Of a stretch of 64,000 bases of DNA, positions 1-64,000 are shown piece after piece. Below the pieces are notes generated by a model. It saw nothing but the letters and a program-made list of their open reading frames with translations. It searched no databases and was not told the DNA's origin. How positions within the stretch are numbered: the first letter of the stretch is position 1; every line of letters begins with the position of its first letter. The translations under genes were made by a program, and so were the position numbers. This DNA is from Candidatus Altiarchaeales archaeon (GTDB lineage: Archaea; Altiarchaeota; Altiarchaeia; IMC4; SCGC-AAA252-I15): contig WJMO01000007.1 of assembly GCA_014727915.1 (NCBI GenBank), forward strand, positions 1-64,000, given 5' to 3'.

Positions 1-1
1 A

Positions 2-195
2 TGCCGAAGGCGTGACTTGAACACGCGACTTCCAGATAACTCAGCTGTTATCCTGAAGCTCCTAGCCGTTTTGAAGGGCCAGCGCCTTGATTCCAAAGAT
101 TTCGTTTTCTTTGGGGGTGAAGCACCTTTCTTTTTTTGAAAAGAAAGGGGCTCGCTTATGAGTCTGGCGCTCTAACCAATCTGAGCTACTTCGGC
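2..195 (-). tRNA. tRNA-Met(CAT), elongator type (Ile2-CAT not excluded), with a 119-nt canonical 37/38 intron (38-156)
   Basis: Reverse complement gives GCCGAAGTAGCTCAGATTGGTTAGAGCGCCAGACTCATA^intron^ATCTGGAAGTCGCGTGTTCAAGTCACGCCTTCGGCA. Anticodon stem CCAGA/TCTGG; BHB motif with CTCA/TGAG helix and TAA/TTA bulges. Confidence 0.93.
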
Positions 196-250
196 TTGCG
201 TATGTTTATGTTGTCCGTGAGGTGTGTGTCTCGCGAACAAGTCGAAGCTA

Positions 251-331
251 GCAAGCCGTAGGCTTGCGTTTGCTTCGGCAAACGGAAATCCGTTTACGAT
301 TGTGCCATCTTCGGCTTCGCCTCAATGACAC
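251..331. repeat. Cluster of short palindromic hairpins (REP-like or structured RNA)
   Basis: GCAAGCC-gta-GGCTTGC (251-267), GTTTGC-ttcg-GCAAAC (268-283), AAACGG-aaat-CCGTTT (280-295), plus an imperfect stem at about 302-331. Confidence 0.55.
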
Positions 332-369
332 TGAACGTGTTTATGGACTCAGTTTTAGGTTTTTCGGGT

Positions 370-762
370 TTATATTTGGTTTAGGGTCAGGTCTAGGCCG
401 ATTGCTGCTATGGATAGTAGGGCTACCGCCAGGTAGTTGTAGATTTCTTTGCTTTTGTTTAGGCTTTGGACTATGTAGTGGAGGGCCTGCCGGTCTTCCG
501 GGTCTAGTTTGTTTTCTTCTATCTTTTCCATGAGCCGGTGTTTTCGGCTTATTTCGCGTCTTTTTTTGGTTATCGTGTACCGGTATATGAAGAATGTCAG
601 GTATCCTATTGCGCCCGTGTACCAGACAATCCGTATTATGGTCGGGTCTGCGTTTTGGAGCAGTATCAGGGCTCTGAAGGCTAGGGCTGAAAGTAGGCCT
701 ATGGCGAAGAATAGGTTCACCACTGGGGCGGGTAGTGTGTTCAGGTTGGTGTATGCGTTCAT
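370..762 (-). CDS. Hypothetical small membrane protein (about 3 TM segments)
   Basis: 130-aa ORF with hydrophobic segments. GGAGGTAAGGGGAG SD-like sequence and an AT-rich promoter region lie upstream. Confidence 0.7.
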   Translation of the reverse strand: MNAYTNLNTLPAPVVNLFFAIGLLSALAFRALILLQNADPTIIRIVWYTGAIGYLTFFIYRYTITKKRREISRKHRLMEKIEENKLDPEDRQALHYIVQSLNKSKEIYNYLAVALLSIAAIGLDLTLNQI

Positions 763-948
763 CTCCCCTTACCTCCAAGGATACGGACAAAATATAGGTT
801 TAATTAATATATAAATATATCGTTTTTTATTTAAATATGAAAGTATATTTAATTTTAAAATTAATTGTTAAATTAAATAACATGTTTTATTTAATAAATT
901 AATGTATGTTCTGCTATTATGGTTGTGTTTTCTATTATTTTACCGAAT

Positions 949-1431
949 ATGAGCAAATCCGAGGTTAAAGTCGACAAGGAAGGGGAATGGCATAAGGTCT
1001 CATTGGGTGATTTAGAAGCAAAGGTAAAGGTAATTGAGCCTAAAGGGATTGAAATGGGCCATTTCTTCGTTTTGGGATCTTGCGCGGGAGAGGATATCGG
1101 CCAGATAGTAGGCACTGTGCGTAGCGGTAAGCGTGTCACAGACTTTGACACAGTTCACGTAAAAGCTGAGAGGACGGAGGAGACCAGGGAAGATAGGAGG
1201 ATGGCTGTGAGCATGATGTTATACTCTGCCGAAGCGGTTTTTAGGGGTTTGGGTTTGAAGGTTTTGACAATGCGAACACATCCTATGATGGGCAGGTTCC
1301 TCAGAGACCAGCTTGGGTGGGAAGGGGATTTGGAGGGTAAGAACAGGACTTCCACTGTGGACATGACAAAAGACCTGGAAGAAACCGAACTGCAGCTGCC
1401 AGAGATGCTGAAGAAGCGGAAAAAACAGTAG
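949..1431 (+). CDS. Hypothetical protein, possibly divergent GNAT-like fold
   Basis: ORF follows an AT-rich intergenic region; likely start is ATG 949 (track starts at 919). C-terminal half resembles a GNAT beta4-alpha3-beta5 pattern (RRMAVSMMLYSAE...GLKVLTM...GW). Confidence 0.55.
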   Translation: MSKSEVKVDKEGEWHKVSLGDLEAKVKVIEPKGIEMGHFFVLGSCAGEDIGQIVGTVRSGKRVTDFDTVHVKAERTEETREDRRMAVSMMLYSAEAVFRGLGLKVLTMRTHPMMGRFLRDQLGWEGDLEGKNRTSTVDMTKDLEETELQLPEMLKKRKKQ

Positions 1432-1476
1432 TTCCACATATTTAAAGCTTTTTTCCGTATATTTTCTCTACGGATT

Positions 1477-1604
1477 CCCGTCTTAGCGTAGTCTGGTTTA
1501 ACGCGGCCGCCTGTAGTTGGTTACCACCCAAAACCAGGGTGGCGCAGTCGCGTGATAAATTAGCAGACAGCGGCAGACCTCCGGTTCAAATCCGGAAGAC
1601 GGGA
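1477..1604 (+). tRNA. tRNA-Tyr(GTA) with a 52-nt 37/38 intron (1517-1568)
   Basis: CCCGTCT/AGACGGG acceptor stem, GCCGC-CTGTAG^A-GCGGC anticodon arm, TCCGG-TTCAAAT-CCGGA T arm. BHB helix CTGT/GCAG with AGT/ACA bulges. Confidence 0.93.
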
Positions 1605-1617
1605 AATTTTCTTTTTT

Positions 1618-2799
1618 TTAGAAGTCTCTTCGGATGCTTGCGCCGTCCATACGGGGTTCTGGAGCTATGGGTGCTCCCGGGCCTGCCCCGGGCCGTGGTC
1701 TTTCTTCCGGCATGTCGGGTGTGGTAGCCTGTCTTTTGCCCAGTCCATAGTATGACACTGTCAGGAACCTCCCGGTCTCGTCTCCATAACCTTCCTTTGC
1801 GAATGCGACCTCGTAGGTCCCGTCCTCCCTCAGCCACATCTGCATGCCACCAGAACATGGTTTTCCGGCAGGCATTGGTATGCTGTAGACGCCGCGGAAC
1901 CTCCCTGATCTCTCATCCAACACCCCCCTAGTGATCCTGAAGGCGATTTGTCTGTCCTCATCTACGTAGCCGTTCTCATCAATGGGATGTACCCATCCCA
2001 TGCCCACCGCCCCTTCGGCGCCGCTCATAGAGAGGGCTAGCTCTCCGAGCTCCTGGCCGTCATACTGGCCGACACCGGATATCTTTATGCCGCCGCGCGG
2101 CATGTAATCCCTAAGTTGCACTATCCTGAGGTCGGGCGAGTCTGTTACATCGCCTGACTCCCGCAGCCGGATAACGTCGCCGCGTTTGAGGTTGGAGACC
2201 TCACCGCCACCCCATTCAGCCACATGAGTCCTAACATTCCCATCACCGCGCAACTCCCGCCTGAATACCGTGCACTTTGGGAGTTGGATGTCGGTAACGT
2301 CCTCTTTGACGCCTATCACGCTGCCCTTGTCGACGTGGGATGTGGCCTCTCTGAATTCCAGGTCGTCCGCCCGGGCTTCGGACGGGGAAGAAGCCGCTGT
2401 TGCAGCCGCGCCCAATCCAAAGACGCCCGCCATCCGCTTTAGGAATCCTCTTCTCGTGGCCTTCTCATCAGAGTCCATCGAGGCTACTGTGGCCACCGCA
2501 GCTGCGCCGGTCGCGGCCGCCAGGGCACCTCCCGCAGACGGTCCCGCGCCAGATCCGCTCCTCTTCCCCCCGGTTGAAGGCCTGAGGAAATCCGCTTTTA
2601 TCCCGCGGCGGTCCTGGTCTGTCCATGCCTTCGCCGCGGTAGAATCGTATCCAGACTGCATGGCTGCAGCGGAGGCTCCAGCCTCCAGGAAGGGATTATC
2701 CTCCACCGTCTCACCAAATCTCATGAGCTCGTCACCGGAGCGTTTTGCACCCTTTGCCTGCCTCGTAGCCGAGGACCGCTTAGCCACTCTGACTGTCAC
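1618..2799 (-). CDS. Hypothetical protein with an internal twin-arginine-like signal (RRGFLK...AxA)
   Basis: 393-aa ORF with a TATA-like element shortly upstream of the GTG start. Contains TRRGFLKRMAGVFGLGAAATAASSPSEARAD. Confidence 0.7.
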   Translation of the reverse strand: MTVRVAKRSSATRQAKGAKRSGDELMRFGETVEDNPFLEAGASAAAMQSGYDSTAAKAWTDQDRRGIKADFLRPSTGGKRSGSGAGPSAGGALAAATGAAAVATVASMDSDEKATRRGFLKRMAGVFGLGAAATAASSPSEARADDLEFREATSHVDKGSVIGVKEDVTDIQLPKCTVFRRELRGDGNVRTHVAEWGGGEVSNLKRGDVIRLRESGDVTDSPDLRIVQLRDYMPRGGIKISGVGQYDGQELGELALSMSGAEGAVGMGWVHPIDENGYVDEDRQIAFRITRGVLDERSGRFRGVYSIPMPAGKPCSGGMQMWLREDGTYEVAFAKEGYGDETGRFLTVSYYGLGKRQATTPDMPEERPRPGAGPGAPIAPEPRMDGASIRRDF

Positions 2800-3007
2800 C
2801 TTAGTATATTATGTGCAAGACACACATATATAAGTATTGTACATTGTTCAATCGGGGTTTTGGGGGTCTGAAAACGGCGAATTCCCACACCAGAATATTA
2901 GAAACCGATTATTTAAAGCCAAAAGCAGTATATCTAAGACCCAGCAAAAACAAAACAAACAAAAACCACAATAATTTAAAAAAAAATCCAAACTATTTAT
3001 AAAAAAT

Positions 3008-3080
3008 GCCCCGGTAGTGTAGCGGACTATCATGCGAGACTGTCGATCTCGCGACCCGGATTCGAATTCCGGCCGGGGCG
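3008..3080 (+). tRNA. tRNA-Asp(GTC), integration target of the adjacent island
   Basis: GCCCCGG/CCGGGGC acceptor stem, CGAGA-CTGTCGA-TCTCG anticodon arm, TTCGAAT T-loop. Confidence 0.95.
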
Positions 3081-3099
3081 TAGAACCAAGTGATCGAAT

Positions 3100-4284
3100 T
3101 TAGGGGCCAACTAAAGCCCCCCTGAATTTCGTTTCCAGCCATCCTCTGAATTCCCGGTTTTTGTACAGTTCTACGAAGAATTTTCTGGCTTCTTGTTCTT
3201 CTTGTTCAATTGTTCCGAGGGCTTCTGGGATTAGGGGCGTTGCGCACCGGTTGCAGAACCAGCCGTCTGGTGGATTGACTTTATTGCATTTGCCGCATTT
3301 CCGTGGTTCCCTGGTTTCCATTGGTTCCGGGGGTTTGATGCCGTTCATCCCCAATATCACGTCGTCTATGTCCCGGCCGCTCAGGTGGACGTAGGTTGCC
3401 GCCATGTCCGAACCCATAACCCACCCGAAGAATGCGCATAGTTGGCTTTCAGTCATTATTTTTGCCAGCTCTGTCGCCCGGCTGTGCCGGAAATTGTGGG
3501 GGTAGCATTTGTTTAGCGGTATTCCCGCTTGTTTGGCTATTCTCTTTATCATCAGCCGTATTGCGTCGTATCGTATGGGTTTCTTGTACTGAAAATCTAT
3601 CCATAGCGGCGATTCAATGTCATCACCGTAGGGATGATTTCTGATCCAGACTCTCAAATTCTGTTCCGGCTCCAAGACGAGTATGCTTCTGGCTCCCGTC
3701 TTGCCTTTTTGTACGTGGACCCGGACCCCGTTTTCCTCAAATACTATGTCCTTAATCCGAAGCCCACCAAGTTCTCCGACTCTCAATCCGCCATAGTAGA
3801 GCAGAGATATTATGGCCCTGTCGCGGTCAAACTTGCACGCCCGGATAAGTTGAGTGACCTCCGTTACTGCTAGAAGTTGTTCCGGGAGTTTCTTATCCCT
3901 CCGTTTGACCGTGCATTTTATGAACTCAACTTTTTCAGGGAGTTTGCCCCCGTTCATTACCTTGTAAAACTTCTTTACCGCTACCTTAAGGTCTTTTTTG
4001 GTTTCAGCGGCTGAGTCGCAGAAGTTGATCTTTGTCACCAGCTCCCTCAGGTCCTTTTCGGTGGCGTCCAAGAAGTCGAATTTGTAGTCCGTTAGTCGCA
4101 TGAGTTTACCGTACATGCCGTAGTATTTGCGGATGCGCATTTTCCCTATGCCTTCTGAGGCCATCCTGTTTATGAATTCGTTTATGGCATCCTTGTTTTT
4201 CTGGCTAATTCTAGGGTTTTGATTGAACCGGTTCTTTTCGAACTCCATGGTGTATTTACCCCGGTATATCGAGTTAGCGTCCAT
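3100..4284 (-). CDS. Tyrosine recombinase/integrase with C-terminal Zn ribbon (resembles archaeal SNJ2-type integrases)
   Basis: Catalytic R (GLRVGE), K (GKTG), HxxR (HNFRHSRAT), W (FFGW) and Y (AATYVHL); CxxC...CxxC tail (CGKC/CNRC). Confidence 0.93.
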   Translation of the reverse strand: MDANSIYRGKYTMEFEKNRFNQNPRISQKNKDAINEFINRMASEGIGKMRIRKYYGMYGKLMRLTDYKFDFLDATEKDLRELVTKINFCDSAAETKKDLKVAVKKFYKVMNGGKLPEKVEFIKCTVKRRDKKLPEQLLAVTEVTQLIRACKFDRDRAIISLLYYGGLRVGELGGLRIKDIVFEENGVRVHVQKGKTGARSILVLEPEQNLRVWIRNHPYGDDIESPLWIDFQYKKPIRYDAIRLMIKRIAKQAGIPLNKCYPHNFRHSRATELAKIMTESQLCAFFGWVMGSDMAATYVHLSGRDIDDVILGMNGIKPPEPMETREPRKCGKCNKVNPPDGWFCNRCATPLIPEALGTIEQEEQEARKFFVELYKNREFRGWLETKFRGALVGP

Positions 4285-4474
4285 TTTCCCTCAGAATCCT
4301 GCATGCCTGCCCCCAGGAGAGTCCATAGTCTCTCAAAAGCCGCCTAAACAGCCTTATATGCTCCGGCAAAGCCCTCTCCAATAGGTCCTCAATCTCCTCT
4401 TCCACAAGAGTATATAGGCGGTCAAACCACTTGTCGATACTGCAAAAATCCACGTACACACGTGAGACACACAC
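4274..4474 (-). CDS. Small ORF overlapping the integrase start (possible accessory/excision factor)
   Basis: 66-aa ORF, co-oriented with and overlapping the integrase 5' end. Function is inferred from position only. Confidence 0.45.
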   Translation of the reverse strand: MCVSRVYVDFCSIDKWFDRLYTLVEEEIEDLLERALPEHIRLFRRLLRDYGLSWGQACRILRENGR

Positions 4475-4562
4475 CTATAAAAACCTTGATTTTTTTGACC
4501 AGCCGGATTCGAACCCTATCTTTTTGATTCTTCCGAATTTAAAATCCACATTTCAATAATTA

Positions 4563-5027
4563 ATGGATAAATCGGTGGATTTTATGAGAGGGATTAATTC
4601 TCCCATTAAACCTCCTTCTCCCGATGTTTCTGAGAGGATGAGTCGGGTGAAAAGACAGGGAAGCAAGCTGGAAAAAGCAATGGAGAAAATTTTAAAAAAG
4701 GAGAAGATCAAGTATATTTATCAACCCAATGTTTATGGGCATCCAGACTTCCAAGTTTCGGGATCGAAGATAGTATTATTTTGTGATAGTTCCTTTTGGC
4801 ATGGTCGAAGAGAAAAAGAGGTTAGTGGTGAAGCCTTTAATAGGAATCGGAAGTTCTGGGTGGAGAAACTTAGGGCGAATAAAGCTCGGGATAAAAGAAC
4901 GAATCGTAAGCTTAGACGCGATGGTTGGAGTGTGTTGAGGTTTTGGGATGACGACATACTTAAGAATCCCCAAAAGGTTATCAACAAAATAAATAAAAAA
5001 ATCGATGAAAAATGTCGGGTAAACTAA
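4563..5027 (+). CDS. vsr: Very-short-patch repair endonuclease
   Basis: MSRVK..SKLE, GHPDF, FCDSSFWHG, FWVEKLRANKARD and GWSVLRFW motifs. Lies directly upstream of a C5 MTase. Confidence 0.92.
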   Translation: MDKSVDFMRGINSPIKPPSPDVSERMSRVKRQGSKLEKAMEKILKKEKIKYIYQPNVYGHPDFQVSGSKIVLFCDSSFWHGRREKEVSGEAFNRNRKFWVEKLRANKARDKRTNRKLRRDGWSVLRFWDDDILKNPQKVINKINKKIDEKCRVN

Positions 5028-6061
5028 CTGCGGTAGATCTGTTTTGTGGTGTAGGCGGTATTTCCCATGGATTCGTGAGGCAAAAGATATCAGTAGTCGC
5101 TGGAATAGACTCCGACTCCTCCTGTCAATATGCGTTTGAGAAAAACAACAAATCTAAGTTCATAAATAAGTCCATTGAGGAAATCTCAAGTTCGGAGTTA
5201 AAAAAGTTGTACCCCAATGGTTCGGTTAAGGTATTGATTGGCTGTGCCCCGTGTCAACCATTTTCATCATATACTAAAAAGAAGGCTAAAAAGAAGGGTA
5301 AGAAGGACCCCAAGTGGCATTTACTTAATCATTTCTCTCGTTTGGTCAAAGACGTAAAACCAGATATTATTTCAATGGAAAACGTACCGCATATAACAAG
5401 ACATCAAGTATTCAAGGATTTTGTTTCGACTCTAGAAAAACATAAATATAATGTAAAATGGGATATTGTCTTTTGTCCGGATTATGGAATCCCTCAAAAT
5501 CGAAAGAGGTTGGTTTTATTAGCTTCACGTTTGGGTGAGATTGAATTAACACCACCAACCCATGAAGAGTATGTGACAGTAAGAGATGCCATTTCACATC
5601 TCCCTAAGATAAAGGATGGGGAAAGAAGTAAGGATGACCCTCTTCATATAGCAAGCGTACTTTCCGAGAAGAATAAACAACGAATTGTACAAACTCCCGA
5701 AGGTGGTGGATGGAAGGATTGGGATGAATCTCTCATCGCTGATTGTCATAAGAAGGAAACTGGGAAATCGTATCGGAGCGTATATGGCCGAATGAATTGG
5801 GATGAACCCTCTCCTACAATAACCACTCAATGCAATGGATATGGAAACGGCCGGTTCGGTCACCCAGAGCAGAATAGGGCTATATCTTTACGAGAAGCAG
5901 CGATACTACAGTCATTTCCCGAAGATTATGAATTTATTGACCCAAATAGTAAATTTTTTATTAGATATATCGCTAGACAAATAGGAAATGCAGTGCCCCC
6001 AAAATTGGGGGAAATAATCGCAATATCGATAAAGGATCATGTTATGAAATACAATGGCTGA
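5012..6061 (+). CDS. DNA (cytosine-5)-methyltransferase, M.HgiDII-like family
   Basis: Motifs I (DLFCGVGG), IV (GCAPCQ), VI (ENV), VIII (PQNRKR), IX-X (SLREAA..Q, IGNAVP). TRD SVYGRM..PTITTQCNGYGNGRFGHPEQ resembles my recollection of the HgiDII/BbrUII-type MTases. Confidence 0.95.
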   Translation: MSGKLTAVDLFCGVGGISHGFVRQKISVVAGIDSDSSCQYAFEKNNKSKFINKSIEEISSSELKKLYPNGSVKVLIGCAPCQPFSSYTKKKAKKKGKKDPKWHLLNHFSRLVKDVKPDIISMENVPHITRHQVFKDFVSTLEKHKYNVKWDIVFCPDYGIPQNRKRLVLLASRLGEIELTPPTHEEYVTVRDAISHLPKIKDGERSKDDPLHIASVLSEKNKQRIVQTPEGGGWKDWDESLIADCHKKETGKSYRSVYGRMNWDEPSPTITTQCNGYGNGRFGHPEQNRAISLREAAILQSFPEDYEFIDPNSKFFIRYIARQIGNAVPPKLGEIIAISIKDHVMKYNG

Positions 6062-7958
6062 AAAAAAGAAAAAGGAATACCGAATAAATATTGATCCGCG
6101 TATTTTGGAACTCTTAGGTCCAAACCTGTATACAAACATTTATTATGTTCTCGCAGAACTAATTGCAAATGCTTATGATGCCAATGCAGACAATGTGTAC
6201 ATCATCCAAGAGGAGGATAAGTTAATTGTAGAAGACGATGGAATAGGCATGTCTTACGAGGAGGGTGACATCAATAAATATCTCGCCGTAGCAGTAGAGA
6301 CTAGGACCACGGAGGATGATGTTTATACTAAAGATAATCGGCGTAAACGTATAGGACGTAAAGGTATTGGGAAATTATCAGCGCTTTCCGTATCTGAAAA
6401 TGTTTACGTAATGACTGTTAAAGACGGGGAGAAATCGGGATTCATTCTATCCCGTCATGTTGATAGTGACCACCTATTACAACCAATTGATGAATCTGAT
6501 ATTTCATTTCGCCATATAGAAGAAAACGGCACTTCAATCATTATGACGAATCCAGAATACGGCCTCCATAGAACAGCAAAAGCCATAAAAAGAAATCTTT
6601 TAAAAATTTTCCCATACTTAGAATCTGATTTTACAATCCATATTAAAACCCAGACCGAGGACATAACTATCGAACAATTTGACAAAGAGATGATTGAAGA
6701 TTTAGGGGCCGTCATCTTGATGGGAGAGGAATTTCACAACCTAGCAAATTATTTCGATTGTCAGATAGAGGGCGTTTCTAACGAACAGAAAAAAAAGTTA
6801 CTCATTAAACGTGATGAAAAAAAATTCCCCTTGAAATTGAAGACAAGAGGTGGTGAGGAAAAAGAGTATGAATTAAGGATTAATGGCTGGATTGGAGCGT
6901 ATAGGACTACTAAAGGAAGAAAATCGGATAATACTGATTTCCCAGACAATTTTATTTCCCTTCTTGCCAACGGTAAACTTGGGGAATATAACATTCTACC
7001 GATTGCAGGGAAGAATAAGCTAATAGAGGTTTACATAGTCGGACAATTACATGTCGATCTTTTAGAGGAGACCGAACTCCCAGATATAGCATTAAGTAAC
7101 AGACAGGGATATAAATCGGATGATGAGAGATATCGGACAGTCATAAATTATGTTAGAGACGACCTCATCCCGGAAATAATTAATCTGAGAAACGCTTATG
7201 TAGATTTACGCGAACAACAAAAGAAGAAAGAGCAACAAGAAAAGGAGAAAAAAGATGAAGAAGAGCTTAGAAATAGAGTGGATAAATATACCAATGTTGC
7301 TACGGATAAGGTAGTTAAGGGTATTGAAACGGCAATAAAGGACAAACTACCAACCGAAGTAGTTCAAATGATACATGACGAATTAAATGAAGCCAAACCT
7401 CTCATGGGAATCAAGAGAAAAGTCGATACGCAAAAAAAGAAAGTATTGATATGTCATAGTTCAGGGGATAAGGTCCTTGCTGACGTCATATGTAAGATGT
7501 TAATTTACAATAATGTCCCTGACGTAGACATCATATACACAAGCTCAGAAAATGAAAACTGTCGTTCCCCTGAAGGTTCCGACCTTTTTGAATATTTAAA
7601 GGATTTCTTCGTGGAAAGTTATTCTACTGAAAAAATTTGGGTAATCTATGTAACAAGTGATGAGATGTCAAAATCGTGGTATGCAGTAACCGAAGTGGGC
7701 GCAGGTTGGATTACCAAAATAGACCATAAAATTTTCAATATACCTGGAGATGTTGGACATCAACCTCAGCAACCATTAAATATCAATCAGACCTGGCATA
7801 ACAGTGAAATTATTAAAGGCGAAGTAGCAATGAATGAAACAGAATTTGATAAATTCATTGTAAAGATAAGAGATGTATGCGAAAAAATTGGATACACGCC
7901 AAAAAGCAAAGAGGATAATGAAAAAGAATTAAAGAGATACGTCGAAGTAATAGATTAA
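6054..7958 (+). CDS. GHKL (MORC/MutL-like) ATPase - S5 domain - coiled coil - C-terminal TIR domain protein
   Basis: ELIANAYDA, EDDGIGMS, GRKGIGK and GTSI GHKL motifs; charged coiled coil. C-terminal VLICHSSGDK...IIYTS...YVTSDEMSKSWYAVTEVGAGW matches the prokaryotic TIR_2 pattern, with the catalytic Glu. Confidence 0.85.
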   Translation: MAEKKKKEYRINIDPRILELLGPNLYTNIYYVLAELIANAYDANADNVYIIQEEDKLIVEDDGIGMSYEEGDINKYLAVAVETRTTEDDVYTKDNRRKRIGRKGIGKLSALSVSENVYVMTVKDGEKSGFILSRHVDSDHLLQPIDESDISFRHIEENGTSIIMTNPEYGLHRTAKAIKRNLLKIFPYLESDFTIHIKTQTEDITIEQFDKEMIEDLGAVILMGEEFHNLANYFDCQIEGVSNEQKKKLLIKRDEKKFPLKLKTRGGEEKEYELRINGWIGAYRTTKGRKSDNTDFPDNFISLLANGKLGEYNILPIAGKNKLIEVYIVGQLHVDLLEETELPDIALSNRQGYKSDDERYRTVINYVRDDLIPEIINLRNAYVDLREQQKKKEQQEKEKKDEEELRNRVDKYTNVATDKVVKGIETAIKDKLPTEVVQMIHDELNEAKPLMGIKRKVDTQKKKVLICHSSGDKVLADVICKMLIYNNVPDVDIIYTSSENENCRSPEGSDLFEYLKDFFVESYSTEKIWVIYVTSDEMSKSWYAVTEVGAGWITKIDHKIFNIPGDVGHQPQQPLNINQTWHNSEIIKGEVAMNETEFDKFIVKIRDVCEKIGYTPKSKEDNEKELKRYVEVID

Positions 7959-8073
7959 TTAATTGATGCAATACGTTATAGAACGTGTCGATGAAGCGTA
8001 AATGGTTTTTTGATTTGCATTTCTCTTCACGTATTATCGACCTATATCGACAAGTCGTTTTCCGTTAATATTT

Positions 8074-8730
8074 TTGTTTATGAGGGAGTTTAAGTGTACT
8101 TGTGGGGCTGATAAGCCTAGTCGTATTGACAGTAATCGTCAGGTTTTTGTTAAAAGAGAGTTGCGGGATTATTTTGTTGATTTGCTTTTGAAAACGGGTT
8201 ATAGGGAGGTTAGGGATCCTGCGTTCTCCCAGGGCAGGGGAATAGCCTATCTCGTGAAGAATACGACTGGCGAGTCAAATCGCCATTTTATCCTATGGCA
8301 CCTAATATTCGAGGAGATTAAACGGTATACTGATGAGGTGAAATACCATCTTACAAGGGGCCCGGATGTGGAGTTTACCTCACTTGACGGCCGTAGAATA
8401 GCCGTTGAGGTTGAAGCCACAAAAAAGAACTATGGACAGATGGAGAGAAAGCTTAAGATATTGAAAAAGTATGATGGATGGTTTATAGTTGTCGCTAAAA
8501 GCCAGGATTTGAAACACTACCAAGGTTATGGGCCGACATTCACCCGGACTAAAATTCAAAATCTTATCGCCGAATATTTCAAGCCTGAACCACAGCCAGA
8601 ACCAAAAACAAAGCCCCAACCACTCCCAAAACCAAAAACAGAGCCATATACAAATAGTTCCTATTTGTATCAACAACCCATAATCCCAATTGACAAATCA
8701 AAAACCAAACGAAAGAGATATACTCTATAA
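8074..8730 (+). CDS. Hypothetical protein with a PD-(D/E)xK-like nuclease signature
   Basis: ESNRH ... GPDVEF ... IAVEVE motif and a Pro-rich C-terminal tail. Start is uncertain. Confidence 0.55.
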   Translation: MFMREFKCTCGADKPSRIDSNRQVFVKRELRDYFVDLLLKTGYREVRDPAFSQGRGIAYLVKNTTGESNRHFILWHLIFEEIKRYTDEVKYHLTRGPDVEFTSLDGRRIAVEVEATKKNYGQMERKLKILKKYDGWFIVVAKSQDLKHYQGYGPTFTRTKIQNLIAEYFKPEPQPEPKTKPQPLPKPKTEPYTNSSYLYQQPIIPIDKSKTKRKRYTL

Positions 8731-8815
8731 TATGTGCATATATTTTATAGGAGGGGCAGCTCTCCCCTAAGCACATTATATGATGTTAAAAAGGTGGAGA
8801 AGGATATATTGAACG

Positions 8816-9880
8816 ATGCAAGAGAAAATCCTCAAGATAATCGTCGGAGTAAGTGTAATAGCCCTTGTAGTAGTTTCTATTCTATTTTTTCAAAATAACA
8901 ATACACTCATGTTTTTCATCTCAATTGCAGCTAATTTTATCCAAATATTACTCTTCATTACTTGGTATTTCCAAGAGAATCCCATCCCTAAAAAAACTAT
9001 CACACAAATTGATGAGATACACCAAGCGACAAAGATACGGGAAGAGAAATACAAACGTAAGGAAATAATTATTACAAGGTTAATGAAGGAGGGTTTGATA
9101 AGAGAGTATGATCTTAAAAAGATATTTCAATCTCTTAAAAACAGGGAAGTTTTTCTGATACATACCTATGGTGAGGGAGTACCGGAAAATCTAAGAGAAT
9201 CATATAAGGGGGAATCACAGCCATTAATCACTATTTTAACAAAAATTGGATTTGTTAGAGTATTCGGGCAACATAACCTTTTTATTATTTTTAGAAAAAA
9301 TTTGCCAAGAAGTCTAAGGTCTTTGCAACGGTTGGAAGAATTCTTACTAAAAGAAGTGGAAAAAGTTTGGGAGAAGATTGGGAACTATACAAGAGAAAAA
9401 TATCCTGGTACAGACTATAAAATATATGAAAAATGGAGAACAAATGAAGGGTTTAAATGTAGTTATCTCATATTCAAAGCTGTGGAAGAGGATTTTATTG
9501 TAGGCTATAAAACAAGATACTCCTTTACTCCTCAATTTGTAAATTCAATTATTCGAGAGATTGAAATTGAGAAGATAAAACCATTAATTGACAACAGAGT
9601 AAAACTTCAAGAATTCGTAACGAAAACAAGTATTGAAATATTTTTAGAAGATTTCCCGAAAGACATTAAAAAAGCGATCCTGAATCAAGAACAAAGGTTA
9701 AAAAGTGCATTGGAAATAAAGAATTTCACTGATTTTAAGAATTTTACTTGTGAGACGCTCACTCAACAGTTTAATAAGTTGATTGGAGCAAACCCAGAAT
9801 GGGATAAGTATTCAGAATTGATTATAACCCAGGCAAAAGAATTTTATGATATACTTTATGAGTTAGGAATGGAAGCATAA
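8816..9880 (+). CDS. Hypothetical protein with N-terminal transmembrane helices (island cargo)
   Basis: 354-aa AT-rich ORF with two N-terminal hydrophobic segments followed by a soluble helical domain. Confidence 0.75.
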   Translation: MQEKILKIIVGVSVIALVVVSILFFQNNNTLMFFISIAANFIQILLFITWYFQENPIPKKTITQIDEIHQATKIREEKYKRKEIIITRLMKEGLIREYDLKKIFQSLKNREVFLIHTYGEGVPENLRESYKGESQPLITILTKIGFVRVFGQHNLFIIFRKNLPRSLRSLQRLEEFLLKEVEKVWEKIGNYTREKYPGTDYKIYEKWRTNEGFKCSYLIFKAVEEDFIVGYKTRYSFTPQFVNSIIREIEIEKIKPLIDNRVKLQEFVTKTSIEIFLEDFPKDIKKAILNQEQRLKSALEIKNFTDFKNFTCETLTQQFNKLIGANPEWDKYSELIITQAKEFYDILYELGMEA

Positions 9881-9909
9881 GTCAATTTACATACTGAGTC
9901 AATAAGGAA

Positions 9910-9944
9910 CTGTTTGTTCTGGTTAGCCATCTGTTTGTTCTGGT
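9910..9944 (+). repeat. 14-bp direct repeat CTGTTTGTTCTGGT x2 (21-bp period) near the island right end
   Basis: Copies at 9910-9923 and 9931-9944; related TTGTTCTTGGT at about 10028. Confidence 0.6.
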
Positions 9945-10030
9945 GCAACCTAGCCTCTTGATGGGGAAATCGCCTTTCAAAGTATAGTCATCGAGCCCCA
10001 GATATAGCCCAAGTATGCTGTTGGCCCTTG

Positions 10031-10155
10031 TTCTTGGTCTCCTGTTGGTGGTTTCGGCCGGGGCGTCGAACCATCCGACCGAATTTAGGGGCTGATATTT
10101 CAATCGATGATGGCTCTCTTTCTTGGTCGTCTGTTGGTAGTTTTGGCCGGGGCGT
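10031..10155 (+). repeat. Two tandem attR-like copies of the tRNA-Asp 3' end (89-bp period)
   Basis: 10031-10066 vs 10120-10155 match 32/36 nt. 10055-10092 matches 3070-3107 at 33/38 nt. Confidence 0.8.
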
Positions 10156-10333
10156 GATACACCACTGTTACAACATCATATGACTTCTCGGGCCATCATT
10201 CATATGAGCAGGTTTCGAACGCTGGGGAAGGTTTGCTTCCCGGCGCTATTGTGTTGGGGGGGTGGGCGTTGCTGAGTGTTTTGTGTTTTTTTAATCTTGC
10301 CGGGGTATATTAGTTCATCGGGGGTTTTTCGGA

Positions 10334-11149
10334 GTGAATATTAGGGTGTTGGCTTTAATGTTGGCATTGTTCTGCGTGGCTTCCGCAGCATCCGGAGAGG
10401 GTAGTGAACGGCAGAACTGCCTGTGCGCTTGCTTGGCCCCCCCTGGGGGGCAGTTCTCCTGCAGCTATGACACCGAGGACGCCGGCTGGTCCCCCTCATG
10501 CAAGGAGCTGTCCAACGGACCCTGCATCTGCAAGGCATACGGGTGCTTCCGAGGGCAGATACCGACCGAGGGCGAGTGCGTTGACAAGTGCTATGAAAAG
10601 CACCCTAAGAGCATGAGCGAGAAAGCGGGCGGCATCAAAGAGGCGGTTAAGGGAGCCCTGGGGAAACTCAAGGGAGGCGGGGAGGACCGTGCAGGAGAGG
10701 GTGGGACAGCAGCCAGCGAGGCCGCTGCCACAACGAACCCGACGACCACAACATACCCGTTCTTCGTGAAGGGCGGTCGGCCATACCACTCCCGGATCGG
10801 TGTTGCGGAACCCCCGCCGACAGAGGACTGCCCTGGGGGCGAGTGGATGCTGTTAGACACCCAATGGCAGACGATAGGCTACAAGAAAACCTACGTCCTA
10901 GAAGGATGGGAGAACTACACCCGACCCGGGCCCCGACCGGGTTTTATCGGTTTCTTCAAGGACATCGGAGGCCTTGTCTCAGACCTTTGGAATGGATTCT
11001 GGGGTAAAACAACTGACGGGAGATATGAGGATAGCGCCTGCGACTACATCGCAGACCACACCTTCCAGTGCAGCACGAAACTGGAGCTGGTGAGGAACAT
11101 AGAGCAGAGAGAGACCGTAGACCACGAGCCATGCTACACAAAAGCCTAG
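10334..11149 (+). CDS. Secreted cysteine-rich hypothetical protein
   Basis: Signal peptide (MNIRVLALMLALFCVASAA), N-terminal domain with 8 Cys, Thr/Ala linker. Confidence 0.7.
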   Translation: MNIRVLALMLALFCVASAASGEGSERQNCLCACLAPPGGQFSCSYDTEDAGWSPSCKELSNGPCICKAYGCFRGQIPTEGECVDKCYEKHPKSMSEKAGGIKEAVKGALGKLKGGGEDRAGEGGTAASEAAATTNPTTTTYPFFVKGGRPYHSRIGVAEPPPTEDCPGGEWMLLDTQWQTIGYKKTYVLEGWENYTRPGPRPGFIGFFKDIGGLVSDLWNGFWGKTTDGRYEDSACDYIADHTFQCSTKLELVRNIEQRETVDHEPCYTKA

Positions 11150-11265
11150 CCGAGGATTACCCAGACAAGATAGCGTTTCCCAAAGCCATGGAAACAGAAA
11201 TGGTTTACAAGGTATATTAAAGGGGTTTTCTCGCGTATTTAACTTTGTATTTTGAATTCTCTTGG

Positions 11266-12951
11266 ATGAAAGGCTATCGTAGGTTCAAGCCCCAGCAGCG
11301 TAGGGTGGCTTATTTCACGATAGAGATGGGCCTCGAGCCCGAGATACCCACCTACTCAGGCGGGTTGGGGATATTGGCGGGTGACACGGTCAAGACGTTC
11401 GCAGACCTCAAGTACCCAGCGGTGGCCGTCACATTGCTCAATGAGAAGGGATATTTCTACCAGGACCTAGAAAAAGACGGGAACCAGAGGGAAGCCCCCG
11501 TAGACTGGGATTTCAAGAGTCAACTGCAGCCCATACCCGAGAAGGTCACCGTTAACCTGGAGGGACGGGACATAATCGTTCAGGGCTGGGTTAAACCGGT
11601 TGAGGGCGTGGCAGGTGATGTGGTGCCTGTGATATTCCTGGACACGAACCTGGAAGCCAACAACATGTTAGACCGCGGCCTCACCAGCCAATTGTACGGC
11701 GGCGACTTGAGATACCGGCTGATGCAGGAAGCCATATTGGGAGTGGGCGGGGCGAGGCTGCTCCAGGTCCTGGACCACGACAACCTCGGATCCTACCATA
11801 TGAACGAAGGCCATTCTGCGCTGCTGACCTTGGAGCTGATGGACCGTTACGAAGGCGACCTGGAGAGGGTGCGGAGGCTCTGCGTATTCACCACCCACAC
11901 CCCGATCGCAGCCGGACATGACACGTTCGACCTGGAACTCGCTAAGGCGGTCCTAGGGGAGATGTTCGACGTTGAATCCCTAAAACACGACAACATAGTG
12001 GACGAGAGGAACCTCCTTAACATGACATACCTGGCACTATACCATTCGGGTTTCATAAACGCCGTGGGCAAGATGCACGGGGAAGTTACCAAGAGGATGT
12101 TCCCCCACTACGACATAAACGCCATAACCAACGGAGTGCACCCCAACACCTGGGTGTCCGAGCACATGGCGAAAGTCTTCGACAGATACATACCCCAGTG
12201 GCGGACTGACCCCTACACACTAAGAAACGCTCTGCGCATACCCAAGAAGAAGCTCTGCGGCGCACACCATAAGGCCAAAAAGGAGCTGATAGACTTCATA
12301 AACCACCACTACAAGAGCGGATTCGAATATGACGCCCTCACAATGGGCTTCGCCAGGCGGGCGGCAACATACAAGAGAGCCGACCTCCTATTCCAAGACA
12401 CACAGCGCCTTAAGGACATCGTGTCCAGAGAGGGGAAGTTGCAGGTGATATACGGGGGGAAAGCCCACCCACAGGACGAAGGCGGCAAGCAGCTGATAAG
12501 GAAGGTCTTCAAGCACTTCAAGGAGGTGGAGGACAAGATAAAGGTGGTTTACATGAAAAACTATGAGATATTCACCGCCAAACTGTTGGTCGCCGGCGCG
12601 GACCTGTGGCTCAACACCCCGAAGAAACCCATGGAAGCTTCCGGAACGTCGGGGATGAAAGCGGCGTTGAACGGCGTCATAAACTTCTCCGTCCTCGACG
12701 GCTGGTGGCTCGAAGGATACGTGAAAGACTACACAGGATACAGCATAGGCTCTCCCACGAGGGAGGAGACCGCCGACGAAGAGGACGCCGACGACCTCTA
12801 CACCAAACTGGAAGGGGACATACTACCAACATACTACGGCAACAGGAGGAAATGGGAGGAGATGATGGTCCAGAACATAGCGTTGAACGGGAGCTTCTTC
12901 CACACCCACCGGATGGTCTCACAGTACGTGATCCAAGCCTACTCCAGGTGA
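11266..12951 (+). CDS. glgP: Alpha-glucan (glycogen/maltodextrin) phosphorylase
   Basis: YSGGLGILAGD, HMNEGH, FTTHTP, ITNGVH, FARRAATYKR, GKAHP, EASGTSGMKA (PLP lysine), SVLDGWW. Confidence 0.95.
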   Translation: MKGYRRFKPQQRRVAYFTIEMGLEPEIPTYSGGLGILAGDTVKTFADLKYPAVAVTLLNEKGYFYQDLEKDGNQREAPVDWDFKSQLQPIPEKVTVNLEGRDIIVQGWVKPVEGVAGDVVPVIFLDTNLEANNMLDRGLTSQLYGGDLRYRLMQEAILGVGGARLLQVLDHDNLGSYHMNEGHSALLTLELMDRYEGDLERVRRLCVFTTHTPIAAGHDTFDLELAKAVLGEMFDVESLKHDNIVDERNLLNMTYLALYHSGFINAVGKMHGEVTKRMFPHYDINAITNGVHPNTWVSEHMAKVFDRYIPQWRTDPYTLRNALRIPKKKLCGAHHKAKKELIDFINHHYKSGFEYDALTMGFARRAATYKRADLLFQDTQRLKDIVSREGKLQVIYGGKAHPQDEGGKQLIRKVFKHFKEVEDKIKVVYMKNYEIFTAKLLVAGADLWLNTPKKPMEASGTSGMKAALNGVINFSVLDGWWLEGYVKDYTGYSIGSPTREETADEEDADDLYTKLEGDILPTYYGNRRKWEEMMVQNIALNGSFFHTHRMVSQYVIQAYSR

Positions 12952-12961
12952 CAGTATAGTT

Positions 12962-13291
12962 TTAACCTGTCCTACCGTAGTCGTCTTCTAGGCGTATGAC
13001 ATCCTCGACCTGGGGTGTGCTGACTTCGACCACTTTAACGTCCGATAGGGCGTTTATCCTGTGTTTGACCCCGGGTTTTATGGTGATGGACTCGCCCTCA
13101 GCGAGTTCGAGTTCCTCGTCTCCGAAGGTCAAGGCCATCCTGCCCTCCAGCAGGTACATGGTCTCCTTCTTTTCCTCGTGGAACTGCAGGCTCAGGCGCT
13201 CCCCCTTCTTAACCTCTATGATCTTGCCGACGTACTCGTCCTCCACCGCGAACCATATCTCCCGGCCCCAAGGCTTATCCACGACCTTCAT
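12962..13291 (-). CDS. Cupin domain protein (mannose-6-phosphate isomerase type II C-terminal-like)
   Basis: KPWG, RLSLQFHEEKKET, PGVKHRI, EVST, RLEDDYGR motifs. Confidence 0.85.
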   Translation of the reverse strand: MKVVDKPWGREIWFAVEDEYVGKIIEVKKGERLSLQFHEEKKETMYLLEGRMALTFGDEELELAEGESITIKPGVKHRINALSDVKVVEVSTPQVEDVIRLEDDYGRTG

Positions 13292-14069
13292 TTTTCTTCA
13301 GCGCGTAAACTAGGCCAAGGAGGTTCCTGACCTCAGCCAACCCCTTAAGATAGTATTTAGCCTTCGTATTAATGTAGTCCTTCTCCTTCGACCGCACCAG
13401 AACGCCGAAACCCCGTTTTTTCACCGCCTTGAATGCGGGCTCGTCCGCCTCGTCATCGCCTATGTAGACGTACATGTTCTCGCTCCCATAGCGTTTTATT
13501 ATCTCTTCCATGGCCTCCCCCTTGTCGGGGAGCCCCTTGGGCTGGAACTCCACGGTCATCCGCCCATAGACGGGGGTGAACAGCCTGCCCACGCCCCTTA
13601 CCGACATGGCCTTCTCAACAGCTTCTTGAAGGGCTGCGTCCTTCAGGGCGGAAGCCACGTTACGCACGTGGAACACGGTGCTGGCCTCCTTCTTCTCGAC
13701 CCTGGCCCCGTATTTCCGGGTCAACGGGGCGAGGAGCGAGTTCATCTTCCCTAGCATGAGGGTTATACTGGACTTGTTCCGCCTGTACTCTCTCGTCAGG
13801 AAGACGCCCCTTTCAGCTATGACCTCTACCCCCGGGACGTTGAAGGTCTTGCGCATGAAAGGCCTGGTACGCCCAGTTAGTATGACCACCCTAACGTCCT
13901 TAAGCTTTGAGAGACTGCAAAGGGAGCGTTCCATGGACTTGGATAGCCGAACATCCTCGAACCTGCGGCGGACGCGCGTCAAGGTGCCGTCGAAGTCGAG
14001 CACGAGCACGAGATGACGTCCTTTTGAGGCTGCAATCTCTTTCTTCAGGTTTGGAAGTGCATTTCTCAT
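13275..14069 (-). CDS. otsB: Trehalose-6-phosphate phosphatase (HAD IIB)
   Basis: LDFDGTL, LTGR, EKK...FHVR, DKG and YIGDDEADEPAF motifs. Confidence 0.85.
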   Translation of the reverse strand: MRNALPNLKKEIAASKGRHLVLVLDFDGTLTRVRRRFEDVRLSKSMERSLCSLSKLKDVRVVILTGRTRPFMRKTFNVPGVEVIAERGVFLTREYRRNKSSITLMLGKMNSLLAPLTRKYGARVEKKEASTVFHVRNVASALKDAALQEAVEKAMSVRGVGRLFTPVYGRMTVEFQPKGLPDKGEAMEEIIKRYGSENMYVYIGDDEADEPAFKAVKKRGFGVLVRSKEKDYINTKAKYYLKGLAEVRNLLGLVYALKKNEGRG

Positions 14070-15247
14070 TTGCCGTGTTTCTTGCGTTTTTTACGATGAG
14101 AGTTTATGGCGCTGTTGTACACCTTCATCGTCTTCCGGGCGATCACGTCGGGTGTCAGGTTCCGGTGAACGTACTTGATCCCCTTCTCACGGCATTGATC
14201 ATAAAGTTCCTCGTTCTCTATGAGCTGTAGTATCTTGTCAGCCAGGTCGAAGGGGTCCTCGACATCGGCTATCAGGCCCCCGCCGGATTTCGAGACCAGC
14301 TCGTTGGGGCCGGGTATGTTATACACCACAACTGGAGTCCCATGTGACATCGCCTCCACCAGGACTATGCCAAAGGACTCCCTGCGGGTGTAGGCGGGCA
14401 GGACGAACACCTTCGCCTTCTTATAGGTTTCCGTGAGCTCCTCGTCTTTGAGGTACTCCTCGATGAAATCCTCGTATTTCAACAGCCTCTTACGGCCGAT
14501 CCTCTTTATCTTATCCAGGAACGGGCCGCGGCCCACGATCTTCAAACGCATGTGCGGGTGCTTCTTGTGGATTATCGAGAACGCGTTCACCAGGTGGTCG
14601 ACTCCCTTGTACCAGATGAGCCGTCCGACGAACAGAATGTAGTTCTCCTTCTCCACCTTGCCCGGCTTCTCAGGCAGGGTCGAGCACATGGGTATCACGC
14701 GGAGTTTCCTGTGGAAGCCCTGCATCTCCTCTGACGTCTCAGCGTAGGCCCTCGTGCTCATGATGATCCTGTCGGACATCTTGAACAGCTCCCTGACGAA
14801 GACCTTGCTCGCAACCCTGGCGAACTCCCGGTACTTGTCGTCGAACTCCTTGTCACGCGTGTAGTCGCAGTGGTGGGTGGTGACCAGGGGGATGTTCATG
14901 TCCCTCAATGCTTCGGTGACCTGCCATGCCAGTGTGGGGTAGGGAGTGTGCGCGTGGACCAGATCATAGTCTGAGAACTCCCTTATCTTCTCCTCCAGGC
15001 CGTGTATGTAGGGCATCCTGCTCGGAAGCATCCGGGAGTTCATACGGTAGATCTCGATGCCCTCGGGGGTCACCTCATGGCGTATTATCTTATCCTTCTT
15101 GGAGGCGATGTCGGACGTGAGTATGGTGACCTTATGGCCGTCCTTAACATGCTGGAGAGCTAGTAGTTTGCAGTATCTCTCCGCGCCACCCTCATGCGGG
15201 AAATAATAGTCGATCACATGCAGTATTTTCACTTTGGCCCACAACAT
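14066..15247 (-). CDS. Glycosyltransferase family 4
   Basis: GGAE, HAH, FVGRL..KG and ESFGIVLVEAMSHGTPVV motifs. Likely start is 15247 (track extends to 15319). Confidence 0.9.
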   Translation of the reverse strand: MLWAKVKILHVIDYYFPHEGGAERYCKLLALQHVKDGHKVTILTSDIASKKDKIIRHEVTPEGIEIYRMNSRMLPSRMPYIHGLEEKIREFSDYDLVHAHTPYPTLAWQVTEALRDMNIPLVTTHHCDYTRDKEFDDKYREFARVASKVFVRELFKMSDRIIMSTRAYAETSEEMQGFHRKLRVIPMCSTLPEKPGKVEKENYILFVGRLIWYKGVDHLVNAFSIIHKKHPHMRLKIVGRGPFLDKIKRIGRKRLLKYEDFIEEYLKDEELTETYKKAKVFVLPAYTRRESFGIVLVEAMSHGTPVVVYNIPGPNELVSKSGGGLIADVEDPFDLADKILQLIENEELYDQCREKGIKYVHRNLTPDVIARKTMKVYNSAINSHRKKRKKHGK

Positions 15248-15359
15248 ATTTTGACCGAAGATATAAATATGCCATATAATTTTTTTCTTAAATTTTTCAA
15301 GTAATTGGGGGAAAAACATGAATATGTAATATTTTTTGTCTGAGTCAGTATCATAACAT

Positions 15360-15587
15360 ATGACCAGGAGGAGATTGTGCTATTTCAGGGGCAAGAACCC
15401 ACTCGACGACGACGTGGCAGCCGTGGCCGTGAAGAGGGCCGGAGGTGAAGACGAGGTTTTCACCACCTTAAGCGGTTCGCGGGTGAGGGACAGGCCAGAT
15501 GAGCAGTTCCCACCGGACGTGCAGGTTTACATGAGACCGGTTGCTGTGAAGCTCTTCGAGTTCCGTGAGAGAGAAAACGCAGACTAA
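15360..15587 (+). CDS. Small hypothetical protein
   Basis: 75-aa ORF after an AT-rich promoter-like region; fills the gap and ends 4 nt from the convergent gene. Confidence 0.45.
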   Translation: MTRRRLCYFRGKNPLDDDVAAVAVKRAGGEDEVFTTLSGSRVRDRPDEQFPPDVQVYMRPVAVKLFEFRERENAD

Positions 15588-15591
15588 GCGT

Positions 15592-17052
15592 CTAGGGCCC
15601 TCCGTATACTACCCTGTTCCTTTTGCCGGAATGCTTCGAACCGTTAAGGCGGTCAAGGCCGATGCCTATCAGCTCATGGTATATCCTCATGGGGTCAACC
15701 CCCAGGTCCTCTGACTCCAGCATGCTGGCCGCCCCTACGGTGACAGTAACGGTTCCGGGGGGCAGGCCGAGTATTATGTTGCTTCCAGACTCCTGGACTG
15801 TAGTGTCTTCCGTCACCATTATCCTGTTATGTCCATCCCGGACCCTGAGCAGGGAAACGTCATCTCCTCGGACGATAAGGTCCTTCTTATCCGCAGGCAG
15901 TGCGACTGTGAACCTGTGACTCTCAACAGCGTCCTTTATGCCGGAAAGCCGCGATAAAGAGTTCACAGCCCCGTCCCACATGATGAACGTGAACTCGTCG
16001 CCGCCGTAGGCCCCCATTATGCCGTCTTCTCCAAGGACCTTCTTTGACAGTCTTACGAACTGGCGGATCACAGACGAGGCGGCAACGTGTCCGAAGGGGG
16101 AAACGACATGGTCTTTGAAACCGTCCAGGTCGCTGACTGCCAGTATAACGGACTCTGGGCTTTCAAGGTTCGAGGTGAGATGCTCGCGGGACCTGGCTTC
16201 GAAACTCCTCCGGTCCATCGCGCCCGATATAGGGTCTTCTGCCAGGCGGCTTTTCTTGTGTATCTCAACTGCTATGGGGCCCGCGACTACGCCTACGTTC
16301 TCCAGGTCGCTCTCTCCGATGTTGCGAGTGCTCCTGTTCAACAGCATGACACACCCTATTATGTTCTTGTCACCGTCGGCGGGCAGGATGTTCAACGGCA
16401 CCACCGCCATCTTCCGCACGTCATCCCCGACAACCACAAGGTCCTGTTCAACGGGTTTGACGTTCACGGCTTCGGAACCGGTCAGGATGGACTTGACTAT
16501 CTCCGACTCGCCGGATAGCTCCCGCGTGGGGCGGAATAGCTTGCCGCCCCGCATGTGATAGTATTGTATGGTTCCGCCGTCAAGCGTGATCGGGTCTTCC
16601 GTGATCAAAGCTATGCCAACATCGCTGACATGGGTCATCCCCGATAGCCCGGAGATGGTATGCCTCACTGTGTCACGCAGGGAGAGTGTGGGATCGCCTA
16701 TGGTGGATGTGAGCTTTTCACGCATGGCATACTCCGGCTTGGTAGTCAGTGCGCCTGTGATCACGTCCACTGCGAAGTCAACCGTCCTACCCCGGTATTC
16801 TGGAATGCGTATCCTCGCATCCCCGATCGAAGTCCCGTCGCCCTTCCGAACACCCTGGGGTATGCTTATCCTCCAGTCGAGTATCTCGACTCCCGTGGGG
16901 TCCAATGGGACGACCCTGTCGCCCTGGTCCTCTATGAGCCGGAAGTCCTCCCCGCCCCGCATCTTGGAGGGGTCATAAGCCTGAAGATCCGCATCATATG
17001 GGTTCACCACCATGCTTATACGGGGGTAAATCCGTCGCGCCTTCTCGGGCAT
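15592..17052 (-). CDS. GAF + GGDEF domain protein (divergent dinucleotide cyclase-like)
   Basis: GAF-like MAVVPL..IIGCVMLLN..ESDLE; DPISGAMDRRSF, SDLDGFK, FGH, YGGDEF, VTVTVG and SKHSGKRNRV. Confidence 0.82.
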   Translation of the reverse strand: MPEKARRIYPRISMVVNPYDADLQAYDPSKMRGGEDFRLIEDQGDRVVPLDPTGVEILDWRISIPQGVRKGDGTSIGDARIRIPEYRGRTVDFAVDVITGALTTKPEYAMREKLTSTIGDPTLSLRDTVRHTISGLSGMTHVSDVGIALITEDPITLDGGTIQYYHMRGGKLFRPTRELSGESEIVKSILTGSEAVNVKPVEQDLVVVGDDVRKMAVVPLNILPADGDKNIIGCVMLLNRSTRNIGESDLENVGVVAGPIAVEIHKKSRLAEDPISGAMDRRSFEARSREHLTSNLESPESVILAVSDLDGFKDHVVSPFGHVAASSVIRQFVRLSKKVLGEDGIMGAYGGDEFTFIMWDGAVNSLSRLSGIKDAVESHRFTVALPADKKDLIVRGDDVSLLRVRDGHNRIMVTEDTTVQESGSNIILGLPPGTVTVTVGAASMLESEDLGVDPMRIYHELIGIGLDRLNGSKHSGKRNRVVYGGP

Positions 17053-17106
17053 GATAATATATTCGCATTATCTGGAAATAAAGAGGGTAAACTGCAGGTT
17101 TCACAT

Positions 17107-18561
17107 TCAGCCCTTCATAGGCTCGCACCATACGTTATCCCCGTATATCTTCATGGCGAACGGGGGGCTCATCCTGCCTATCGGGGTGTTTCTATCGTCC
17201 CATGCCAGCCACCCCATGCCCGTTAGTCTCCCGTCCTCCTGTGATATAACCTTGCCCCCGTAGAAGAGCTTCCTCAGCGACAGTACGAGGCCGTTGCCGT
17301 TAACGGGACGGTATGTTCCCTCGAGTTCGTCGCCTACGTAGCAGTGCATGCCAGTGTAAGCTGCTCCAAGCTGCCGCCTCCAGCCGGGGCTGTAAGAGTT
17401 GGCGTTGGTGGAGAAGAAAAGGTAGTTCCTGCCAGCATGGGACACCATCTGCGGCTCTTCCAAGACGTCATACCTGCCGGGGGGTATGAGAGGGTCTAGT
17501 TTTTTCCATCGCTTAAGGTCGGTTGACGTGTAGTGGCCGATGTACCCGTCATAGACACCCAGTGGGTCGACCTTCTCGGACAGTAGCAGGTGGTGGTTTC
17601 CTGCTTCGTCTTTGAATAGGAAAGGATCCCGGAAGCATGGAGGCTGACCTAGCACATTCCGGCCTTCCCTCAAGGCCATCACACCACCGTCAGGGGTTAA
17701 GACCGGGTTTTCAGGGTCCTTCCTCCAGTGGATGAGGTCCTTGGATGTTGCATGGCCGATCCTCTGGCTCAGGTCATGGGATCGAACACCAGTGTAGAGC
17801 ATGTGGAACACACCATCGTCGGATATCACGTTACCGTCCCAGATTGACGCGTCATCCCACTGGCCGGGGGCACCCGGCTTCACTCCCCCTGAGTCATACG
17901 CCCACTTCCTCAGGTCCGCCGATACCGCATGCCCTATCTCAACACCGTGGAAGTCCCGCTCGGCAGGTATGAAAGACCGGGTCCTGGGAAGCTGCAAGAA
18001 GAAAGCATGAACCTCACCGTCATGCGGGAAGAACCAGGGGTCCCACAGGTACATTCCGGGAGGGGCGAAATACGATTCTGGAGACTCGTGTATGTGATCG
18101 AGGTCAAAGAGCTCTGCAACGCCCCCCATGCCCTTTATGCTAGCAAGGCGGGTAAGGTCCGCGTCAGCCTCAACTAGGGCTGGAGAGCCGGTTTTGGCGA
18201 ATACTTTGGACTTATGCCTGCGAACATGAGTGGACAGTACCTGCACTGTATTGGGCCTCCCGCCATCAACCCCCACGCAAACCCCCAGGTGCCGGGTCCT
18301 GTCCGCCTCCCGCAGATCGCTCCCTGGGATGCCATAGGTGCTGAACACGATCATGTCCCCTTTTCTCTGGGTTCCAGGCCGCAAGTAACTGCTACCGACT
18401 TCTATACGCTCGGAGGGTATCTCAGGAAGCCGAAGCTCCGGGGGGAAGATGAGGCCCCTCTCGTCGAAGACCTGGATATCAGATAGATGAGGGGTCATAT
18501 CGTGGACAACAGGCACAGGGATCCCATCCGTTGAAGGCCTGAGCCTCGTCGGCGAAGCCAT
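17107..18561 (-). CDS. Clan GH-J glycoside hydrolase (GH32/GH68-like beta-fructofuranosidase) with N-terminal extension
   Basis: Catalytic triad motifs LWDPW, FRDP and LEEPQ; IGHAVSADL and IGHATSKDL blade repeats. Confidence 0.85.
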   Translation of the reverse strand: MASPTRLRPSTDGIPVPVVHDMTPHLSDIQVFDERGLIFPPELRLPEIPSERIEVGSSYLRPGTQRKGDMIVFSTYGIPGSDLREADRTRHLGVCVGVDGGRPNTVQVLSTHVRRHKSKVFAKTGSPALVEADADLTRLASIKGMGGVAELFDLDHIHESPESYFAPPGMYLWDPWFFPHDGEVHAFFLQLPRTRSFIPAERDFHGVEIGHAVSADLRKWAYDSGGVKPGAPGQWDDASIWDGNVISDDGVFHMLYTGVRSHDLSQRIGHATSKDLIHWRKDPENPVLTPDGGVMALREGRNVLGQPPCFRDPFLFKDEAGNHHLLLSEKVDPLGVYDGYIGHYTSTDLKRWKKLDPLIPPGRYDVLEEPQMVSHAGRNYLFFSTNANSYSPGWRRQLGAAYTGMHCYVGDELEGTYRPVNGNGLVLSLRKLFYGGKVISQEDGRLTGMGWLAWDDRNTPIGRMSPPFAMKIYGDNVWCEPMKG

Positions 18562-18679
18562 ACTATAAAAAAGGAAGTAAAACATTATAACTGTGGTGGG
18601 AGTATGGGGCGGAGACTCTGAGAAAACGGGTTTTATTTCATTTTTAAATCATTTTCGCATATATTATTTCCTAACTTTA

Positions 18680-18731
18680 ATGTCGTGGAGGCGACATGAA
18701 GCCTGAATTAGGCTTCATCCCAAAAGGCTAG
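18680..18731 (+). promoter_or_regulatory. Structured leader of the polyamine operon with two overlapping hairpins and two overlapping short uORFs
   Basis: ATGTCGT-ggag-GCGACAT (18680-18697) and ATGAAGCCT-gaatt-AGGCTTCAT (18696-18718). uORFs MSWRRHEA* (18680-18706) and MKPELGFIPKG* (18696-18731). Confidence 0.35.
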
Positions 18732-18813
18732 GTTTACGCGTGGTATTTTTTTGTTTGATGTGGGGAGAAAGCGGGTTTTCTGCATGTCTGGTCTTGTCTA
18801 CTGAGAAAAAAAG

Positions 18814-19200
18814 ATGAAGTCCTTAGGCGAGCATATTCTGATAGAGTTCTATGGATGTGACAATTCCATAATCAACGACGAGCGCTTGATAGAGGACAAG
18901 CTCGTGGAGTCCGTTGAGTTGAGCGGGGCAACGATAGTGAAGCCGGTATTCCACAAGTTCAGCCCGCACGGTGTGAGCGGCGTCATCGTCATAGCTGAAT
19001 CTCATTTTTCGATACATACCTGGCCAGAGTACGGATACTGCGCCCTAGACATATTCACCTGCGGGGATAAGATAAAGTCCAAGAAGGCGCTGAACTACCT
19101 GAGGAAGGAGTTGAAGGCGAAGAACATCTCGGTAATACAGCTCAACAGGGGCATGCTGGACCTGCCCGTTGAGAAGATAAGGCACAAGCCCACCATTTGA
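18814..19200 (+). CDS. speD: S-adenosylmethionine decarboxylase proenzyme (class 1b)
   Basis: LGEHILIEFYGC, HKFSPHGVSGVIVIAE|SHFSIHTWPEYGY..DIFTCG. Confidence 0.95.
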   Translation: MKSLGEHILIEFYGCDNSIINDERLIEDKLVESVELSGATIVKPVFHKFSPHGVSGVIVIAESHFSIHTWPEYGYCALDIFTCGDKIKSKKALNYLRKELKAKNISVIQLNRGMLDLPVEKIRHKPTI

Positions 19201-19204
19201 GAAG

Positions 19205-19603
19205 ATGAGCGACTATAGATTCAAGAGGATAAGAGAGGAGTTCAACAGGGCAGGGGGATGGGGGCTGCTGCTGAGCCTGGACCTTAGAGGATGCAATCCA
19301 GACTACATCAGGGACCGGGACAGGATAGTCGAATACTCAAGGAGGCTCTGCGATGAGATCGGCATGAAAGCCTACGGCGAACCGATGGTGGTCCACTTCG
19401 GAGAGGATGAGAGGGTCGAGGGGTTTTCGCTGGTGCAGCTCATCGAGACGTCGCTTATCTCAGGGCATTTCGCGAACATGTCCAACAACGCCTACATAGA
19501 CATCTTCTCATGCAAGCTATACGACCCCTACGCTGCAGCTGAATTCACAAAGGACTTCTTCGAAGCCGGGGAGGTCAGTGTGAACACCCTCATAAGAAAA
19601 TGA
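19205..19603 (+). CDS. Second pyruvoyl-dependent AdoMetDC-family decarboxylase (possible Arg/Orn decarboxylase)
   Basis: DLRGC, GFSLVQLIET|SLISGHF and YIDIFSCK: same fold signature but a divergent cleavage motif. Confidence 0.85.
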   Translation: MSDYRFKRIREEFNRAGGWGLLLSLDLRGCNPDYIRDRDRIVEYSRRLCDEIGMKAYGEPMVVHFGEDERVEGFSLVQLIETSLISGHFANMSNNAYIDIFSCKLYDPYAAAEFTKDFFEAGEVSVNTLIRK

Positions 19604-20433
19604 GCTTGGAAGGATACGTCGTCGACGCAAGGGACCTCTCAAGGGGTAGGACCATAGCATTGGAGGCGACATGCGTTCTGGAAGACTTCAAGACGGAATA
19701 CCAGCACATCCAGGTTTTTGAGACCAGGGTCTTCGGCAAGGTGCTGCTGCTGGACGGGATAGTAATGCTCACGGAATTCGACGAGTTCGCATACCATGAG
19801 ATGATAGCGCACGTGCCTCTTTTCTCTCACCCAGACCCGAGGTCAGTGCTTATAATCGGGGGCGGAGACGGAGGCGCGGCAAGGGAATCGGCCAAACACC
19901 CTGGAGTCGAGAGGATAGACGTTTGCGAGATAGACGAGAAGGTCATTGAAGTATCCAAGAAGCACTTCCCAGATGTCGCCTGCGGATACGATGACCCCCG
20001 GGTGAACGTGATAGTGGAGGACGCGTCAGAGCACATAAAAGAGGGGAAAGGGGGTTACGACGTCATTATCGTCGACTCCACCGACCCGGTGGGGCCTGGG
20101 GAGCCACTTTTCAAGGAGGAGTTCTACCAGCACTTGCATGATAGCCTGACGGATGATGGAATCGCAGTAACCCAGTCTGAGAGCATGTTCTACGACCTCG
20201 AATTGATCAAGAAGATGGCAGGGTTCAACAGGAGGATCTTCCCAATCTACAGTTACTACTTCTGCCTCATCCCAACGTATCCGTCCGGCCACATCGGATT
20301 CTCCTATTGCTCGAAAAGGCACGGGCCCAAACCTCCTGAGAGCATCGGCATATCTGGGTTGAGGTACTACAACCCGGAAATCCACAGGTCATCTTTTGTA
20401 CTGCCCGAATTCGCGAAAGAGAGGATAGAGTAA
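19600..20433 (+). CDS. speE: Spermidine synthase / polyamine aminopropyltransferase
   Basis: YQHI, LLLDG, DEFAYHEMIAH, LIIGGGDGG, EID, DSTDP and PTYPSG motifs. Confidence 0.95.
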   Translation: MSLEGYVVDARDLSRGRTIALEATCVLEDFKTEYQHIQVFETRVFGKVLLLDGIVMLTEFDEFAYHEMIAHVPLFSHPDPRSVLIIGGGDGGAARESAKHPGVERIDVCEIDEKVIEVSKKHFPDVACGYDDPRVNVIVEDASEHIKEGKGGYDVIIVDSTDPVGPGEPLFKEEFYQHLHDSLTDDGIAVTQSESMFYDLELIKKMAGFNRRIFPIYSYYFCLIPTYPSGHIGFSYCSKRHGPKPPESIGISGLRYYNPEIHRSSFVLPEFAKERIE

Positions 20434-20437
20434 AAAG

Positions 20438-20899
20438 ATGTTTTTCATCAAGGCCGAAGTCAGGGCTTCAAGAATAGCAGACGAGGGGGTCTTCACACTG
20501 GAGGACATCGCTAAGGGGCAGGTAGTGGGCAATCTAGGGGTGGGTGTCAAGGCAATGACCGAGGGCGAATACCATGAGGGGCAGAGGAAAGGCAGCGAGC
20601 TCGTCATAAGGACGGGCGCCAGATGGGTCTCGGACCAGTTCCTCCACAAGGGCATCATAGAAGACGAGGAATACCTCAATCACTCCTTCGACCCCAACCT
20701 CCTATACCACCTCGGGATGTTGTTCGCGAAGAGGGACATAAAATCCGGGGAGGAGCTGACCGTGAACTACGAGTACCTGCTCGCCGAAGACGACGAGTTC
20801 TCCTTCTGCGATTCTGGCACAGGGAGGAAAGTCGACGGTTTGGACGGCTATAACGCGCTCGCCAGGTCCGCGAAAGAGCTGGTGGATGTGCTCATATGA
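20438..20899 (+). CDS. SET-domain methyltransferase
   Basis: S.I...GVF...DI.KG, YLNHSFDPN, AKRDIKSGEELTVNY and post-SET-like FSFCDSG. Confidence 0.88.
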   Translation: MFFIKAEVRASRIADEGVFTLEDIAKGQVVGNLGVGVKAMTEGEYHEGQRKGSELVIRTGARWVSDQFLHKGIIEDEEYLNHSFDPNLLYHLGMLFAKRDIKSGEELTVNYEYLLAEDDEFSFCDSGTGRKVDGLDGYNALARSAKELVDVLI

Positions 20900-20935
20900 G
20901 GATATTTTATACCCGGACTAACATTATTTTATCTT

Positions 20936-21286
20936 ATGGGCTCCTACTTCGACGACCTGGCGGAGGACATGCTGGAATACTTCGAGGACTTCACAGATCA
21001 CCTGCTCAAGAAGGGCCGTAAAGGCCATAAGAAGACCAAGAAGAGGCTGGACAAGAGGAGCAGGCCAGCCTACGCGTTGGCCGAGCGGATAAGGGGCGCC
21101 ATATACGTCACTGTGGGATTGAGCGTCGTGTACACCGCCCTCGTGGGAGCCGTATCAGGGATGACCGGGGTCAGGGACATAGTGAGCTTCCTGATAAACA
21201 ACTGGATAGGGAGATGCGGCATAACCATCATAGGATTCGCCTATGTAGTGCACGGAGCCTGGAAGGTGGTGATGGGAGCGGACTAA
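20936..21286 (+). CDS. Hypothetical membrane protein
   Basis: 116-aa ORF with a charged N-terminus and two hydrophobic segments. Confidence 0.65.
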   Translation: MGSYFDDLAEDMLEYFEDFTDHLLKKGRKGHKKTKKRLDKRSRPAYALAERIRGAIYVTVGLSVVYTALVGAVSGMTGVRDIVSFLINNWIGRCGITIIGFAYVVHGAWKVVMGAD

Positions 21287-21294
21287 ACCCTATA

Positions 21295-21888
21295 TTACTG
21301 CTTTTTCATGTAGGCCTTCTCGACCACTATGTTCTCAGTGGGCCAGTTCCCGTGCGGCCCCTTCCTAGTCGTGGGGGCTGACTTTATCTTGCCGACAACG
21401 TCCATGCCGGAGACTACCTCGCCGAACACCGCGTAGCCGGGGTTGCCAGGAGCATAGTCTAGCATTGGATTGTCTTTTACGTTTATGAAGAACTGGCATG
21501 TCGCAGTGTTAGGGTCGCTGGTGCGAGCCATCGCGATGGTGCCTATGGTGTTCTTCAAGCCGTTCTTGGACTCCAACACTATCGGGGGGTTGGTCGGTTT
21601 CTGAACGCCATCGGCTGTGAAGCCCCCGCCCTGTATCATGAAATCGTCGATTATCCGGTGGAATACCGTGCCGTCATAGTGTCCTGACTCCACATAGGAT
21701 ACGAAATTCTCCACCGTAACCGGCGCATTCTCCCTGTCCAACTCAATCTCAATAACTCCCTTGCTCGTCTCAAAGACTACGATCTCCTTCATTTTGACAT
21801 CAACCTGCTGTGCCTGCTCCTCAGGGGATTCTCCCATGCAACCGCACAATAGAACAAAAAACGCTATGAAAAACAAGCGCATACCCAT
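21295..21888 (-). CDS. Cyclophilin-type peptidyl-prolyl cis-trans isomerase, lipoprotein-like signal
   Basis: APVTVENF, YDGTVFHRII, FMIQGGG, GTIAMART, QFFIN and YAVFGEV motifs; N-terminal LLCGC. Confidence 0.92.
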   Translation of the reverse strand: MGMRLFFIAFFVLLCGCMGESPEEQAQQVDVKMKEIVVFETSKGVIEIELDRENAPVTVENFVSYVESGHYDGTVFHRIIDDFMIQGGGFTADGVQKPTNPPIVLESKNGLKNTIGTIAMARTSDPNTATCQFFINVKDNPMLDYAPGNPGYAVFGEVVSGMDVVGKIKSAPTTRKGPHGNWPTENIVVEKAYMKKQ

Positions 21889-21925
21889 AATATAATCATA
21901 GAAGTTGATAAATGAATCGGATATC

Positions 21926-22789
21926 ATGCGAGGTATAAGGGGTTTTCTGCTGAGAGTGTCTTTTTTAAGAAGACCTGCCAGGCCAGGGAGAGGCATGCTA
22001 GTGCTCTTAGGAGGGTTTTTAGCAGCCATATCGCTCGGATTCTACGCGTTTTTCATCGAACCCTGCTGGATAGAAGTCAACACCGTCGAGTTGAGGACGC
22101 ACAAGCTCGATAACGCGGGTTTCAGGGTGGTACAGATCTCGGACCTGCACTGCGACGTGAAGGTCAGGAACGAATACCGGCTGGGGGAATTGATAAACCC
22201 GTTGGAGCCGGACGTTATCGTGTTCACAGGCGACATGCTGAACACCGAGGACGCCCTGCCAACATGCAGGGAGGGATTGAACAGGCTGAAGGCCAAGAGC
22301 GGGAAGTACGCCGTCTACGGGAACTGGGACGTGTGGTACTTCGACAAAACAACACTCTTTGAAGACACCAGCTTCCGAGTATTGGATGGGGAGGGCATAG
22401 ACGTGGTGAAGGACGGTGAGAAAATCCAAATCACAGGAGTTGGATATGACAGGGGAGACATGGCATATGACATATTGGATGACGTTGGAGATGACGAGTA
22501 TAGCATATTACTCTACCACACCCCAGACCTGGTTGAAGGCCTTCAGGGGTTGAACGTGGACCTGTACCTGGCCGGGCACACCCACGGCGGACAGGTGGCG
22601 ATGCCATTCTACGGGGCGATAATCACGCTCGCCAAACACGGGAAAAAATACGAGTCGGGAGAGTACAATGTCGGTGAGACCACATTGTATGTGAACCGTG
22701 GAATTGGAATGGAAGGAGGTCACATGCCAAGGGTGAGATTCCTAGCCCGGCCGGAAGTAACAGTCTTTAACATAAAACCCCAAGGTTAA
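21926..22789 (+). CDS. Membrane-anchored metallophosphoesterase (YkuE-like)
   Basis: SDLH, TGD, GNWD, HTPD, GHTHGGQ, NRGIG and RPEV motifs. Confidence 0.9.
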   Translation: MRGIRGFLLRVSFLRRPARPGRGMLVLLGGFLAAISLGFYAFFIEPCWIEVNTVELRTHKLDNAGFRVVQISDLHCDVKVRNEYRLGELINPLEPDVIVFTGDMLNTEDALPTCREGLNRLKAKSGKYAVYGNWDVWYFDKTTLFEDTSFRVLDGEGIDVVKDGEKIQITGVGYDRGDMAYDILDDVGDDEYSILLYHTPDLVEGLQGLNVDLYLAGHTHGGQVAMPFYGAIITLAKHGKKYESGEYNVGETTLYVNRGIGMEGGHMPRVRFLARPEVTVFNIKPQG

Positions 22790-22794
22790 AACCT

Positions 22795-23166
22795 ATGAAG
22801 GTGAAGTTCACGCCGTTGGAGAGGATCTACGACAGTGAAAGGGGCAGCAACTACGCCCTCGATACGGGCGAGTACATGAGTTTCCTGATAACGAAGCGTT
22901 TGGAGGGCAGTGTCAGCGGCGACCACAGCCACCCAGGTAAGACTAGGGAGAAGAACCCGGAGGTCATGCACCTGCTAGACGGTGAGATCGTCTTCGCCTG
23001 GCGGGAGGACGGGGAAGACTGCGCACGCAAACTGGACGAGCCCACCAGGATAGAGATATCAGCAGGGACATGGCATAAGATAACCGCCCTCACTGACATA
23101 GTGATATTGGAGGAGGGCAGGCTCTCACAGGAGGACTACGAGGAGGACACTGAGAGGTCTACCTGA
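22795..23166 (+). CDS. Cupin-fold hypothetical protein
   Basis: GDHSH...E...LLDG...GTWH cupin metal motif. Confidence 0.7.
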   Translation: MKVKFTPLERIYDSERGSNYALDTGEYMSFLITKRLEGSVSGDHSHPGKTREKNPEVMHLLDGEIVFAWREDGEDCARKLDEPTRIEISAGTWHKITALTDIVILEEGRLSQEDYEEDTERST

Positions 23167-23830
23167 CCACGTCCAACTTCCCGTATGGTTTGTCGAAGAA
23201 CATCAGGGAACAGTAGTTGAGCCCATACTGGTAGAAAGTCTTCAAAGTGGACTGCCGCAGACGCCTGTCGCTGACCTGAACCTGGATCTCGGGCTTGTAG
23301 ACGACAGGACCCTTCTTCTGCAAGTGCTTCGCGAGCATTATGTCCTCGCCGATCGGATAACGAGCCCTGAAGCCATCCAGGTATTTGGTCTTGAAAGCGA
23401 GGTTGGAGCCCGCACACTGGGGGAATCCGATGGCCTTGTTCAACGCCGCAAAAGAGTGGTAGAGCTTGTTCGTGACGGTGTGGTTGCTGTCAAGCGAACC
23501 GTAGACGCCGACAACATCCCCCTGGAGGTAGCGGTCTATCTTGGAAAGCCACGCGCGGGGATATATCGTGTCAGCGTCAGCCGAAGCTATTATCTCCCCC
23601 CTGGCAGCCAAAAACCCACGGTATCGTGCGAAGCTCGCGCCCTGCCGGTCCTCGTTCAAGACCACATCGGCGAATTTCCTGGCTATTTCGACCGTATCAT
23701 CCTTCGAGTTGTTGTCAACGACTATGATCTCCTTATGGGGATAGTCTTGACCCACGATAGAAACAAGCATCTCCTCCAGGTTTTCGCCTTCATTGTATGC
23801 TGGCACTACAACAGATATCAGCCTACCCAT
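23159..23830 (-). CDS. Glycosyltransferase family 2
   Basis: SVVVPAYNE, VDNNSKD, DAD, GED and S.RR motifs. Confidence 0.9.
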   Translation of the reverse strand: MGRLISVVVPAYNEGENLEEMLVSIVGQDYPHKEIIVVDNNSKDDTVEIARKFADVVLNEDRQGASFARYRGFLAARGEIIASADADTIYPRAWLSKIDRYLQGDVVGVYGSLDSNHTVTNKLYHSFAALNKAIGFPQCAGSNLAFKTKYLDGFRARYPIGEDIMLAKHLQKKGPVVYKPEIQVQVSDRRLRQSTLKTFYQYGLNYCSLMFFDKPYGKLDVVR

Positions 23831-23883
23831 GGTTACCTATTCTCATGATGAAATAAAAATTCTATTATTGGTTTAACCCCCAG

Positions 23884-25002
23884 TTACTCCCGTATTGCCT
23901 TGGACACACTAGACCAAGTACCAGGCGGGTCGGAAGCCTGCCTCCACCGGTGGACCGTGGATTCGCCGGCCGCATCCATCAAAAGCTCTCCAACACCCTC
24001 AAGACCGGATTTTGAGCGGGTTTTGAACCTTAAAACTTTCTCTCCTGGCTTATCGCCAGGCAGGACAACACCATCCGATATACTGTCACCCTTGCCATCG
24101 CCCATAGAACGGCCATATTCTCCGACTATGTGGTCGCCTGAGGACCTCAAGAAAATCTTTGACCTGCTGCCCTCAAGATCCCATACGCCGGTGAAGAGGA
24201 TGTTTTGATATCCGAGGCTCGCAACCTCCGTGCCAGCAGGAAGATTATAAACAAGGCCGGCATGCCTCGGAGGCAACACCGCAACCCACCCCGGATTCAA
24301 CCGGGTGGCCTTCAATTCAGGGAATACGACAGCAGCTCCAGGAGCCAATTTAGCATTATAGTCATTGGGTATTGTGACAGACTCCCCATGCTGGAGCATA
24401 ACATCTTCAGGAGCATCAGGCTTCTCCATCCGACCGTCAAACCTGCGAATAATGGAGCCAGCGGGCACTGCAGATAGGTTAAGTGGTTTGAAGTGCTGGT
24501 TGCCTATGACACACCCAGCAGGAACCTCGAATTCGCCCTCCCCGGTCACCCTGATTATCGAAGCCTCGGGCATCTGAACAGGCATAGGAGCATCGGGTTT
24601 CCTGAACTGCATGCCTGAAGGCGGAACCCTAACAGCATGCTTAGACGACAAAACCTCCCAATCCGGCTCGACCGCCCTTATCCGCTCAGGAGGTATCGGA
24701 ACGACTGTCCCGTCAGGTTGACCCACATACTGTACTGGCTTGCCGAGGAAATCACCACTACCCACTATAGTCCCCCTAACAGTCCTCTTTTCGAAGGTGA
24801 ACTCGTCAACGAACATGAACTCGTCAGCTGCAGCGGTCGACGCAGACCCGGCAATAGCAGCGGCTGCAACCCCCCCGGCAGCACGCCTGAAAAAATCCCG
24901 CCTACCAAACCTTGGGCCTTCCTCAGACTTCAATTCAACATCCGGGGACTGGCCAGAAGCAGTTTCTTGCTCTTGGACCGCAACCCTCTTTTTAGTCTTC
25001 AT
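23884..25002 (-). CDS. Hypothetical protein with a twin-arginine-like signal
   Basis: GRRDFFRRAAGGVAAAAIAGSASTAAAD at about residue 33-60; beta-rich mature region. Confidence 0.7.
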   Translation of the reverse strand: MKTKKRVAVQEQETASGQSPDVELKSEEGPRFGRRDFFRRAAGGVAAAAIAGSASTAAADEFMFVDEFTFEKRTVRGTIVGSGDFLGKPVQYVGQPDGTVVPIPPERIRAVEPDWEVLSSKHAVRVPPSGMQFRKPDAPMPVQMPEASIIRVTGEGEFEVPAGCVIGNQHFKPLNLSAVPAGSIIRRFDGRMEKPDAPEDVMLQHGESVTIPNDYNAKLAPGAAVVFPELKATRLNPGWVAVLPPRHAGLVYNLPAGTEVASLGYQNILFTGVWDLEGSRSKIFLRSSGDHIVGEYGRSMGDGKGDSISDGVVLPGDKPGEKVLRFKTRSKSGLEGVGELLMDAAGESTVHRWRQASDPPGTWSSVSKAIRE

Positions 25003-25078
25003 TCTGCCTTATAGAACAATATGACCTGTTGAATACTATACGGAATGAAAAGAATAAAAAGGGTCGAGTAGAGGATCC

Positions 25079-25501
25079 TTACTCCTCTACAACCTGCGTC
25101 TTGGCGATTTTATCGCCGAACCTGAGACCTTCAGCGTCTACGAAGGGCATTACAAGCTCTACCAGGTTAAGGACAGGTATCACGAATGTTATGTTCCTTA
25201 TCAGGCTGTCCTTGTAGGAACAAGGCGTTATGGCGCCCTTGACGACCTTCAGCTTCATGACCTTCTTGCCTATGCTCCTGCCACCCTTCATACCGTCCTT
25301 GAGAAGAGCGTAACCGAAGCAGACTATGAAGTAGACGGGTACCATCAGGAAACCCACGATCATAGCCAGGCTCTGATCTATCATCGCGGCAGCAAAAGAC
25401 AGGGCCATGGCCACCACGAACAAGACGGCACATAATACCCATACCAGTACCATGTCTATTATGTATGCGATAACCCTTTTTCCGATTGGTGCTTTAGCCA
25501 T
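25079..25501 (-). CDS. RDD family membrane protein
   Basis: KRVIAYIID ... GRSIGKK ... RN ... RFGDKIAKT. Confidence 0.9.
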   Translation of the reverse strand: MAKAPIGKRVIAYIIDMVLVWVLCAVLFVVAMALSFAAAMIDQSLAMIVGFLMVPVYFIVCFGYALLKDGMKGGRSIGKKVMKLKVVKGAITPCSYKDSLIRNITFVIPVLNLVELVMPFVDAEGLRFGDKIAKTQVVEE

Positions 25502-25620
25502 ACAGAATTCACCTCAAAATTGTTTACATAAGAATCTGAGTACTTGCTTAAAAACAAACTCGCCCCATTTTTATTCGGGGAATAGTGAATATAATGAAGT
25601 TTTTCCGATGAGGTTGTCCT

Positions 25621-27072
25621 ATGGGAGGCGGAAGATACGATGTTGCCATAGTAGGTGCGGGGGTCGTCGGCTGCTCGGTCGCAAGAGAGCTGGCAAGGTA
25701 CAGGCTGAAGGTGGTGGTCTTAGAGAAGGAATCCGATGTCGCCGAGGGAGCGTCGGGAGCCAACAGCGGAGTCCTGCACTCAGGGTTCAAAGAGCCCAAA
25801 ATGTCGAAGAAAGCACTATACTGCGTTGAAGGCAACAGGCGCTTCAGGGAGGAGATAGCAGAGGAGCTTGAGGTGCCCTTCAAGCCCATAGGAACCTACA
25901 CCGTCGGCGAGACCGAAAAAGACAGGGAGAAGCTTGAGAAGCTTCTTGAAGCGGGGACGGCAGCAGGCGCGGAAGGGCTGAGGATCATAGAGGAAGATGA
26001 GCTGAAGAAAGCGGAACCCCACGTCAGGGGGAAGGTCGCATTGCTCGCGCCCACCGGGGCCATAATAGACCCCCACGAGTACGTGATCGCATTGGCCGAG
26101 AACGCCGCCGTGAACGGCGTCGACTTCGACTTCAACACCGAAGTGGCTGACGTGGAAGAGAGAGAAGGAGGCTATGTTGTGAAGACCGCCTGCGGGGACT
26201 ATCACGCAAAGTATGTGGTGAACAGCGCCGGCGTATACGCTGACAAGCTGGCTGCCATGGTAGGCTACAACAAGCACAAGGTGAACCCATGCCGGGGCGA
26301 ATACTTCATACTGGACAAGAAGGTCGGAGGACTGATAAGAGGGATGATATACCCCATGCCGCCGGAGAAGACAGGAGGCATCGGAGTCCACCTGACGCCC
26401 ACGATAGCAGGCAACATACTCATAGGCCCCAGCGCAGAGTACATAGCCTGCAAGGACGATGTGGCATCCACTGCCGGGAGGATGAAGGAACTCTACGAGG
26501 GCGCAGTAGCCCTCGTCCCCGAGATAGAGTACAAGGACATCATACACGAGTACTCTGGTTTGAGGAGCAAGATAATCGAGCCGGGGTCGGCCAACAAGGG
26601 AGACTTCGTGGTAGAAGACGAACCGGAGGGGTTCATACAGCTGCTGGGGATAGAATCTCCAGGGCTGACAGCCGCGCCGGTGCTGGCCGAGAAGGTTAGG
26701 GAGATCATCCAAGGCCATGAGAAGCTCGAGGAGAACCCGGACTTCAACCCGCGAAGGAAGGCAAGGGCCAGGTTCAGCGAACTATCCAAGGAAGAGAAGA
26801 GAAAGCTCATCAGGGAAGACCCGGACTATGGGGTCATAGTCTGCAGGTGCGAGGAAGTCACCAAGAGAGAAATCCGAGATGCACTGGAGAACCCCCTGGG
26901 CGTGCGCACGCTGAAGGGTTTGAGGATCCGGACCAGGGCGGGGATGGGCAGGTGCCAGGGCGGATTCTGCCTGCCAAGGATACTACAGATAATCGACGAA
27001 ATATACGGGCAGGGCGTGGAGGCCACTCTAAAGGGGGCCGAGTCCAGGATATGCGATGTGAGGATGCGATGA
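25621..27072 (+). CDS. FAD-dependent oxidoreductase, glycerol-3-phosphate dehydrogenase-like, with BFD-like [2Fe-2S] domain
   Basis: GAGVVG, SGANSGVLHSG, GIESPGLTAAP and CRCE...GMGRCQGGFC motifs. Confidence 0.88.
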   Translation: MGGGRYDVAIVGAGVVGCSVARELARYRLKVVVLEKESDVAEGASGANSGVLHSGFKEPKMSKKALYCVEGNRRFREEIAEELEVPFKPIGTYTVGETEKDREKLEKLLEAGTAAGAEGLRIIEEDELKKAEPHVRGKVALLAPTGAIIDPHEYVIALAENAAVNGVDFDFNTEVADVEEREGGYVVKTACGDYHAKYVVNSAGVYADKLAAMVGYNKHKVNPCRGEYFILDKKVGGLIRGMIYPMPPEKTGGIGVHLTPTIAGNILIGPSAEYIACKDDVASTAGRMKELYEGAVALVPEIEYKDIIHEYSGLRSKIIEPGSANKGDFVVEDEPEGFIQLLGIESPGLTAAPVLAEKVREIIQGHEKLEENPDFNPRRKARARFSELSKEEKRKLIREDPDYGVIVCRCEEVTKREIRDALENPLGVRTLKGLRIRTRAGMGRCQGGFCLPRILQIIDEIYGQGVEATLKGAESRICDVRMR

Positions 27073-28304
27073 AGGAAGCCGACCTTGTGGTTATAGGGGG
27101 CGGGCCTGCCGGGCTGGCAGCGGCCGCGAAGGCCAAGGAGCTGGGAGCAGACGACATAATACTAATAGAACGGGGTGAGCGTCTCGGAGGCATACTGAAC
27201 CAGTGCATACACGACGGCTTCGGAGTGGAGATCTTCAAGAAGGCTTACACAGGCCCGGAGTTCGCCCAGAAATACATAGACAGGATCGGGGAACTGGGCG
27301 TAGAGTGCATGCTGGACTCGACCGTGGTGGACCTCACACCGGATAAGGTGCTCACGGTCCAGAGCCCGAAAGGCCTTTTTGACATCAAGGCCAACGCCAT
27401 CATAGTGACAACGGGGTGCAGGGAGCGGACGCGGGAGATGATAAGGATCCCCGGCTCCCGCCCAGCCGGCGTGTACACGGCGGGAAGCGCCCAGAACATC
27501 ATAAACCTCCTCGGCTACATGGTTGGCAAGAAGGTGGTGATACTCGGGTCGGGGGACATCGGTTTGATAATGGCCCGGAGGATGACGTTGGAAGGCGCGG
27601 ATGTGCTGGCGGTCGTGGAGATAATGCCCTACTCCAGCGGGCTGCAGAGGAACATAGTCCAATGCCTGGAAGACTACGGCATACCATTGTATCTGAAGCA
27701 CACTGTGACCGAGATACGGGGTAACAAGCGTCTGGAGGGGTTGACCATCGCTGAAGTGGATGACAAATTCCAGCCCATAGAGGGGACGGAGAAGGAGTTC
27801 CAATGCGACACCCTGCTGTTGTCCGTTGGCCTGATACCAGAGAACGAGCTGGCGGAGAAAGCGGGCGCGGAGATGGATCCGCGGACGAGGGGTCCTGTGG
27901 TGAACGAAGCCAACCAGACCAGCGTCGAAGGCCTCTACTCTGCCGGGAACTCCCTCCAAGTCCACGACCTGGTGGACTGGGCCGCGTTGGAGGGGGAGAA
28001 CGCAGCCAAACACGCGGTGGAATACGTTAAAGAAGGCAAGACCTTGGGCTCATCCCGAAAGACCGCGGCGGGCGACGGGGTCCTCCAGGTGGTGCCCCAA
28101 AGATACTCCGGAGAGGAGGAGGTCACGCTTTCACTGAGGGTGCGGAATCCCTACTCGAACAAGAACCTCATAGTCAAGGACGGGGAGCGTGAGGTGAAGC
28201 GGGAATACCATGTGAAGATGCTGCCCGCCGAGATGATAAGGGTTAAGATAACAGAGGAAGAAGCAAAGGCAGCGAAGGAGATGAGAGTGTATGTCGAAGA
28301 TTGA
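27069..28304 (+). CDS. NAD(P)/FAD-dependent oxidoreductase (partner of the G3PDH-like subunit)
   Basis: GGGPAG, LGGILNQCIHDGFG, TGCRER and GSGDIGLIMARR motifs; ATGA overlap with the upstream gene. Confidence 0.88.
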   Translation: MKEADLVVIGGGPAGLAAAAKAKELGADDIILIERGERLGGILNQCIHDGFGVEIFKKAYTGPEFAQKYIDRIGELGVECMLDSTVVDLTPDKVLTVQSPKGLFDIKANAIIVTTGCRERTREMIRIPGSRPAGVYTAGSAQNIINLLGYMVGKKVVILGSGDIGLIMARRMTLEGADVLAVVEIMPYSSGLQRNIVQCLEDYGIPLYLKHTVTEIRGNKRLEGLTIAEVDDKFQPIEGTEKEFQCDTLLLSVGLIPENELAEKAGAEMDPRTRGPVVNEANQTSVEGLYSAGNSLQVHDLVDWAALEGENAAKHAVEYVKEGKTLGSSRKTAAGDGVLQVVPQRYSGEEEVTLSLRVRNPYSNKNLIVKDGEREVKREYHVKMLPAEMIRVKITEEEAKAAKEMRVYVED

Positions 28305-28659
28305 CAGGGAGCTGATATGCATAGTCTGCCCCCAGGGGTGCACGATAAAGGTGTCAGGAACAGAGGACAAGCTGGAGATAGAGGGCAACAGGTGCCAGAG
28401 GGGCCACGACTACGCCGTGAAGGAGGTGACCGCCCCGGAGAGGACCATAACATCCAGCGTGAAGGTGTCGGGCGGCGAGCTGCCGGTCGCGTCCGTTAAG
28501 ACCGACGGGACAGTGCCCAAAGCCAACATCCTCAACTACATGAAGGAGATACGTAAGGCCAGAGTCAAAGCTCCCGTGAACATAGGGGACGTAGTGATAG
28601 AGGACCTGGGCGGAACCAGCGTCAAAGTGGTAGTCACAAAGAAGGTAGGCAAGAGATAA
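28291..28659 (+). CDS. DUF1667 family CxxC metal-binding protein
   Basis: ICIVCPQGC...GNRCQRG..YA..E...P.R; the usual third gene of this operon type. Confidence 0.85.
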   Translation: MSKIDRELICIVCPQGCTIKVSGTEDKLEIEGNRCQRGHDYAVKEVTAPERTITSSVKVSGGELPVASVKTDGTVPKANILNYMKEIRKARVKAPVNIGDVVIEDLGGTSVKVVVTKKVGKR

Positions 28660-28666
28660 TAAAAGT

Positions 28667-29413
28667 CTATTTTTTAAGGAATCTATTCCTGTAGTCCTCC
28701 ATGCTTCTGCCAGCCTGCAGCTGCCTTAGATATTCTTTACCGCCTGGTACGTGACGTAATACTGCAACGACCGCATCTGGAACCGAGTTGGGACTCAACT
28801 CCAACAACTGACTAACCTCCCCCAACGCCCTGCGTTCGATATCGTTCAACCCGGGGTCTTTCATGTTAGCCGCCGCCTTCCGGGAAGCGTCCGATATTTC
28901 ACGGGAAGCCCAGTGCCATTCAGCCGTTGTGTGACCTTCACGCTCCGCCATCGTGCACTCCCCGTAGGGGCATCTTCCTTCAATAGGATGGTAGCGGGGA
29001 GCACCCTCCACCGGCTTCCGGTCCGGCAAGGCCATGAACTCCTCCATGGACCTGCCACGGTGCAGGCCTTTGAGGAACTCCTCGCCGCCTGGTGCGTGGC
29101 GGACCACCGCCACAACCACCTCAGGCAGGAAGTACTCGTCATATTCGAACGTTTCAGGGTTCATACGATCGCTCAGCGAGGAGAGGCTTCTCAGCGCCTT
29201 ATGCTCGAACTGGTCCAGCCCGCCCGATTCTCTGAGCTGCCGTACGCCCCTGAAGATCTCATATGAAGCCCACATCCGCTCAAGACCTGTTCTACTCCGC
29301 ATCTCCCTGAAGAACGGGAGAGCCTTCATATTATCGTCTTCAAGGCCCTCACGAATAATCTCCCGGACAGAATACACGGGTTTATCACGCTCCCTGAGCA
29401 TTAGAGACACCAC
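28667..29413 (-). CDS. Hypothetical protein with an internal two-fold repeat
   Basis: PEVVVAVVRHAPGGEEFLKGLHRGRSMEEF and PDAVVAVLRHVPGGKEYLRQLQAGRSMEDY. Confidence 0.7.
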   Translation of the reverse strand: MVSLMLRERDKPVYSVREIIREGLEDDNMKALPFFREMRSRTGLERMWASYEIFRGVRQLRESGGLDQFEHKALRSLSSLSDRMNPETFEYDEYFLPEVVVAVVRHAPGGEEFLKGLHRGRSMEEFMALPDRKPVEGAPRYHPIEGRCPYGECTMAEREGHTTAEWHWASREISDASRKAAANMKDPGLNDIERRALGEVSQLLELSPNSVPDAVVAVLRHVPGGKEYLRQLQAGRSMEDYRNRFLKK

Positions 29414-29452
29414 CTATGTTAAACTATAATATCCAGTTCTTAATATGTTCAC

Positions 29453-30253
29453 ATGGTCGGGAAGGAAGAGCTCATAATGGTGTTCCTCGTGTTCGTCATG
29501 ATGGCGGTGCTGGTGTTCCTGCTTTTGCTGCCATCCCAGAGGTTCATGGAACACGCCGAGAGAGCTCTTGAAAGGGTATTCGCCCTGCTGCCGACAACGA
29601 CCACGACAACCACATCAACCACTACCACGTCAACCACTACAGACACAACGACGTCAACGACCACCCATAGCACCACCACCACGACTGGCACAACAACCAC
29701 CTCAACGACCACCACGACTACCACGACCACTTTAGGCGGTAAAAGGTGCGGTTCACCGTTGGACTGCGGCGGAATAGTTTCGGAGCTGAAGTGCAAGGTG
29801 AACAGCATATACAACTACACCACCACATACAGGTGCCGGAACCCCGGCACAGAGTACTCCCAGTGCGTGGGCAGGATAAGGAGCGTGGTTGTGGACAGGT
29901 GCGAGGAATACGAGGACTGCGTGGACGGCAGGTGCGTCAGACTCTACGCTGACGACTGCGACTACGAGTGCGACCGGGCAGGATACCAGAGATACTACTG
30001 CACCAACAGCGTGTGCAGCAGCGGAGACGTGGAAGTGGACGTTGACAGATGCCCCAACGGAGACAGATGCTGCTGCCTATACGAGGGAAGCACAACGACC
30101 ACGACGACAGACACGACCCAGACAACGACCACCACCGCAGCACCCACCACGACAACCTCCGCGCCGACAACCACCACCGCAGCACCCACCACGACAACCT
30201 CCGCGCCGACTACGACCACAGTGGCTCCGACAACCACCACCGCAGCACCTTGA
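29453..30253 (+). CDS. Membrane-anchored Thr-rich/Cys-rich surface protein
   Basis: N-terminal TM, two poly-Thr mucin-like tracts flanking a Cys-rich domain. Confidence 0.75.
   Translation: MVGKEELIMVFLVFVMMAVLVFLLLLPSQRFMEHAERALERVFALLPTTTTTTTSTTTTSTTTDTTTSTTTHSTTTTTGTTTTSTTTTTTTTTLGGKRCGSPLDCGGIVSELKCKVNSIYNYTTTYRCRNPGTEYSQCVGRIRSVVVDRCEEYEDCVDGRCVRLYADDCDYECDRAGYQRYYCTNSVCSSGDVEVDVDRCPNGDRCCCLYEGSTTTTTTDTTQTTTTTAAPTTTTSAPTTTTAAPTTTTSAPTTTTVAPTTTTAAP
30128..30250 (+). repeat. Coding tandem repeat (21/42-bp unit; TTTxAP)
   Basis: ACCACCACCGCAGCACCCACCACGACAACCTCCGCGCCGAC repeated with 42-bp period. Confidence 0.8.
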
Positions 30254-30310
30254 CCAAGACTGTTACCCGGGGACACGGGAGTTTTTTTACTGCGACATAT
30301 ATGTTATCCC

Positions 30311-31480
30311 ATGGAAGGATACGATGTTGTGGTGGTGGGCGCGGGCCCGGCAGGGCTCTGCCTCACACGCGAACTCGCAGGTTCAGAGCTGAAAGTCCTG
30401 CTGATAGACCGGAAGAGGGATGCCGGCGACGTCCGATATAACACGTCAGGCAGCTTCATAGACCCGGTCGAATGGGGGTTGCCCGATGAGGTCCTGCACC
30501 CCGTGTATAAGACACGATTCATATCCAGGAACGAAGAAGCCATCAAAGAGGGCATAGGGTACATCATAGACCGGCGGAAGCTGCTCGAATTCCTGGAGGA
30601 GGAGAGCAGGGAAAACGAGAACCTCGAAGTCATGTACAGGACCTGGTTCAGGAGCTGCAAGTTTGGTAAGAGAGGTATCGAACAAATGGCTGTATGCAGG
30701 GACGGTGAAGACGTTGAGGTCGCCGGGAAAACCTACGTTGACTGCTCGGGGAACAGCTGCATCATCGGGAGACATGTTGGCTTGAAGCCTGCGAGAACGG
30801 ACGCGGCAGTAGGGGCAGAGTACCTCGTCCCCCTGAAGACCGAACCCCACACCGCAGACCTGTTCGTGGGAAGCAACCTAAGAGGCGGATACGGGTGGAT
30901 ATTCCCCACAGGAGACGATAAAGCAATAGTGGGATACGGGAGCCTCAACCCAGAATACTACCCGAAAGTCAGGGAATGCCTCGACGGCATGTGGGAGATG
31001 GGGAGGGTTTCTGAACGTTGCGAGCACAAGCCATTGGAGGAGAACGTGGCGGTTTTCACTACGGGAGAGCCGCTGAGGAAGTTCACGGAAAGGAACGTTG
31101 TGGCAGTCGGGGACTGCGTGCTCCAGGGCAACCCGCTCGTCGGAGAGGGCATAAGGTTCGTCATGGACAGCGCGAGGATGGCCGCGAGATGGATCATTAA
31201 GGCATTGGAAGAGGGCGACAACGCAATCCTGGAGGGTTACAGCAGGGAGTGGGCGGGGAAATACCATAAGAAGTATCGTATCGCCTACATGCTCCAGCAG
31301 AAGATGAGAAGATACACCGACGACGACCGTAAGCTGGACTTCATAGCCCGCCGCATGGCGGAGATGAGCAACCAGGACTTCAAAAAAGGACTCAGCGGAG
31401 ACTTCACAACAGCTTACATGCTTAAGATGGGGATAAAGTCCGCGATGATGAAGGCCCGAAGGTCATGGATGCCAGAATAG
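30311..31480 (+). CDS. Geranylgeranyl reductase family flavoprotein
   Basis: GAGPAG, GGYGWIFP, VGD and NPLVGEGI motifs. Confidence 0.85.
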   Translation: MEGYDVVVVGAGPAGLCLTRELAGSELKVLLIDRKRDAGDVRYNTSGSFIDPVEWGLPDEVLHPVYKTRFISRNEEAIKEGIGYIIDRRKLLEFLEEESRENENLEVMYRTWFRSCKFGKRGIEQMAVCRDGEDVEVAGKTYVDCSGNSCIIGRHVGLKPARTDAAVGAEYLVPLKTEPHTADLFVGSNLRGGYGWIFPTGDDKAIVGYGSLNPEYYPKVRECLDGMWEMGRVSERCEHKPLEENVAVFTTGEPLRKFTERNVVAVGDCVLQGNPLVGEGIRFVMDSARMAARWIIKALEEGDNAILEGYSREWAGKYHKKYRIAYMLQQKMRRYTDDDRKLDFIARRMAEMSNQDFKKGLSGDFTTAYMLKMGIKSAMMKARRSWMPE

Positions 31481-31487
31481 GCCCAGA

Positions 31488-31994
31488 CTAGATTTTTTCG
31501 GCGAGGAACCATCCAATGACCCTCCTCGCGTCTTCAAGGCCCCCATATTCCTCCAGTGTGAAGTGGGACATCTTCTCACTGTCTATGCCTCTTACCATGG
31601 AGGATAGATTGTTAGGCCAGTAGCCCCTCTGGTAGATTGCGAGCACCGGGACCTCAGGCAAGCCCATCCTGGGGCGGAGGTAGGCGTGGGCGAGTTCGAT
31701 GCCCGTGCCAAGGCTGGGTATGGACACCTCGAATACGGCAGCTGATATGCTGCCTTCCACGAGGCCTATCATCCGTTCTCGGACATACCTGGTCCTTTCC
31801 AGCCCCGGTGGTGGGAGCGGGCCTATCGATTCCTCCAGCAGACTGGCGGCCTCCTCTTTGGTCCTGCCGGTGGTGTGCTCGGTTACAACCTCATGGCCGC
31901 CGTCCCTGATAGCCGATATCAGAGCTGCGTTGAAGCCTGCTCGCTCACTCCTGTCCCTGGCCCCCTGCAAGGCAGCACCAAAAAAGACCTTCAT
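31488..31994 (-). CDS. Nucleoside 2-deoxyribosyltransferase / DNPH1(Rcl)-like protein
   Basis: KVFFG, V.TEH, EVSIPSLGTGIEL and LSSMVRG motifs. Confidence 0.72.
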   Translation of the reverse strand: MKVFFGAALQGARDRSERAGFNAALISAIRDGGHEVVTEHTTGRTKEEAASLLEESIGPLPPPGLERTRYVRERMIGLVEGSISAAVFEVSIPSLGTGIELAHAYLRPRMGLPEVPVLAIYQRGYWPNNLSSMVRGIDSEKMSHFTLEEYGGLEDARRVIGWFLAEKI

Positions 31995-32041
31995 AATAAT
32001 AGATGATTATTATAAATAATTAATAATTTTATTTAAATAAT

Positions 32042-32233
32042 TTAAATTCCTTTTGTTTCCATGAACTTCCTGAGGCTGCGGTCATACGTCCGCTCGACAT
32101 CATCCAGGAAATAGCAGGCGGGCAACTCGTTCCTCGCGCGGTGGTAGCTGACGCACTCACAGCACAATCCCTTCTTATCGCAGGGGTACGAACAATTGCA
32201 GTTGGCCGCGTTCTCCTCTCTCTTGCATCTCAT
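32042..32233 (-). CDS. Small Cys-rich protein (DUF6485-like)
   Basis: [34 protein letters not shown]. Confidence 0.75.
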
Positions 32234-32245
32234 GTCTAACCACGC

Positions 32246-33235
32246 TCAGCCGGGCATCATCTCGCCCATCGTGATCCTCAAGATCTTGGACGCTAAATAG
32301 AAAAGCCCTATCGCCACCAACAACAGCACAGGAAGGTACTTGAAACCCTCCTTCTCCTCACCCTTCAATATCAACCCCATTATCATGCTCCCGAAGAAAC
32401 AGGATATTATAATGGAAATGTATGAGTAGTTCCTTATGAACTCGGGCTCGATGCTCATGCCAGTTGTCTTTATGGGCGCGCCGGACATCCCGTCAAAGTC
32501 CTTGGGAAGCTCGTCCGCGATCATCTGCATGTTCTGGGTCAGAAGCTCGACCAGGAAAGACGACATGGCGAACAGCGCGGGAGCGCCCAAAGCTATGGCG
32601 ATGAAGATGAACAGGACATACATGAGGACGCTGGCGCTTATCTCCTTCTGGACTATCTGCTGGTCTCGGAGGTCCTCCGCCGTCTGATCGAGGAGGTCTG
32701 CAAGCTGGCCTCCAGACTTGAGGCTGTGGACGATCAGCTCCACCGTCCGCTCAAGGTTGGTCGACCTTATGTGTAAAGTCATCCGGGAGATCGCATCCAC
32801 GAGAGGCCGCCCAGCCATGGTCTCCTTACCAACCCGCCTTATCTCCTCCTCCAAAGCCCCGAACTCGGGCCGGGCAGCCAGTATCAACGCCTTGTCCGTC
32901 GTGAGCCCCGCCCTTATGTTGGAGGACATCAGCTGCAGCGCATCGGGTAGGACGTCATCGACCTTGCCTGCCTTGGCGGACACGTTAAGACTCAGCCAAA
33001 TGTATGTGAGGAACTCGAATACGATGAAAGAGCCGGTGAAAGCGGCCAGTGGGGGGAGTTCCATGCGGGTGCTCAGCAGCAGGGTCGACGCGAAGGCCAG
33101 GACGACGCCGAGGGTGATGGCAAAGCCTATGAACTTGTCAGGGTCCGTCTTAACAGTGGAGAACCTGAGCTGGTCCCTGTACCTCTCCCTTACCGGCTTG
33201 GGCATTATCCTCGCGAGCAACGTTATGAAAGACAT
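32246..33235 (-). CDS. Type II secretion system F / TadC-like pilus platform protein
   Basis: LPDALQLMSSNIRAG, FGAL..E and GGQLADLL motifs; multiple TMs. Confidence 0.9.
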   Translation of the reverse strand: MSFITLLARIMPKPVRERYRDQLRFSTVKTDPDKFIGFAITLGVVLAFASTLLLSTRMELPPLAAFTGSFIVFEFLTYIWLSLNVSAKAGKVDDVLPDALQLMSSNIRAGLTTDKALILAARPEFGALEEEIRRVGKETMAGRPLVDAISRMTLHIRSTNLERTVELIVHSLKSGGQLADLLDQTAEDLRDQQIVQKEISASVLMYVLFIFIAIALGAPALFAMSSFLVELLTQNMQMIADELPKDFDGMSGAPIKTTGMSIEPEFIRNYSYISIIISCFFGSMIMGLILKGEEKEGFKYLPVLLLVAIGLFYLASKILRITMGEMMPG

Positions 33236-33238
33236 GAT

Positions 33239-34141
33239 CTAACCACCTATGAGGTTCGGCCTCCGAGACTTTATCAAACCCAGGAATATGAACTGCATGA
33301 AAACCACGAACACCAGAAGGCCGTAGAATGTCATCTCATTCCCCAACGCGTCCATGCCCGGGAAGCTAGACAAAACTATCAGCATGGTTATTCCCAGGGA
33401 GGGGACTATGACCGCGACCATCATGTACATCATCGCAAGCGGGTTCAATATGCTCTTGTACTTCCTTATCTCCACCAGCTGCTCCTTTGAGAGGGATTTT
33501 ATGACGTCTTCGAGGTTCTGGCCCAGGTCGCTCCCGGACTTCATGCTGTTGACTACCTGCCACATGGCACGCCTGAAGTATATGCTCGGATTCCGGACGG
33601 CAAGCTTCTCCAGCACGTCCACCACCGGCTGGCCCGCGTTCACCTTCTCGACGACTACCTTGAACTCGTCGGTTATCGGGCCATAGTTGCCCAACGCGAT
33701 GGATGCTATGCCGTTGAATATCGGCACGCCGGACCTTATCTGTATCAGGAGGCTCCTAAGGGCGAAGAGGAGGTTGCGCTCCAGGTACTTCACCCTCTTG
33801 TTCACGATGCTCTTAGGGTAGCCGAGCATGTAAACGAAGAACACGCCGGATACGACAACGCCTATCGCCGGGCCGAACTCCGGGTTTGCAGCCCCCCCGG
33901 ACACGAGTATGAAGGAGAGTATGCCGCCCAATCCTATGAGGATGAAAGTGGACATGAAGAAGCAGACCGCCAGGTACTCACGGGTTGTTATGTCATACTG
34001 GTCCCTGACGCCGGACTGATCGATGGCATCACGCATGAAAGGGAATAGATGGGTTAATATGGCCCCTACACCTATGAACAGGCGTGAGCCCCCTCTCACA
34101 AACTTTGACTCAAGGACAGGTATCTTGGCCTCAGTCATCAA
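33239..34141 (-). CDS. Type II secretion system F / TadB-like pilus platform protein
   Basis: LLFALR...RSGVP, YGPITDEF and NPS.YFRR motifs; multiple TMs. Confidence 0.88.
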   Translation of the reverse strand: MMTEAKIPVLESKFVRGGSRLFIGVGAILTHLFPFMRDAIDQSGVRDQYDITTREYLAVCFFMSTFILIGLGGILSFILVSGGAANPEFGPAIGVVVSGVFFVYMLGYPKSIVNKRVKYLERNLLFALRSLLIQIRSGVPIFNGIASIALGNYGPITDEFKVVVEKVNAGQPVVDVLEKLAVRNPSIYFRRAMWQVVNSMKSGSDLGQNLEDVIKSLSKEQLVEIRKYKSILNPLAMMYMMVAVIVPSLGITMLIVLSSFPGMDALGNEMTFYGLLVFVVFMQFIFLGLIKSRRPNLIGG

Positions 34142-34172
34142 ATAGAATTAGTAATAGGTATTAAAGAGGGTG

Positions 34173-35738
34173 TCACGCGCCCTCCTCCTCTTCCCTATCT
34201 CCGAGCAGCGCCTCAGGACCCTCGTCGGACAGCACGACTTTGACCACTGTCTTACGGTCGATGTAGTAGCGGTTGAGTATCCTCCCTACTTCGTCGACCT
34301 TGCGTATATCGTGCTTGACCATCCAGTTGAGTATGTTCTTCTTGAGGTTGATGTCCTCCACGACCTCGGCCCTCGTCAAACCCGTGTGCCGGTATAACTC
34401 GGTGAACAACCTCATGGGCTCCACGTTGGGGACTATCTCGTCCTCCCGCGCATCCCACCGGTATATGATGTTAGGCTTGTACCGCACTTCCCCGGACCTC
34501 CGCTTCTCCTCGTCCATCAGGAACTCCCCGACCTCGAATATGCGCCTTATGTTACGCCTCCGGTCCCGGAACATCACGACGTTGAGGTGAACCGCCTCCA
34601 ACATGCTGTGGGGCACCTCTATCGGGGGGTTGGTTATCCTCGTTATGGTCTGCTCGCAGGTGTCCGCGTGTATCGTGCAGTATACCGAGTGCCCTGTGTG
34701 CATCGCCTCGAACAGCACCTCAGCCTCCCGCTTCTTACGTATCTCGCCCATGACTATCCGGTCCGGCCGCATCCTAAGAGAGTTAACCAGCAGGTCCAGC
34801 ATGCTGACCTCGCCCTTCCCCTCGGGGTTGGGTTCCCGGGTCGTGAGGGGACACCAGTAGAGGTACTCTGGGAGCTGCAGCTCCCTGGTGTCCTCGATGC
34901 TGATTATGCGGTGGTTGGGCGGCATGAAGGGCATGCAGATGTTCAGGAAGCTCGTCTTCCCCGACCCTGTCCCTCCGCTGACGACTATGTTCATCTCGTA
35001 TTGTATCATCAGCCAGATGAGAGCCAGCACCTCGGGGGTGGCGGTACCCGTCTTTATGAAGTCGGGGGCGGTCCACGGGTCCCTCGCGAACTTACGGATG
35101 GTTATCGTATTCCCCTTGGTCGCTATGGGCGTCAGGATGGCGTTGGCACGGTCTTTGCTCACGAGATGGGCGTCCAATAGGGGGCTGAGGGTGGTTATCT
35201 CCCGGCCGACCCGCCTGCCGATGGTGTTGGCATAGTTTTGGATGCGCATCTCGTTCTGTGGTGTGATGTTCGACTTGAGCCATCCGAACTTCTTGTGGTA
35301 TACTCTTATGGGCTCTGACGCGGAGTTTATTACTATCTCCTCCAGGTTCGGGTCGTTCAGGAAGAACTCTATCTCGTCTAGGCCGAGTAGCTCGTGCAGC
35401 ATGCTCAGCACGAAGTGGGTCTTCATCTCCGGGTCCAATCCGGGAAGCTCCTCGTCCAGTATAACCCCGGCTTTCTGCTCGAACTCCCCCTTCAACTGGC
35501 CCAGCAGCTTGGGGTCGAGTATCTCGCTGGTGCTCATCTCTACGCCGGCTATCAGGCGGTCTTTTATGTCGTCCAACAGGGCCATCGTAGCGACGTCCAC
35601 CTCGGGAAGTATGAGCTTGTAGTAGGGTACGAAGTCCCTCATGATTATCTGAACGTGCGTTTCAACGCCTTCAGACTGTATCGTGTAGGAGTCCAGTACT
35701 TCGCCGTCAGCGGCCTTCTCACTTTTTTCCTTTGCCAT
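34173..35738 (-). CDS. Type II/IV secretion system ATPase (CpaF/VirB11/FlaI family)
   Basis: ITIRKF, Walker A GGTGSGKT, SIEDTRE, LRMRPDRIVMGEIR and MHTGH..TIHA. Confidence 0.95.
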   Translation of the reverse strand: MAKEKSEKAADGEVLDSYTIQSEGVETHVQIIMRDFVPYYKLILPEVDVATMALLDDIKDRLIAGVEMSTSEILDPKLLGQLKGEFEQKAGVILDEELPGLDPEMKTHFVLSMLHELLGLDEIEFFLNDPNLEEIVINSASEPIRVYHKKFGWLKSNITPQNEMRIQNYANTIGRRVGREITTLSPLLDAHLVSKDRANAILTPIATKGNTITIRKFARDPWTAPDFIKTGTATPEVLALIWLMIQYEMNIVVSGGTGSGKTSFLNICMPFMPPNHRIISIEDTRELQLPEYLYWCPLTTREPNPEGKGEVSMLDLLVNSLRMRPDRIVMGEIRKKREAEVLFEAMHTGHSVYCTIHADTCEQTITRITNPPIEVPHSMLEAVHLNVVMFRDRRRNIRRIFEVGEFLMDEEKRRSGEVRYKPNIIYRWDAREDEIVPNVEPMRLFTELYRHTGLTRAEVVEDINLKKNILNWMVKHDIRKVDEVGRILNRYYIDRKTVVKVVLSDEGPEALLGDREEEEGA

Positions 35739-37740
35739 CCGAGCCCTCCTTGGTAGACTTATCAGAGTGTATGCTTATTATCTCAGGTTCGCCGATGGTT
35801 GGGTACCTGAGCTCCAGCAGGTTGTGCTCTTCCAGTATCATGGCCCAGGCCTCTATCTGGGTCTTGCTGACCTTCATCTTCTTCGCCAAGGCCTCATTTA
35901 TCTTCAGCCTCCCCTTGGACTCCACCATCTCATAGAGCAGGTCTATGTTCGTGTGTATCTTCTTGCCCTCCTCCACACGCTTGTTGAAGCCCTTGCCGTC
36001 CTTGCCCAATGTTATCTTCGGCGCATCCCTGAGACGCCTTATCTCGTCCTTCCGCTTCTCCTTCGCCAAAATGTCTCCCGCCGATGATATGGGAGATGAT
36101 CCGCCACCAGACCGCTGCATCTTCAGCTCTTCGAGCCTCGCGGACTTTCTCTCATCGACCTGCTTCTCGCCTGTCCCGGCGCCGCCATCCTTTGTCTTCC
36201 GGAGCTCCGCGTATCTTTGGGCTTTGACAGGGTCAAGGTTGAGGTTTCTCGCGAAGTCTATCAGGTTGAATCCGCCACCTATCTTCTTGACCTTCCTCTT
36301 CTCCTTCAGCATCTTCCTGCGCTCTTCCTTCGCTGCGTCAGATCCTCCGGAGAAGACGCTCTTAAGACCGGACATCACGGATTTCTTCTCCTTCTCGCCC
36401 GGTTCCGGCCTGAGCCGGGATTTGATCTTTATCTTCAGGGTTGAGAGTTTCACCGGCTTGGACAGCATGTAGTTTATGTTGGTGCGGACGGACTCGTTCA
36501 GGTCGTCCTCTGTCATCTCGAATATCTCGAGGTCTCCCTTGGTCCCGACGAACTCCGTCTGTATCTCGGAGAGGGCCTCATCACCGAATGTGACCTCCGC
36601 CTGGTCCATGTGCTCGAAAGATGCCGCTACTATCTCGCCCTTGTCTATGAGCAGGCCGGCGGTGTAGGCTTGGTCGTCGAGTTCCGCGTACAGCCTCATC
36701 GCGCCCACGAACTCGGTGGCAAGGCTCTTGCACACGTTCCTGAACTCCTCCTCCGTCTCCGGCATTACCTTGTCGCCGCTGACGACCATCTTGGACGAAT
36801 CCCGGCCTTTATCCCCATCCTGCCGGGCAGGCTCTGGCTCTGACCCGCCCTGGGATCCGGTTCCTGAGACAGCGGATGTTTCGGGTTTGCCCACATCCCC
36901 TGCCGTGGGCTCTTCTGCAGGGGTTTCAGCTGTTGTTGTGGGGGGAGCTTCCTGGCCGGACTCCGAGGGCTCTTGAGACGTTGAAAACCCGGTTTCGGGA
37001 GTCGGGGTCCCGGACTCGACCGGGATTTCAGGTGTCGTAGGTGAGGGTTCGGGCTCTGAATGCTCGGGGGGTGAAGTGGGATGTTCGGTCGGGGTTGGAG
37101 ATTCGGATGTTGAGGGTGATATTTCCTGCGAGGATGAACTGCTGGTTTCAGGTGTTTCAGCCGCAGGCTCCTGTTCGGACTCCGGTGTAGGCGAAGGCGC
37201 AGGCTCGGGGGTTGCGGCGGGTGTGGGCTGGGATTCGGGTTGGGGGATAGGTGGGGGTTCAGGCGGTGTTGTGTCTGGGGCGGACTGGACAGGCTCGGTT
37301 GCGGGGATTGGCTCTGCCGTGGCAGGGGTCTCCGGAGACGCAGCCGCTGTTCCCTGCGCTCCCCCAGAAGTGGGGGGTGTCTGCTGGCCATCAGATGGCG
37401 TTTCCGGCTCGCCTGAGGGGTCGGATGGAATGCCAGGGTCGGGGGAGGGAGTAGGTGCGTGCGGTTCCTTGTGTTCGTGGGATTTCAGCACCGCACCGCC
37501 GGATATGCTGTATTCGGTCTTGCCGAGGAACTTCTTCTTGACCTTGATTATGCCCTTATCCTTCAGGTAGGAGGTGTAGCGGCCCAGTTCCTTCTTGTCG
37601 ATTCCCGTAGAGGATGAAAGCTCCTTGTCCGAGACCACACCCCGGCGTTTTATCTCGTCTAAGACGCGTTTAAGGCGTAATGCCCCCTGTTTCTTCCGTT
37701 CTTCAACGCCCCCGTGAAGCCGGTTCTTAACGTCGGACAT
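35719..37740 (-). CDS. Pilus-locus protein: N-terminal wHTH-like domain, Pro/Glu/Thr linker, DUF2226-like domain, C-terminal wHTH-like domain
   Basis: ELSSSTGIDKKELGRYTSYLKDKGII; about 230-aa low-complexity linker; GLLIDKGEIVAA..GDEAL; TNIDLLYEMV..IEAWAMILEEHNLL. Confidence 0.7.
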   Translation of the reverse strand: MSDVKNRLHGGVEERKKQGALRLKRVLDEIKRRGVVSDKELSSSTGIDKKELGRYTSYLKDKGIIKVKKKFLGKTEYSISGGAVLKSHEHKEPHAPTPSPDPGIPSDPSGEPETPSDGQQTPPTSGGAQGTAAASPETPATAEPIPATEPVQSAPDTTPPEPPPIPQPESQPTPAATPEPAPSPTPESEQEPAAETPETSSSSSQEISPSTSESPTPTEHPTSPPEHSEPEPSPTTPEIPVESGTPTPETGFSTSQEPSESGQEAPPTTTAETPAEEPTAGDVGKPETSAVSGTGSQGGSEPEPARQDGDKGRDSSKMVVSGDKVMPETEEEFRNVCKSLATEFVGAMRLYAELDDQAYTAGLLIDKGEIVAASFEHMDQAEVTFGDEALSEIQTEFVGTKGDLEIFEMTEDDLNESVRTNINYMLSKPVKLSTLKIKIKSRLRPEPGEKEKKSVMSGLKSVFSGGSDAAKEERRKMLKEKRKVKKIGGGFNLIDFARNLNLDPVKAQRYAELRKTKDGGAGTGEKQVDERKSARLEELKMQRSGGGSSPISSAGDILAKEKRKDEIRRLRDAPKITLGKDGKGFNKRVEEGKKIHTNIDLLYEMVESKGRLKINEALAKKMKVSKTQIEAWAMILEEHNLLELRYPTIGEPEIISIHSDKSTKEGSDGKGKK

Positions 37741-37790
37741 AATCCACCAATATACATTTACCCCCAGTAGATTAAAATTAAAAGGGGGGT

Positions 37791-40385
37791 TCAGGAGCAT
37801 GTGACGTTGAAGTCGTCCACGTAGAAGCCGTACTGGGTGAAGATGTCATTGTTCGAATCCAGCCTGAACCGAACCCAAAGGCTGCCGCCGGCGTAGGAGC
37901 TCAGGTCATAGGAGTGCTGGGTCCAGACGTCCTCCCTCCAGCTGCCGCTCATCAGCTCGTCCCAGCTGTTTCCGTCAGATGAAGCCTCGACATAAACCTC
38001 ATCACCGGCGCCCAGGACAACCCAGTACTTGTCCATGAAGTAGAGTGTGACAGGCCCTGCGACACCTGACAGGTCGATCTCTGGGCTCTCCAGCCACTCG
38101 TTGGCGTTCTTGTTGTAGTCGTGGCTTAGGTCAGTCGCCCAGCAGCTGCTCCCAGAGTATGCATTGCCCCACCAGGGGTCGCCAAGCTCCCACTCGTCCT
38201 GGGGGCCTCCGTGTGTCCAAAGGCCTTCCCCGGATTCCATGTCGTCGAAGAAGCCGCAAACGGAAGGCGGGGAAGTCGTGGAAGTTGTTGAGGAGGTCGT
38301 TGTCGTGGAGGTGGTGGTCGGCCCGGAAATGCATGCTGGATTGCCCGCGTCCAGGTCCGCCCGGAAGGTGTAGGATCCGTTGTATCCGAAGCGTGGAGCG
38401 TCAACGTCCAATGCGATTATGTATGTTTCGCCCCCGATTACACAGTAGGATTCAAGGTTGACAGGCTCCATGTTCAACCTCACCTCAGGAGATGACGTGC
38501 ACATGCCGTCGAGGGAGTAGTTGTAGATTATTATGTCTGTCCGGTCGTCGCCTGTCACGTTGCTGGTTCCCGTGAACGTCAGGTCTAGCAGCCCGTCAGA
38601 GGAGGGAGTGAACTGGTAGAAGTGCCATTCGCTGGTGTTATACCCGTAGTAGTCGCATGTGACCTGGTTACCGTCGGTTAGCCCCGGGGGTAGGGGCGAG
38701 TCACAGGTGGTGCAGAAGTCGAGGTCGTCGTAGTCGCAGTCGTGTATCTCGCCGCAGCCTGTGAAGTATATGAGGCAGTCGTAGTCGAGCCAGTCGGGCT
38801 GTCCGTCCAGGTCGTCGTCGGCGCCGTCCACACAGACCTCAGTGGAGCCGGGGCAGCCGGTGACGTTCACGCAGACCGTGTCCACGTCTAATACCTCGGC
38901 GTGGGCATCGTCCAAACGCATCACAAATTCGTCGGATGGGCAGACACCTTTCACGGCGCAGCCTTCGACCCCCTTCCAGTAGAGGTAGTCCACCCAGGTG
39001 GCGTTTTCGGTCACTGTTATCCCATGGTAGTCCAGGTAGAATGGGTCGACCAGCGTCTCCAACCCTATGTCGGAGGTGTTGAAGAAGTGCATGCTCTGTG
39101 TGGCGTACTTGTCTGAGAGGTTGTATCGGCCGTCCAAGCGGTCGAAGAAGGAAGGTCCGTCGAAGCCGCCGAATGCGCTGGCGTTGCTGACCTGGTAGCA
39201 TGTGGTGTTGATGGAGTTCGAGGCGATCCCTATAAGAACCTGGTGTATGTCGCAGTCATCGTTGTTCAGTATCTGGATGCACGCCCCCTCCGAGAACTCG
39301 CCCTCGTCGCACCCTGCCGGCCGGTCCCATCCTGGGACCTGCGGCGGTTCGGTGTCCATGTCCCCCGTCGCAGTGATCCAGGGTATGGTGAGGTTGCATT
39401 TCTTTGCGAAGCTCTCGGGGGCGTTCTTCTGGTAGTTGATTATGCCCGCGAACGAGTTCGGGTGGCTTGAGTTGAAGCAAACATGCTCCTCGTACTGGTT
39501 GCATCCTCCGAAGCCCTGGTCCAACACGAGTATCAAACCGCTGATGACATCAGGGTCCTCGTTGATGCAGTAGTCAGCTAAGCTCCCATAGTCCGCCTTT
39601 ATGGTGGAGTGGAAGACCACGTCACCTGTCGCCTGGCCGACTCCGGGGGACTCGGTCATTATGCTGCAGCCGGCTATCATCTCGTTGTCGATGAATGTGG
39701 TGCAGTTGTTGATGTACTTTATCACGAACGAGTTCGTGTTCAGGGGGAATAGGGGATCCTCCAGTCCGATGATGGACGTTGGGGAAGCCACGAGGACACT
39801 GTCCCCGACGTAGTAGCATGTGCCCGCCTCGTCGTATACGTTGAAGGACGTGTTGGCGATGGCCATGAAAGTCCACGGGTCCCTGGGGATCAGGTGGAGC
39901 GTGTTCAGGGATATGTTCACGACGAAGTGCATGTCCCTCCCCTGACTTTCTATGCGGTCAAGCCACTGTGAGAGGGTGTGGTTTACCATGTAGCTGATGT
40001 TCTGGTCGTGTAGTGTGCCGCACATTATGAGCTCGGTCAGCGCGGCCTCGCTGCCATTCACGCCCATCCGGAACCTGTCACAGTTCACATGGCATGAGGG
40101 AGTGCATTTGAAGGAGTAATCCTGGAGGTCGTCGCCGGACAGAACAACATCGTCTATGGCGTAGATGGTCGCTCGCCTTCCGAATATGACCAGGGCCCGC
40201 TCCAGGTCTCCGCGGACGTCCTCGACGAAGTAGTGGAGCTCATCGCATCTTATCTTGGATATGGTGTCGTCTGTCTTGGTCTTGGAGACCGTCGCATAGT
40301 ATGACACGAAGAGTATCAGGGGTATGACTAGCAGGACGACGGCTATCGTGAAGAATAGTCCTCGCTTTTCCTTTTTCATAGCCAC
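37791..40385 (-). CDS. Large pilin-like (class III signal) Cys-rich protein with C-terminal MAM/immune-inhibitor-A-like domain
   Basis: KRG|LFFTI plus hydrophobic helix; GLEDPL; CVDGADDDLDGQPDWLDYDC; FDDMESG..W..LESPEIDLS..FRL..D..G.YVDD. Confidence 0.75.
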   Translation of the reverse strand: MAMKKEKRGLFFTIAVVLLVIPLILFVSYYATVSKTKTDDTISKIRCDELHYFVEDVRGDLERALVIFGRRATIYAIDDVVLSGDDLQDYSFKCTPSCHVNCDRFRMGVNGSEAALTELIMCGTLHDQNISYMVNHTLSQWLDRIESQGRDMHFVVNISLNTLHLIPRDPWTFMAIANTSFNVYDEAGTCYYVGDSVLVASPTSIIGLEDPLFPLNTNSFVIKYINNCTTFIDNEMIAGCSIMTESPGVGQATGDVVFHSTIKADYGSLADYCINEDPDVISGLILVLDQGFGGCNQYEEHVCFNSSHPNSFAGIINYQKNAPESFAKKCNLTIPWITATGDMDTEPPQVPGWDRPAGCDEGEFSEGACIQILNNDDCDIHQVLIGIASNSINTTCYQVSNASAFGGFDGPSFFDRLDGRYNLSDKYATQSMHFFNTSDIGLETLVDPFYLDYHGITVTENATWVDYLYWKGVEGCAVKGVCPSDEFVMRLDDAHAEVLDVDTVCVNVTGCPGSTEVCVDGADDDLDGQPDWLDYDCLIYFTGCGEIHDCDYDDLDFCTTCDSPLPPGLTDGNQVTCDYYGYNTSEWHFYQFTPSSDGLLDLTFTGTSNVTGDDRTDIIIYNYSLDGMCTSSPEVRLNMEPVNLESYCVIGGETYIIALDVDAPRFGYNGSYTFRADLDAGNPACISGPTTTSTTTTSSTTSTTSPPSVCGFFDDMESGEGLWTHGGPQDEWELGDPWWGNAYSGSSCWATDLSHDYNKNANEWLESPEIDLSGVAGPVTLYFMDKYWVVLGAGDEVYVEASSDGNSWDELMSGSWREDVWTQHSYDLSSYAGGSLWVRFRLDSNNDIFTQYGFYVDDFNVTCS

Positions 40386-43300
40386 ACCATCAACTTGAAT
40401 TTCGCAGGCCCCCAGAGGGACTGGACTCCGCCCGCGCTCGATATCTCGAACTCTATCATGTTGGGGTCGAACAGCAGGTCGACTTCGCCGTCGTCGTCCA
40501 GGTCCAGCTGGTCCATCAGCCTGAAAACGGCATCGTTGACCGCATCCCCCGCAACATATGATTTGTTCATAGGACTATTAAGTCCAGGGGTGTAAAAGCA
40601 GTTAGACGAGCCCCCGTATGCCGTCGGTATGGGAGCGTTGAAGCTCGTCCCGTCCTCGAACTCTATCTCCCAGTTGCAGCCCAGGTTGTCGTCGAAGACC
40701 CCACCGTATCCTACCATGCTCTGCAGGCGGATAGTGTATATTGCCCTGTCGTCAGGCGAGCAACCGGTACGGTTGTCCTCGGAATCCCCGGTTTCGATCG
40801 TGAGCGTCGTGTTGCCGCCGATCAGTATCTTCTCAGGGGGTATTTGAACTATGTAGGGGTCTCCCAGTAGGGCGTAGTCGGAGCCCCAGTCTGAAAGCTG
40901 ATAGACTATCTCCCCCCCTCCAGAGTCCACGTCCAGGTAGTCCGTCCAGTGCTCTCCAGAATAGGAGGTCACCCTGGCAGATGAGACGACGACATCAGGC
41001 GGTATCTCGACCACCCCCCTGCAGTTGAGGGTGTCGTCGAAGCGGTCGGTGGACTGTGTGATCGAGACCGTCCCATAGTCGGACAGGTTCAAGGGCATGT
41101 AGTCGATTTCAAGGTATGAGTCGGGGAAAAGCTGGGACTCCCTGAGCTCTCCGCCGTAGAATACTGTCTGGCTCTCCAGGCTGGACTCGTAGATGTCCTT
41201 TGAGAAGTTGAGGTAGCAGTCAACCGCGGCAGTGGAGTTGCCTCCGGGGCAGAAAGCTCCGTCGCCGCATTCCGCAGAGTGTATGAGGGTCAGCTCGGAA
41301 TTTAAGCAGCCAAGTGTCGCAGGCCCGAACCCGATGGTGCGGACTTCGGCACCCAAGTCGTTTTGGGCGCGTTGGGAAGCGCATATCGCATCATAGACTG
41401 CGGGAAGGCAGTAGGTGTTCTCGCAGTCGCCCGTGGTGGCCCCGCAGCTCCTGTCGCCTGTCGTCTGAGTGCACGACCCCGTGCAGTCACCGCATCCGCT
41501 GGTCTCAGGCGGTACGAGGACCTCCAGGTCGTCTATCATTATGTGCTCGCTGTCGGTTGACGTGGAACCCCAGAATTGAAGCACGAGGTCGTTTAAGGAG
41601 TCGGGTATGTCGGCTTCCGCGACCGCCCAGGTGAGCTGCCCGCTTCCTATGTCGGGCGACAGGACCTCCACTATGGGCTCCCATCCGCTGCCGTCCCAGT
41701 AGTACAGTCCCATCTCGTCAGAGTCCTCCGTGTCCTCGTAGCTGTACCAGACCCTGACCTTGACGTCGTTGTGGGCTGAGATGTCGATGGGAGTCCTGTT
41801 CAAAGCCACATACTCGGGGTTGAAACCGCCCCATATCCCAAAGTAGGACGATCCGCTGTGAGGGCCGTATGAGCCTGCGCTCGCCTTCCCATAGAGGTAG
41901 CCTCCTGGCGCGGTTGTGCGCTCACCGTCCACCGTCCACTCGGCTATCTCGGAGTCGGCTTCGAAGTCTGTGGTGAACAGCACGGTTCGGTTCTGGTAGT
42001 TGCAGCTGCCGCAGTTATAGCCTGTTATGCCGTCGGTCATCACGATGATGTAGTTGCTCCTAGTCGGGCTCCAAACGTCGTCGAGTAGGTTGTAGGCCTG
42101 GTTTATAGCGCAGCAGACGCAGGTTCCTCCCGAGGGGTCGTTGCTGTATCCCATAACATGGGAGACCATGCTTTCGTTGTCCTGGGGGTCGCTGAATCTG
42201 TAGGAAGAGCCGCCGTCTGCTTCGGCCTCGGTGTCAAATGAGACCAGGGCCATCCGGTTCCCGGTGTGGTTCATGACCGTGTTTATGAAGTCCCTCGCCA
42301 GGCATTTGGCGAGGCTTATGCGCTTGGTGTCGTCGTCGAACAGGTCCGGGCTGTCGCACCCCCGCTCCTCCCCTTCAGAGCCGGTGTTGTCGCCTATCCG
42401 GAAGTCCATGCTCCCGGAGACGTCGGTTATCAGCACCACGTCCGCGTTGCCTGAAGCGACCACCTCGGACATGTTACCCGTGCCCATCCGGAGCGGCACG
42501 TTGTTCTGGTCCAGGTCCGGGTGGTATATCAAACCTATGGGGGCGCCCTGGATCTCAGCGTCCGAGAGGGTTATGAACTGTTCGCTCTCGTTCCCGTCGG
42601 CTGAGAAGACGGTGGTGCCGCCTATGTTCAGGTATGTGGAGTAGTTGCTCATGTAATGGAGGTAGAGGCCGATGGACTCAACGCGTCCTGGCACGTAGAA
42701 GGAGTCGTAGAGGTTTATTATGCCGTTGATTCCCGGGAAGTGATACCATGTGGTCCGGGCGACCTCGTCAGTGTCCATCTCCGAGGTGTTGTATAGTATG
42801 TGTATGAACCCTCCGCCGATGTAGTGGTCTTCTATGGTTCCCTCAGTGAACATTAGGGTGAAGTTGTTGGGAGCCCCCAGGATGATGTTGGACAGGTCCG
42901 CTTCCGCGACGCACCCGTTGCCCGGGCCGGCTGGCAATCCCTCCCGTAGGTTGGCGCTCATGTTGCCTCCGATGGGCTCGAACGCGCCCGCGAAGTTCTC
43001 GTTTATGTAGAGGTTAAAGTCCGAGGGGGAGTTAAGCTCGAAGCAGCAGCGTTGTATGGTCGCATCAGAGGGGAGACCCCGCACGAACACTGTTATGTTG
43101 CCCTGGCCGGTGTAGCCGCCGAAGTACGTGTAGGATGACGTCTCCTTCTCCCTTATGTTCGCGAGGAACGCCCTCGCGACATTGCCCCTTGTGGGCAGCC
43201 CCCGGCCGTAGCCGACGAGCAGCCGGGTGGAGTGGGTCAACGTAGTTGCCTGGCCAGGGGGTATGCGGGTGTTGTTGGCTACCATCTCGCCGTCTATCGT

Positions 43301-43612
43301 CAGCGCCCATCCGACATTCGTGGGGAGCAGCTGGTTTATGTGGTGGGCTGACAGGTTGGATGCGTTCAGCCAGTGGGGGCTGGTCTGGTTCCCGTTCGCT
43401 GCAGCCCACTCCTCCCCTATCTGGTCCAAGACGCCTATCTTGTTCAGCACGTCCATGGTGTCTTCGGAGACGTAGTGAAGACGTTTGACCGAGATGTCGG
43501 ATGCGGATGACCCGCTATATCGCAAGCCCATCAAAGCCGTCAATATGACCATGACCACCGTCAACGCGACGACCGCATCCAACAATATCGCATATCCCCT
43601 CTTCATCGCCAC
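40376..43612 (-). CDS. Pilin-like adhesin with vWA domain (class III signal)
   Basis: KRG|YAILLD; MIDAS DVSGS, GGT and MTDG; inserted beta-sandwich (TDFE...W...IMIDDL). Confidence 0.8.
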   Translation of the reverse strand: MAMKRGYAILLDAVVALTVVMVILTALMGLRYSGSSASDISVKRLHYVSEDTMDVLNKIGVLDQIGEEWAAANGNQTSPHWLNASNLSAHHINQLLPTNVGWALTIDGEMVANNTRIPPGQATTLTHSTRLLVGYGRGLPTRGNVARAFLANIREKETSSYTYFGGYTGQGNITVFVRGLPSDATIQRCCFELNSPSDFNLYINENFAGAFEPIGGNMSANLREGLPAGPGNGCVAEADLSNIILGAPNNFTLMFTEGTIEDHYIGGGFIHILYNTSEMDTDEVARTTWYHFPGINGIINLYDSFYVPGRVESIGLYLHYMSNYSTYLNIGGTTVFSADGNESEQFITLSDAEIQGAPIGLIYHPDLDQNNVPLRMGTGNMSEVVASGNADVVLITDVSGSMDFRIGDNTGSEGEERGCDSPDLFDDDTKRISLAKCLARDFINTVMNHTGNRMALVSFDTEAEADGGSSYRFSDPQDNESMVSHVMGYSNDPSGGTCVCCAINQAYNLLDDVWSPTRSNYIIVMTDGITGYNCGSCNYQNRTVLFTTDFEADSEIAEWTVDGERTTAPGGYLYGKASAGSYGPHSGSSYFGIWGGFNPEYVALNRTPIDISAHNDVKVRVWYSYEDTEDSDEMGLYYWDGSGWEPIVEVLSPDIGSGQLTWAVAEADIPDSLNDLVLQFWGSTSTDSEHIMIDDLEVLVPPETSGCGDCTGSCTQTTGDRSCGATTGDCENTYCLPAVYDAICASQRAQNDLGAEVRTIGFGPATLGCLNSELTLIHSAECGDGAFCPGGNSTAAVDCYLNFSKDIYESSLESQTVFYGGELRESQLFPDSYLEIDYMPLNLSDYGTVSITQSTDRFDDTLNCRGVVEIPPDVVVSSARVTSYSGEHWTDYLDVDSGGGEIVYQLSDWGSDYALLGDPYIVQIPPEKILIGGNTTLTIETGDSEDNRTGCSPDDRAIYTIRLQSMVGYGGVFDDNLGCNWEIEFEDGTSFNAPIPTAYGGSSNCFYTPGLNSPMNKSYVAGDAVNDAVFRLMDQLDLDDDGEVDLLFDPNMIEFEISSAGGVQSLWGPAKFKLMVWL

Positions 43613-44157
43613 ACCGTAAAGTAGAGCCTCGTTATCTCACCGTCCAAGACCGCAGTCCTGGTTATCGTCATCGCCTCCGTGTCGTTGGACGGAACCCTCC
43701 CAACTCCCATAGCCTCGCCGTCGACTTCAACCACGGACCCGTTAAGGTATGTAAGGTTGAAGTAAAAATCGTATCCTCCGATCCCGAGTAGGTATAGGTT
43801 GCATTCGTAGTTGCTGCCCCCCGGCAGGCTGCACAGGTCAGTCTGCCCATGGTCCATGAAGTGCTTGAACTCCAGCAGCTTGTAGGGGACTAGGACGCGG
43901 CTCTTGTTGGACAGGCCCAGCGAGGTCACATTGTCCAGAACCCAGTTCTCAGGGGTTCCGGGCGTGCGTATCAGCTTCTCAGCAGCTTCAACGCCGAATT
44001 CTGCCATGGTCCTCTGGTCTTCTGCCTGGAAGAGGTCCCGGGTGGATAGGTCCCACAGGTGCAGTATCAGCATCAGACCCGCCATGAAGAGCATGAACGC
44101 TATGAGGAACTCTCCGCTGAAAACCTGGCCTTTGGATTGCGCCTTCATTTTGGTCAT
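43603..44157 (-). CDS. Minor pilin-like protein (class III signal)
   Basis: KGQ|VFSGEFLIA; LIRTPGTPENW..GL motif. Confidence 0.78.
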   Translation of the reverse strand: MTKMKAQSKGQVFSGEFLIAFMLFMAGLMLILHLWDLSTRDLFQAEDQRTMAEFGVEAAEKLIRTPGTPENWVLDNVTSLGLSNKSRVLVPYKLLEFKHFMDHGQTDLCSLPGGSNYECNLYLLGIGGYDFYFNLTYLNGSVVEVDGEAMGVGRVPSNDTEAMTITRTAVLDGEITRLYFTVWR

Positions 44158-44852
44158 ATGGTCTTGGTTACGTTGTTGTCGGTTTCTATGCTCTCGTTCA
44201 CCGTGTCCAGGTAGTCTACGGTGACCGTTACGAACTCTCCGAACGTCGAGTTGAAGCTCAATGTGAGCGAATCATATGCTTTAAGGGAGGATGTGCTGAC
44301 GTTCAAGGTGGTGTCGTTCGTCAGCAGGGAGGTTTTGAAGTATGGTGAGTCGACGTGGGCGTCGTTGACTATCTCCACCCAGGTGGTGTTGTCCACTATC
44401 ACAAGGGAGCCGGGCACCACCTTCAGGTTGGGCAAGTGACATGTGACCTCAATGCCGGCTTTGTTGTTCTTTATCCGGTTCCTCGTGTTCAACCCCTTGC
44501 TGAGGCAGTGGACTGATATGTTGGAGTCCATGACACGGGTCGTCCACGTCCTCTCACCCCACATCATCTCCAGCACGTTGCCCCGTATCACGATATCATA
44601 TTCATAGTCGCCGTGGAGCCTGTTGGGCAGTGAGAAGTAGGAGTAGTATCCTGGACCCTGCTGGCCTATCATGTTCACGTTGTCCTTCACGCTGGTGGCG
44701 ACACGCCGAGCGTCGAGGAGCGTCTTTATCCTGCTGCTCTCGGCGGTCTTCTCCATGGCGATCAGGACTATCACGCAGAATATCATGAGCAGGACCGATA
44801 TGCCGATGATCAACTCCAAGCCTGTCTGCCCCCTTAGTCCGCGGCGTTCCAT
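44154..44852 (-). CDS. Pilin-like protein with C-terminal CARDB-like domain
   Basis: RGQ|TGLELII; PNL...VDYLDTVNESIETDNN. Confidence 0.78.
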   Translation of the reverse strand: MERRGLRGQTGLELIIGISVLLMIFCVIVLIAMEKTAESSRIKTLLDARRVATSVKDNVNMIGQQGPGYYSYFSLPNRLHGDYEYDIVIRGNVLEMMWGERTWTTRVMDSNISVHCLSKGLNTRNRIKNNKAGIEVTCHLPNLKVVPGSLVIVDNTTWVEIVNDAHVDSPYFKTSLLTNDTTLNVSTSSLKAYDSLTLSFNSTFGEFVTVTVDYLDTVNESIETDNNVTKTI

Positions 44853-44887
44853 CCCACTATAAATATGGTCACACATATCTTTAATTA

Positions 44888-47800
44888 ATGAGGAAACTGG
44901 CTTTTGCACTCGCATTTCTAGCTTTAACCAATGTCGTGTGGTCCCAGAGCTGGGAGACGTTCAGGGGGGACTACCTGCGCACTGGTGAGTCCACCGCAGA
45001 GTCGTCCTTCAGCTTCGACGACTTCAACATACTATGGCATTTCCAGACCGGGGAGGCGGTCAGGGGCCCTCCGAGCGTGGCCGACATAGACGGGGATGGG
45101 GTCCGCGACATAGTATTCGGTTCGGACGACGACCACCTCTATGTGCTGGACGACCGTGGCAGGCTGAAGTGGGAGTATGAGACAGGCGGCAACGTCCGCT
45201 CAGCGCCCACATTGGTTGACGCTGACGGTGACGGCAGCGTTGACGTGTTGTTCGGTTCGGATGACGGGTACCTTTACATGCTGGACAACGAAGGCAATCT
45301 GACGTGGAAGTATGAGACAGGGGGGATGGTCCGTAGTTCCCCCCTAGTCGAGGACCTTGGCGGCACGACCGTCAAGGAGATCGTCTTCGGTTCGGGAGAC
45401 AGCAGGGTATACTGCCTGAACCCGTCCGGTGAGAAGCTGTGGGAGTACAAGACTGCAGAGTCTGTGTACTCGTCTCCTGCCCTCTATGACATGGACAATG
45501 ACGGGGAGGACGAGATCGTGTTCGGGTCGGACGATAACATAGTATACATAATCAAGCACCCCCCGCATAAGGTCTGGACCTACCAGACATCGGGGGACAT
45601 AAGCTCTACGCCCGCGATAGACAGGTCGGGGAATGTCGTGGCGGGGTCGGGGGATAAGAGGCTTTACAGGCTCCACATAACCAGCCGTGGAGTTTCCGAG
45701 TCCAGGAGGGTTTGGAGCGGGACTGAATGGACGACCGAGAGGATAAGCATAACGGGGCTGGTGCAGATGTGGAACCACACGCTAGGGGGGAAGGTATCGA
45801 CTTCGCCGGCGTTGGGCAACATTTACAACACGGACGGCACATATGGGGCTTTCGTCGGCGGCGACGACGGTGTGCTGTACATGGTCTACATAAACGGCAG
45901 CAGAAGCAGAATATACAGCGTCTCAAAGCCCATAGAATCCTCCCCCGCTGTGGGGGACCTGAACGGCGACAACATAACAGACATCGTCTTCGGCACAAAC
46001 GACAATAAAGTTTTCATAATAAATCATCCGGGTAGGAGCGTGTTCACATTCGAGACTGGCGGCCCGGTGAGGTCCTCCCCCGCGCTGGCAGACCTTGTGG
46101 GCGACGGCACATTGGAGGTTATGGTAGGCTCCGACGACGGTAAGCTATACATATTCGGCGACTCCAGGAGCATGAGCGTGCACGTCGGCTACACATACTA
46201 CCAGACCGCGCTGAAATACTATGGGGTGGGGGACATAGAAAACGCGAAAAGGTTCATTGAAGGGGCGAAGACCAGGTTCAACCGGGCTGACTACACTGAG
46301 GGCATAAGCGAATGCAACAGCTTGCTGGGCAGGATAGAGGGGGACAGCCACTATAACAAAGCCCAGGACCTGTACTTGGACGGGGACTTGAGGGGAGCTC
46401 GCGAGGAGGTCGAGACCGCGGCGGAGGTTTACTTCAGAGCCGGGGACGAATATGGGTTTGAGCGTGCGGACCGGCTTTTCATAAGGATAGAGGCCGACAC
46501 ATACTACGAGGAAGCCCAGTACTACTACAATCTTGGACTGTACCAGAACGCTTCAGAGTACATCGAGGCTGCCCGGAGATACTATGCGAGCATAAACTAC
46601 ACAGAGGGGGTTGAGATGTCAACGCAGATGTACAACGTATCACAGACTCATGGGAAAGCGGACATATACTTCGAGGACGGGATAACATCCCGGAAGGAGG
46701 GGAAATACGACGTTGCGGAGATGTACTTCGGGCTTGCGAGGCTGTCATACGAGCTTGCCGGGGACATGGAGAACGCCAACATAACAAGCCATTACATAAA
46801 CACCGTGAAAGGCGACCAGTACTTCCAGAACGCCATGGAATACCTTAACGCAGGGGACTATGCCAGGGCTGTCGAAGAGGCTGAAGTGGCGATGCGGTAC
46901 TTCCGCAACGGAAGCGGGGAGGACACCAACAAGGTTGACGTGCTCTATGAGAGGGTGAAATGGCTCGCTCAAGCAAATGACCTTTATGAGAAGGCGGAGA
47001 AGCATTATACTGCGGCAGACTTCGAGGCAGCCATCGAATACGCGGACAAGGCCATGGTCTTATACAACACCTCGGGAGACTTGGAAGGCTACACAAGATC
47101 TGAGAGGCTATACCAGCGCGCTTCCAGGGCGGCGGGTTCGGGAGGGGGCGGGATATTCCCTGAGGACCTTCCGCTGGTTCCTGCCCTCATGATCGTGTCA
47201 TCTCTGGCTGCAATAGGGTACATGCTGTCAAAGAGGAGGAAGCCGCGCAGGTGGTTCATAGGAGGGTGGCGCAGGTACGGGCGATTCATAGCAGCATACA
47301 CTATTGTCCCGGCAGGCAGGAGCATAAGCCTAATACCCCCGAAGAGGCTTGCGGAGAAGCTCAGCAGGAGAAGCGTCCTATTGGAGGGAGGAGCAGGGGA
47401 TCGTGCGAAGGTGGACGTCGCAGGCGCAAAGCCGACGAAGAGGCCATCACCTATCGGGGCGCAAACACAAGAACATGGCAAACAGACAACACCAGCCATA
47501 CCGCAAACGCCGAGACCGCCATTACCCCCAAGCAGGAGAAGGCCGCCCTCCACCAAAGAGAGGATAAGACACAAACTCAGAAAGATACTAGGAATAAAAC
47601 CCAAACACCCCAGACCACCACAGCCAAGAACACCGCCAAAGAGGGGAATAACAGCACCTCAACATCAGATGAGACCATCAGGCCCTCCAACCCACAGGAG
47701 AAGGCCGCCCTCCACCAAAGAGAGGATAAGACACAAACTCAGAAAGATACTAGGAATAAAACCCAAACACCCCAGACCACCACAGCCAAGAACACCGCCA

Positions 47801-48274
47801 AAGCCTGCAGGAATTAAACAGCCAGCCGGGCATCCTGGTGTCAAACCCCAGGCCAAGGCCAGCAAGCCCAAGAGGATTCTTCCGCCCAAGCCGACAGATT
47901 CTCTTCCCAAGTCAGAGCCTGAAAACGCCTTCAAGCCTCCCCGAACATCGGATGCGGCAGGAGAAGAAAAGGAGGGGAAAAAGGCGAGGGCAGGCAGGGA
48001 GGCCAGGATAGGGTTGGAACATAGGATACAGCTCATGGACAGGGAGAAGACAGAAGAACCCCCGGCGGAAGAGGAGGAGACCGAAGAGAAGCACAAGGAG
48101 AGAAAAGATGACGCGGGGAAGAGCCTGTTCACATCAGAAGACGACAGGTTCGCTGTGATGCTCTGGAACATCAGGGACACCCTCCGGAACCTGCTGGGAG
48201 GAGCCAAGAAGGAGAAGAGGCGCAAACACAGGGTAGTGCTGCTGCCAAGAGACAAGAAAGACAGAGTAGACTAA
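44888..48274 (+). CDS. Secreted PQQ/FG-GAP beta-propeller + TPR-like membrane protein with Pro/Arg-rich cytoplasmic tail
   Basis: Signal peptide; repeated W.YETGG.VRSSP..D.DGDG..IVFGSDD; helical Tyr/Ala repeats; TM; basic tail. Confidence 0.82.
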   Translation: MRKLAFALAFLALTNVVWSQSWETFRGDYLRTGESTAESSFSFDDFNILWHFQTGEAVRGPPSVADIDGDGVRDIVFGSDDDHLYVLDDRGRLKWEYETGGNVRSAPTLVDADGDGSVDVLFGSDDGYLYMLDNEGNLTWKYETGGMVRSSPLVEDLGGTTVKEIVFGSGDSRVYCLNPSGEKLWEYKTAESVYSSPALYDMDNDGEDEIVFGSDDNIVYIIKHPPHKVWTYQTSGDISSTPAIDRSGNVVAGSGDKRLYRLHITSRGVSESRRVWSGTEWTTERISITGLVQMWNHTLGGKVSTSPALGNIYNTDGTYGAFVGGDDGVLYMVYINGSRSRIYSVSKPIESSPAVGDLNGDNITDIVFGTNDNKVFIINHPGRSVFTFETGGPVRSSPALADLVGDGTLEVMVGSDDGKLYIFGDSRSMSVHVGYTYYQTALKYYGVGDIENAKRFIEGAKTRFNRADYTEGISECNSLLGRIEGDSHYNKAQDLYLDGDLRGAREEVETAAEVYFRAGDEYGFERADRLFIRIEADTYYEEAQYYYNLGLYQNASEYIEAARRYYASINYTEGVEMSTQMYNVSQTHGKADIYFEDGITSRKEGKYDVAEMYFGLARLSYELAGDMENANITSHYINTVKGDQYFQNAMEYLNAGDYARAVEEAEVAMRYFRNGSGEDTNKVDVLYERVKWLAQANDLYEKAEKHYTAADFEAAIEYADKAMVLYNTSGDLEGYTRSERLYQRASRAAGSGGGGIFPEDLPLVPALMIVSSLAAIGYMLSKRRKPRRWFIGGWRRYGRFIAAYTIVPAGRSISLIPPKRLAEKLSRRSVLLEGGAGDRAKVDVAGAKPTKRPSPIGAQTQEHGKQTTPAIPQTPRPPLPPSRRRPPSTKERIRHKLRKILGIKPKHPRPPQPRTPPKRGITAPQHQMRPSGPPTHRRRPPSTKERIRHKLRKILGIKPKHPRPPQPRTPPKPAGIKQPAGHPGVKPQAKASKPKRILPPKPTDSLPKSEPENAFKPPRTSDAAGEEKEGKKARAGREARIGLEHRIQLMDREKTEEPPAEEEETEEKHKERKDDAGKSLFTSEDDRFAVMLWNIRDTLRNLLGGAKKEKRRKHRVVLLPRDKKDRVD
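47533..47803 (+). repeat. Perfect 109-bp direct repeat (162-bp period) in the coding tail
   Basis: 47533-47641 = 47695-47803, encoding RRRPPSTKERIRHKLRKILGIKPKHPRPPQPRTPPK. Confidence 0.9.
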
Positions 48275-48603
48275 CGGTTGGGGTTCTTCTCACGCGCATA
48301 GGGCAGGTATGAGACATAACCGCATCTGAGGCATTTCACCTCTAAACGCTTCTCCCGGGAATTCAGCCTCTTACGGCTGTTATTAGAGGCCAGGTAGGAT
48401 TTGCACCTCCGACAGTACCTCATCTTCAGCTCCCGGGGCATCCGCACATTGCACCTCAAGCCTATGATATGCGCCTGACGAACCCTGGAGGTCGCAGAGT
48501 CATAGTCTCCATCGGCCGCCAGCTCACCGGCCTGGTCGAAGAGGATGCGTATCCGCTCCAACGCGATCTTTTTTTGATCGGCTTTGTCCCTCGGACGCGC
48601 CAT
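48271..48603 (-). CDS. rnp4: Ribonuclease P protein component 4 (Rpp21)
   Basis: IALERIRILF, YCRRC...CLRCG zinc ribbon. Confidence 0.9.
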   Translation of the reverse strand: MARPRDKADQKKIALERIRILFDQAGELAADGDYDSATSRVRQAHIIGLRCNVRMPRELKMRYCRRCKSYLASNNSRKRLNSREKRLEVKCLRCGYVSYLPYAREKNPNR

Positions 48604-48647
48604 GTTTATTTATAGCAGGAGGTGAAGATAATAAAAGGGATGGGAGA

Positions 48648-48824
48648 ATGCCTGCACCAACGACCGAAAGGAAAAGAGAAAACGTGGGGGGAGACGAGCT
48701 GGTATCGCCCATAGGCGAGCCAGAACTGGAAGTGATGCAGAGCCTGAACGTGCTAGCCAGCCCAGCCAGCAGATACGGTATCGAAAGGATAAGAAAGGCA
48801 GGGTTCAAAACAGAGCAAAGATGA
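48648..48824 (+). CDS. Small hypothetical protein (58 aa, absent from the ORF track)
   Basis: MPAPTTERKRENVGG...KAGFKTEQR*; its stop overlaps the next start (ATGA). Confidence 0.45.
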   Translation: MPAPTTERKRENVGGDELVSPIGEPELEVMQSLNVLASPASRYGIERIRKAGFKTEQR

Positions 48825-49123
48825 CAGAAGACCTAAAGCCCATATTCTCAGATGAAAGGGTTGATGAACTTCTACGGAGATACGGGTCAAGACTCAGGAG
48901 GATACCATTCACAGTGGATGGGATACCGTCCGATGAGGAGGTGAAGCTGACAAAGGACATATGGGCGGCGCTCACCGACGGGGAGAGAGGACATGCGTTG
49001 GATAACATAAGCCATATGGTCTCGGAAGAGGAGGGCATACCCTTAGAGGACCTGCCAGACCAGACACCCTATGCTATGAGGCTGACACACCGGTTCCTAA
49101 GGATAGAATCCACCGAAGACTAA
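48821..49123 (+). CDS. Hypothetical protein
   Basis: 100-aa ORF, translationally coupled to the upstream small ORF. Confidence 0.55.
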   Translation: MTEDLKPIFSDERVDELLRRYGSRLRRIPFTVDGIPSDEEVKLTKDIWAALTDGERGHALDNISHMVSEEEGIPLEDLPDQTPYAMRLTHRFLRIESTED

Positions 49124-50154
49124 GTAAGTTTCTTGCAGCCTCTCCTCGTCAGCAATACCGTATCCTCGAAGCGCACCCCAAATCGTCGGGGCAGGTATAT
49201 GCCAGGCTCGACCGTGAACACCATCCCCGGCTTCAAGCGCACGTTAGCGCCGGGCCTGAAGTTCGGGCCTTCGTGTATCTCCAAACCCACGCCATGGCCT
49301 GATAGGTGGTGGAAGTTATAACCTGCCGCCTTGATACTCTCATCCACGTACTTGTGAACGGAAGAGGCTTGGATCCCGGGGCGTATCAAGTCTATGGTCT
49401 CGTCCCTCAGCCTGCGGATTAGATCCGAGACCCTCCGCTCATCCGAGTTCAACGATCCTGCCGAGAGGGTGCGGGTCATGTCAGAATGGTATCCACGGTA
49501 CACCGCTCCCAAGTCCACAACAACCGGCCCCCTGCTTATCCGCTTATTGGATGGCCGGGCATGGATGTCGGCACTGCGTTTACCCGAAGCCAATAGCATC
49601 CCACAGTCGAATGGGGGGCGTTCGGAACCGCGGCGCCGGAGCTCAGCCTCGATTTCTGCTACGGCATCCAACTCCCTGACCCCCACGTCAACCACCTCCC
49701 GCGCCTTCCGCATCCCAAGCTTGGCTATCCTAGCGGACCTTCTTATGCGGTCAATCTCCTCTTTGGTCTTGACCGACCGGGCCGACTTCGCCGAAGCAGA
49801 GACGACCACCTTCTTCCGTGAGGCCTTCCTAATGGGAGCCACATATTCCGCCGAGGACACGCCAATGCTCTTGGAGCGGAGACACCTCAAAGTCCGCTTA
49901 AGATCGGATTCATCGTGGACGCGGACCTCCAGGGGATACCCGCGCATGGAATATGTGGATTCATAGAGTTCATAGTAGACGTCCTTGACCCACAGTATCG
50001 CAGAGTCTTTCGTTATGAGAATGCGGCCTGTATCCTTCCCTGAGAGGTAGAATGCGTCAAAGTCCTTGTTGACGTACAATGCCGTCAACCTCTCCCTTCG
50101 CATTTCACCCCGGACCTTGGAAAGGCGACGCCTCAACTCCGCAGACTTTATCAT
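49120..50154 (-). CDS. Xaa-Pro aminopeptidase / prolidase (M24B)
   Basis: DLG...YHSDMTRT, GHGVGLEIHE, TVEPGIY and RFED motifs. Confidence 0.92.
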   Translation of the reverse strand: MIKSAELRRRLSKVRGEMRRERLTALYVNKDFDAFYLSGKDTGRILITKDSAILWVKDVYYELYESTYSMRGYPLEVRVHDESDLKRTLRCLRSKSIGVSSAEYVAPIRKASRKKVVVSASAKSARSVKTKEEIDRIRRSARIAKLGMRKAREVVDVGVRELDAVAEIEAELRRRGSERPPFDCGMLLASGKRSADIHARPSNKRISRGPVVVDLGAVYRGYHSDMTRTLSAGSLNSDERRVSDLIRRLRDETIDLIRPGIQASSVHKYVDESIKAAGYNFHHLSGHGVGLEIHEGPNFRPGANVRLKPGMVFTVEPGIYLPRRFGVRFEDTVLLTRRGCKKLT

Positions 50155-50253
50155 AGTATATTAATAGGAACATGGAATAAGAACCTTGTTCTGTTTTTAA
50201 GGCCTACCGACAATAACTTACCATATTGTTTTTTAAAATTACAGGTGTTTTTT

Positions 50254-50469
50254 ATGAAACCTGCGAAACCACTTGATGCCTTAAAGGAATTGAACGAAAC
50301 ACAGATCCTGGTTAGATTGAAGAATGGCATGGAGATACAGGGCAAGCTGAAAGCCTATGACATACACATAAATCTCGTGCTTGAAGACGCTGAATTCCAA
50401 GACGGAGACGTCAACAAGAAATTCAAGCACCTCTTCCTGCGGGGAGACATGGTATTGTTCATAAGCTGA
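50254..50469 (+). CDS. Sm-like archaeal protein (SmAP1/Lsm)
   Basis: VRLKNG..GKLKAYD.HINLVL, FLRGD; upstream of L37e as is typical in archaea. Confidence 0.92.
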   Translation: MKPAKPLDALKELNETQILVRLKNGMEIQGKLKAYDIHINLVLEDAEFQDGDVNKKFKHLFLRGDMVLFIS

Positions 50470-50511
50470 TAGGCCTTTTTTATATGCGGATACCGTATAT
50501 TGTAGGTTGAG

Positions 50512-50682
50512 ATGACTAAGGGAACCCCAAGCCTAGGCAAGCGCGGGAAGAGGAAGACCCACGTTAATTGCCCCCGTTGCGGAGGCAAAAGCTACCATCA
50601 ACGGAAGAAGGAATGCGCATCCTGCGGATTCGGAAGGAGCAAGCGGATGAAGTCCAAAAACCCGCCAAAACGGAAGAGATAG
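50512..50682 (+). CDS. rpl37e: 50S ribosomal protein L37e (not in the ORF track)
   Basis: [46 protein letters not shown]... Confidence 0.95.
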
Positions 50683-50688
50683 GTTTCT

Positions 50689-52599
50689 TCAGCTTTCCAT
50701 TATCAGCTTACCGTCCCTGAACCGGAACTTGTACTTGGACAGCATGTGAACGGTCACCCAAGCCGTCATCAGCGCCAACAGTACGGGTATCTTCAGGTGG
50801 TCCGCGATCTTAGCCTCCCGGAACCTGTCGAGGGTGTCAACTCCGGAATCGCATTTCACATCGAGCTGAAGGTTGTTGCGGGCGAATGTCCCCCAGACCA
50901 TCTGGTTGGCGACCCACTCATCACGGGCGCATAAATCGTCGAATACACTCTCCAGGTAGGCCTTTGACCTGAATAGCATGTCCGTGCACTGTCTTGTGTC
51001 GTTGAACAGCAGGGTCGTGTAATGTCGGACGTGCTTCACATCCCTGAACGTCGGGAGGTAGATGACACAGTACCTGCCGGCCACCGACCTGTCCAATATG
51101 TTGAAGGCGTGCATTATCTGCGTGTCATAGGACTTGGGGCTTATGAATATCATACCGTACTTGCCAGACGATATCTCATCCGCCAGCTGCTCCTCCAAAG
51201 CCGTCGAGTCGGAGTAGGTGCCTTCAGATGCGTTATAGTGCTTCAAGCCGGGCACGAAACCCAAGTCTATGCTGCGCTCTTCCTCTGGAGGGTTGTTGCG
51301 GCTGTCGACGAGGGACATGTCCAGGTTGGGGGTGCGTTCCGAAAGCAGGTCGCGCATCTCCCGGTCTGCCAGCACCCAGCCCGTGTTAGGGGGGATCAGG
51401 AAATACACTCCGTCAATCCTATCCTCCATCAGTGCGACATCAGAGGCCAGGCCGCGGGTGTAGGGGGTGTAGAGGGATATCATCTTCCTTGTCGGAGGCT
51501 GGCCATAGAGGTGGAATTCACCGTAGAAGACTGCAGCCAACAGCATTATGAAAGCCGCCTGAATACGGAGGTCCTCCTTGCGCAGCGAGTTGAGATATCT
51601 GCCGGAGATTATCATCAGGAAGAACAGGGGGAATATGACGTAATGGGATGCGAACAGGTAGGAGGTGGTGGCAACCGGCTTATACCTTGAGACGAATGTT
51701 GTGGCAGATGCGATAACATATACCAAGGCGGTAGGGTCACGCGACCGTAGATAATATAATATAGAGGCTAGGACGAGAACGTAGAATATCATCGTGTTAC
51801 CCTCTGCCAGGGGGTTGGTGAGGATTATGTCACGCGCCGCCTGGGCATAGCTCATCTCCTCGCTGTGAACGTGGCTGAACAGGGTGTAGACGAATATCTG
51901 AGGGTATAAGAGCTTCAAAGCAAGGACCGCCACTAGAAAAGGGAATAGCAGGGCAGCAGCGTTCTTGAAGAAGGAGCTGTCGACTTCGAAGCTCACGTCC
52001 AAGCCCCTCCTACCCCCTATCGAAAGGCTGAAGTGGGATATGAAATAGACCACCAGTATCCCAGCCAAACCGGACAATGCGACGACCTTGCTTGCCAGAG
52101 AAAGCATGAATAGGAGGGACGCGACAGCCACCCTGCGAACCCCCATGCCCGATTTTAGGATGTGATAGCCGGACATCATGAAAGCCGCGGCCAGTAGGGT
52201 GGCAAGGTTCCCCACGGTAAGGGGCAGTATGACCAGACAGTACATTGCAGACAATGTGTGGTTTACCTCGTCTCTCCCGGATTTCACAAGCGATAGTATG
52301 AAAACCAGGCACATGATGTTAAGTGCTATTGAGAGCAGGGTTGATGCCGCCTGGAGGTGGCCGAACGAGATTAAAGAAAGCACTGCACCGACCGCGTAGA
52401 CCACCGGGGGCTGGGCGCACTCCGGCTGGCCCCCGTAGAGGCTGCCATCGAGGAAGTGGTCTATGCACCGGACCCACCGGTACTGGTAGCCGGCAACCTG
52501 GAAATAGCTCACAATGGAAAACGAGAGCAGAACCGCCAAAACAGCGAAAACCAAGGCGGACCTGCGAACATGCAATTGCAAACCAGCCAGCGAACCCAT
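50689..52599 (-). CDS. Polytopic membrane protein, GT-C-like glycosyltransferase candidate (paralog of 54835-56679)
   Basis: C.D...G.LYGGQP.CAQ.P..Y first-loop motif, about 11 TMs and an extracellular Cys-containing domain. Confidence 0.65.
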   Translation of the reverse strand: MGSLAGLQLHVRRSALVFAVLAVLLSFSIVSYFQVAGYQYRWVRCIDHFLDGSLYGGQPECAQPPVVYAVGAVLSLISFGHLQAASTLLSIALNIMCLVFILSLVKSGRDEVNHTLSAMYCLVILPLTVGNLATLLAAAFMMSGYHILKSGMGVRRVAVASLLFMLSLASKVVALSGLAGILVVYFISHFSLSIGGRRGLDVSFEVDSSFFKNAAALLFPFLVAVLALKLLYPQIFVYTLFSHVHSEEMSYAQAARDIILTNPLAEGNTMIFYVLVLASILYYLRSRDPTALVYVIASATTFVSRYKPVATTSYLFASHYVIFPLFFLMIISGRYLNSLRKEDLRIQAAFIMLLAAVFYGEFHLYGQPPTRKMISLYTPYTRGLASDVALMEDRIDGVYFLIPPNTGWVLADREMRDLLSERTPNLDMSLVDSRNNPPEEERSIDLGFVPGLKHYNASEGTYSDSTALEEQLADEISSGKYGMIFISPKSYDTQIMHAFNILDRSVAGRYCVIYLPTFRDVKHVRHYTTLLFNDTRQCTDMLFRSKAYLESVFDDLCARDEWVANQMVWGTFARNNLQLDVKCDSGVDTLDRFREAKIADHLKIPVLLALMTAWVTVHMLSKYKFRFRDGKLIMES

Positions 52600-52666
52600 G
52601 GTAAACCAGAATTAAGATGTTTTAAAAGATAAAAGCATAAGAGATATACTCCTGAGAGAACACCAG

Positions 52667-52741
52667 GGGCTCGTGGTCTAGTCCGGTTATGACATCGCCT
52701 TGACGTGGCGAGGATCCCCGGTTCGAATCCGGGCGAGCCCA
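52667..52741 (+). tRNA. tRNA-Val(GAC)
   Basis: GGGCTCG/CGAGCCC acceptor stem, TCGCC-TTGACGT-GGCGA anticodon arm, GGTTCGAATCC T arm. Confidence 0.95.
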
Positions 52742-52812
52742 CTCATCTGGAATCGTTAGCCACATAATATCACATACTCGCACGGATAAGCGAGTCCGAC
52801 AGGACGAGCAGG

Positions 52813-52827
52813 ATCCGGGCGAGCCCA
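52813..52827 (+). repeat. 15-bp duplicate of the tRNA-Val 3' end (att-like scar)
   Basis: ATCCGGGCGAGCCCA at 52727-52741 and 52813-52827. Confidence 0.75.
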
Positions 52828-53210
52828 AGAACGGCCCGCTCCGTTCACACGCGGAGCGGATGGAGGGGTTTCGTTTCACTCAACCCCTCATGCACTTCAT
52901 CATTTGTTTAAAGTACCTTTCAGGACAAAAAAGGCGGGAAAGCACATGCATGATCGGCTATTTTCGGTTATATAGTAAGCAGAGGGAAGGACAGAGTAAA
53001 GGATGGGAACCGTAGGTGCCCTGCCCTTATTTTTAATTTTTTTGTGTTTTTTTATGAACTATTGTTATTTTTTGTCGATATTTGGGGTTGATCGTTTTCT
53101 TGTTTTTTTGTTGGTGTGGGTTTTCCCTGGTTTCCGCTGGGTTGCTGTGTATTTTTAATGCTTGTTTCCCGTAGTATATGACAACATTTTAGATTATAGG
53201 TGTTTTTAAG

Positions 53211-54503
53211 ATGGCAGAGGAATCTACGAGTGCAGGTGAGTCAGCTTCAACTGCGAAGAAAAAGAAGAGCAAGCGAAAGAGGAAGAAGACGACCAGGAAG
53301 AAAACGACGAAGCATGTTAGTGATGGTGTTCACAGCAGGAAGTCCAGTGAGAATAGCGTATCAATCGACACTTTGCTGGCTGTGATATTGGTAATCTCCT
53401 TGATCGCGAACTTTGTGCTTTTCCTGCAGAACAACAGCTTAAGGGACGAGGTCAGCGATTTGAAGGGAGTCATCCTAGAGCAGGATTCCAGCGGTTCAGG
53501 CGCCGGCAGCCAGGGCGGGGGAAGCGGTTCAGGAACCCAGCCCGCTGTTCCAAGCGGTGACTTGACAGCAATAATATTGAACGATGAGCGGTGCAGCGAA
53601 TGCGACACGACATACTTGGAGACCCGGTTGGAGGCGGTCTTCCCAGGCATCAAGTTCGTGAAGTACGACTACAGCAGCGCCGACGGAAAGAAGCTATACA
53701 AGGACACTAACATACAGTATCTGCCCGCTGTGCTTTTCACCGACTCGGTGAAATCAGCGGAAGGGTACAGCACTGTCCAGCAGTACCTTGTGGACGCAGG
53801 CAACTACCTAAGCCTTAGGATAGGAGCCCAGTTCGACCCTGCGGCGGAGATATGCGACAACGGGAAGGACGACACAGGCAACGGAAAGGTGGACTGTGAG
53901 GACGAGACCTGCGCTGTCAAGCTGGTTTGCAGAGAGGAGAAGGATGGCAAACTGGACGTGTTCGTGATGAGCCAGTGCCCCTACGGTACGAGGGCCTTGG
54001 ACGCCATGAAGGAAGTGCTTGAGGCGTTCCCGGAGATGGACTTCGACATACACTACATCGCAAGCTATGACGAGAGCAGCGGCACGTTCAACGCCCTCCA
54101 CGGGCAGCCGGAAGTCGATGAGAACATCAGGCAGCTGTGCGTTATGAAGTACTACCCGGACGACTACGAGTACATGGAGTACATCTGGTGCAGGAACCCG
54201 GACATAACTAGCACGGACTGGGAGGGTTGCGCCACCGACAACGGCATGGACGCTGAGAAGATAAAGGAGTGCGCCGAGGGCGAGGAAGGCAAGCAGCTGC
54301 TCATAGAGAGCATAAAGCTGCCGAACGAGCTGGGTATCGGAGCCAGCCCAACATGGTTGGCCAACAACAGGTACGACTTCGGAGGCATAACCCCAGAGGC
54401 TGTGAGGCAGAAGTACTGCCAGTACAACGAGGGCCTCGACGGGTGCGAGGGGACTGCTGCCTTGAGCAATGAAGCGGACGTTCCGGCCGGCGGATGCGGA
54501 TAA
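53211..54503 (+). CDS. Membrane-anchored extracellular thioredoxin/DsbA-GILT-like protein
   Basis: TM; CSEC ... YLP; FVMSQCPYG, LHGQPEVDEN, C, GASPT. Confidence 0.75.
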   Translation: MAEESTSAGESASTAKKKKSKRKRKKTTRKKTTKHVSDGVHSRKSSENSVSIDTLLAVILVISLIANFVLFLQNNSLRDEVSDLKGVILEQDSSGSGAGSQGGGSGSGTQPAVPSGDLTAIILNDERCSECDTTYLETRLEAVFPGIKFVKYDYSSADGKKLYKDTNIQYLPAVLFTDSVKSAEGYSTVQQYLVDAGNYLSLRIGAQFDPAAEICDNGKDDTGNGKVDCEDETCAVKLVCREEKDGKLDVFVMSQCPYGTRALDAMKEVLEAFPEMDFDIHYIASYDESSGTFNALHGQPEVDENIRQLCVMKYYPDDYEYMEYIWCRNPDITSTDWEGCATDNGMDAEKIKECAEGEEGKQLLIESIKLPNELGIGASPTWLANNRYDFGGITPEAVRQKYCQYNEGLDGCEGTAALSNEADVPAGGCG

Positions 54504-54509
54504 GTGACA

Positions 54510-54821
54510 ATGGTAAAGGAGTTGGATGAGGGAGGCTTCGACGGGGCCGTAGGTTCAGGCCTCGTCGTTGTTGACCTCTGGGCGCCATGGTGCATGCCAT
54601 GCAAGATGATAGCCCCCATAGTGGAGGAGCTGTCGGAAGAGTATGAGGGCAGGATATCCTTCTACAAGCTGAACATAGACGAGCACCAGGGCCCAGCAGC
54701 CAAATACCAGGTCATGAGCATACCCACCCTGCTGATCTTCAAGGAAGGGGAGGTCGTGGACAAGGTGGTGGGCGCCCTGCCAAAGGAGAAGATAAAGGAG
54801 AAGCTTGAAGCCCAGCTTTAG
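54510..54821 (+). CDS. trxA: Thioredoxin
   Basis: VDLWAPWCMPCK...VMSIPTL. Confidence 0.93.
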   Translation: MVKELDEGGFDGAVGSGLVVVDLWAPWCMPCKMIAPIVEELSEEYEGRISFYKLNIDEHQGPAAKYQVMSIPTLLIFKEGEVVDKVVGALPKEKIKEKLEAQL

Positions 54822-54834
54822 CTTTTCCCACTAC

Positions 54835-56679
54835 CTATTTCTTTTTTTTATTTTCATCCGCGGCAGTCAAGAGCATGTGCGTTGGGGGGAGGATTATCAG
54901 GAATATCAGCAGGTCTGATGCCCTGACGTTGTGCCTCAGCCGCTCACGGTATCTGAAGTCTTCTGTGACAGGGCAGCTTTCGGCTATCCTAATGTTGTTC
55001 CAGCGGAGCACACGTTTGACTATGTAGGCTGCGTTCCCGCCGAGGGAGCAGATGTCATCGTATCTTTCACGGTAGTATCTGCCCATGTCCTCCGCCATCA
55101 TCCTGCATTTTGTCCTGTTACGGAAGTATATCTGGGTGTTTGTGCGGCCCCTGCCCTCGTACATGTAGCTTGGGTTGAATATGAGGCAGTAGTTCTGGTC
55201 TATGTGGTGTCCTGCGGCGTCGATGACCCGGAGCATCGTCGACCAGGAGGGAGGGCCTTCGATTATGAGGGAGTACTTGTCCGCCATTATCTCCTCTGCC
55301 AGGAGCTTTTCCATCGGCTTCAGCTCTCCGTCGCGGTCTGAGTAGCTTACGGTGAGGTTAAGGGAGTCGCGGACCAGAGGAGCCCATGTGGTGTCCTCGT
55401 GGACCGTGAATTCCTTTGAGTCGGGATTCACAACATATACCTGGGAGGGTTCGATCGGTGTGTTGAAGCGCTCGAAAACAGTCTCCCAGCCCTCGGGACC
55501 CTCCGTCAGCACCATCCCATCCTGGGCTGGGATGTAGTGGAAGCCGTACTCGATCATCTCGATCGCCTCTCTACGGGCCTCGTCGAATCCTGCCCGGGAA
55601 TGTTCTAGCAGGGGGCTTCCGAACATGGAGGGGAATACCAGTGTGGCAGTGAACAGGAACGTGAAAAGCCTGCGGTCCCTCTCCCATACTACAAGGTAGG
55701 TTACTGCGAGGAGGGGGTATGCGGGCATCATGTAGTGGGATCCTATCCGCGTGTCCCCCATTGAAAGAAGGAATATGATCGAGTATATCAGGAGTGAAAG
55801 CTGTGTGAAAGGGTAGATGAAAGTCTCCCTGTCGTAGTATTCCATGCCCATGGCGTATCCGACGGATGCTATCAGGGCTAGGAAGGCCAGGGTCTGGACT
55901 TTGACACCTTCGTCGTATAGGGATCTCAGCTTTGAAAGGTCGTATTCGACCTGGCCTCCATGGCCTGTGAGGGTGTATTGGACGAAGTTAGGGTAGAATA
56001 GTGTGAATGACGCGAGAAGCAGGGCTATGGCCGCTGCTGTGGCTGTGAGGTCCTTCAGGGGTCCTGTGTCCAAGAGTTCAGCCTGGAGCTTCCTGCCTAA
56101 GACTATCCTGAAGGAGCGGGTCAGAGCCCGGTAGGACAGGATCAGGGCTATGGGGAGTATGGCGGTGTATTTTGTGTAGACCGAGAGCGCGAATAGCAAG
56201 GAGGACTTCAGGGCCCTGTTATCTTTGGCGGATAGTAGGGTGTAGTATCCTGCTATGAGGAAGAAAGTGGAGAATGTGCTGACGAAGTTGCTTATGAACC
56301 TGTATACCATCAGCAAGTAGAGGAGGGGCGATATGACCGGGTGGTGGAGTCTGTGGCCTTTTAGTATCTGCTCTATCATCAGGTATCCTGCTATGTTCGC
56401 CGAGACCACGAGCACGTAGGTCACGGGCAGTAGCAGGCGTTCCCCGACAACGTACCGTAGTATGTAGCCGATGTAGTAGATGATGGGGGTTTGGGCGCAG
56501 TATGGTTGGCCCCCGTATAGTGTGCCTTCGCCAACGTAGTCGAGGCACATCCACCATCCGCCGCCGCCTATGTTGAAGCTGGAGGGTATGTTAGCGTGGG
56601 TGACGTATATGAAGCCGGCTAGGACCACCGCCTTGTAGAACAGTTCTAGATGCTTATTCCGGGTTTTCCGGGGTGGCAT
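54835..56679 (-). CDS. Polytopic membrane protein, GT-C-like candidate (paralog of 50689-52599)
   Basis: CLDYVGEGTLYGGQPYCAQTP motif; same architecture and conserved C-terminal Cys pattern. Confidence 0.65.
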   Translation of the reverse strand: MPPRKTRNKHLELFYKAVVLAGFIYVTHANIPSSFNIGGGGWWMCLDYVGEGTLYGGQPYCAQTPIIYYIGYILRYVVGERLLLPVTYVLVVSANIAGYLMIEQILKGHRLHHPVISPLLYLLMVYRFISNFVSTFSTFFLIAGYYTLLSAKDNRALKSSLLFALSVYTKYTAILPIALILSYRALTRSFRIVLGRKLQAELLDTGPLKDLTATAAAIALLLASFTLFYPNFVQYTLTGHGGQVEYDLSKLRSLYDEGVKVQTLAFLALIASVGYAMGMEYYDRETFIYPFTQLSLLIYSIIFLLSMGDTRIGSHYMMPAYPLLAVTYLVVWERDRRLFTFLFTATLVFPSMFGSPLLEHSRAGFDEARREAIEMIEYGFHYIPAQDGMVLTEGPEGWETVFERFNTPIEPSQVYVVNPDSKEFTVHEDTTWAPLVRDSLNLTVSYSDRDGELKPMEKLLAEEIMADKYSLIIEGPPSWSTMLRVIDAAGHHIDQNYCLIFNPSYMYEGRGRTNTQIYFRNRTKCRMMAEDMGRYYRERYDDICSLGGNAAYIVKRVLRWNNIRIAESCPVTEDFRYRERLRHNVRASDLLIFLIILPPTHMLLTAADENKKKK

Positions 56680-56724
56680 AGTGTAATATACCTTTTATTT
56701 AATTAAACACTATTTGGTTCTACC

Positions 56725-58752
56725 ATGGGTGGCGACAGGTATTTGGTCACTGCGGCTTTGCCCTATGCGAACGGGCCCATACACATAGGCCATGCCATAG
56801 GCTGCTATATCCCCGCGGACGTTTACACACGCTATCGCCGGCTTAGGGGAGATGACGTGGTCTATATCTGCGGGACCGACGAGCACGGGACTCCCATAAC
56901 AGTATCGGCTGAGAAGGAGGGTGTGAGCCCCCGTGAGATAGTGGACAAATATCATGGGATGCACTTGGAGGCTTTCAAGGCGGCGGGTGTGGAGTTCGAC
57001 AATTTCTCAGGCACTGCGAGAGAGATCCACTATGAGCTTTCGCAGGCGTTCTTCAGGAAGGTGGACGAGAACGGTTACATCCACCGTGAGACGGTGGAGC
57101 GGCCCTACTGTCCCAGCTGCGGTCGGTTCCTCCCGGACAGGTATGTTAAGGGCAGGTGCCCGGACTGCGGCAGCGAGGATGAGAGGGGAGACCAGTGCGA
57201 GGCCTGCGGGAAGCAGTTGGAGCCGCATGAGCTGGTGGACCCCTACTGTGACATCTGCCGTGAGACGCCGGAGATGAGGGAGACCGAACACTGGTTCTTC
57301 GAGCTGAGCGAATTGAGCGATAAGCTTGGTGAGTGGCTGAGGAGCGGTAAGCTGAGTTCCAGCCTCCCGAACAACGCGCGTAACTTCGCATTGGGTTGGA
57401 TCAAGGAGGGTTTGAAGGACCGTGCCATCACACGGGACATGACCTGGGGGATTCCCGTACCCGTTGAGGGTGCGGACGGGAAGGTGTTGTATGTCTGGTT
57501 CGACGCTCCCATAGGGTATATCAGCTCGACGAAGGAGTGGAGTGAAGGCAGGGGAGAGCCCGGCCTTTGGAAGGATTATTGGCTGGGGGAGAACGACTGT
57601 AAGGTCGTGCATTTCATAGGGAAGGACAACATCCCCTTTCACATCGTCATATGGCCTGCGATGCTCATGGCCGAGGGAAGCTATAACCTCCCGTGGCAGG
57701 TCGCGTCCAATGAGTTCCTGAACCTGGAGGGCAGGAAGATGAGCACCAGCAGGGGTTGGGTGATATGGTTGCATGACATACTCGAGGAGTTCGAGGCCGA
57801 CGCGGTGAGGTATTATCTGCTTTCTATCGCGCCGGAGACCAGCGACAGCGACTTCAAACTCGAAGAATTCCAGGACAAGGTGAACAAGGAATTGATAGGG
57901 ACCTTGGGGAACTTCATCAACCGGACTTTGACGTTCATAAAATCCAAAAAAGACGGTGTAGTGCCTAACATGGGGGTCTTGGAGGATCTGGACAAGGATT
58001 TCATGAACGACATCAAAGCCTGCAGCAAGGACGTTGGAGGAGAGTTGGAGCGCTTCAAGTTAAAACACGCCCAAGACACCCTGCTCCATTACGCTCAGAA
58101 GGGGAACGTATACTTCCAGAATCGGGAGCCGTGGAAGGGGGAGAACGACACCAGCTTGTACCTGTGCGCGAACCTGTGCCGTAGCCTGGCGATACTCATG
58201 CACCCTTTCCTCCCGTTCTCGGCGGAGAAGGTGTGGAAGATGCTCGGCTTGGAAGGTGGCGTGGCGGAGCAGACCTGGGATTCGGCCGGCGAGCTACGGT
58301 TGGAAGGAAGACACCGTATCGGCGAGGTAAGCGCCTTGTATTCGAAGATCGAGGATGATAGTATCGCAGAGTTCAAGAAGAGATACCTCCCCATCGGGGA
58401 GGGCAGAGGTAAGGAGGAGGTGAAGGAAATGGTTGACTACGAGGAATTCAACAAGGTGGACCTTAGGGTCGCGACCGTCAAGAAGATCGAAGACCACCCC
58501 AACGCGGACAAGCTGGTGCTGCTGACCATCGACGTCGGCAGTTTGGGTGAACGGCAGATTGTGGCAGGCATCAAGGAAGCCTACAAGTCAGAAGACCTGG
58601 TTGGCAGACAGATAATCGTCGTGGCGAACCTCAAGCCCGCGAAGATACGCGGCGTCGAGAGCAACGGCATGCTGTTGGCGGCAGACGAGGACGGGAACCC
58701 CATACTCCTGCAGCCGGACAGGAAGGTCAAGCCAGGCAGCAGGATACACTAA
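56725..58752 (+). CDS. metG: Methionine--tRNA ligase with C-terminal tRNA-binding domain
   Basis: PYANG.HIGH, Zn knuckles, YVWFDA, GKDN, KMSTS and a C-terminal OB fold. Confidence 0.97.
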   Translation: MGGDRYLVTAALPYANGPIHIGHAIGCYIPADVYTRYRRLRGDDVVYICGTDEHGTPITVSAEKEGVSPREIVDKYHGMHLEAFKAAGVEFDNFSGTAREIHYELSQAFFRKVDENGYIHRETVERPYCPSCGRFLPDRYVKGRCPDCGSEDERGDQCEACGKQLEPHELVDPYCDICRETPEMRETEHWFFELSELSDKLGEWLRSGKLSSSLPNNARNFALGWIKEGLKDRAITRDMTWGIPVPVEGADGKVLYVWFDAPIGYISSTKEWSEGRGEPGLWKDYWLGENDCKVVHFIGKDNIPFHIVIWPAMLMAEGSYNLPWQVASNEFLNLEGRKMSTSRGWVIWLHDILEEFEADAVRYYLLSIAPETSDSDFKLEEFQDKVNKELIGTLGNFINRTLTFIKSKKDGVVPNMGVLEDLDKDFMNDIKACSKDVGGELERFKLKHAQDTLLHYAQKGNVYFQNREPWKGENDTSLYLCANLCRSLAILMHPFLPFSAEKVWKMLGLEGGVAEQTWDSAGELRLEGRHRIGEVSALYSKIEDDSIAEFKKRYLPIGEGRGKEEVKEMVDYEEFNKVDLRVATVKKIEDHPNADKLVLLTIDVGSLGERQIVAGIKEAYKSEDLVGRQIIVVANLKPAKIRGVESNGMLLAADEDGNPILLQPDRKVKPGSRIH

Positions 58753-58864
58753 ACCCAGGTGAAACCCCGGGAACATGAGAAGAACCAGGCAGGGATATGC
58801 ATTGGGTGACTAATGTCATTAACCTGGGGAGGGAGTAAACCTGCTTTAATTTGCCCCTTCATTA

Positions 58865-59323
58865 TTGGTTACTGTGAAAGTCCATCATGTCACGATTAGC
58901 GCTTTCTCCAGCGTGGAAGAAGCCGACGCGCTCAAGGGGGTTATCTCAGGGATGCTCCCGGAGGGCGTGGAGGTTGAGGATAGGCGGATCGAGCCCGAAG
59001 AGGAGGGGGGAGTGTTCAACCACGAGCTAGTGGAGTTGAAGGCGGTAGTGAAGAAGCAGAAGCGGATAAGGGAGTTCGTATCCAAGGTTTTGGGTTCATT
59101 GGACGACTACGACGCCCGGAAGCTGAGGGAAGGCCCGGATGACTTCATCGACGACAGGTGCAACCTGTACATGCGACTGAGCAAAACCGAAGCAGAGGAT
59201 GGGAACTTCGTGTTCGAGTCCGGAGACTGCATACACGTCAGGTTGAAACTAGCAGCATACCCTGCCAAGAAGGAGAAGGCATTGCCAATAGCAAGGGAGT
59301 TGATCGAAGATGCACTACGTTAA
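58865..59323 (+). CDS. Archaeal RNA-binding protein (COG1325-like, exosome/RNase P neighbourhood)
   Basis: LYMRLSK...GD.IHVRLKLAAYPAKKE; located immediately upstream of Rpp30. Confidence 0.75.
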   Translation: MVTVKVHHVTISAFSSVEEADALKGVISGMLPEGVEVEDRRIEPEEEGGVFNHELVELKAVVKKQKRIREFVSKVLGSLDDYDARKLREGPDDFIDDRCNLYMRLSKTEAEDGNFVFESGDCIHVRLKLAAYPAKKEKALPIARELIEDALR

Positions 59324-60023
59324 CCTCTTCACCAGCCCAGACGCCGTTGAAACGAGCAAAAAACTCGGATGGGATATCGTATGCTCGGTCGCCGAATACA
59401 GCAGGGGACTAAAGAAGTCGGAGGCGGAAGTCCTGTCCGGGGCGCTGATATCGGACAGCATACGGAAGAACAGCAGGAAGGCTTTGGATTCGGGAGCAGA
59501 CATCATAATAGCAGAAGGCAGCGGGGAAAAAGGGGGCAGGGAGGCTAGCGAATGCTGGGAGGTCGACTTGATCGTGAATCTGGAGTCCGTCAGGGAACGC
59601 GACAGAGTGAACCAGAGGAGCTCCGGATTGGACCATGTGATGGCATCCTATATGGCGGAGCGAAACACGGGATACTGCATCAACCTGGAGAACATACTGA
59701 ACACACGGGGTGTTAGGAGGGCGCAGACCCTGGGGCGGATAGGGCAGAACATCAGATTATGCAGGAAATACGGTGTCAAGACGGTGTTCGGAACAGGCAG
59801 AAGTGACCGGTGGAGTGCAAGGAGCCCCCATGACCTGATCCTGTTCGCACGCCTGCTGGGCATGGGAGACGTAGAGGCTAAGAGGACGGTGACAGATAAC
59901 CCAATGCACTTCCTCAGGAAGAGCGAAGCCCGTAACGACCCGGACAGGATGATGAAGGGGTTGGAAGTGGTCCGGTGGGGCTCTGGCAAGCCCAAGCCTA
60001 ACAGGAAATACGGGTGGTACTAG
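59310..60023 (+). CDS. rnp3: Ribonuclease P protein component 3 (Rpp30)
   Basis: R..SGLDHVMA...N..LCRKYG...RSPHDL...GM pattern. Confidence 0.85.
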   Translation: MHYVNLFTSPDAVETSKKLGWDIVCSVAEYSRGLKKSEAEVLSGALISDSIRKNSRKALDSGADIIIAEGSGEKGGREASECWEVDLIVNLESVRERDRVNQRSSGLDHVMASYMAERNTGYCINLENILNTRGVRRAQTLGRIGQNIRLCRKYGVKTVFGTGRSDRWSARSPHDLILFARLLGMGDVEAKRTVTDNPMHFLRKSEARNDPDRMMKGLEVVRWGSGKPKPNRKYGWY

Positions 60024-60635
60024 TTGAACGATCCCTACCTCCTATTCCTAGGTTTCATAGTCGGCCTGAGCGGGGCCATGATACCCGGACCGCTGCTTGT
60101 GTACACAATCGCAGAATCGCTGAGGAAAGGGTGGAAGACAGGGTTCTACGTGATAGTAGGCCACGCCATCGTCGAAGTTGGGATAATGGCGTTTCTGATC
60201 ATGGGGGTGAGCGCGCTCATGACCTCCGAACTTTTCGTAAAGTCGGTTAGCTTAGTCGGCGGCGCCTTCATGGCATACACAGCAGTGACCCTCTTCAAGA
60301 GCAGCTGGGAGATAGGGGAGACGAAGGACGCTCTGAGATACGGGACAGTAGCGGGGGGAATGCTCTTCACCGCCTTGAACCCCAGCTTCCCGGTCTGGTG
60401 GGCTACCGCGGGAGCTAGGCTGCTGGTGGAAGGCTTCAAAAACGCAGGGTTGACAGGCGCGCTGATGGTATTCATCGGCCACTGGATGGCAGACTTCGGA
60501 TACTTCATGGTAGTGTCCTCCCTCGTCACAAGGGGAAGGGAAAAGCTCATCAGCAGATACGTGAACACCGTCAAGAACATCCTGGCAGCGCTTCTACTGG
60601 CCATAGGAGCCTATTTCATCACCACAGGCCTATAA
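60024..60635 (+). CDS. LysE family transporter
   Basis: LSGAMIPGP, GH..E, NP...WW motifs; multiple TMs. Confidence 0.9.
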   Translation: MNDPYLLFLGFIVGLSGAMIPGPLLVYTIAESLRKGWKTGFYVIVGHAIVEVGIMAFLIMGVSALMTSELFVKSVSLVGGAFMAYTAVTLFKSSWEIGETKDALRYGTVAGGMLFTALNPSFPVWWATAGARLLVEGFKNAGLTGALMVFIGHWMADFGYFMVVSSLVTRGREKLISRYVNTVKNILAALLLAIGAYFITTGL

Positions 60636-60662
60636 ATAAGATGAGGGGGAATAACTAAGACG

Positions 60663-61343
60663 ATGCATGCAAGGAAGTCCACGGGAATACCCGACGTTGA
60701 CGAGATGATAGAGGGCGGATTCAGGGAAGGCAGCATAAACATGGTCGACGGAGACGCGGGAACCGGGAAGTCCACGTTCGCGGTGCAGTTCATGATGGCC
60801 GGGCTGGCAGCGGGGGAGTCCGCCATATACATGAGCGTAGAAGAGAGCAAGGAGAGCTTCTACACGAACATGCTCAGGTTCGGGTTCAACCTGGAAGAGT
60901 ACGAGAAGGCGGGGACGCTGTTCTTCTACGAGGCCAACGCAGCCCAGCTGAAGGAGTTCCTGGACAAGGGAGGCATAGGCATAGAGGACAGGATAATGCA
61001 GATGAAACCGCAGAGGTTCGTCCTGGACAGCATCTCAGCGTTCGCATTGCTCTATGAGACCGGGATGAAGCAGCGGACTGCGGTACAGAGGTTCATAGAG
61101 AAGCTGAAGGCCTGGAACCTGACCACACTGCTCATATCCGAGGCGACACAGGACTACACCCGCTTCGGCCTCGAATTCCTCGTGGACGGCGTGGTGAAGC
61201 TATGGTACAGGAAGGTGGGCCATGAGAGGGTGCGGACTATAGAGATAATGAAGATGAGGGGCACAAAGCACAAGATCGCCGAGACCGTCTACCGGATCGA
61301 AGAGAACGGGATAGTACTATACCCGAGCGAGACCATATTCTAG
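60663..61343 (+). CDS. KaiC-like / RAD55 family single-domain ATPase
   Basis: STGIPDVDEM.GG, GDAGTGKS, SVEE, LDSIS and KMRGT motifs. Confidence 0.9.
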   Translation: MHARKSTGIPDVDEMIEGGFREGSINMVDGDAGTGKSTFAVQFMMAGLAAGESAIYMSVEESKESFYTNMLRFGFNLEEYEKAGTLFFYEANAAQLKEFLDKGGIGIEDRIMQMKPQRFVLDSISAFALLYETGMKQRTAVQRFIEKLKAWNLTTLLISEATQDYTRFGLEFLVDGVVKLWYRKVGHERVRTIEIMKMRGTKHKIAETVYRIEENGIVLYPSETIF

Positions 61344-61795
61344 AACTGGTAGATGAGGGCTGCCTCGTCGCAGTCGGGGTATTTTGGACAGTAGATGCAC
61401 TCACCCCATATCTTCATGGGAAGCTCGTCCTTGGGCACAAGCTCGAACCCGTTCCTGACGAAGAAGTCCTTCTCCAGGGTCAACGTGAAGACCCGGGGGA
61501 TGCCCATCTCCCGCGCCTCCTTCAACGCAGCCTCCAGCAGCGCCTTGCCCACGCCCTTCCCGATGCGATCCTCCCGGACGGCAAGGCTCTTCACCTCGGC
61601 GAGATCCCTCCAGGACACATGCAACGCGCAGCAGCCAAGCACCTCCCCATCCTCTCGGACGACAAAATAGTCCCTGATGTTCTCGTAGATGTAGCTGAGG
61701 CTCCTTAACAGCATCTTCCCGTTGGCGGCGTGATATTCGATAAGCGACCGTATGGCCTCCACATCATCCAATGAAGCCTTCACAACGTCCATCAT
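61340..61795 (-). CDS. argA: Short ArgA-type N-acetyltransferase (GNAT)
   Basis: MLLRS, LAEVKSLAV, GKGVG, VFTLT and LPMKIWGEC..C motifs. Confidence 0.8.
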   Translation of the reverse strand: MMDVVKASLDDVEAIRSLIEYHAANGKMLLRSLSYIYENIRDYFVVREDGEVLGCCALHVSWRDLAEVKSLAVREDRIGKGVGKALLEAALKEAREMGIPRVFTLTLEKDFFVRNGFELVPKDELPMKIWGECIYCPKYPDCDEAALIYQF

Positions 61796-61837
61796 CCCAA
61801 GATACTAATGCGGACAGGTTATTAAACCCGGCTCCCA

Positions 61838-64000
61838 CTATGCTGCCGAGCCTTCAGGGGACTCCTCCCCGTTGAACCGCACACCCACTATCTGGCTCAC
61901 GCCCTTCACCATCGAGACCCCGATAGCAGAGTCCATGTACTTTAGCATGTTGTTGTTGTGGGTGACCATGAAGAACTGGCTGTTGGATGCTGAGAGCATC
62001 TGAGCCAACCTTATGCTGTTACGATGGTCCAATGCGGCGTCCAGCTCGTCCACTATGTAGAAGAACGCCGGCTTGTACTGTTGTATCGCCAATAGGAACG
62101 CGCTGGATGTGAGGACCTTCTCGCCGCCGCTCATCGCATCCAATGACATCAGCCTCTTGCCCCCGGGTGACGCGTTTATCATTAGGCCGCTCTCGGATAT
62201 GTTCATGGGATTGTCCAACACCAGCGTCCCGCGGCCGTCGGAGAGGTCTGCGAATATGCGCTCGAAGTTCTCCTTCACCTTCTCGAACGCCTCCATGAAC
62301 GTGTTCCGCTTCTTGGTCTCGATCTTGTCCATGAAGTCGAATATGCTCTGGCGCTCGGACTTCAGCGTGTCCAATTTCCCCATGATGTCGTCGAACTCCC
62401 TCTTTATCACGTCGTAGGTTTCTATGGATCGCATGTTAACCGATCCGAAAGCCACTAGGTCCGCCTCGAGCTTCTCAGCCCTCTCGGAAAGTTCCTTGAC
62501 CGACTTGTCCAACAATTCAACACCCTCGTATTTCCCGAACTCCCTCTTAAGGTCCTCCAATCGGGTCTGGATCCTGGTCTTCTCTATTATGAACTCGTTC
62601 AGCTTCTGGCTGACCCCCTCCATCCCATGCTCGATTTCGCCTATCCTAGACGACAATGCCGTAAGCTCCTCCTCCGCGGAATCCCGCTCCTTTACAAGCT
62701 CCTCTATCTCGCCTCCCACGGACTGATGAGCCTTCTCAAGAGACTCCAAACCCTTGTGGAGGTCCTTGACCTTGGTCTCAAGCGAGCCCATCTCGGATTT
62801 CACCTCCTGCCTAGCGGACCTGACCTGATCCACCCTAGACTTCAGCTCGCCCATCTGCTGGAGTATGAAGGTCTTCTTCTCGTTCAACTTGGTCTTCTCC
62901 ACCTCCAAGTCCCTTAGATCGTCCTTCAACGAGTCGAGTTTGGTTGTCTCCCCCTTCCCCCTCTTCTCCAAAAGACCCGCCAACGCCTTCTCATCATGCA
63001 CTACAGACTTCTCCAGCTTCTTGACCTCCATAGAATTCTCGGATATCTGGCCCGACAGGGACTCTATGGAACCCACTATGCCATCCAACTTTTCCCTGAG
63101 GTTCCCCCTCCGCTCGGATAGTATGTTCTTGTCGAATGTTGTGTTGTCCAGTGCTTCCTTGCTCTGGCGAAGGTTCTCCCTCAGCTTCGCCAGAGTCTGG
63201 TCCAACCTGCTCCTAACCCTGGACTTCTCGTCGTATTCAGCCTGCAAGGAACCTATGCCAGAATCCAAAGCCCCGATCTCCTTCTCCAACTCCTCGATGT
63301 TGCTGAATGTGATCTCAAACCTTTCTGGAGTGTGGCCGCCCGTCATAGCGCCCGACAGCTCCAGGAGGTCGCCGTCCAAGGTGACCATCCTCCAGGAACC
63401 TACGCCTATCTTCTTGGCGGCTGCTATGTCCTTCACCAGTATCGTGTCGCCGAACACGTACTCGAACACCTTCTTGAACTTTGCTGATGACTTGATGTAA
63501 TCCCGTGCGAAACCGAGCGAACCCGCGGGAGGCTTGCCAGCCGGTTTGAAGCCTATCTTGTCTAACGGCAGGAACGTGCACCTCCCGATCTCCTTCTTCC
63601 TAAGGTAGTCTATGCACTTGGCTGCATCATCGACCTTTGAGACGACGACATGGTGCATCCGCGCCCCGGCCGCCACCTGAAGGGGCAGGTTGTACTCGGG
63701 ATTAGCCACCTCACCCAACTGCATTACCGGCCCCTGTATGCCGGGTATGACCTTCTTCAAGCCCACAACCGCCCTGGCAGCCTTCTGAAGACCTCCGGAG
63801 GCGCGCATGATAGTCTGCAATTCACTCTCCTTCTTGCCCAGTAGTATGCGCTGTTCCTCCAGCCTCGCCTGCAAACCCGTTATCTCCCGGTTGGCCCTGG
63901 AATACTCCTCCTCGAATCCTTTGAAGTCCTGCAAGGCCTTGTCATAGTCGCGTTTGAGCTTGGCCACGTCCTTTATCTTCCCCTGCTCCTCCATGGACCA
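61838..64000 (-). CDS. smc: Chromosome segregation protein SMC (C-terminal part; 5' end beyond the window)
   Basis: Hinge (GRCTFLPL, VTLDGD..GAMTGG), coiled coil, signature MSGGEK, Walker B VDELDAALD. Confidence 0.96.
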   Translation of the reverse strand, partial: WSMEEQGKIKDVAKLKRDYDKALQDFKGFEEEYSRANREITGLQARLEEQRILLGKKESELQTIMRASGGLQKAARAVVGLKKVIPGIQGPVMQLGEVANPEYNLPLQVAAGARMHHVVVSKVDDAAKCIDYLRKKEIGRCTFLPLDKIGFKPAGKPPAGSLGFARDYIKSSAKFKKVFEYVFGDTILVKDIAAAKKIGVGSWRMVTLDGDLLELSGAMTGGHTPERFEITFSNIEELEKEIGALDSGIGSLQAEYDEKSRVRSRLDQTLAKLRENLRQSKEALDNTTFDKNILSERRGNLREKLDGIVGSIESLSGQISENSMEVKKLEKSVVHDEKALAGLLEKRGKGETTKLDSLKDDLRDLEVEKTKLNEKKTFILQQMGELKSRVDQVRSARQEVKSEMGSLETKVKDLHKGLESLEKAHQSVGGEIEELVKERDSAEEELTALSSRIGEIEHGMEGVSQKLNEFIIEKTRIQTRLEDLKREFGKYEGVELLDKSVKELSERAEKLEADLVAFGSVNMRSIETYDVIKREFDDIMGKLDTLKSERQSIFDFMDKIETKKRNTFMEAFEKVKENFERIFADLSDGRGTLVLDNPMNISESGLMINASPGGKRLMSLDAMSGGEKVLTSSAFLLAIQQYKPAFFYIVDELDAALDHRNSIRLAQMLSASNSQFFMVTHNNNMLKYMDSAIGVSMVKGVSQIVGVRFNGEESPEGSAA

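Follow-up and report, generated by a model that had tools for sequence, protein, structure and literature searches.

Fusions of a GHKL ATPase and an S5-like domain to a TIR domain have been described before. Iyer, Abhiman and Aravind (2008; PMC2292703) recognized such proteins computationally as "paraMORC4" in neighborhoods with methylase and Vsr genes, and suggested a nuclease or an allosteric role for the fusion; the passages of that paper which treat the family do not raise NADase activity of the TIR domain. In the literature searched, we found no experimental work on any member of the GHKL-TIR family. The TIR domain has its closest solved relative in SpbK of Bacillus subtilis ICEBs1, an experimentally shown NADase of 266 aa which works as a single-gene system and senses a phage portal protein through an N-terminal 4-helix bundle (PMC12847820). 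The ATPase half has relatives among the type II restriction enzymes of the BbrUII/HgiDII family. As a bona fide member of that family we used a control protein, P0126, which scored 830 bits against NF050001 over profile positions 2-659 (cut-off 550), and whose C-terminus reads as PD-(D/E)xK-like (IDIGY...VEMK). A phage record names a relative "ParaMORC3."

The locus described here lies in a 64-kb stretch of DNA (the window), on a low-GC island of about 7 kb that carries vsr, C5 methyltransferase, and GHKL-TIR genes. The island is limited at one side by a tRNA-Asp and an integrase and at the other by a second copy of the 3' end of that tRNA, and its GC content is 0.33-0.43 against 0.52-0.58 in the flanks. 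The tRNA-Asp (GTC), called by ARAGORN at 3007..3081 on the + strand, is the integration target, and its 3' end is the left copy of the direct repeat; the right-hand, att-like copy is at 10052..10092 (+ strand; repeat families D3 and D2), and the pair (3067-3107 and 10052-10092) is 85% identical. A further, degenerate copy was seen at 10108-10155. The integrase (3100..4284, - strand) is a 394-aa tyrosine recombinase with a C-terminal zinc-ribbon-like tail (PF00589, 3.6e-20), which also matched the phrog_1 integrase family and, below the cut-off, the XerA-type model NF040815 (1.6e-31). An earlier note on this DNA had proposed an integrase-bounded island in an archaeal genome; the tRNA, integrase, repeat, and low GC were all found, and the host is archaeal, with RF01959 as the best model of its clan at 1426 bits.

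The acquisition had also been called recent. The island anatomy supports this, as does the finding of no close homologue in any of the 40 relatives searched; the abundance of GTCGAC, which had been offered as a further argument, does not. GTCGAC is indeed present at positions 970, 2329, 19621, and 20831, and the window holds 21 sites against 15.6 expected, a count that is not unusual because 9 of 100 shuffles reach it. The observed-to-expected ratio in the genome is 0.90, which carries no date. The TCGA-core hexamers ATCGAT, CTCGAG, and TTCGAA have ratios of 0.70-0.78, which is inside the range that palindromes generally show, and we drew no target-site inference from these statistics.

Two further island ORFs of 218 aa and 354 aa (8074..9880, + strand) have no assigned function. 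Neither fell into a Pfam, PADLOC, NCBIfam, or PHROG family, the 218-aa ORF having weak matches below cut-off only, and neither had a tblastn match across 80 related loci; they lie outside the conserved system. We considered the 218-aa ORF (8074-8730) as a hidden nuclease partner and rejected it, as no family scored above cut-off, its sequence matched nothing in the PDB, and the related loci showed no counterpart. Its look-alikes in the Atlas are archaeal hypothetical proteins.

The three genes of interest were read at the outset as co-oriented and overlapping, and the ORFs (4563-5027, 5012-6061, and 6054-7958, all on the + strand) do overlap, by 16 nt and 8 nt. The first encodes a Vsr-family very-short-patch endonuclease of 154 aa (4563..5027; PF03852, 4.3e-10, above the cut-off), matched also by the PADLOC Vsr model (2.5e-11) and, below its cut-off, by TIGR00632 (5e-25). 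Its presumed role is to repair the T:G mismatches produced when 5mC is deaminated. The second encodes a C5 cytosine DNA methyltransferase of 349 aa (P0002; 5012..6061; PF00145, 3.8e-64) of the DrmMII-like subfamily that partners BbrUII/HgiDII enzymes: its best PADLOC model is DrmMII (326 bits), and it is 52% identical over 346 residues, its full length, to the dcm product encoded upstream of P0126.

The third gene encodes the 634-aa GHKL-TIR protein. Residues 1 to about 357 (6054..7124, + strand) comprise a GHKL ATPase with an S5-like transducer (PF13589, 1.8e-17), and residues 358-447 (7125..7394, + strand) a long helical, coiled-coil-like linker, for which DSSP assigned helices at 358-428 and 434-447 in the AF2 model. 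The GHKL motif residues E35/N39/D42, D61/G63/G65, G101/G104/G106/K107, and G159/T160 do not vary across the 39 aligned homologues, nor does the S5-type K354, and the model (pLDDT 81.5) matched Hsp90/MORC/MutL ATPase-plus-transducer folds with E values of 1e-11 to 1e-13. The motifs, S5 region, and coiled coil that had been read from the sequence are thus borne out, and the fold check suggested for this part of the protein returned the MORC-like ATPase. PADLOC labels the N-terminus REase_II; beyond this model match, Pfam, NCBIfam, and PADLOC gave no nuclease family in the protein.

The relation to the BbrUII/HgiDII enzymes stops at the end of the ATPase half. The N-terminal 392 residues are 28% identical to P0126 (E 7e-33), BLASTP found no similarity to it past residue 392, and NF050001 scored only 219.3 bits (cut-off 550), covering profile positions 1-399 of 659. 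The two loci have in common the homologous GHKL+S5 region of about 390 residues, a partner C5 methylase of one subfamily, and the position of that methylase directly upstream of the R gene and overlapping it, whereas the C-terminal ~260 residues are unrelated, being PD-(D/E)xK-like in P0126 and a coiled-coil linker plus TIR here. The whole-protein score and the want of a nuclease-like C-terminus place the GHKL-TIR protein outside the BbrUII/HgiDII family, although it shares the adjacent partner methylase. The suggestion that a restriction subunit had exchanged its nuclease for a TIR domain holds: with N-terminal homology to P0126, a 52%-identical methylase, and a TIR in place of the PD-(D/E)xK-like end, the locus represents a nuclease-to-TIR swap on one RM chassis. 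Recognition of the DNA site sequence in the nuclease-type relatives could sit in the nuclease domain that was lost.

The C-terminal domain, residues ~460-634 (7431..7958 with the stop codon, + strand), is a TIR of the SpbK type with E547 as the predicted catalytic Glu. This region matched the PADLOC spbK model (5e-19, profile positions 81-245 only) and, by sequence, SpbK in the PDB (9phb, E 7.5e-11). Foldseek, a check that the earlier note had suggested, returned the SpbK TIR as the best match (4.4e-7), and a VIA-wide structure search placed SpbK first (Z 11.4 over 146 residues), followed by the TIRs of MyD88, RPP1, and TRR-2; these searches agree with the initial reading of a TIR-like end which retains its Glu. 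TIR chains of SPARTA, the short pAgo with TIR-APAZ, were also among the structural matches. In SPARTA, recognition of invader nucleic acid leads to TIR oligomerization and NAD+ loss, a logic that resembles the scheme proposed below, but targets are found by guide RNA and Argonaute, and there is neither an ATPase nor a methylase.

In the SpbK numbering of PMC12847820, the catalytic E192 and the alphaC-helix interface residues G194 and W197 align with E547 (in ...AVTEVGAGW), G549, and W552, and all three are conserved without exception (39/39 and 38/38 sequences). The modeled NAD-pocket residues S121, S122, T148, F162, L165, and Y188 of SpbK correspond to S469, S470, T496, F512, L515, and Y543. 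In many members the Hx[ST]xD loop (HSSGD at 468-472) has Q in place of H468, and Y543 varies among homologues, so the NAD pocket differs from that of SpbK. The sensor halves differ as well: in place of the 4-helix bundle, the GHKL-TIR protein has a 450-residue GHKL clamp, and its gene is coupled to that of a DNA methylase, so that it carries an SpbK-type TIR with its Glu without being a single-gene SpbK system. By described architecture it agrees with paraMORC4, in its GHKL motifs, S5 basic residue, C-terminal TIR, and Hx[ST]xD loop, and in the cytosine methylase and Vsr of its neighborhood (PMC2292703). The novelty first claimed for the fusion was therefore overstated, as it had been described in 2008.

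The text on paraMORC4 in PMC2292703 calls the family infrequent and patchy. In contrast, a profile scan of genome contigs, built from the alignment, found relatives in at least 550 species-representative genomes, spanning DPANN archaea, Patescibacteria, Bacteroidota, and Pseudomonadota; a scan with the single GHKL-TIR protein as query gave no relative. The architecture search recommended in the earlier note revealed a wide, methylase-paired family; that note had missed both the spread and a subset in DISARM operons. Neighborhoods were counted in 80 related loci out of the at least 550. An orthologous C5 methylase is present in 77 of the 80 genomes; it lies nearby in 55 of the loci (44-59% identical), and 47 of 56 methylase matches are directly upstream, co-oriented, and at most 141 nt away. 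The genomic coupling of GHKL-TIR to one C5-methylase subfamily is near-obligate. Across these 80 loci, no gene was found to be conserved alongside the pair besides a vsr-like ORF (21/80), which argues for the TIR domain itself as the effector. The family is annotated almost everywhere as "ATP-binding protein," and defense finders probably take it for a standard type II restriction enzyme.

In 23 of the 80 loci, the GHKL-TIR gene sits within a class 1 DISARM operon, between drmMI and drmA/drmD. The idea that these were methylase-free, autonomous GHKL-TIR genes was overturned by whole-genome finds of the C5 methylase just outside the loci: 21 of the 23 genomes keep the orthologue (47-55% identity), and in at least 13 the contig that holds the sampled locus also carries the methylase gene, in the same orientation and 1.6-3.2 kb past the upstream end of the locus. 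In the one operon that was mapped, from Alcanivorax, the gene order is C5-MTase, DrmD, DrmMI, GHKL-TIR, DrmA. Other defense genes (AspBHI-like, KAP NTPase, AbiGi) are interposed in single DISARM loci. The window's genome (90.6% complete) had no match to DrmA, and among the island ORFs PADLOC gave no DISARM match except that of the methylase to DrmMII. The class 1 DISARM of Serratia sp. SCBI (10.1101/2021.12.28.474362) is alike in its DrmMII methylase, but as described there it has six genes and no GHKL-TIR. Loss of the methylases of that system was reported not to bring about autoimmunity, a result which bears only indirectly on GHKL-TIR because of this difference in gene content.

We consider methylation-gated NAD+ depletion by a horizontally acquired RM-like module to be the best explanation of the locus, with about an even chance of being correct. 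The C5 methyltransferase would mark the host's own DNA, and Vsr would mend the T:G mismatches left by 5mC deamination. The 634-aa protein would be the "restriction" arm: its GHKL+S5 ATPase, of the paraMORC/BbrUII-HgiDII type, would use ATP to clamp DNA on which the methylase mark is missing, and the long helix would join two subunits. Where several clamps load on unmethylated DNA, the SpbK-type TIRs would come together in the two-stranded, head-to-tail arrangement required by TIR NADases, and this assembly would trigger hydrolysis of NAD+ and halt the infected cell. Since a cell that had lost the island would also be killed, the module may serve for addiction. We infer that the GHKL half senses DNA methylation state and that NAD+ depletion is the output. 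Kinship of the TIR to SpbK, the invariant ATPase motifs, the nuclease-to-TIR swap, the coupling to the methylase, and the finding of no further conserved gene besides the vsr-like ORF favor this scheme; the differences in the NAD pocket, the chance that site recognition went with the lost nuclease domain, and the nuclease or allosteric role proposed in 2008 count against it. Complex prediction for the methylase and the full-length GHKL-TIR protein, with an alignment supplied for each, scored 0.00 against a mark of 0.32 and was counted neither way.

The trigger could instead be a phage protein or interference with methylation or restriction, and not unmethylated DNA, in which case the protein would guard the cell by abortive infection and the methylase would be an inhibitor, a partner, or a mere neighbor. 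SpbK is triggered in this manner by the phage portal protein (PMC12847820), and the 23 DISARM-embedded loci, with other defense genes interposed in some, fit such a role. However, the bundle with which SpbK senses is replaced by a DNA-clamp-type ATPase, and one C5-methylase subfamily stays coupled in 77 of 80 genomes, even across two large genes, which is the pattern predicted by a modification/restriction pair; we regard this alternative as unlikely.

Slightly less likely, in our judgment, is a true restriction enzyme, whose TIR-like domain would cut or process DNA at unmethylated sites as a nuclease or as a 2',3'-cNMP-synthetase-type enzyme. Activity on DNA or RNA has been reported for some plant TIR domains. 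The gene takes the position of a nuclease-type R gene beside an orthologous methylase, PADLOC scores its N-terminus as REase_II, and a nuclease was proposed in 2008 by analogy with paraMORC3, MutL, and topoisomerases (PMC2292703). Against this, SpbK, the nearest relative by both sequence and fold, is an NADase, its catalytic Glu and filament-interface residues are invariant in the family, and no bacterial TIR nuclease appeared among the literature searched or the matches obtained.

We find it improbable, and a little more so, that the TIR makes a cADPR-type second messenger for an effector encoded elsewhere, as in Thoeris. SpbK does yield N1-cADPR besides ADPR (PMC12847820), and the DISARM-embedded loci offer potential downstream partners, but no extra gene is conserved in the 55 simple loci or in the island, whose two further ORFs are unique to it. 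A MutL-like accessory factor with no part in defense, which would assist Vsr in very-short-patch repair of the sites that the methylase modifies, would accord with the functional interaction of E. coli MutL and Vsr discussed in PMC2292703 and with the vsr gene of the window operon, but is very improbable given that a vsr-like ORF is present in just 21 of 80 loci, that a TIR with a conserved NADase Glu is of no evident use to a repair factor, and that the genes travel on mobile islands and in DISARM operons.

If methylation does gate a TIR NADase, the RM logic of telling self from non-self by epigenetic marks would feed straight into abortive infection through loss of a metabolite; these two strategies are usually regarded as separate layers. 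More tentatively, and at somewhat less than even chance, we propose a large, cross-domain class of RM-like systems that answers a missing 5mC mark by TIR-mediated NAD+ destruction and not by cutting DNA, the same pair serving as an extra abortive-infection arm in a subset of class 1 DISARM. If this is true, a family annotated as "ATP-binding protein" gains a function, and some class 1 DISARM "DrmMII" methylases could belong to an embedded methylase/GHKL-TIR module, which could account for part of the unexplained behavior of class 1 DISARM with a second, cytosine methylase. The module also offers a compact two-gene test bed, in which the effector that goes with one methylase subfamily and a homologous ATPase can be a nuclease or a TIR. 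For the archaeal host, the module would be a recently acquired mobile defense or addiction module.

Three co-oriented, overlapping genes lie on the + strand at 4563-5027, 5012-6061 and 6054-7958, with overlaps of 16 and 8 nt, exactly as the earlier note had placed them. The first encodes a Vsr-family endonuclease (PF03852, 4.3e-10; PADLOC Vsr, 2.5e-11; TIGR00632, 5e-25, under the model cut-off). The second encodes a C5 cytosine methyltransferase (PF00145, 3.8e-64) with DrmMII as its best PADLOC model (326 bits), and the third a 634-aa protein with a GHKL ATPase domain (PF13589, 1.8e-17).

Residues 9-425 of the third protein match positions 1-399 of 659 in NF050001, the model for BbrUII/HgiDII family restriction enzymes, at 219 bits vs a cut-off of 550, and the PADLOC REase_II models fall on the same N-terminal part. 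The GHKL motifs proved complete, as had been claimed: E35/N39/D42, D61/G63/G65, G101/G104/G106/K107 and G159/T160 are invariant across 39 aligned full-length homologues, as is the block S348-K354 of the S5-like region. In the AlphaFold2 model of the protein (pLDDT 81.5, pTM 0.60), the ATPase and a transducer of mixed alpha/beta structure are recognisable, along with a long helix at 358-447, and the whole model matched N-terminal structures of Hsp90, MORC2/3/4 and MutL (E 1e-11 to 1e-13).

The C-terminal half resembles SpbK. The PADLOC spbK model matches residues 405-565 (5e-19) and the SpbK PDB chain 9phb matches residues 406-568 (7.5e-11). The C-terminal domain was also modelled alone from 38 sequences (pLDDT 84.8, pTM 0.82), and the SpbK TIR filament was the top Foldseek match of this model (E 4.4e-7, TM 0.60/0.68), which bears out the TIR call. 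The Foldseek list also contains the MyD88, SPARTA, RUN1 and TcpB TIRs, mixed with non-TIR chains. SpbK again came first in an all-against-representatives VIA search (Z 11.4, 146 residues, rmsd 4.2), followed by the MyD88, RPP1 and TRR-2 TIRs and then by flavodoxin-like folds. After correcting a 24-residue offset of the PDB chain, the catalytic glutamate of SpbK, E192, aligns with E547, and its interface residues N191, G194 and W197 correspond to T546, G549 and W552. For the NAD pocket as modelled in SpbK, residues S121, S122, T148, F162, L165 and Y188 align with S469, S470, T496, F512, L515 and Y543. E547, G549, A550 and W552 do not vary in either homologue alignment; departures from the SpbK likeness are H468, which is Q in many relatives, and Y543, which is not conserved. 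A profile search with the TIR domain matched 961 representative clusters at E <= 1e-3. The best 50 (<= 1e-30) either have ~580-675 aa with the domain placed C-terminally or are shorter, and the weaker matches are shorter TIR proteins that cover only the first ~110 profile positions.

For comparison, we used P0126, a plasmid-borne protein of Rhizobium acidisoli whose NF050001 match (830 bits over positions 2-659) makes it a genuine member of the BbrUII/HgiDII family. Over the first ~390 residues of P0126, identity with the window protein is 28% (E 7e-33); after that the two share no alignable sequence. We read IDIGY...VEMK, in the P0126 C-terminus, as a PD-(D/E)xK motif, in agreement with the paraMORC3 family description of Iyer et al. 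2008 (PMC2292703). The methylase directly upstream of P0126 is 52% identical to the window methylase over 346 residues, a likeness that takes in the variable region separating the catalytic motifs from the C-terminal ones. The shared N-terminus, the differing C-terminus and the related methylase thus point to one ATPase-plus-methylase chassis fitted with either a nuclease or a TIR domain. On this sequence comparison, the proposal that a nuclease had been swapped for TIR stands. Structural neighbours in the ESM Atlas carry Hypoth_Ymh, SduA_C and TIR_2 C-termini on related ATPases, each in some cluster members, and we treat these as leads to further C-terminal alternatives. Separately, Escherichia phage PhiR44_1 encodes a nuclease-type relative at 8032-9063, annotated "ParaMORC3".

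The family is widespread. A word-indexed search listed 120 matches, all full-length (618-648 aa, 53-62% identity), from ANME-1 archaea, Patescibacteria, Desulfuromonas, Actinomycetota, Kiritimatiellales and others, annotated as "ATP-binding protein" at most. Relatives are encoded by 550 stretches of species-representative genomes, and we surveyed the locus context of the best 80. A C5 methylase match was present in 56 of these 80 loci, 55 of them at 44-59% identity and one (L075) at 31%; 47 of the 56 lie directly upstream and co-oriented, within 141 nt, and the others are downstream, divergent or more distant. One locus, L074, has the GHKL gene at its very start; the methylase's N-terminal half was found elsewhere in the same assembly. 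In a Planctomycetota MAG (L048:6001-7886), the GHKL-TIR frame is broken, the match covering residues 7-337 and being followed by a separate 289-aa ORF, a break due to either a frameshift or a misassembly. Listeria monocytogenes NZ_CP030101.1, a 2.9-Mb record filed among plasmids, encodes an unannotated full-length homologue (46.8% identical) at 1894324-1896198.

A further 23 loci had no methylase inside the fetched 6-kb flanks. In these the GHKL-TIR gene is flanked on one side by a DrmMI-type adenine methylase and on the other by DrmA or DrmD, a class-1 DISARM context, and PADLOC scored DrmMI at 1967 bits, DrmA at 1578-1684 bits and DrmD at 1932 bits in the DISARM loci scanned. One is in Alcanivorax limicola (L085:4375-13060 and L013:6001-11924); the other 22 are L014, L015, L017, L020-L023, L025, L026, L028, L044, L047, L048, L050, L056, L058, L060-L062, L065, L069 and L076. 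A methylase-independent GHKL-TIR in DISARM loci was considered and overturned, as whole-genome searches with the window methylase turned up an orthologue (47-55% identical) in 21 of the 23 genomes. In at least 13 of them the orthologue is co-oriented, under the same contig number, 1.6-3.2 kb past the upstream end of the fetched locus, and in the two genomes lacking a match (L056, L062) the contigs stop just upstream of drmMI. Overall, an orthologous methylase is present in 77 of the 80 genomes. The one operon mapped, that of A. limicola, reads C5-MTase, DrmD, DrmMI, GHKL-TIR, DrmA, and such an embedded methylase/GHKL-TIR pair may account for the "extra DrmMII" in some class-1 DISARM systems. 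Single DISARM loci have other defence-type genes adjoining GHKL-TIR (L023:7881-9077, L060:7890-9089, L058:3775-5913, L076:5008-5808), namely an AspBHI-like 5mC-dependent endonuclease, a KAP NTPase and AbiGi.

In a FastTree tree of 76 loci and the window, from which matches containing a stop or not spanning residues <=20 to >=620 were dropped, DISARM-embedded genes are nested among simple pairs, with seven context changes, at least five forced by well-supported branches. A supported clade of 7-8 simple-pair genes, belonging to Planctomycetota, Patescibacteria, Woesearchaeota and Nanoarchaeia, takes in the window protein.

The window operon sits in a ~7 kb island with a GC content of 0.33-0.43, vs 0.52-0.58 outside. 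The island is bordered by tRNA-Asp (3007-3081), next to a minus-strand tyrosine recombinase (3100-4284), and a 41-nt segment made up of the tRNA 3' end and adjoining sequence is found twice, at 3067-3107 and 10052-10092 (85% identical). The right border has degenerate tRNA-Asp 3'-end copies in tandem (10019-10066 and 10108-10155, 83% alike), which suggests successive integrations at the tRNA. The host is an archaeon (archaeal SSU model best of clan, 1426 bits) with a genome of 1.81 Mb, 90.6% complete. A close GHKL-TIR homologue was absent from all 40 relatives searched (one in the genus, 19 more in the family and 20 in the order), one same-order genome giving a 35% match to residues 6-198 only. 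Together with the island anatomy, this absence indicates a recent horizontal acquisition. The island ORF at 8074-8730 has archaeal (Nanobdellota) hypothetical proteins as Atlas look-alikes and a weak Replic_Relax lead, and its C-terminal part includes a short proline/lysine-rich tandem repeat (KPEPQPEPKTKPQPLPKPKTEP, 8581-8640). Elsewhere in this archaeal window, a minus-strand 485-aa ORF (15592-17049) with a weak GGDEF-domain match (2.4e-7) adjoins glycosyltransferase, trehalose-phosphatase and glycoside hydrolase genes. Large ORFs cluster at 34173-48271, among them those for a T2SSE-type ATPase, a DUF2226 (archaeal) protein, a 1077-aa VWA-domain protein and a 1128-aa beta-propeller/FG-GAP protein; the cluster may be a surface-structure locus.

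HgiDII and BbrUII cut GTCGAC. This site occurs 21 times in the window vs 15.6 expected, never in the island and 740 times in the genome (O/E 0.90), and these counts are uninformative. According to a preprint (10.1101/2021.12.28.474362), the DrmMII of a Serratia class-1 DISARM methylates MTCGAK. From this motif and the HgiDII site, the window methylase would be expected to act on NTCGAN-type palindromes.

The GHKL-TIR fusion is already known, and the novelty suggested in the earlier note was overstated. Orlowski and Bujnicki 2008 (PMC2441816) recognised that R.HgiDII has a GHKL N-terminus and left its C-terminus unassigned. The families paraMORC1-5, from methylase/Vsr/helicase neighbourhoods, were defined by Iyer, Abhiman and Aravind 2008 (PMC2292703), who found that paraMORC4 ends in a TIR domain with an Hx[ST]xD loop and suggested for it the role of a nuclease or an allosteric site. 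In a 2026 preprint on Tiamat, paraMORCs are still no more than "proposed" RM-like components, and the term TIR does not occur. Neither an experimental study of a GHKL-TIR protein nor a description of one inside DISARM was found in full-text searches of a mainly open-access literature collection. As far as these searches show, the predicted SpbK-type NADase character, the abundance, the strict methylase coupling and the DISARM-embedded form are unpublished.

The domain identities, the conserved catalytic and assembly residues, the exchange of domains with respect to a nuclease-type restriction enzyme and the near-obligate link to one methylase subfamily are shown by these data. SpbK is an experimentally demonstrated NADase whose activity requires filament formation (PMC12847820). 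We propose that the ATPase half would clamp on DNA without the 5mC mark, and that the TIR domains of several loaded dimers would then join in a two-stranded assembly with a composite NADase site, as in SpbK. The resulting loss of NAD+ would abort infection or kill cells that lose the island. We give this reading as a whole about even chances. It is unlikely that a phage factor activates the protein and the methylase is a regulator; the link to one methylase subfamily is near-obligate. A TIR that acts on DNA, as the 2008 authors proposed (PMC2292703), seems a little less probable again, and no nuclease fold appeared among the matches listed in structure searches with the C-terminal domain. We rate a signalling TIR with a remote effector slightly lower still; the island's two downstream ORFs had no match in any of the 80 loci. 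A repair accessory is very improbable, a vsr-like ORF being present in 21 of the 80 loci.
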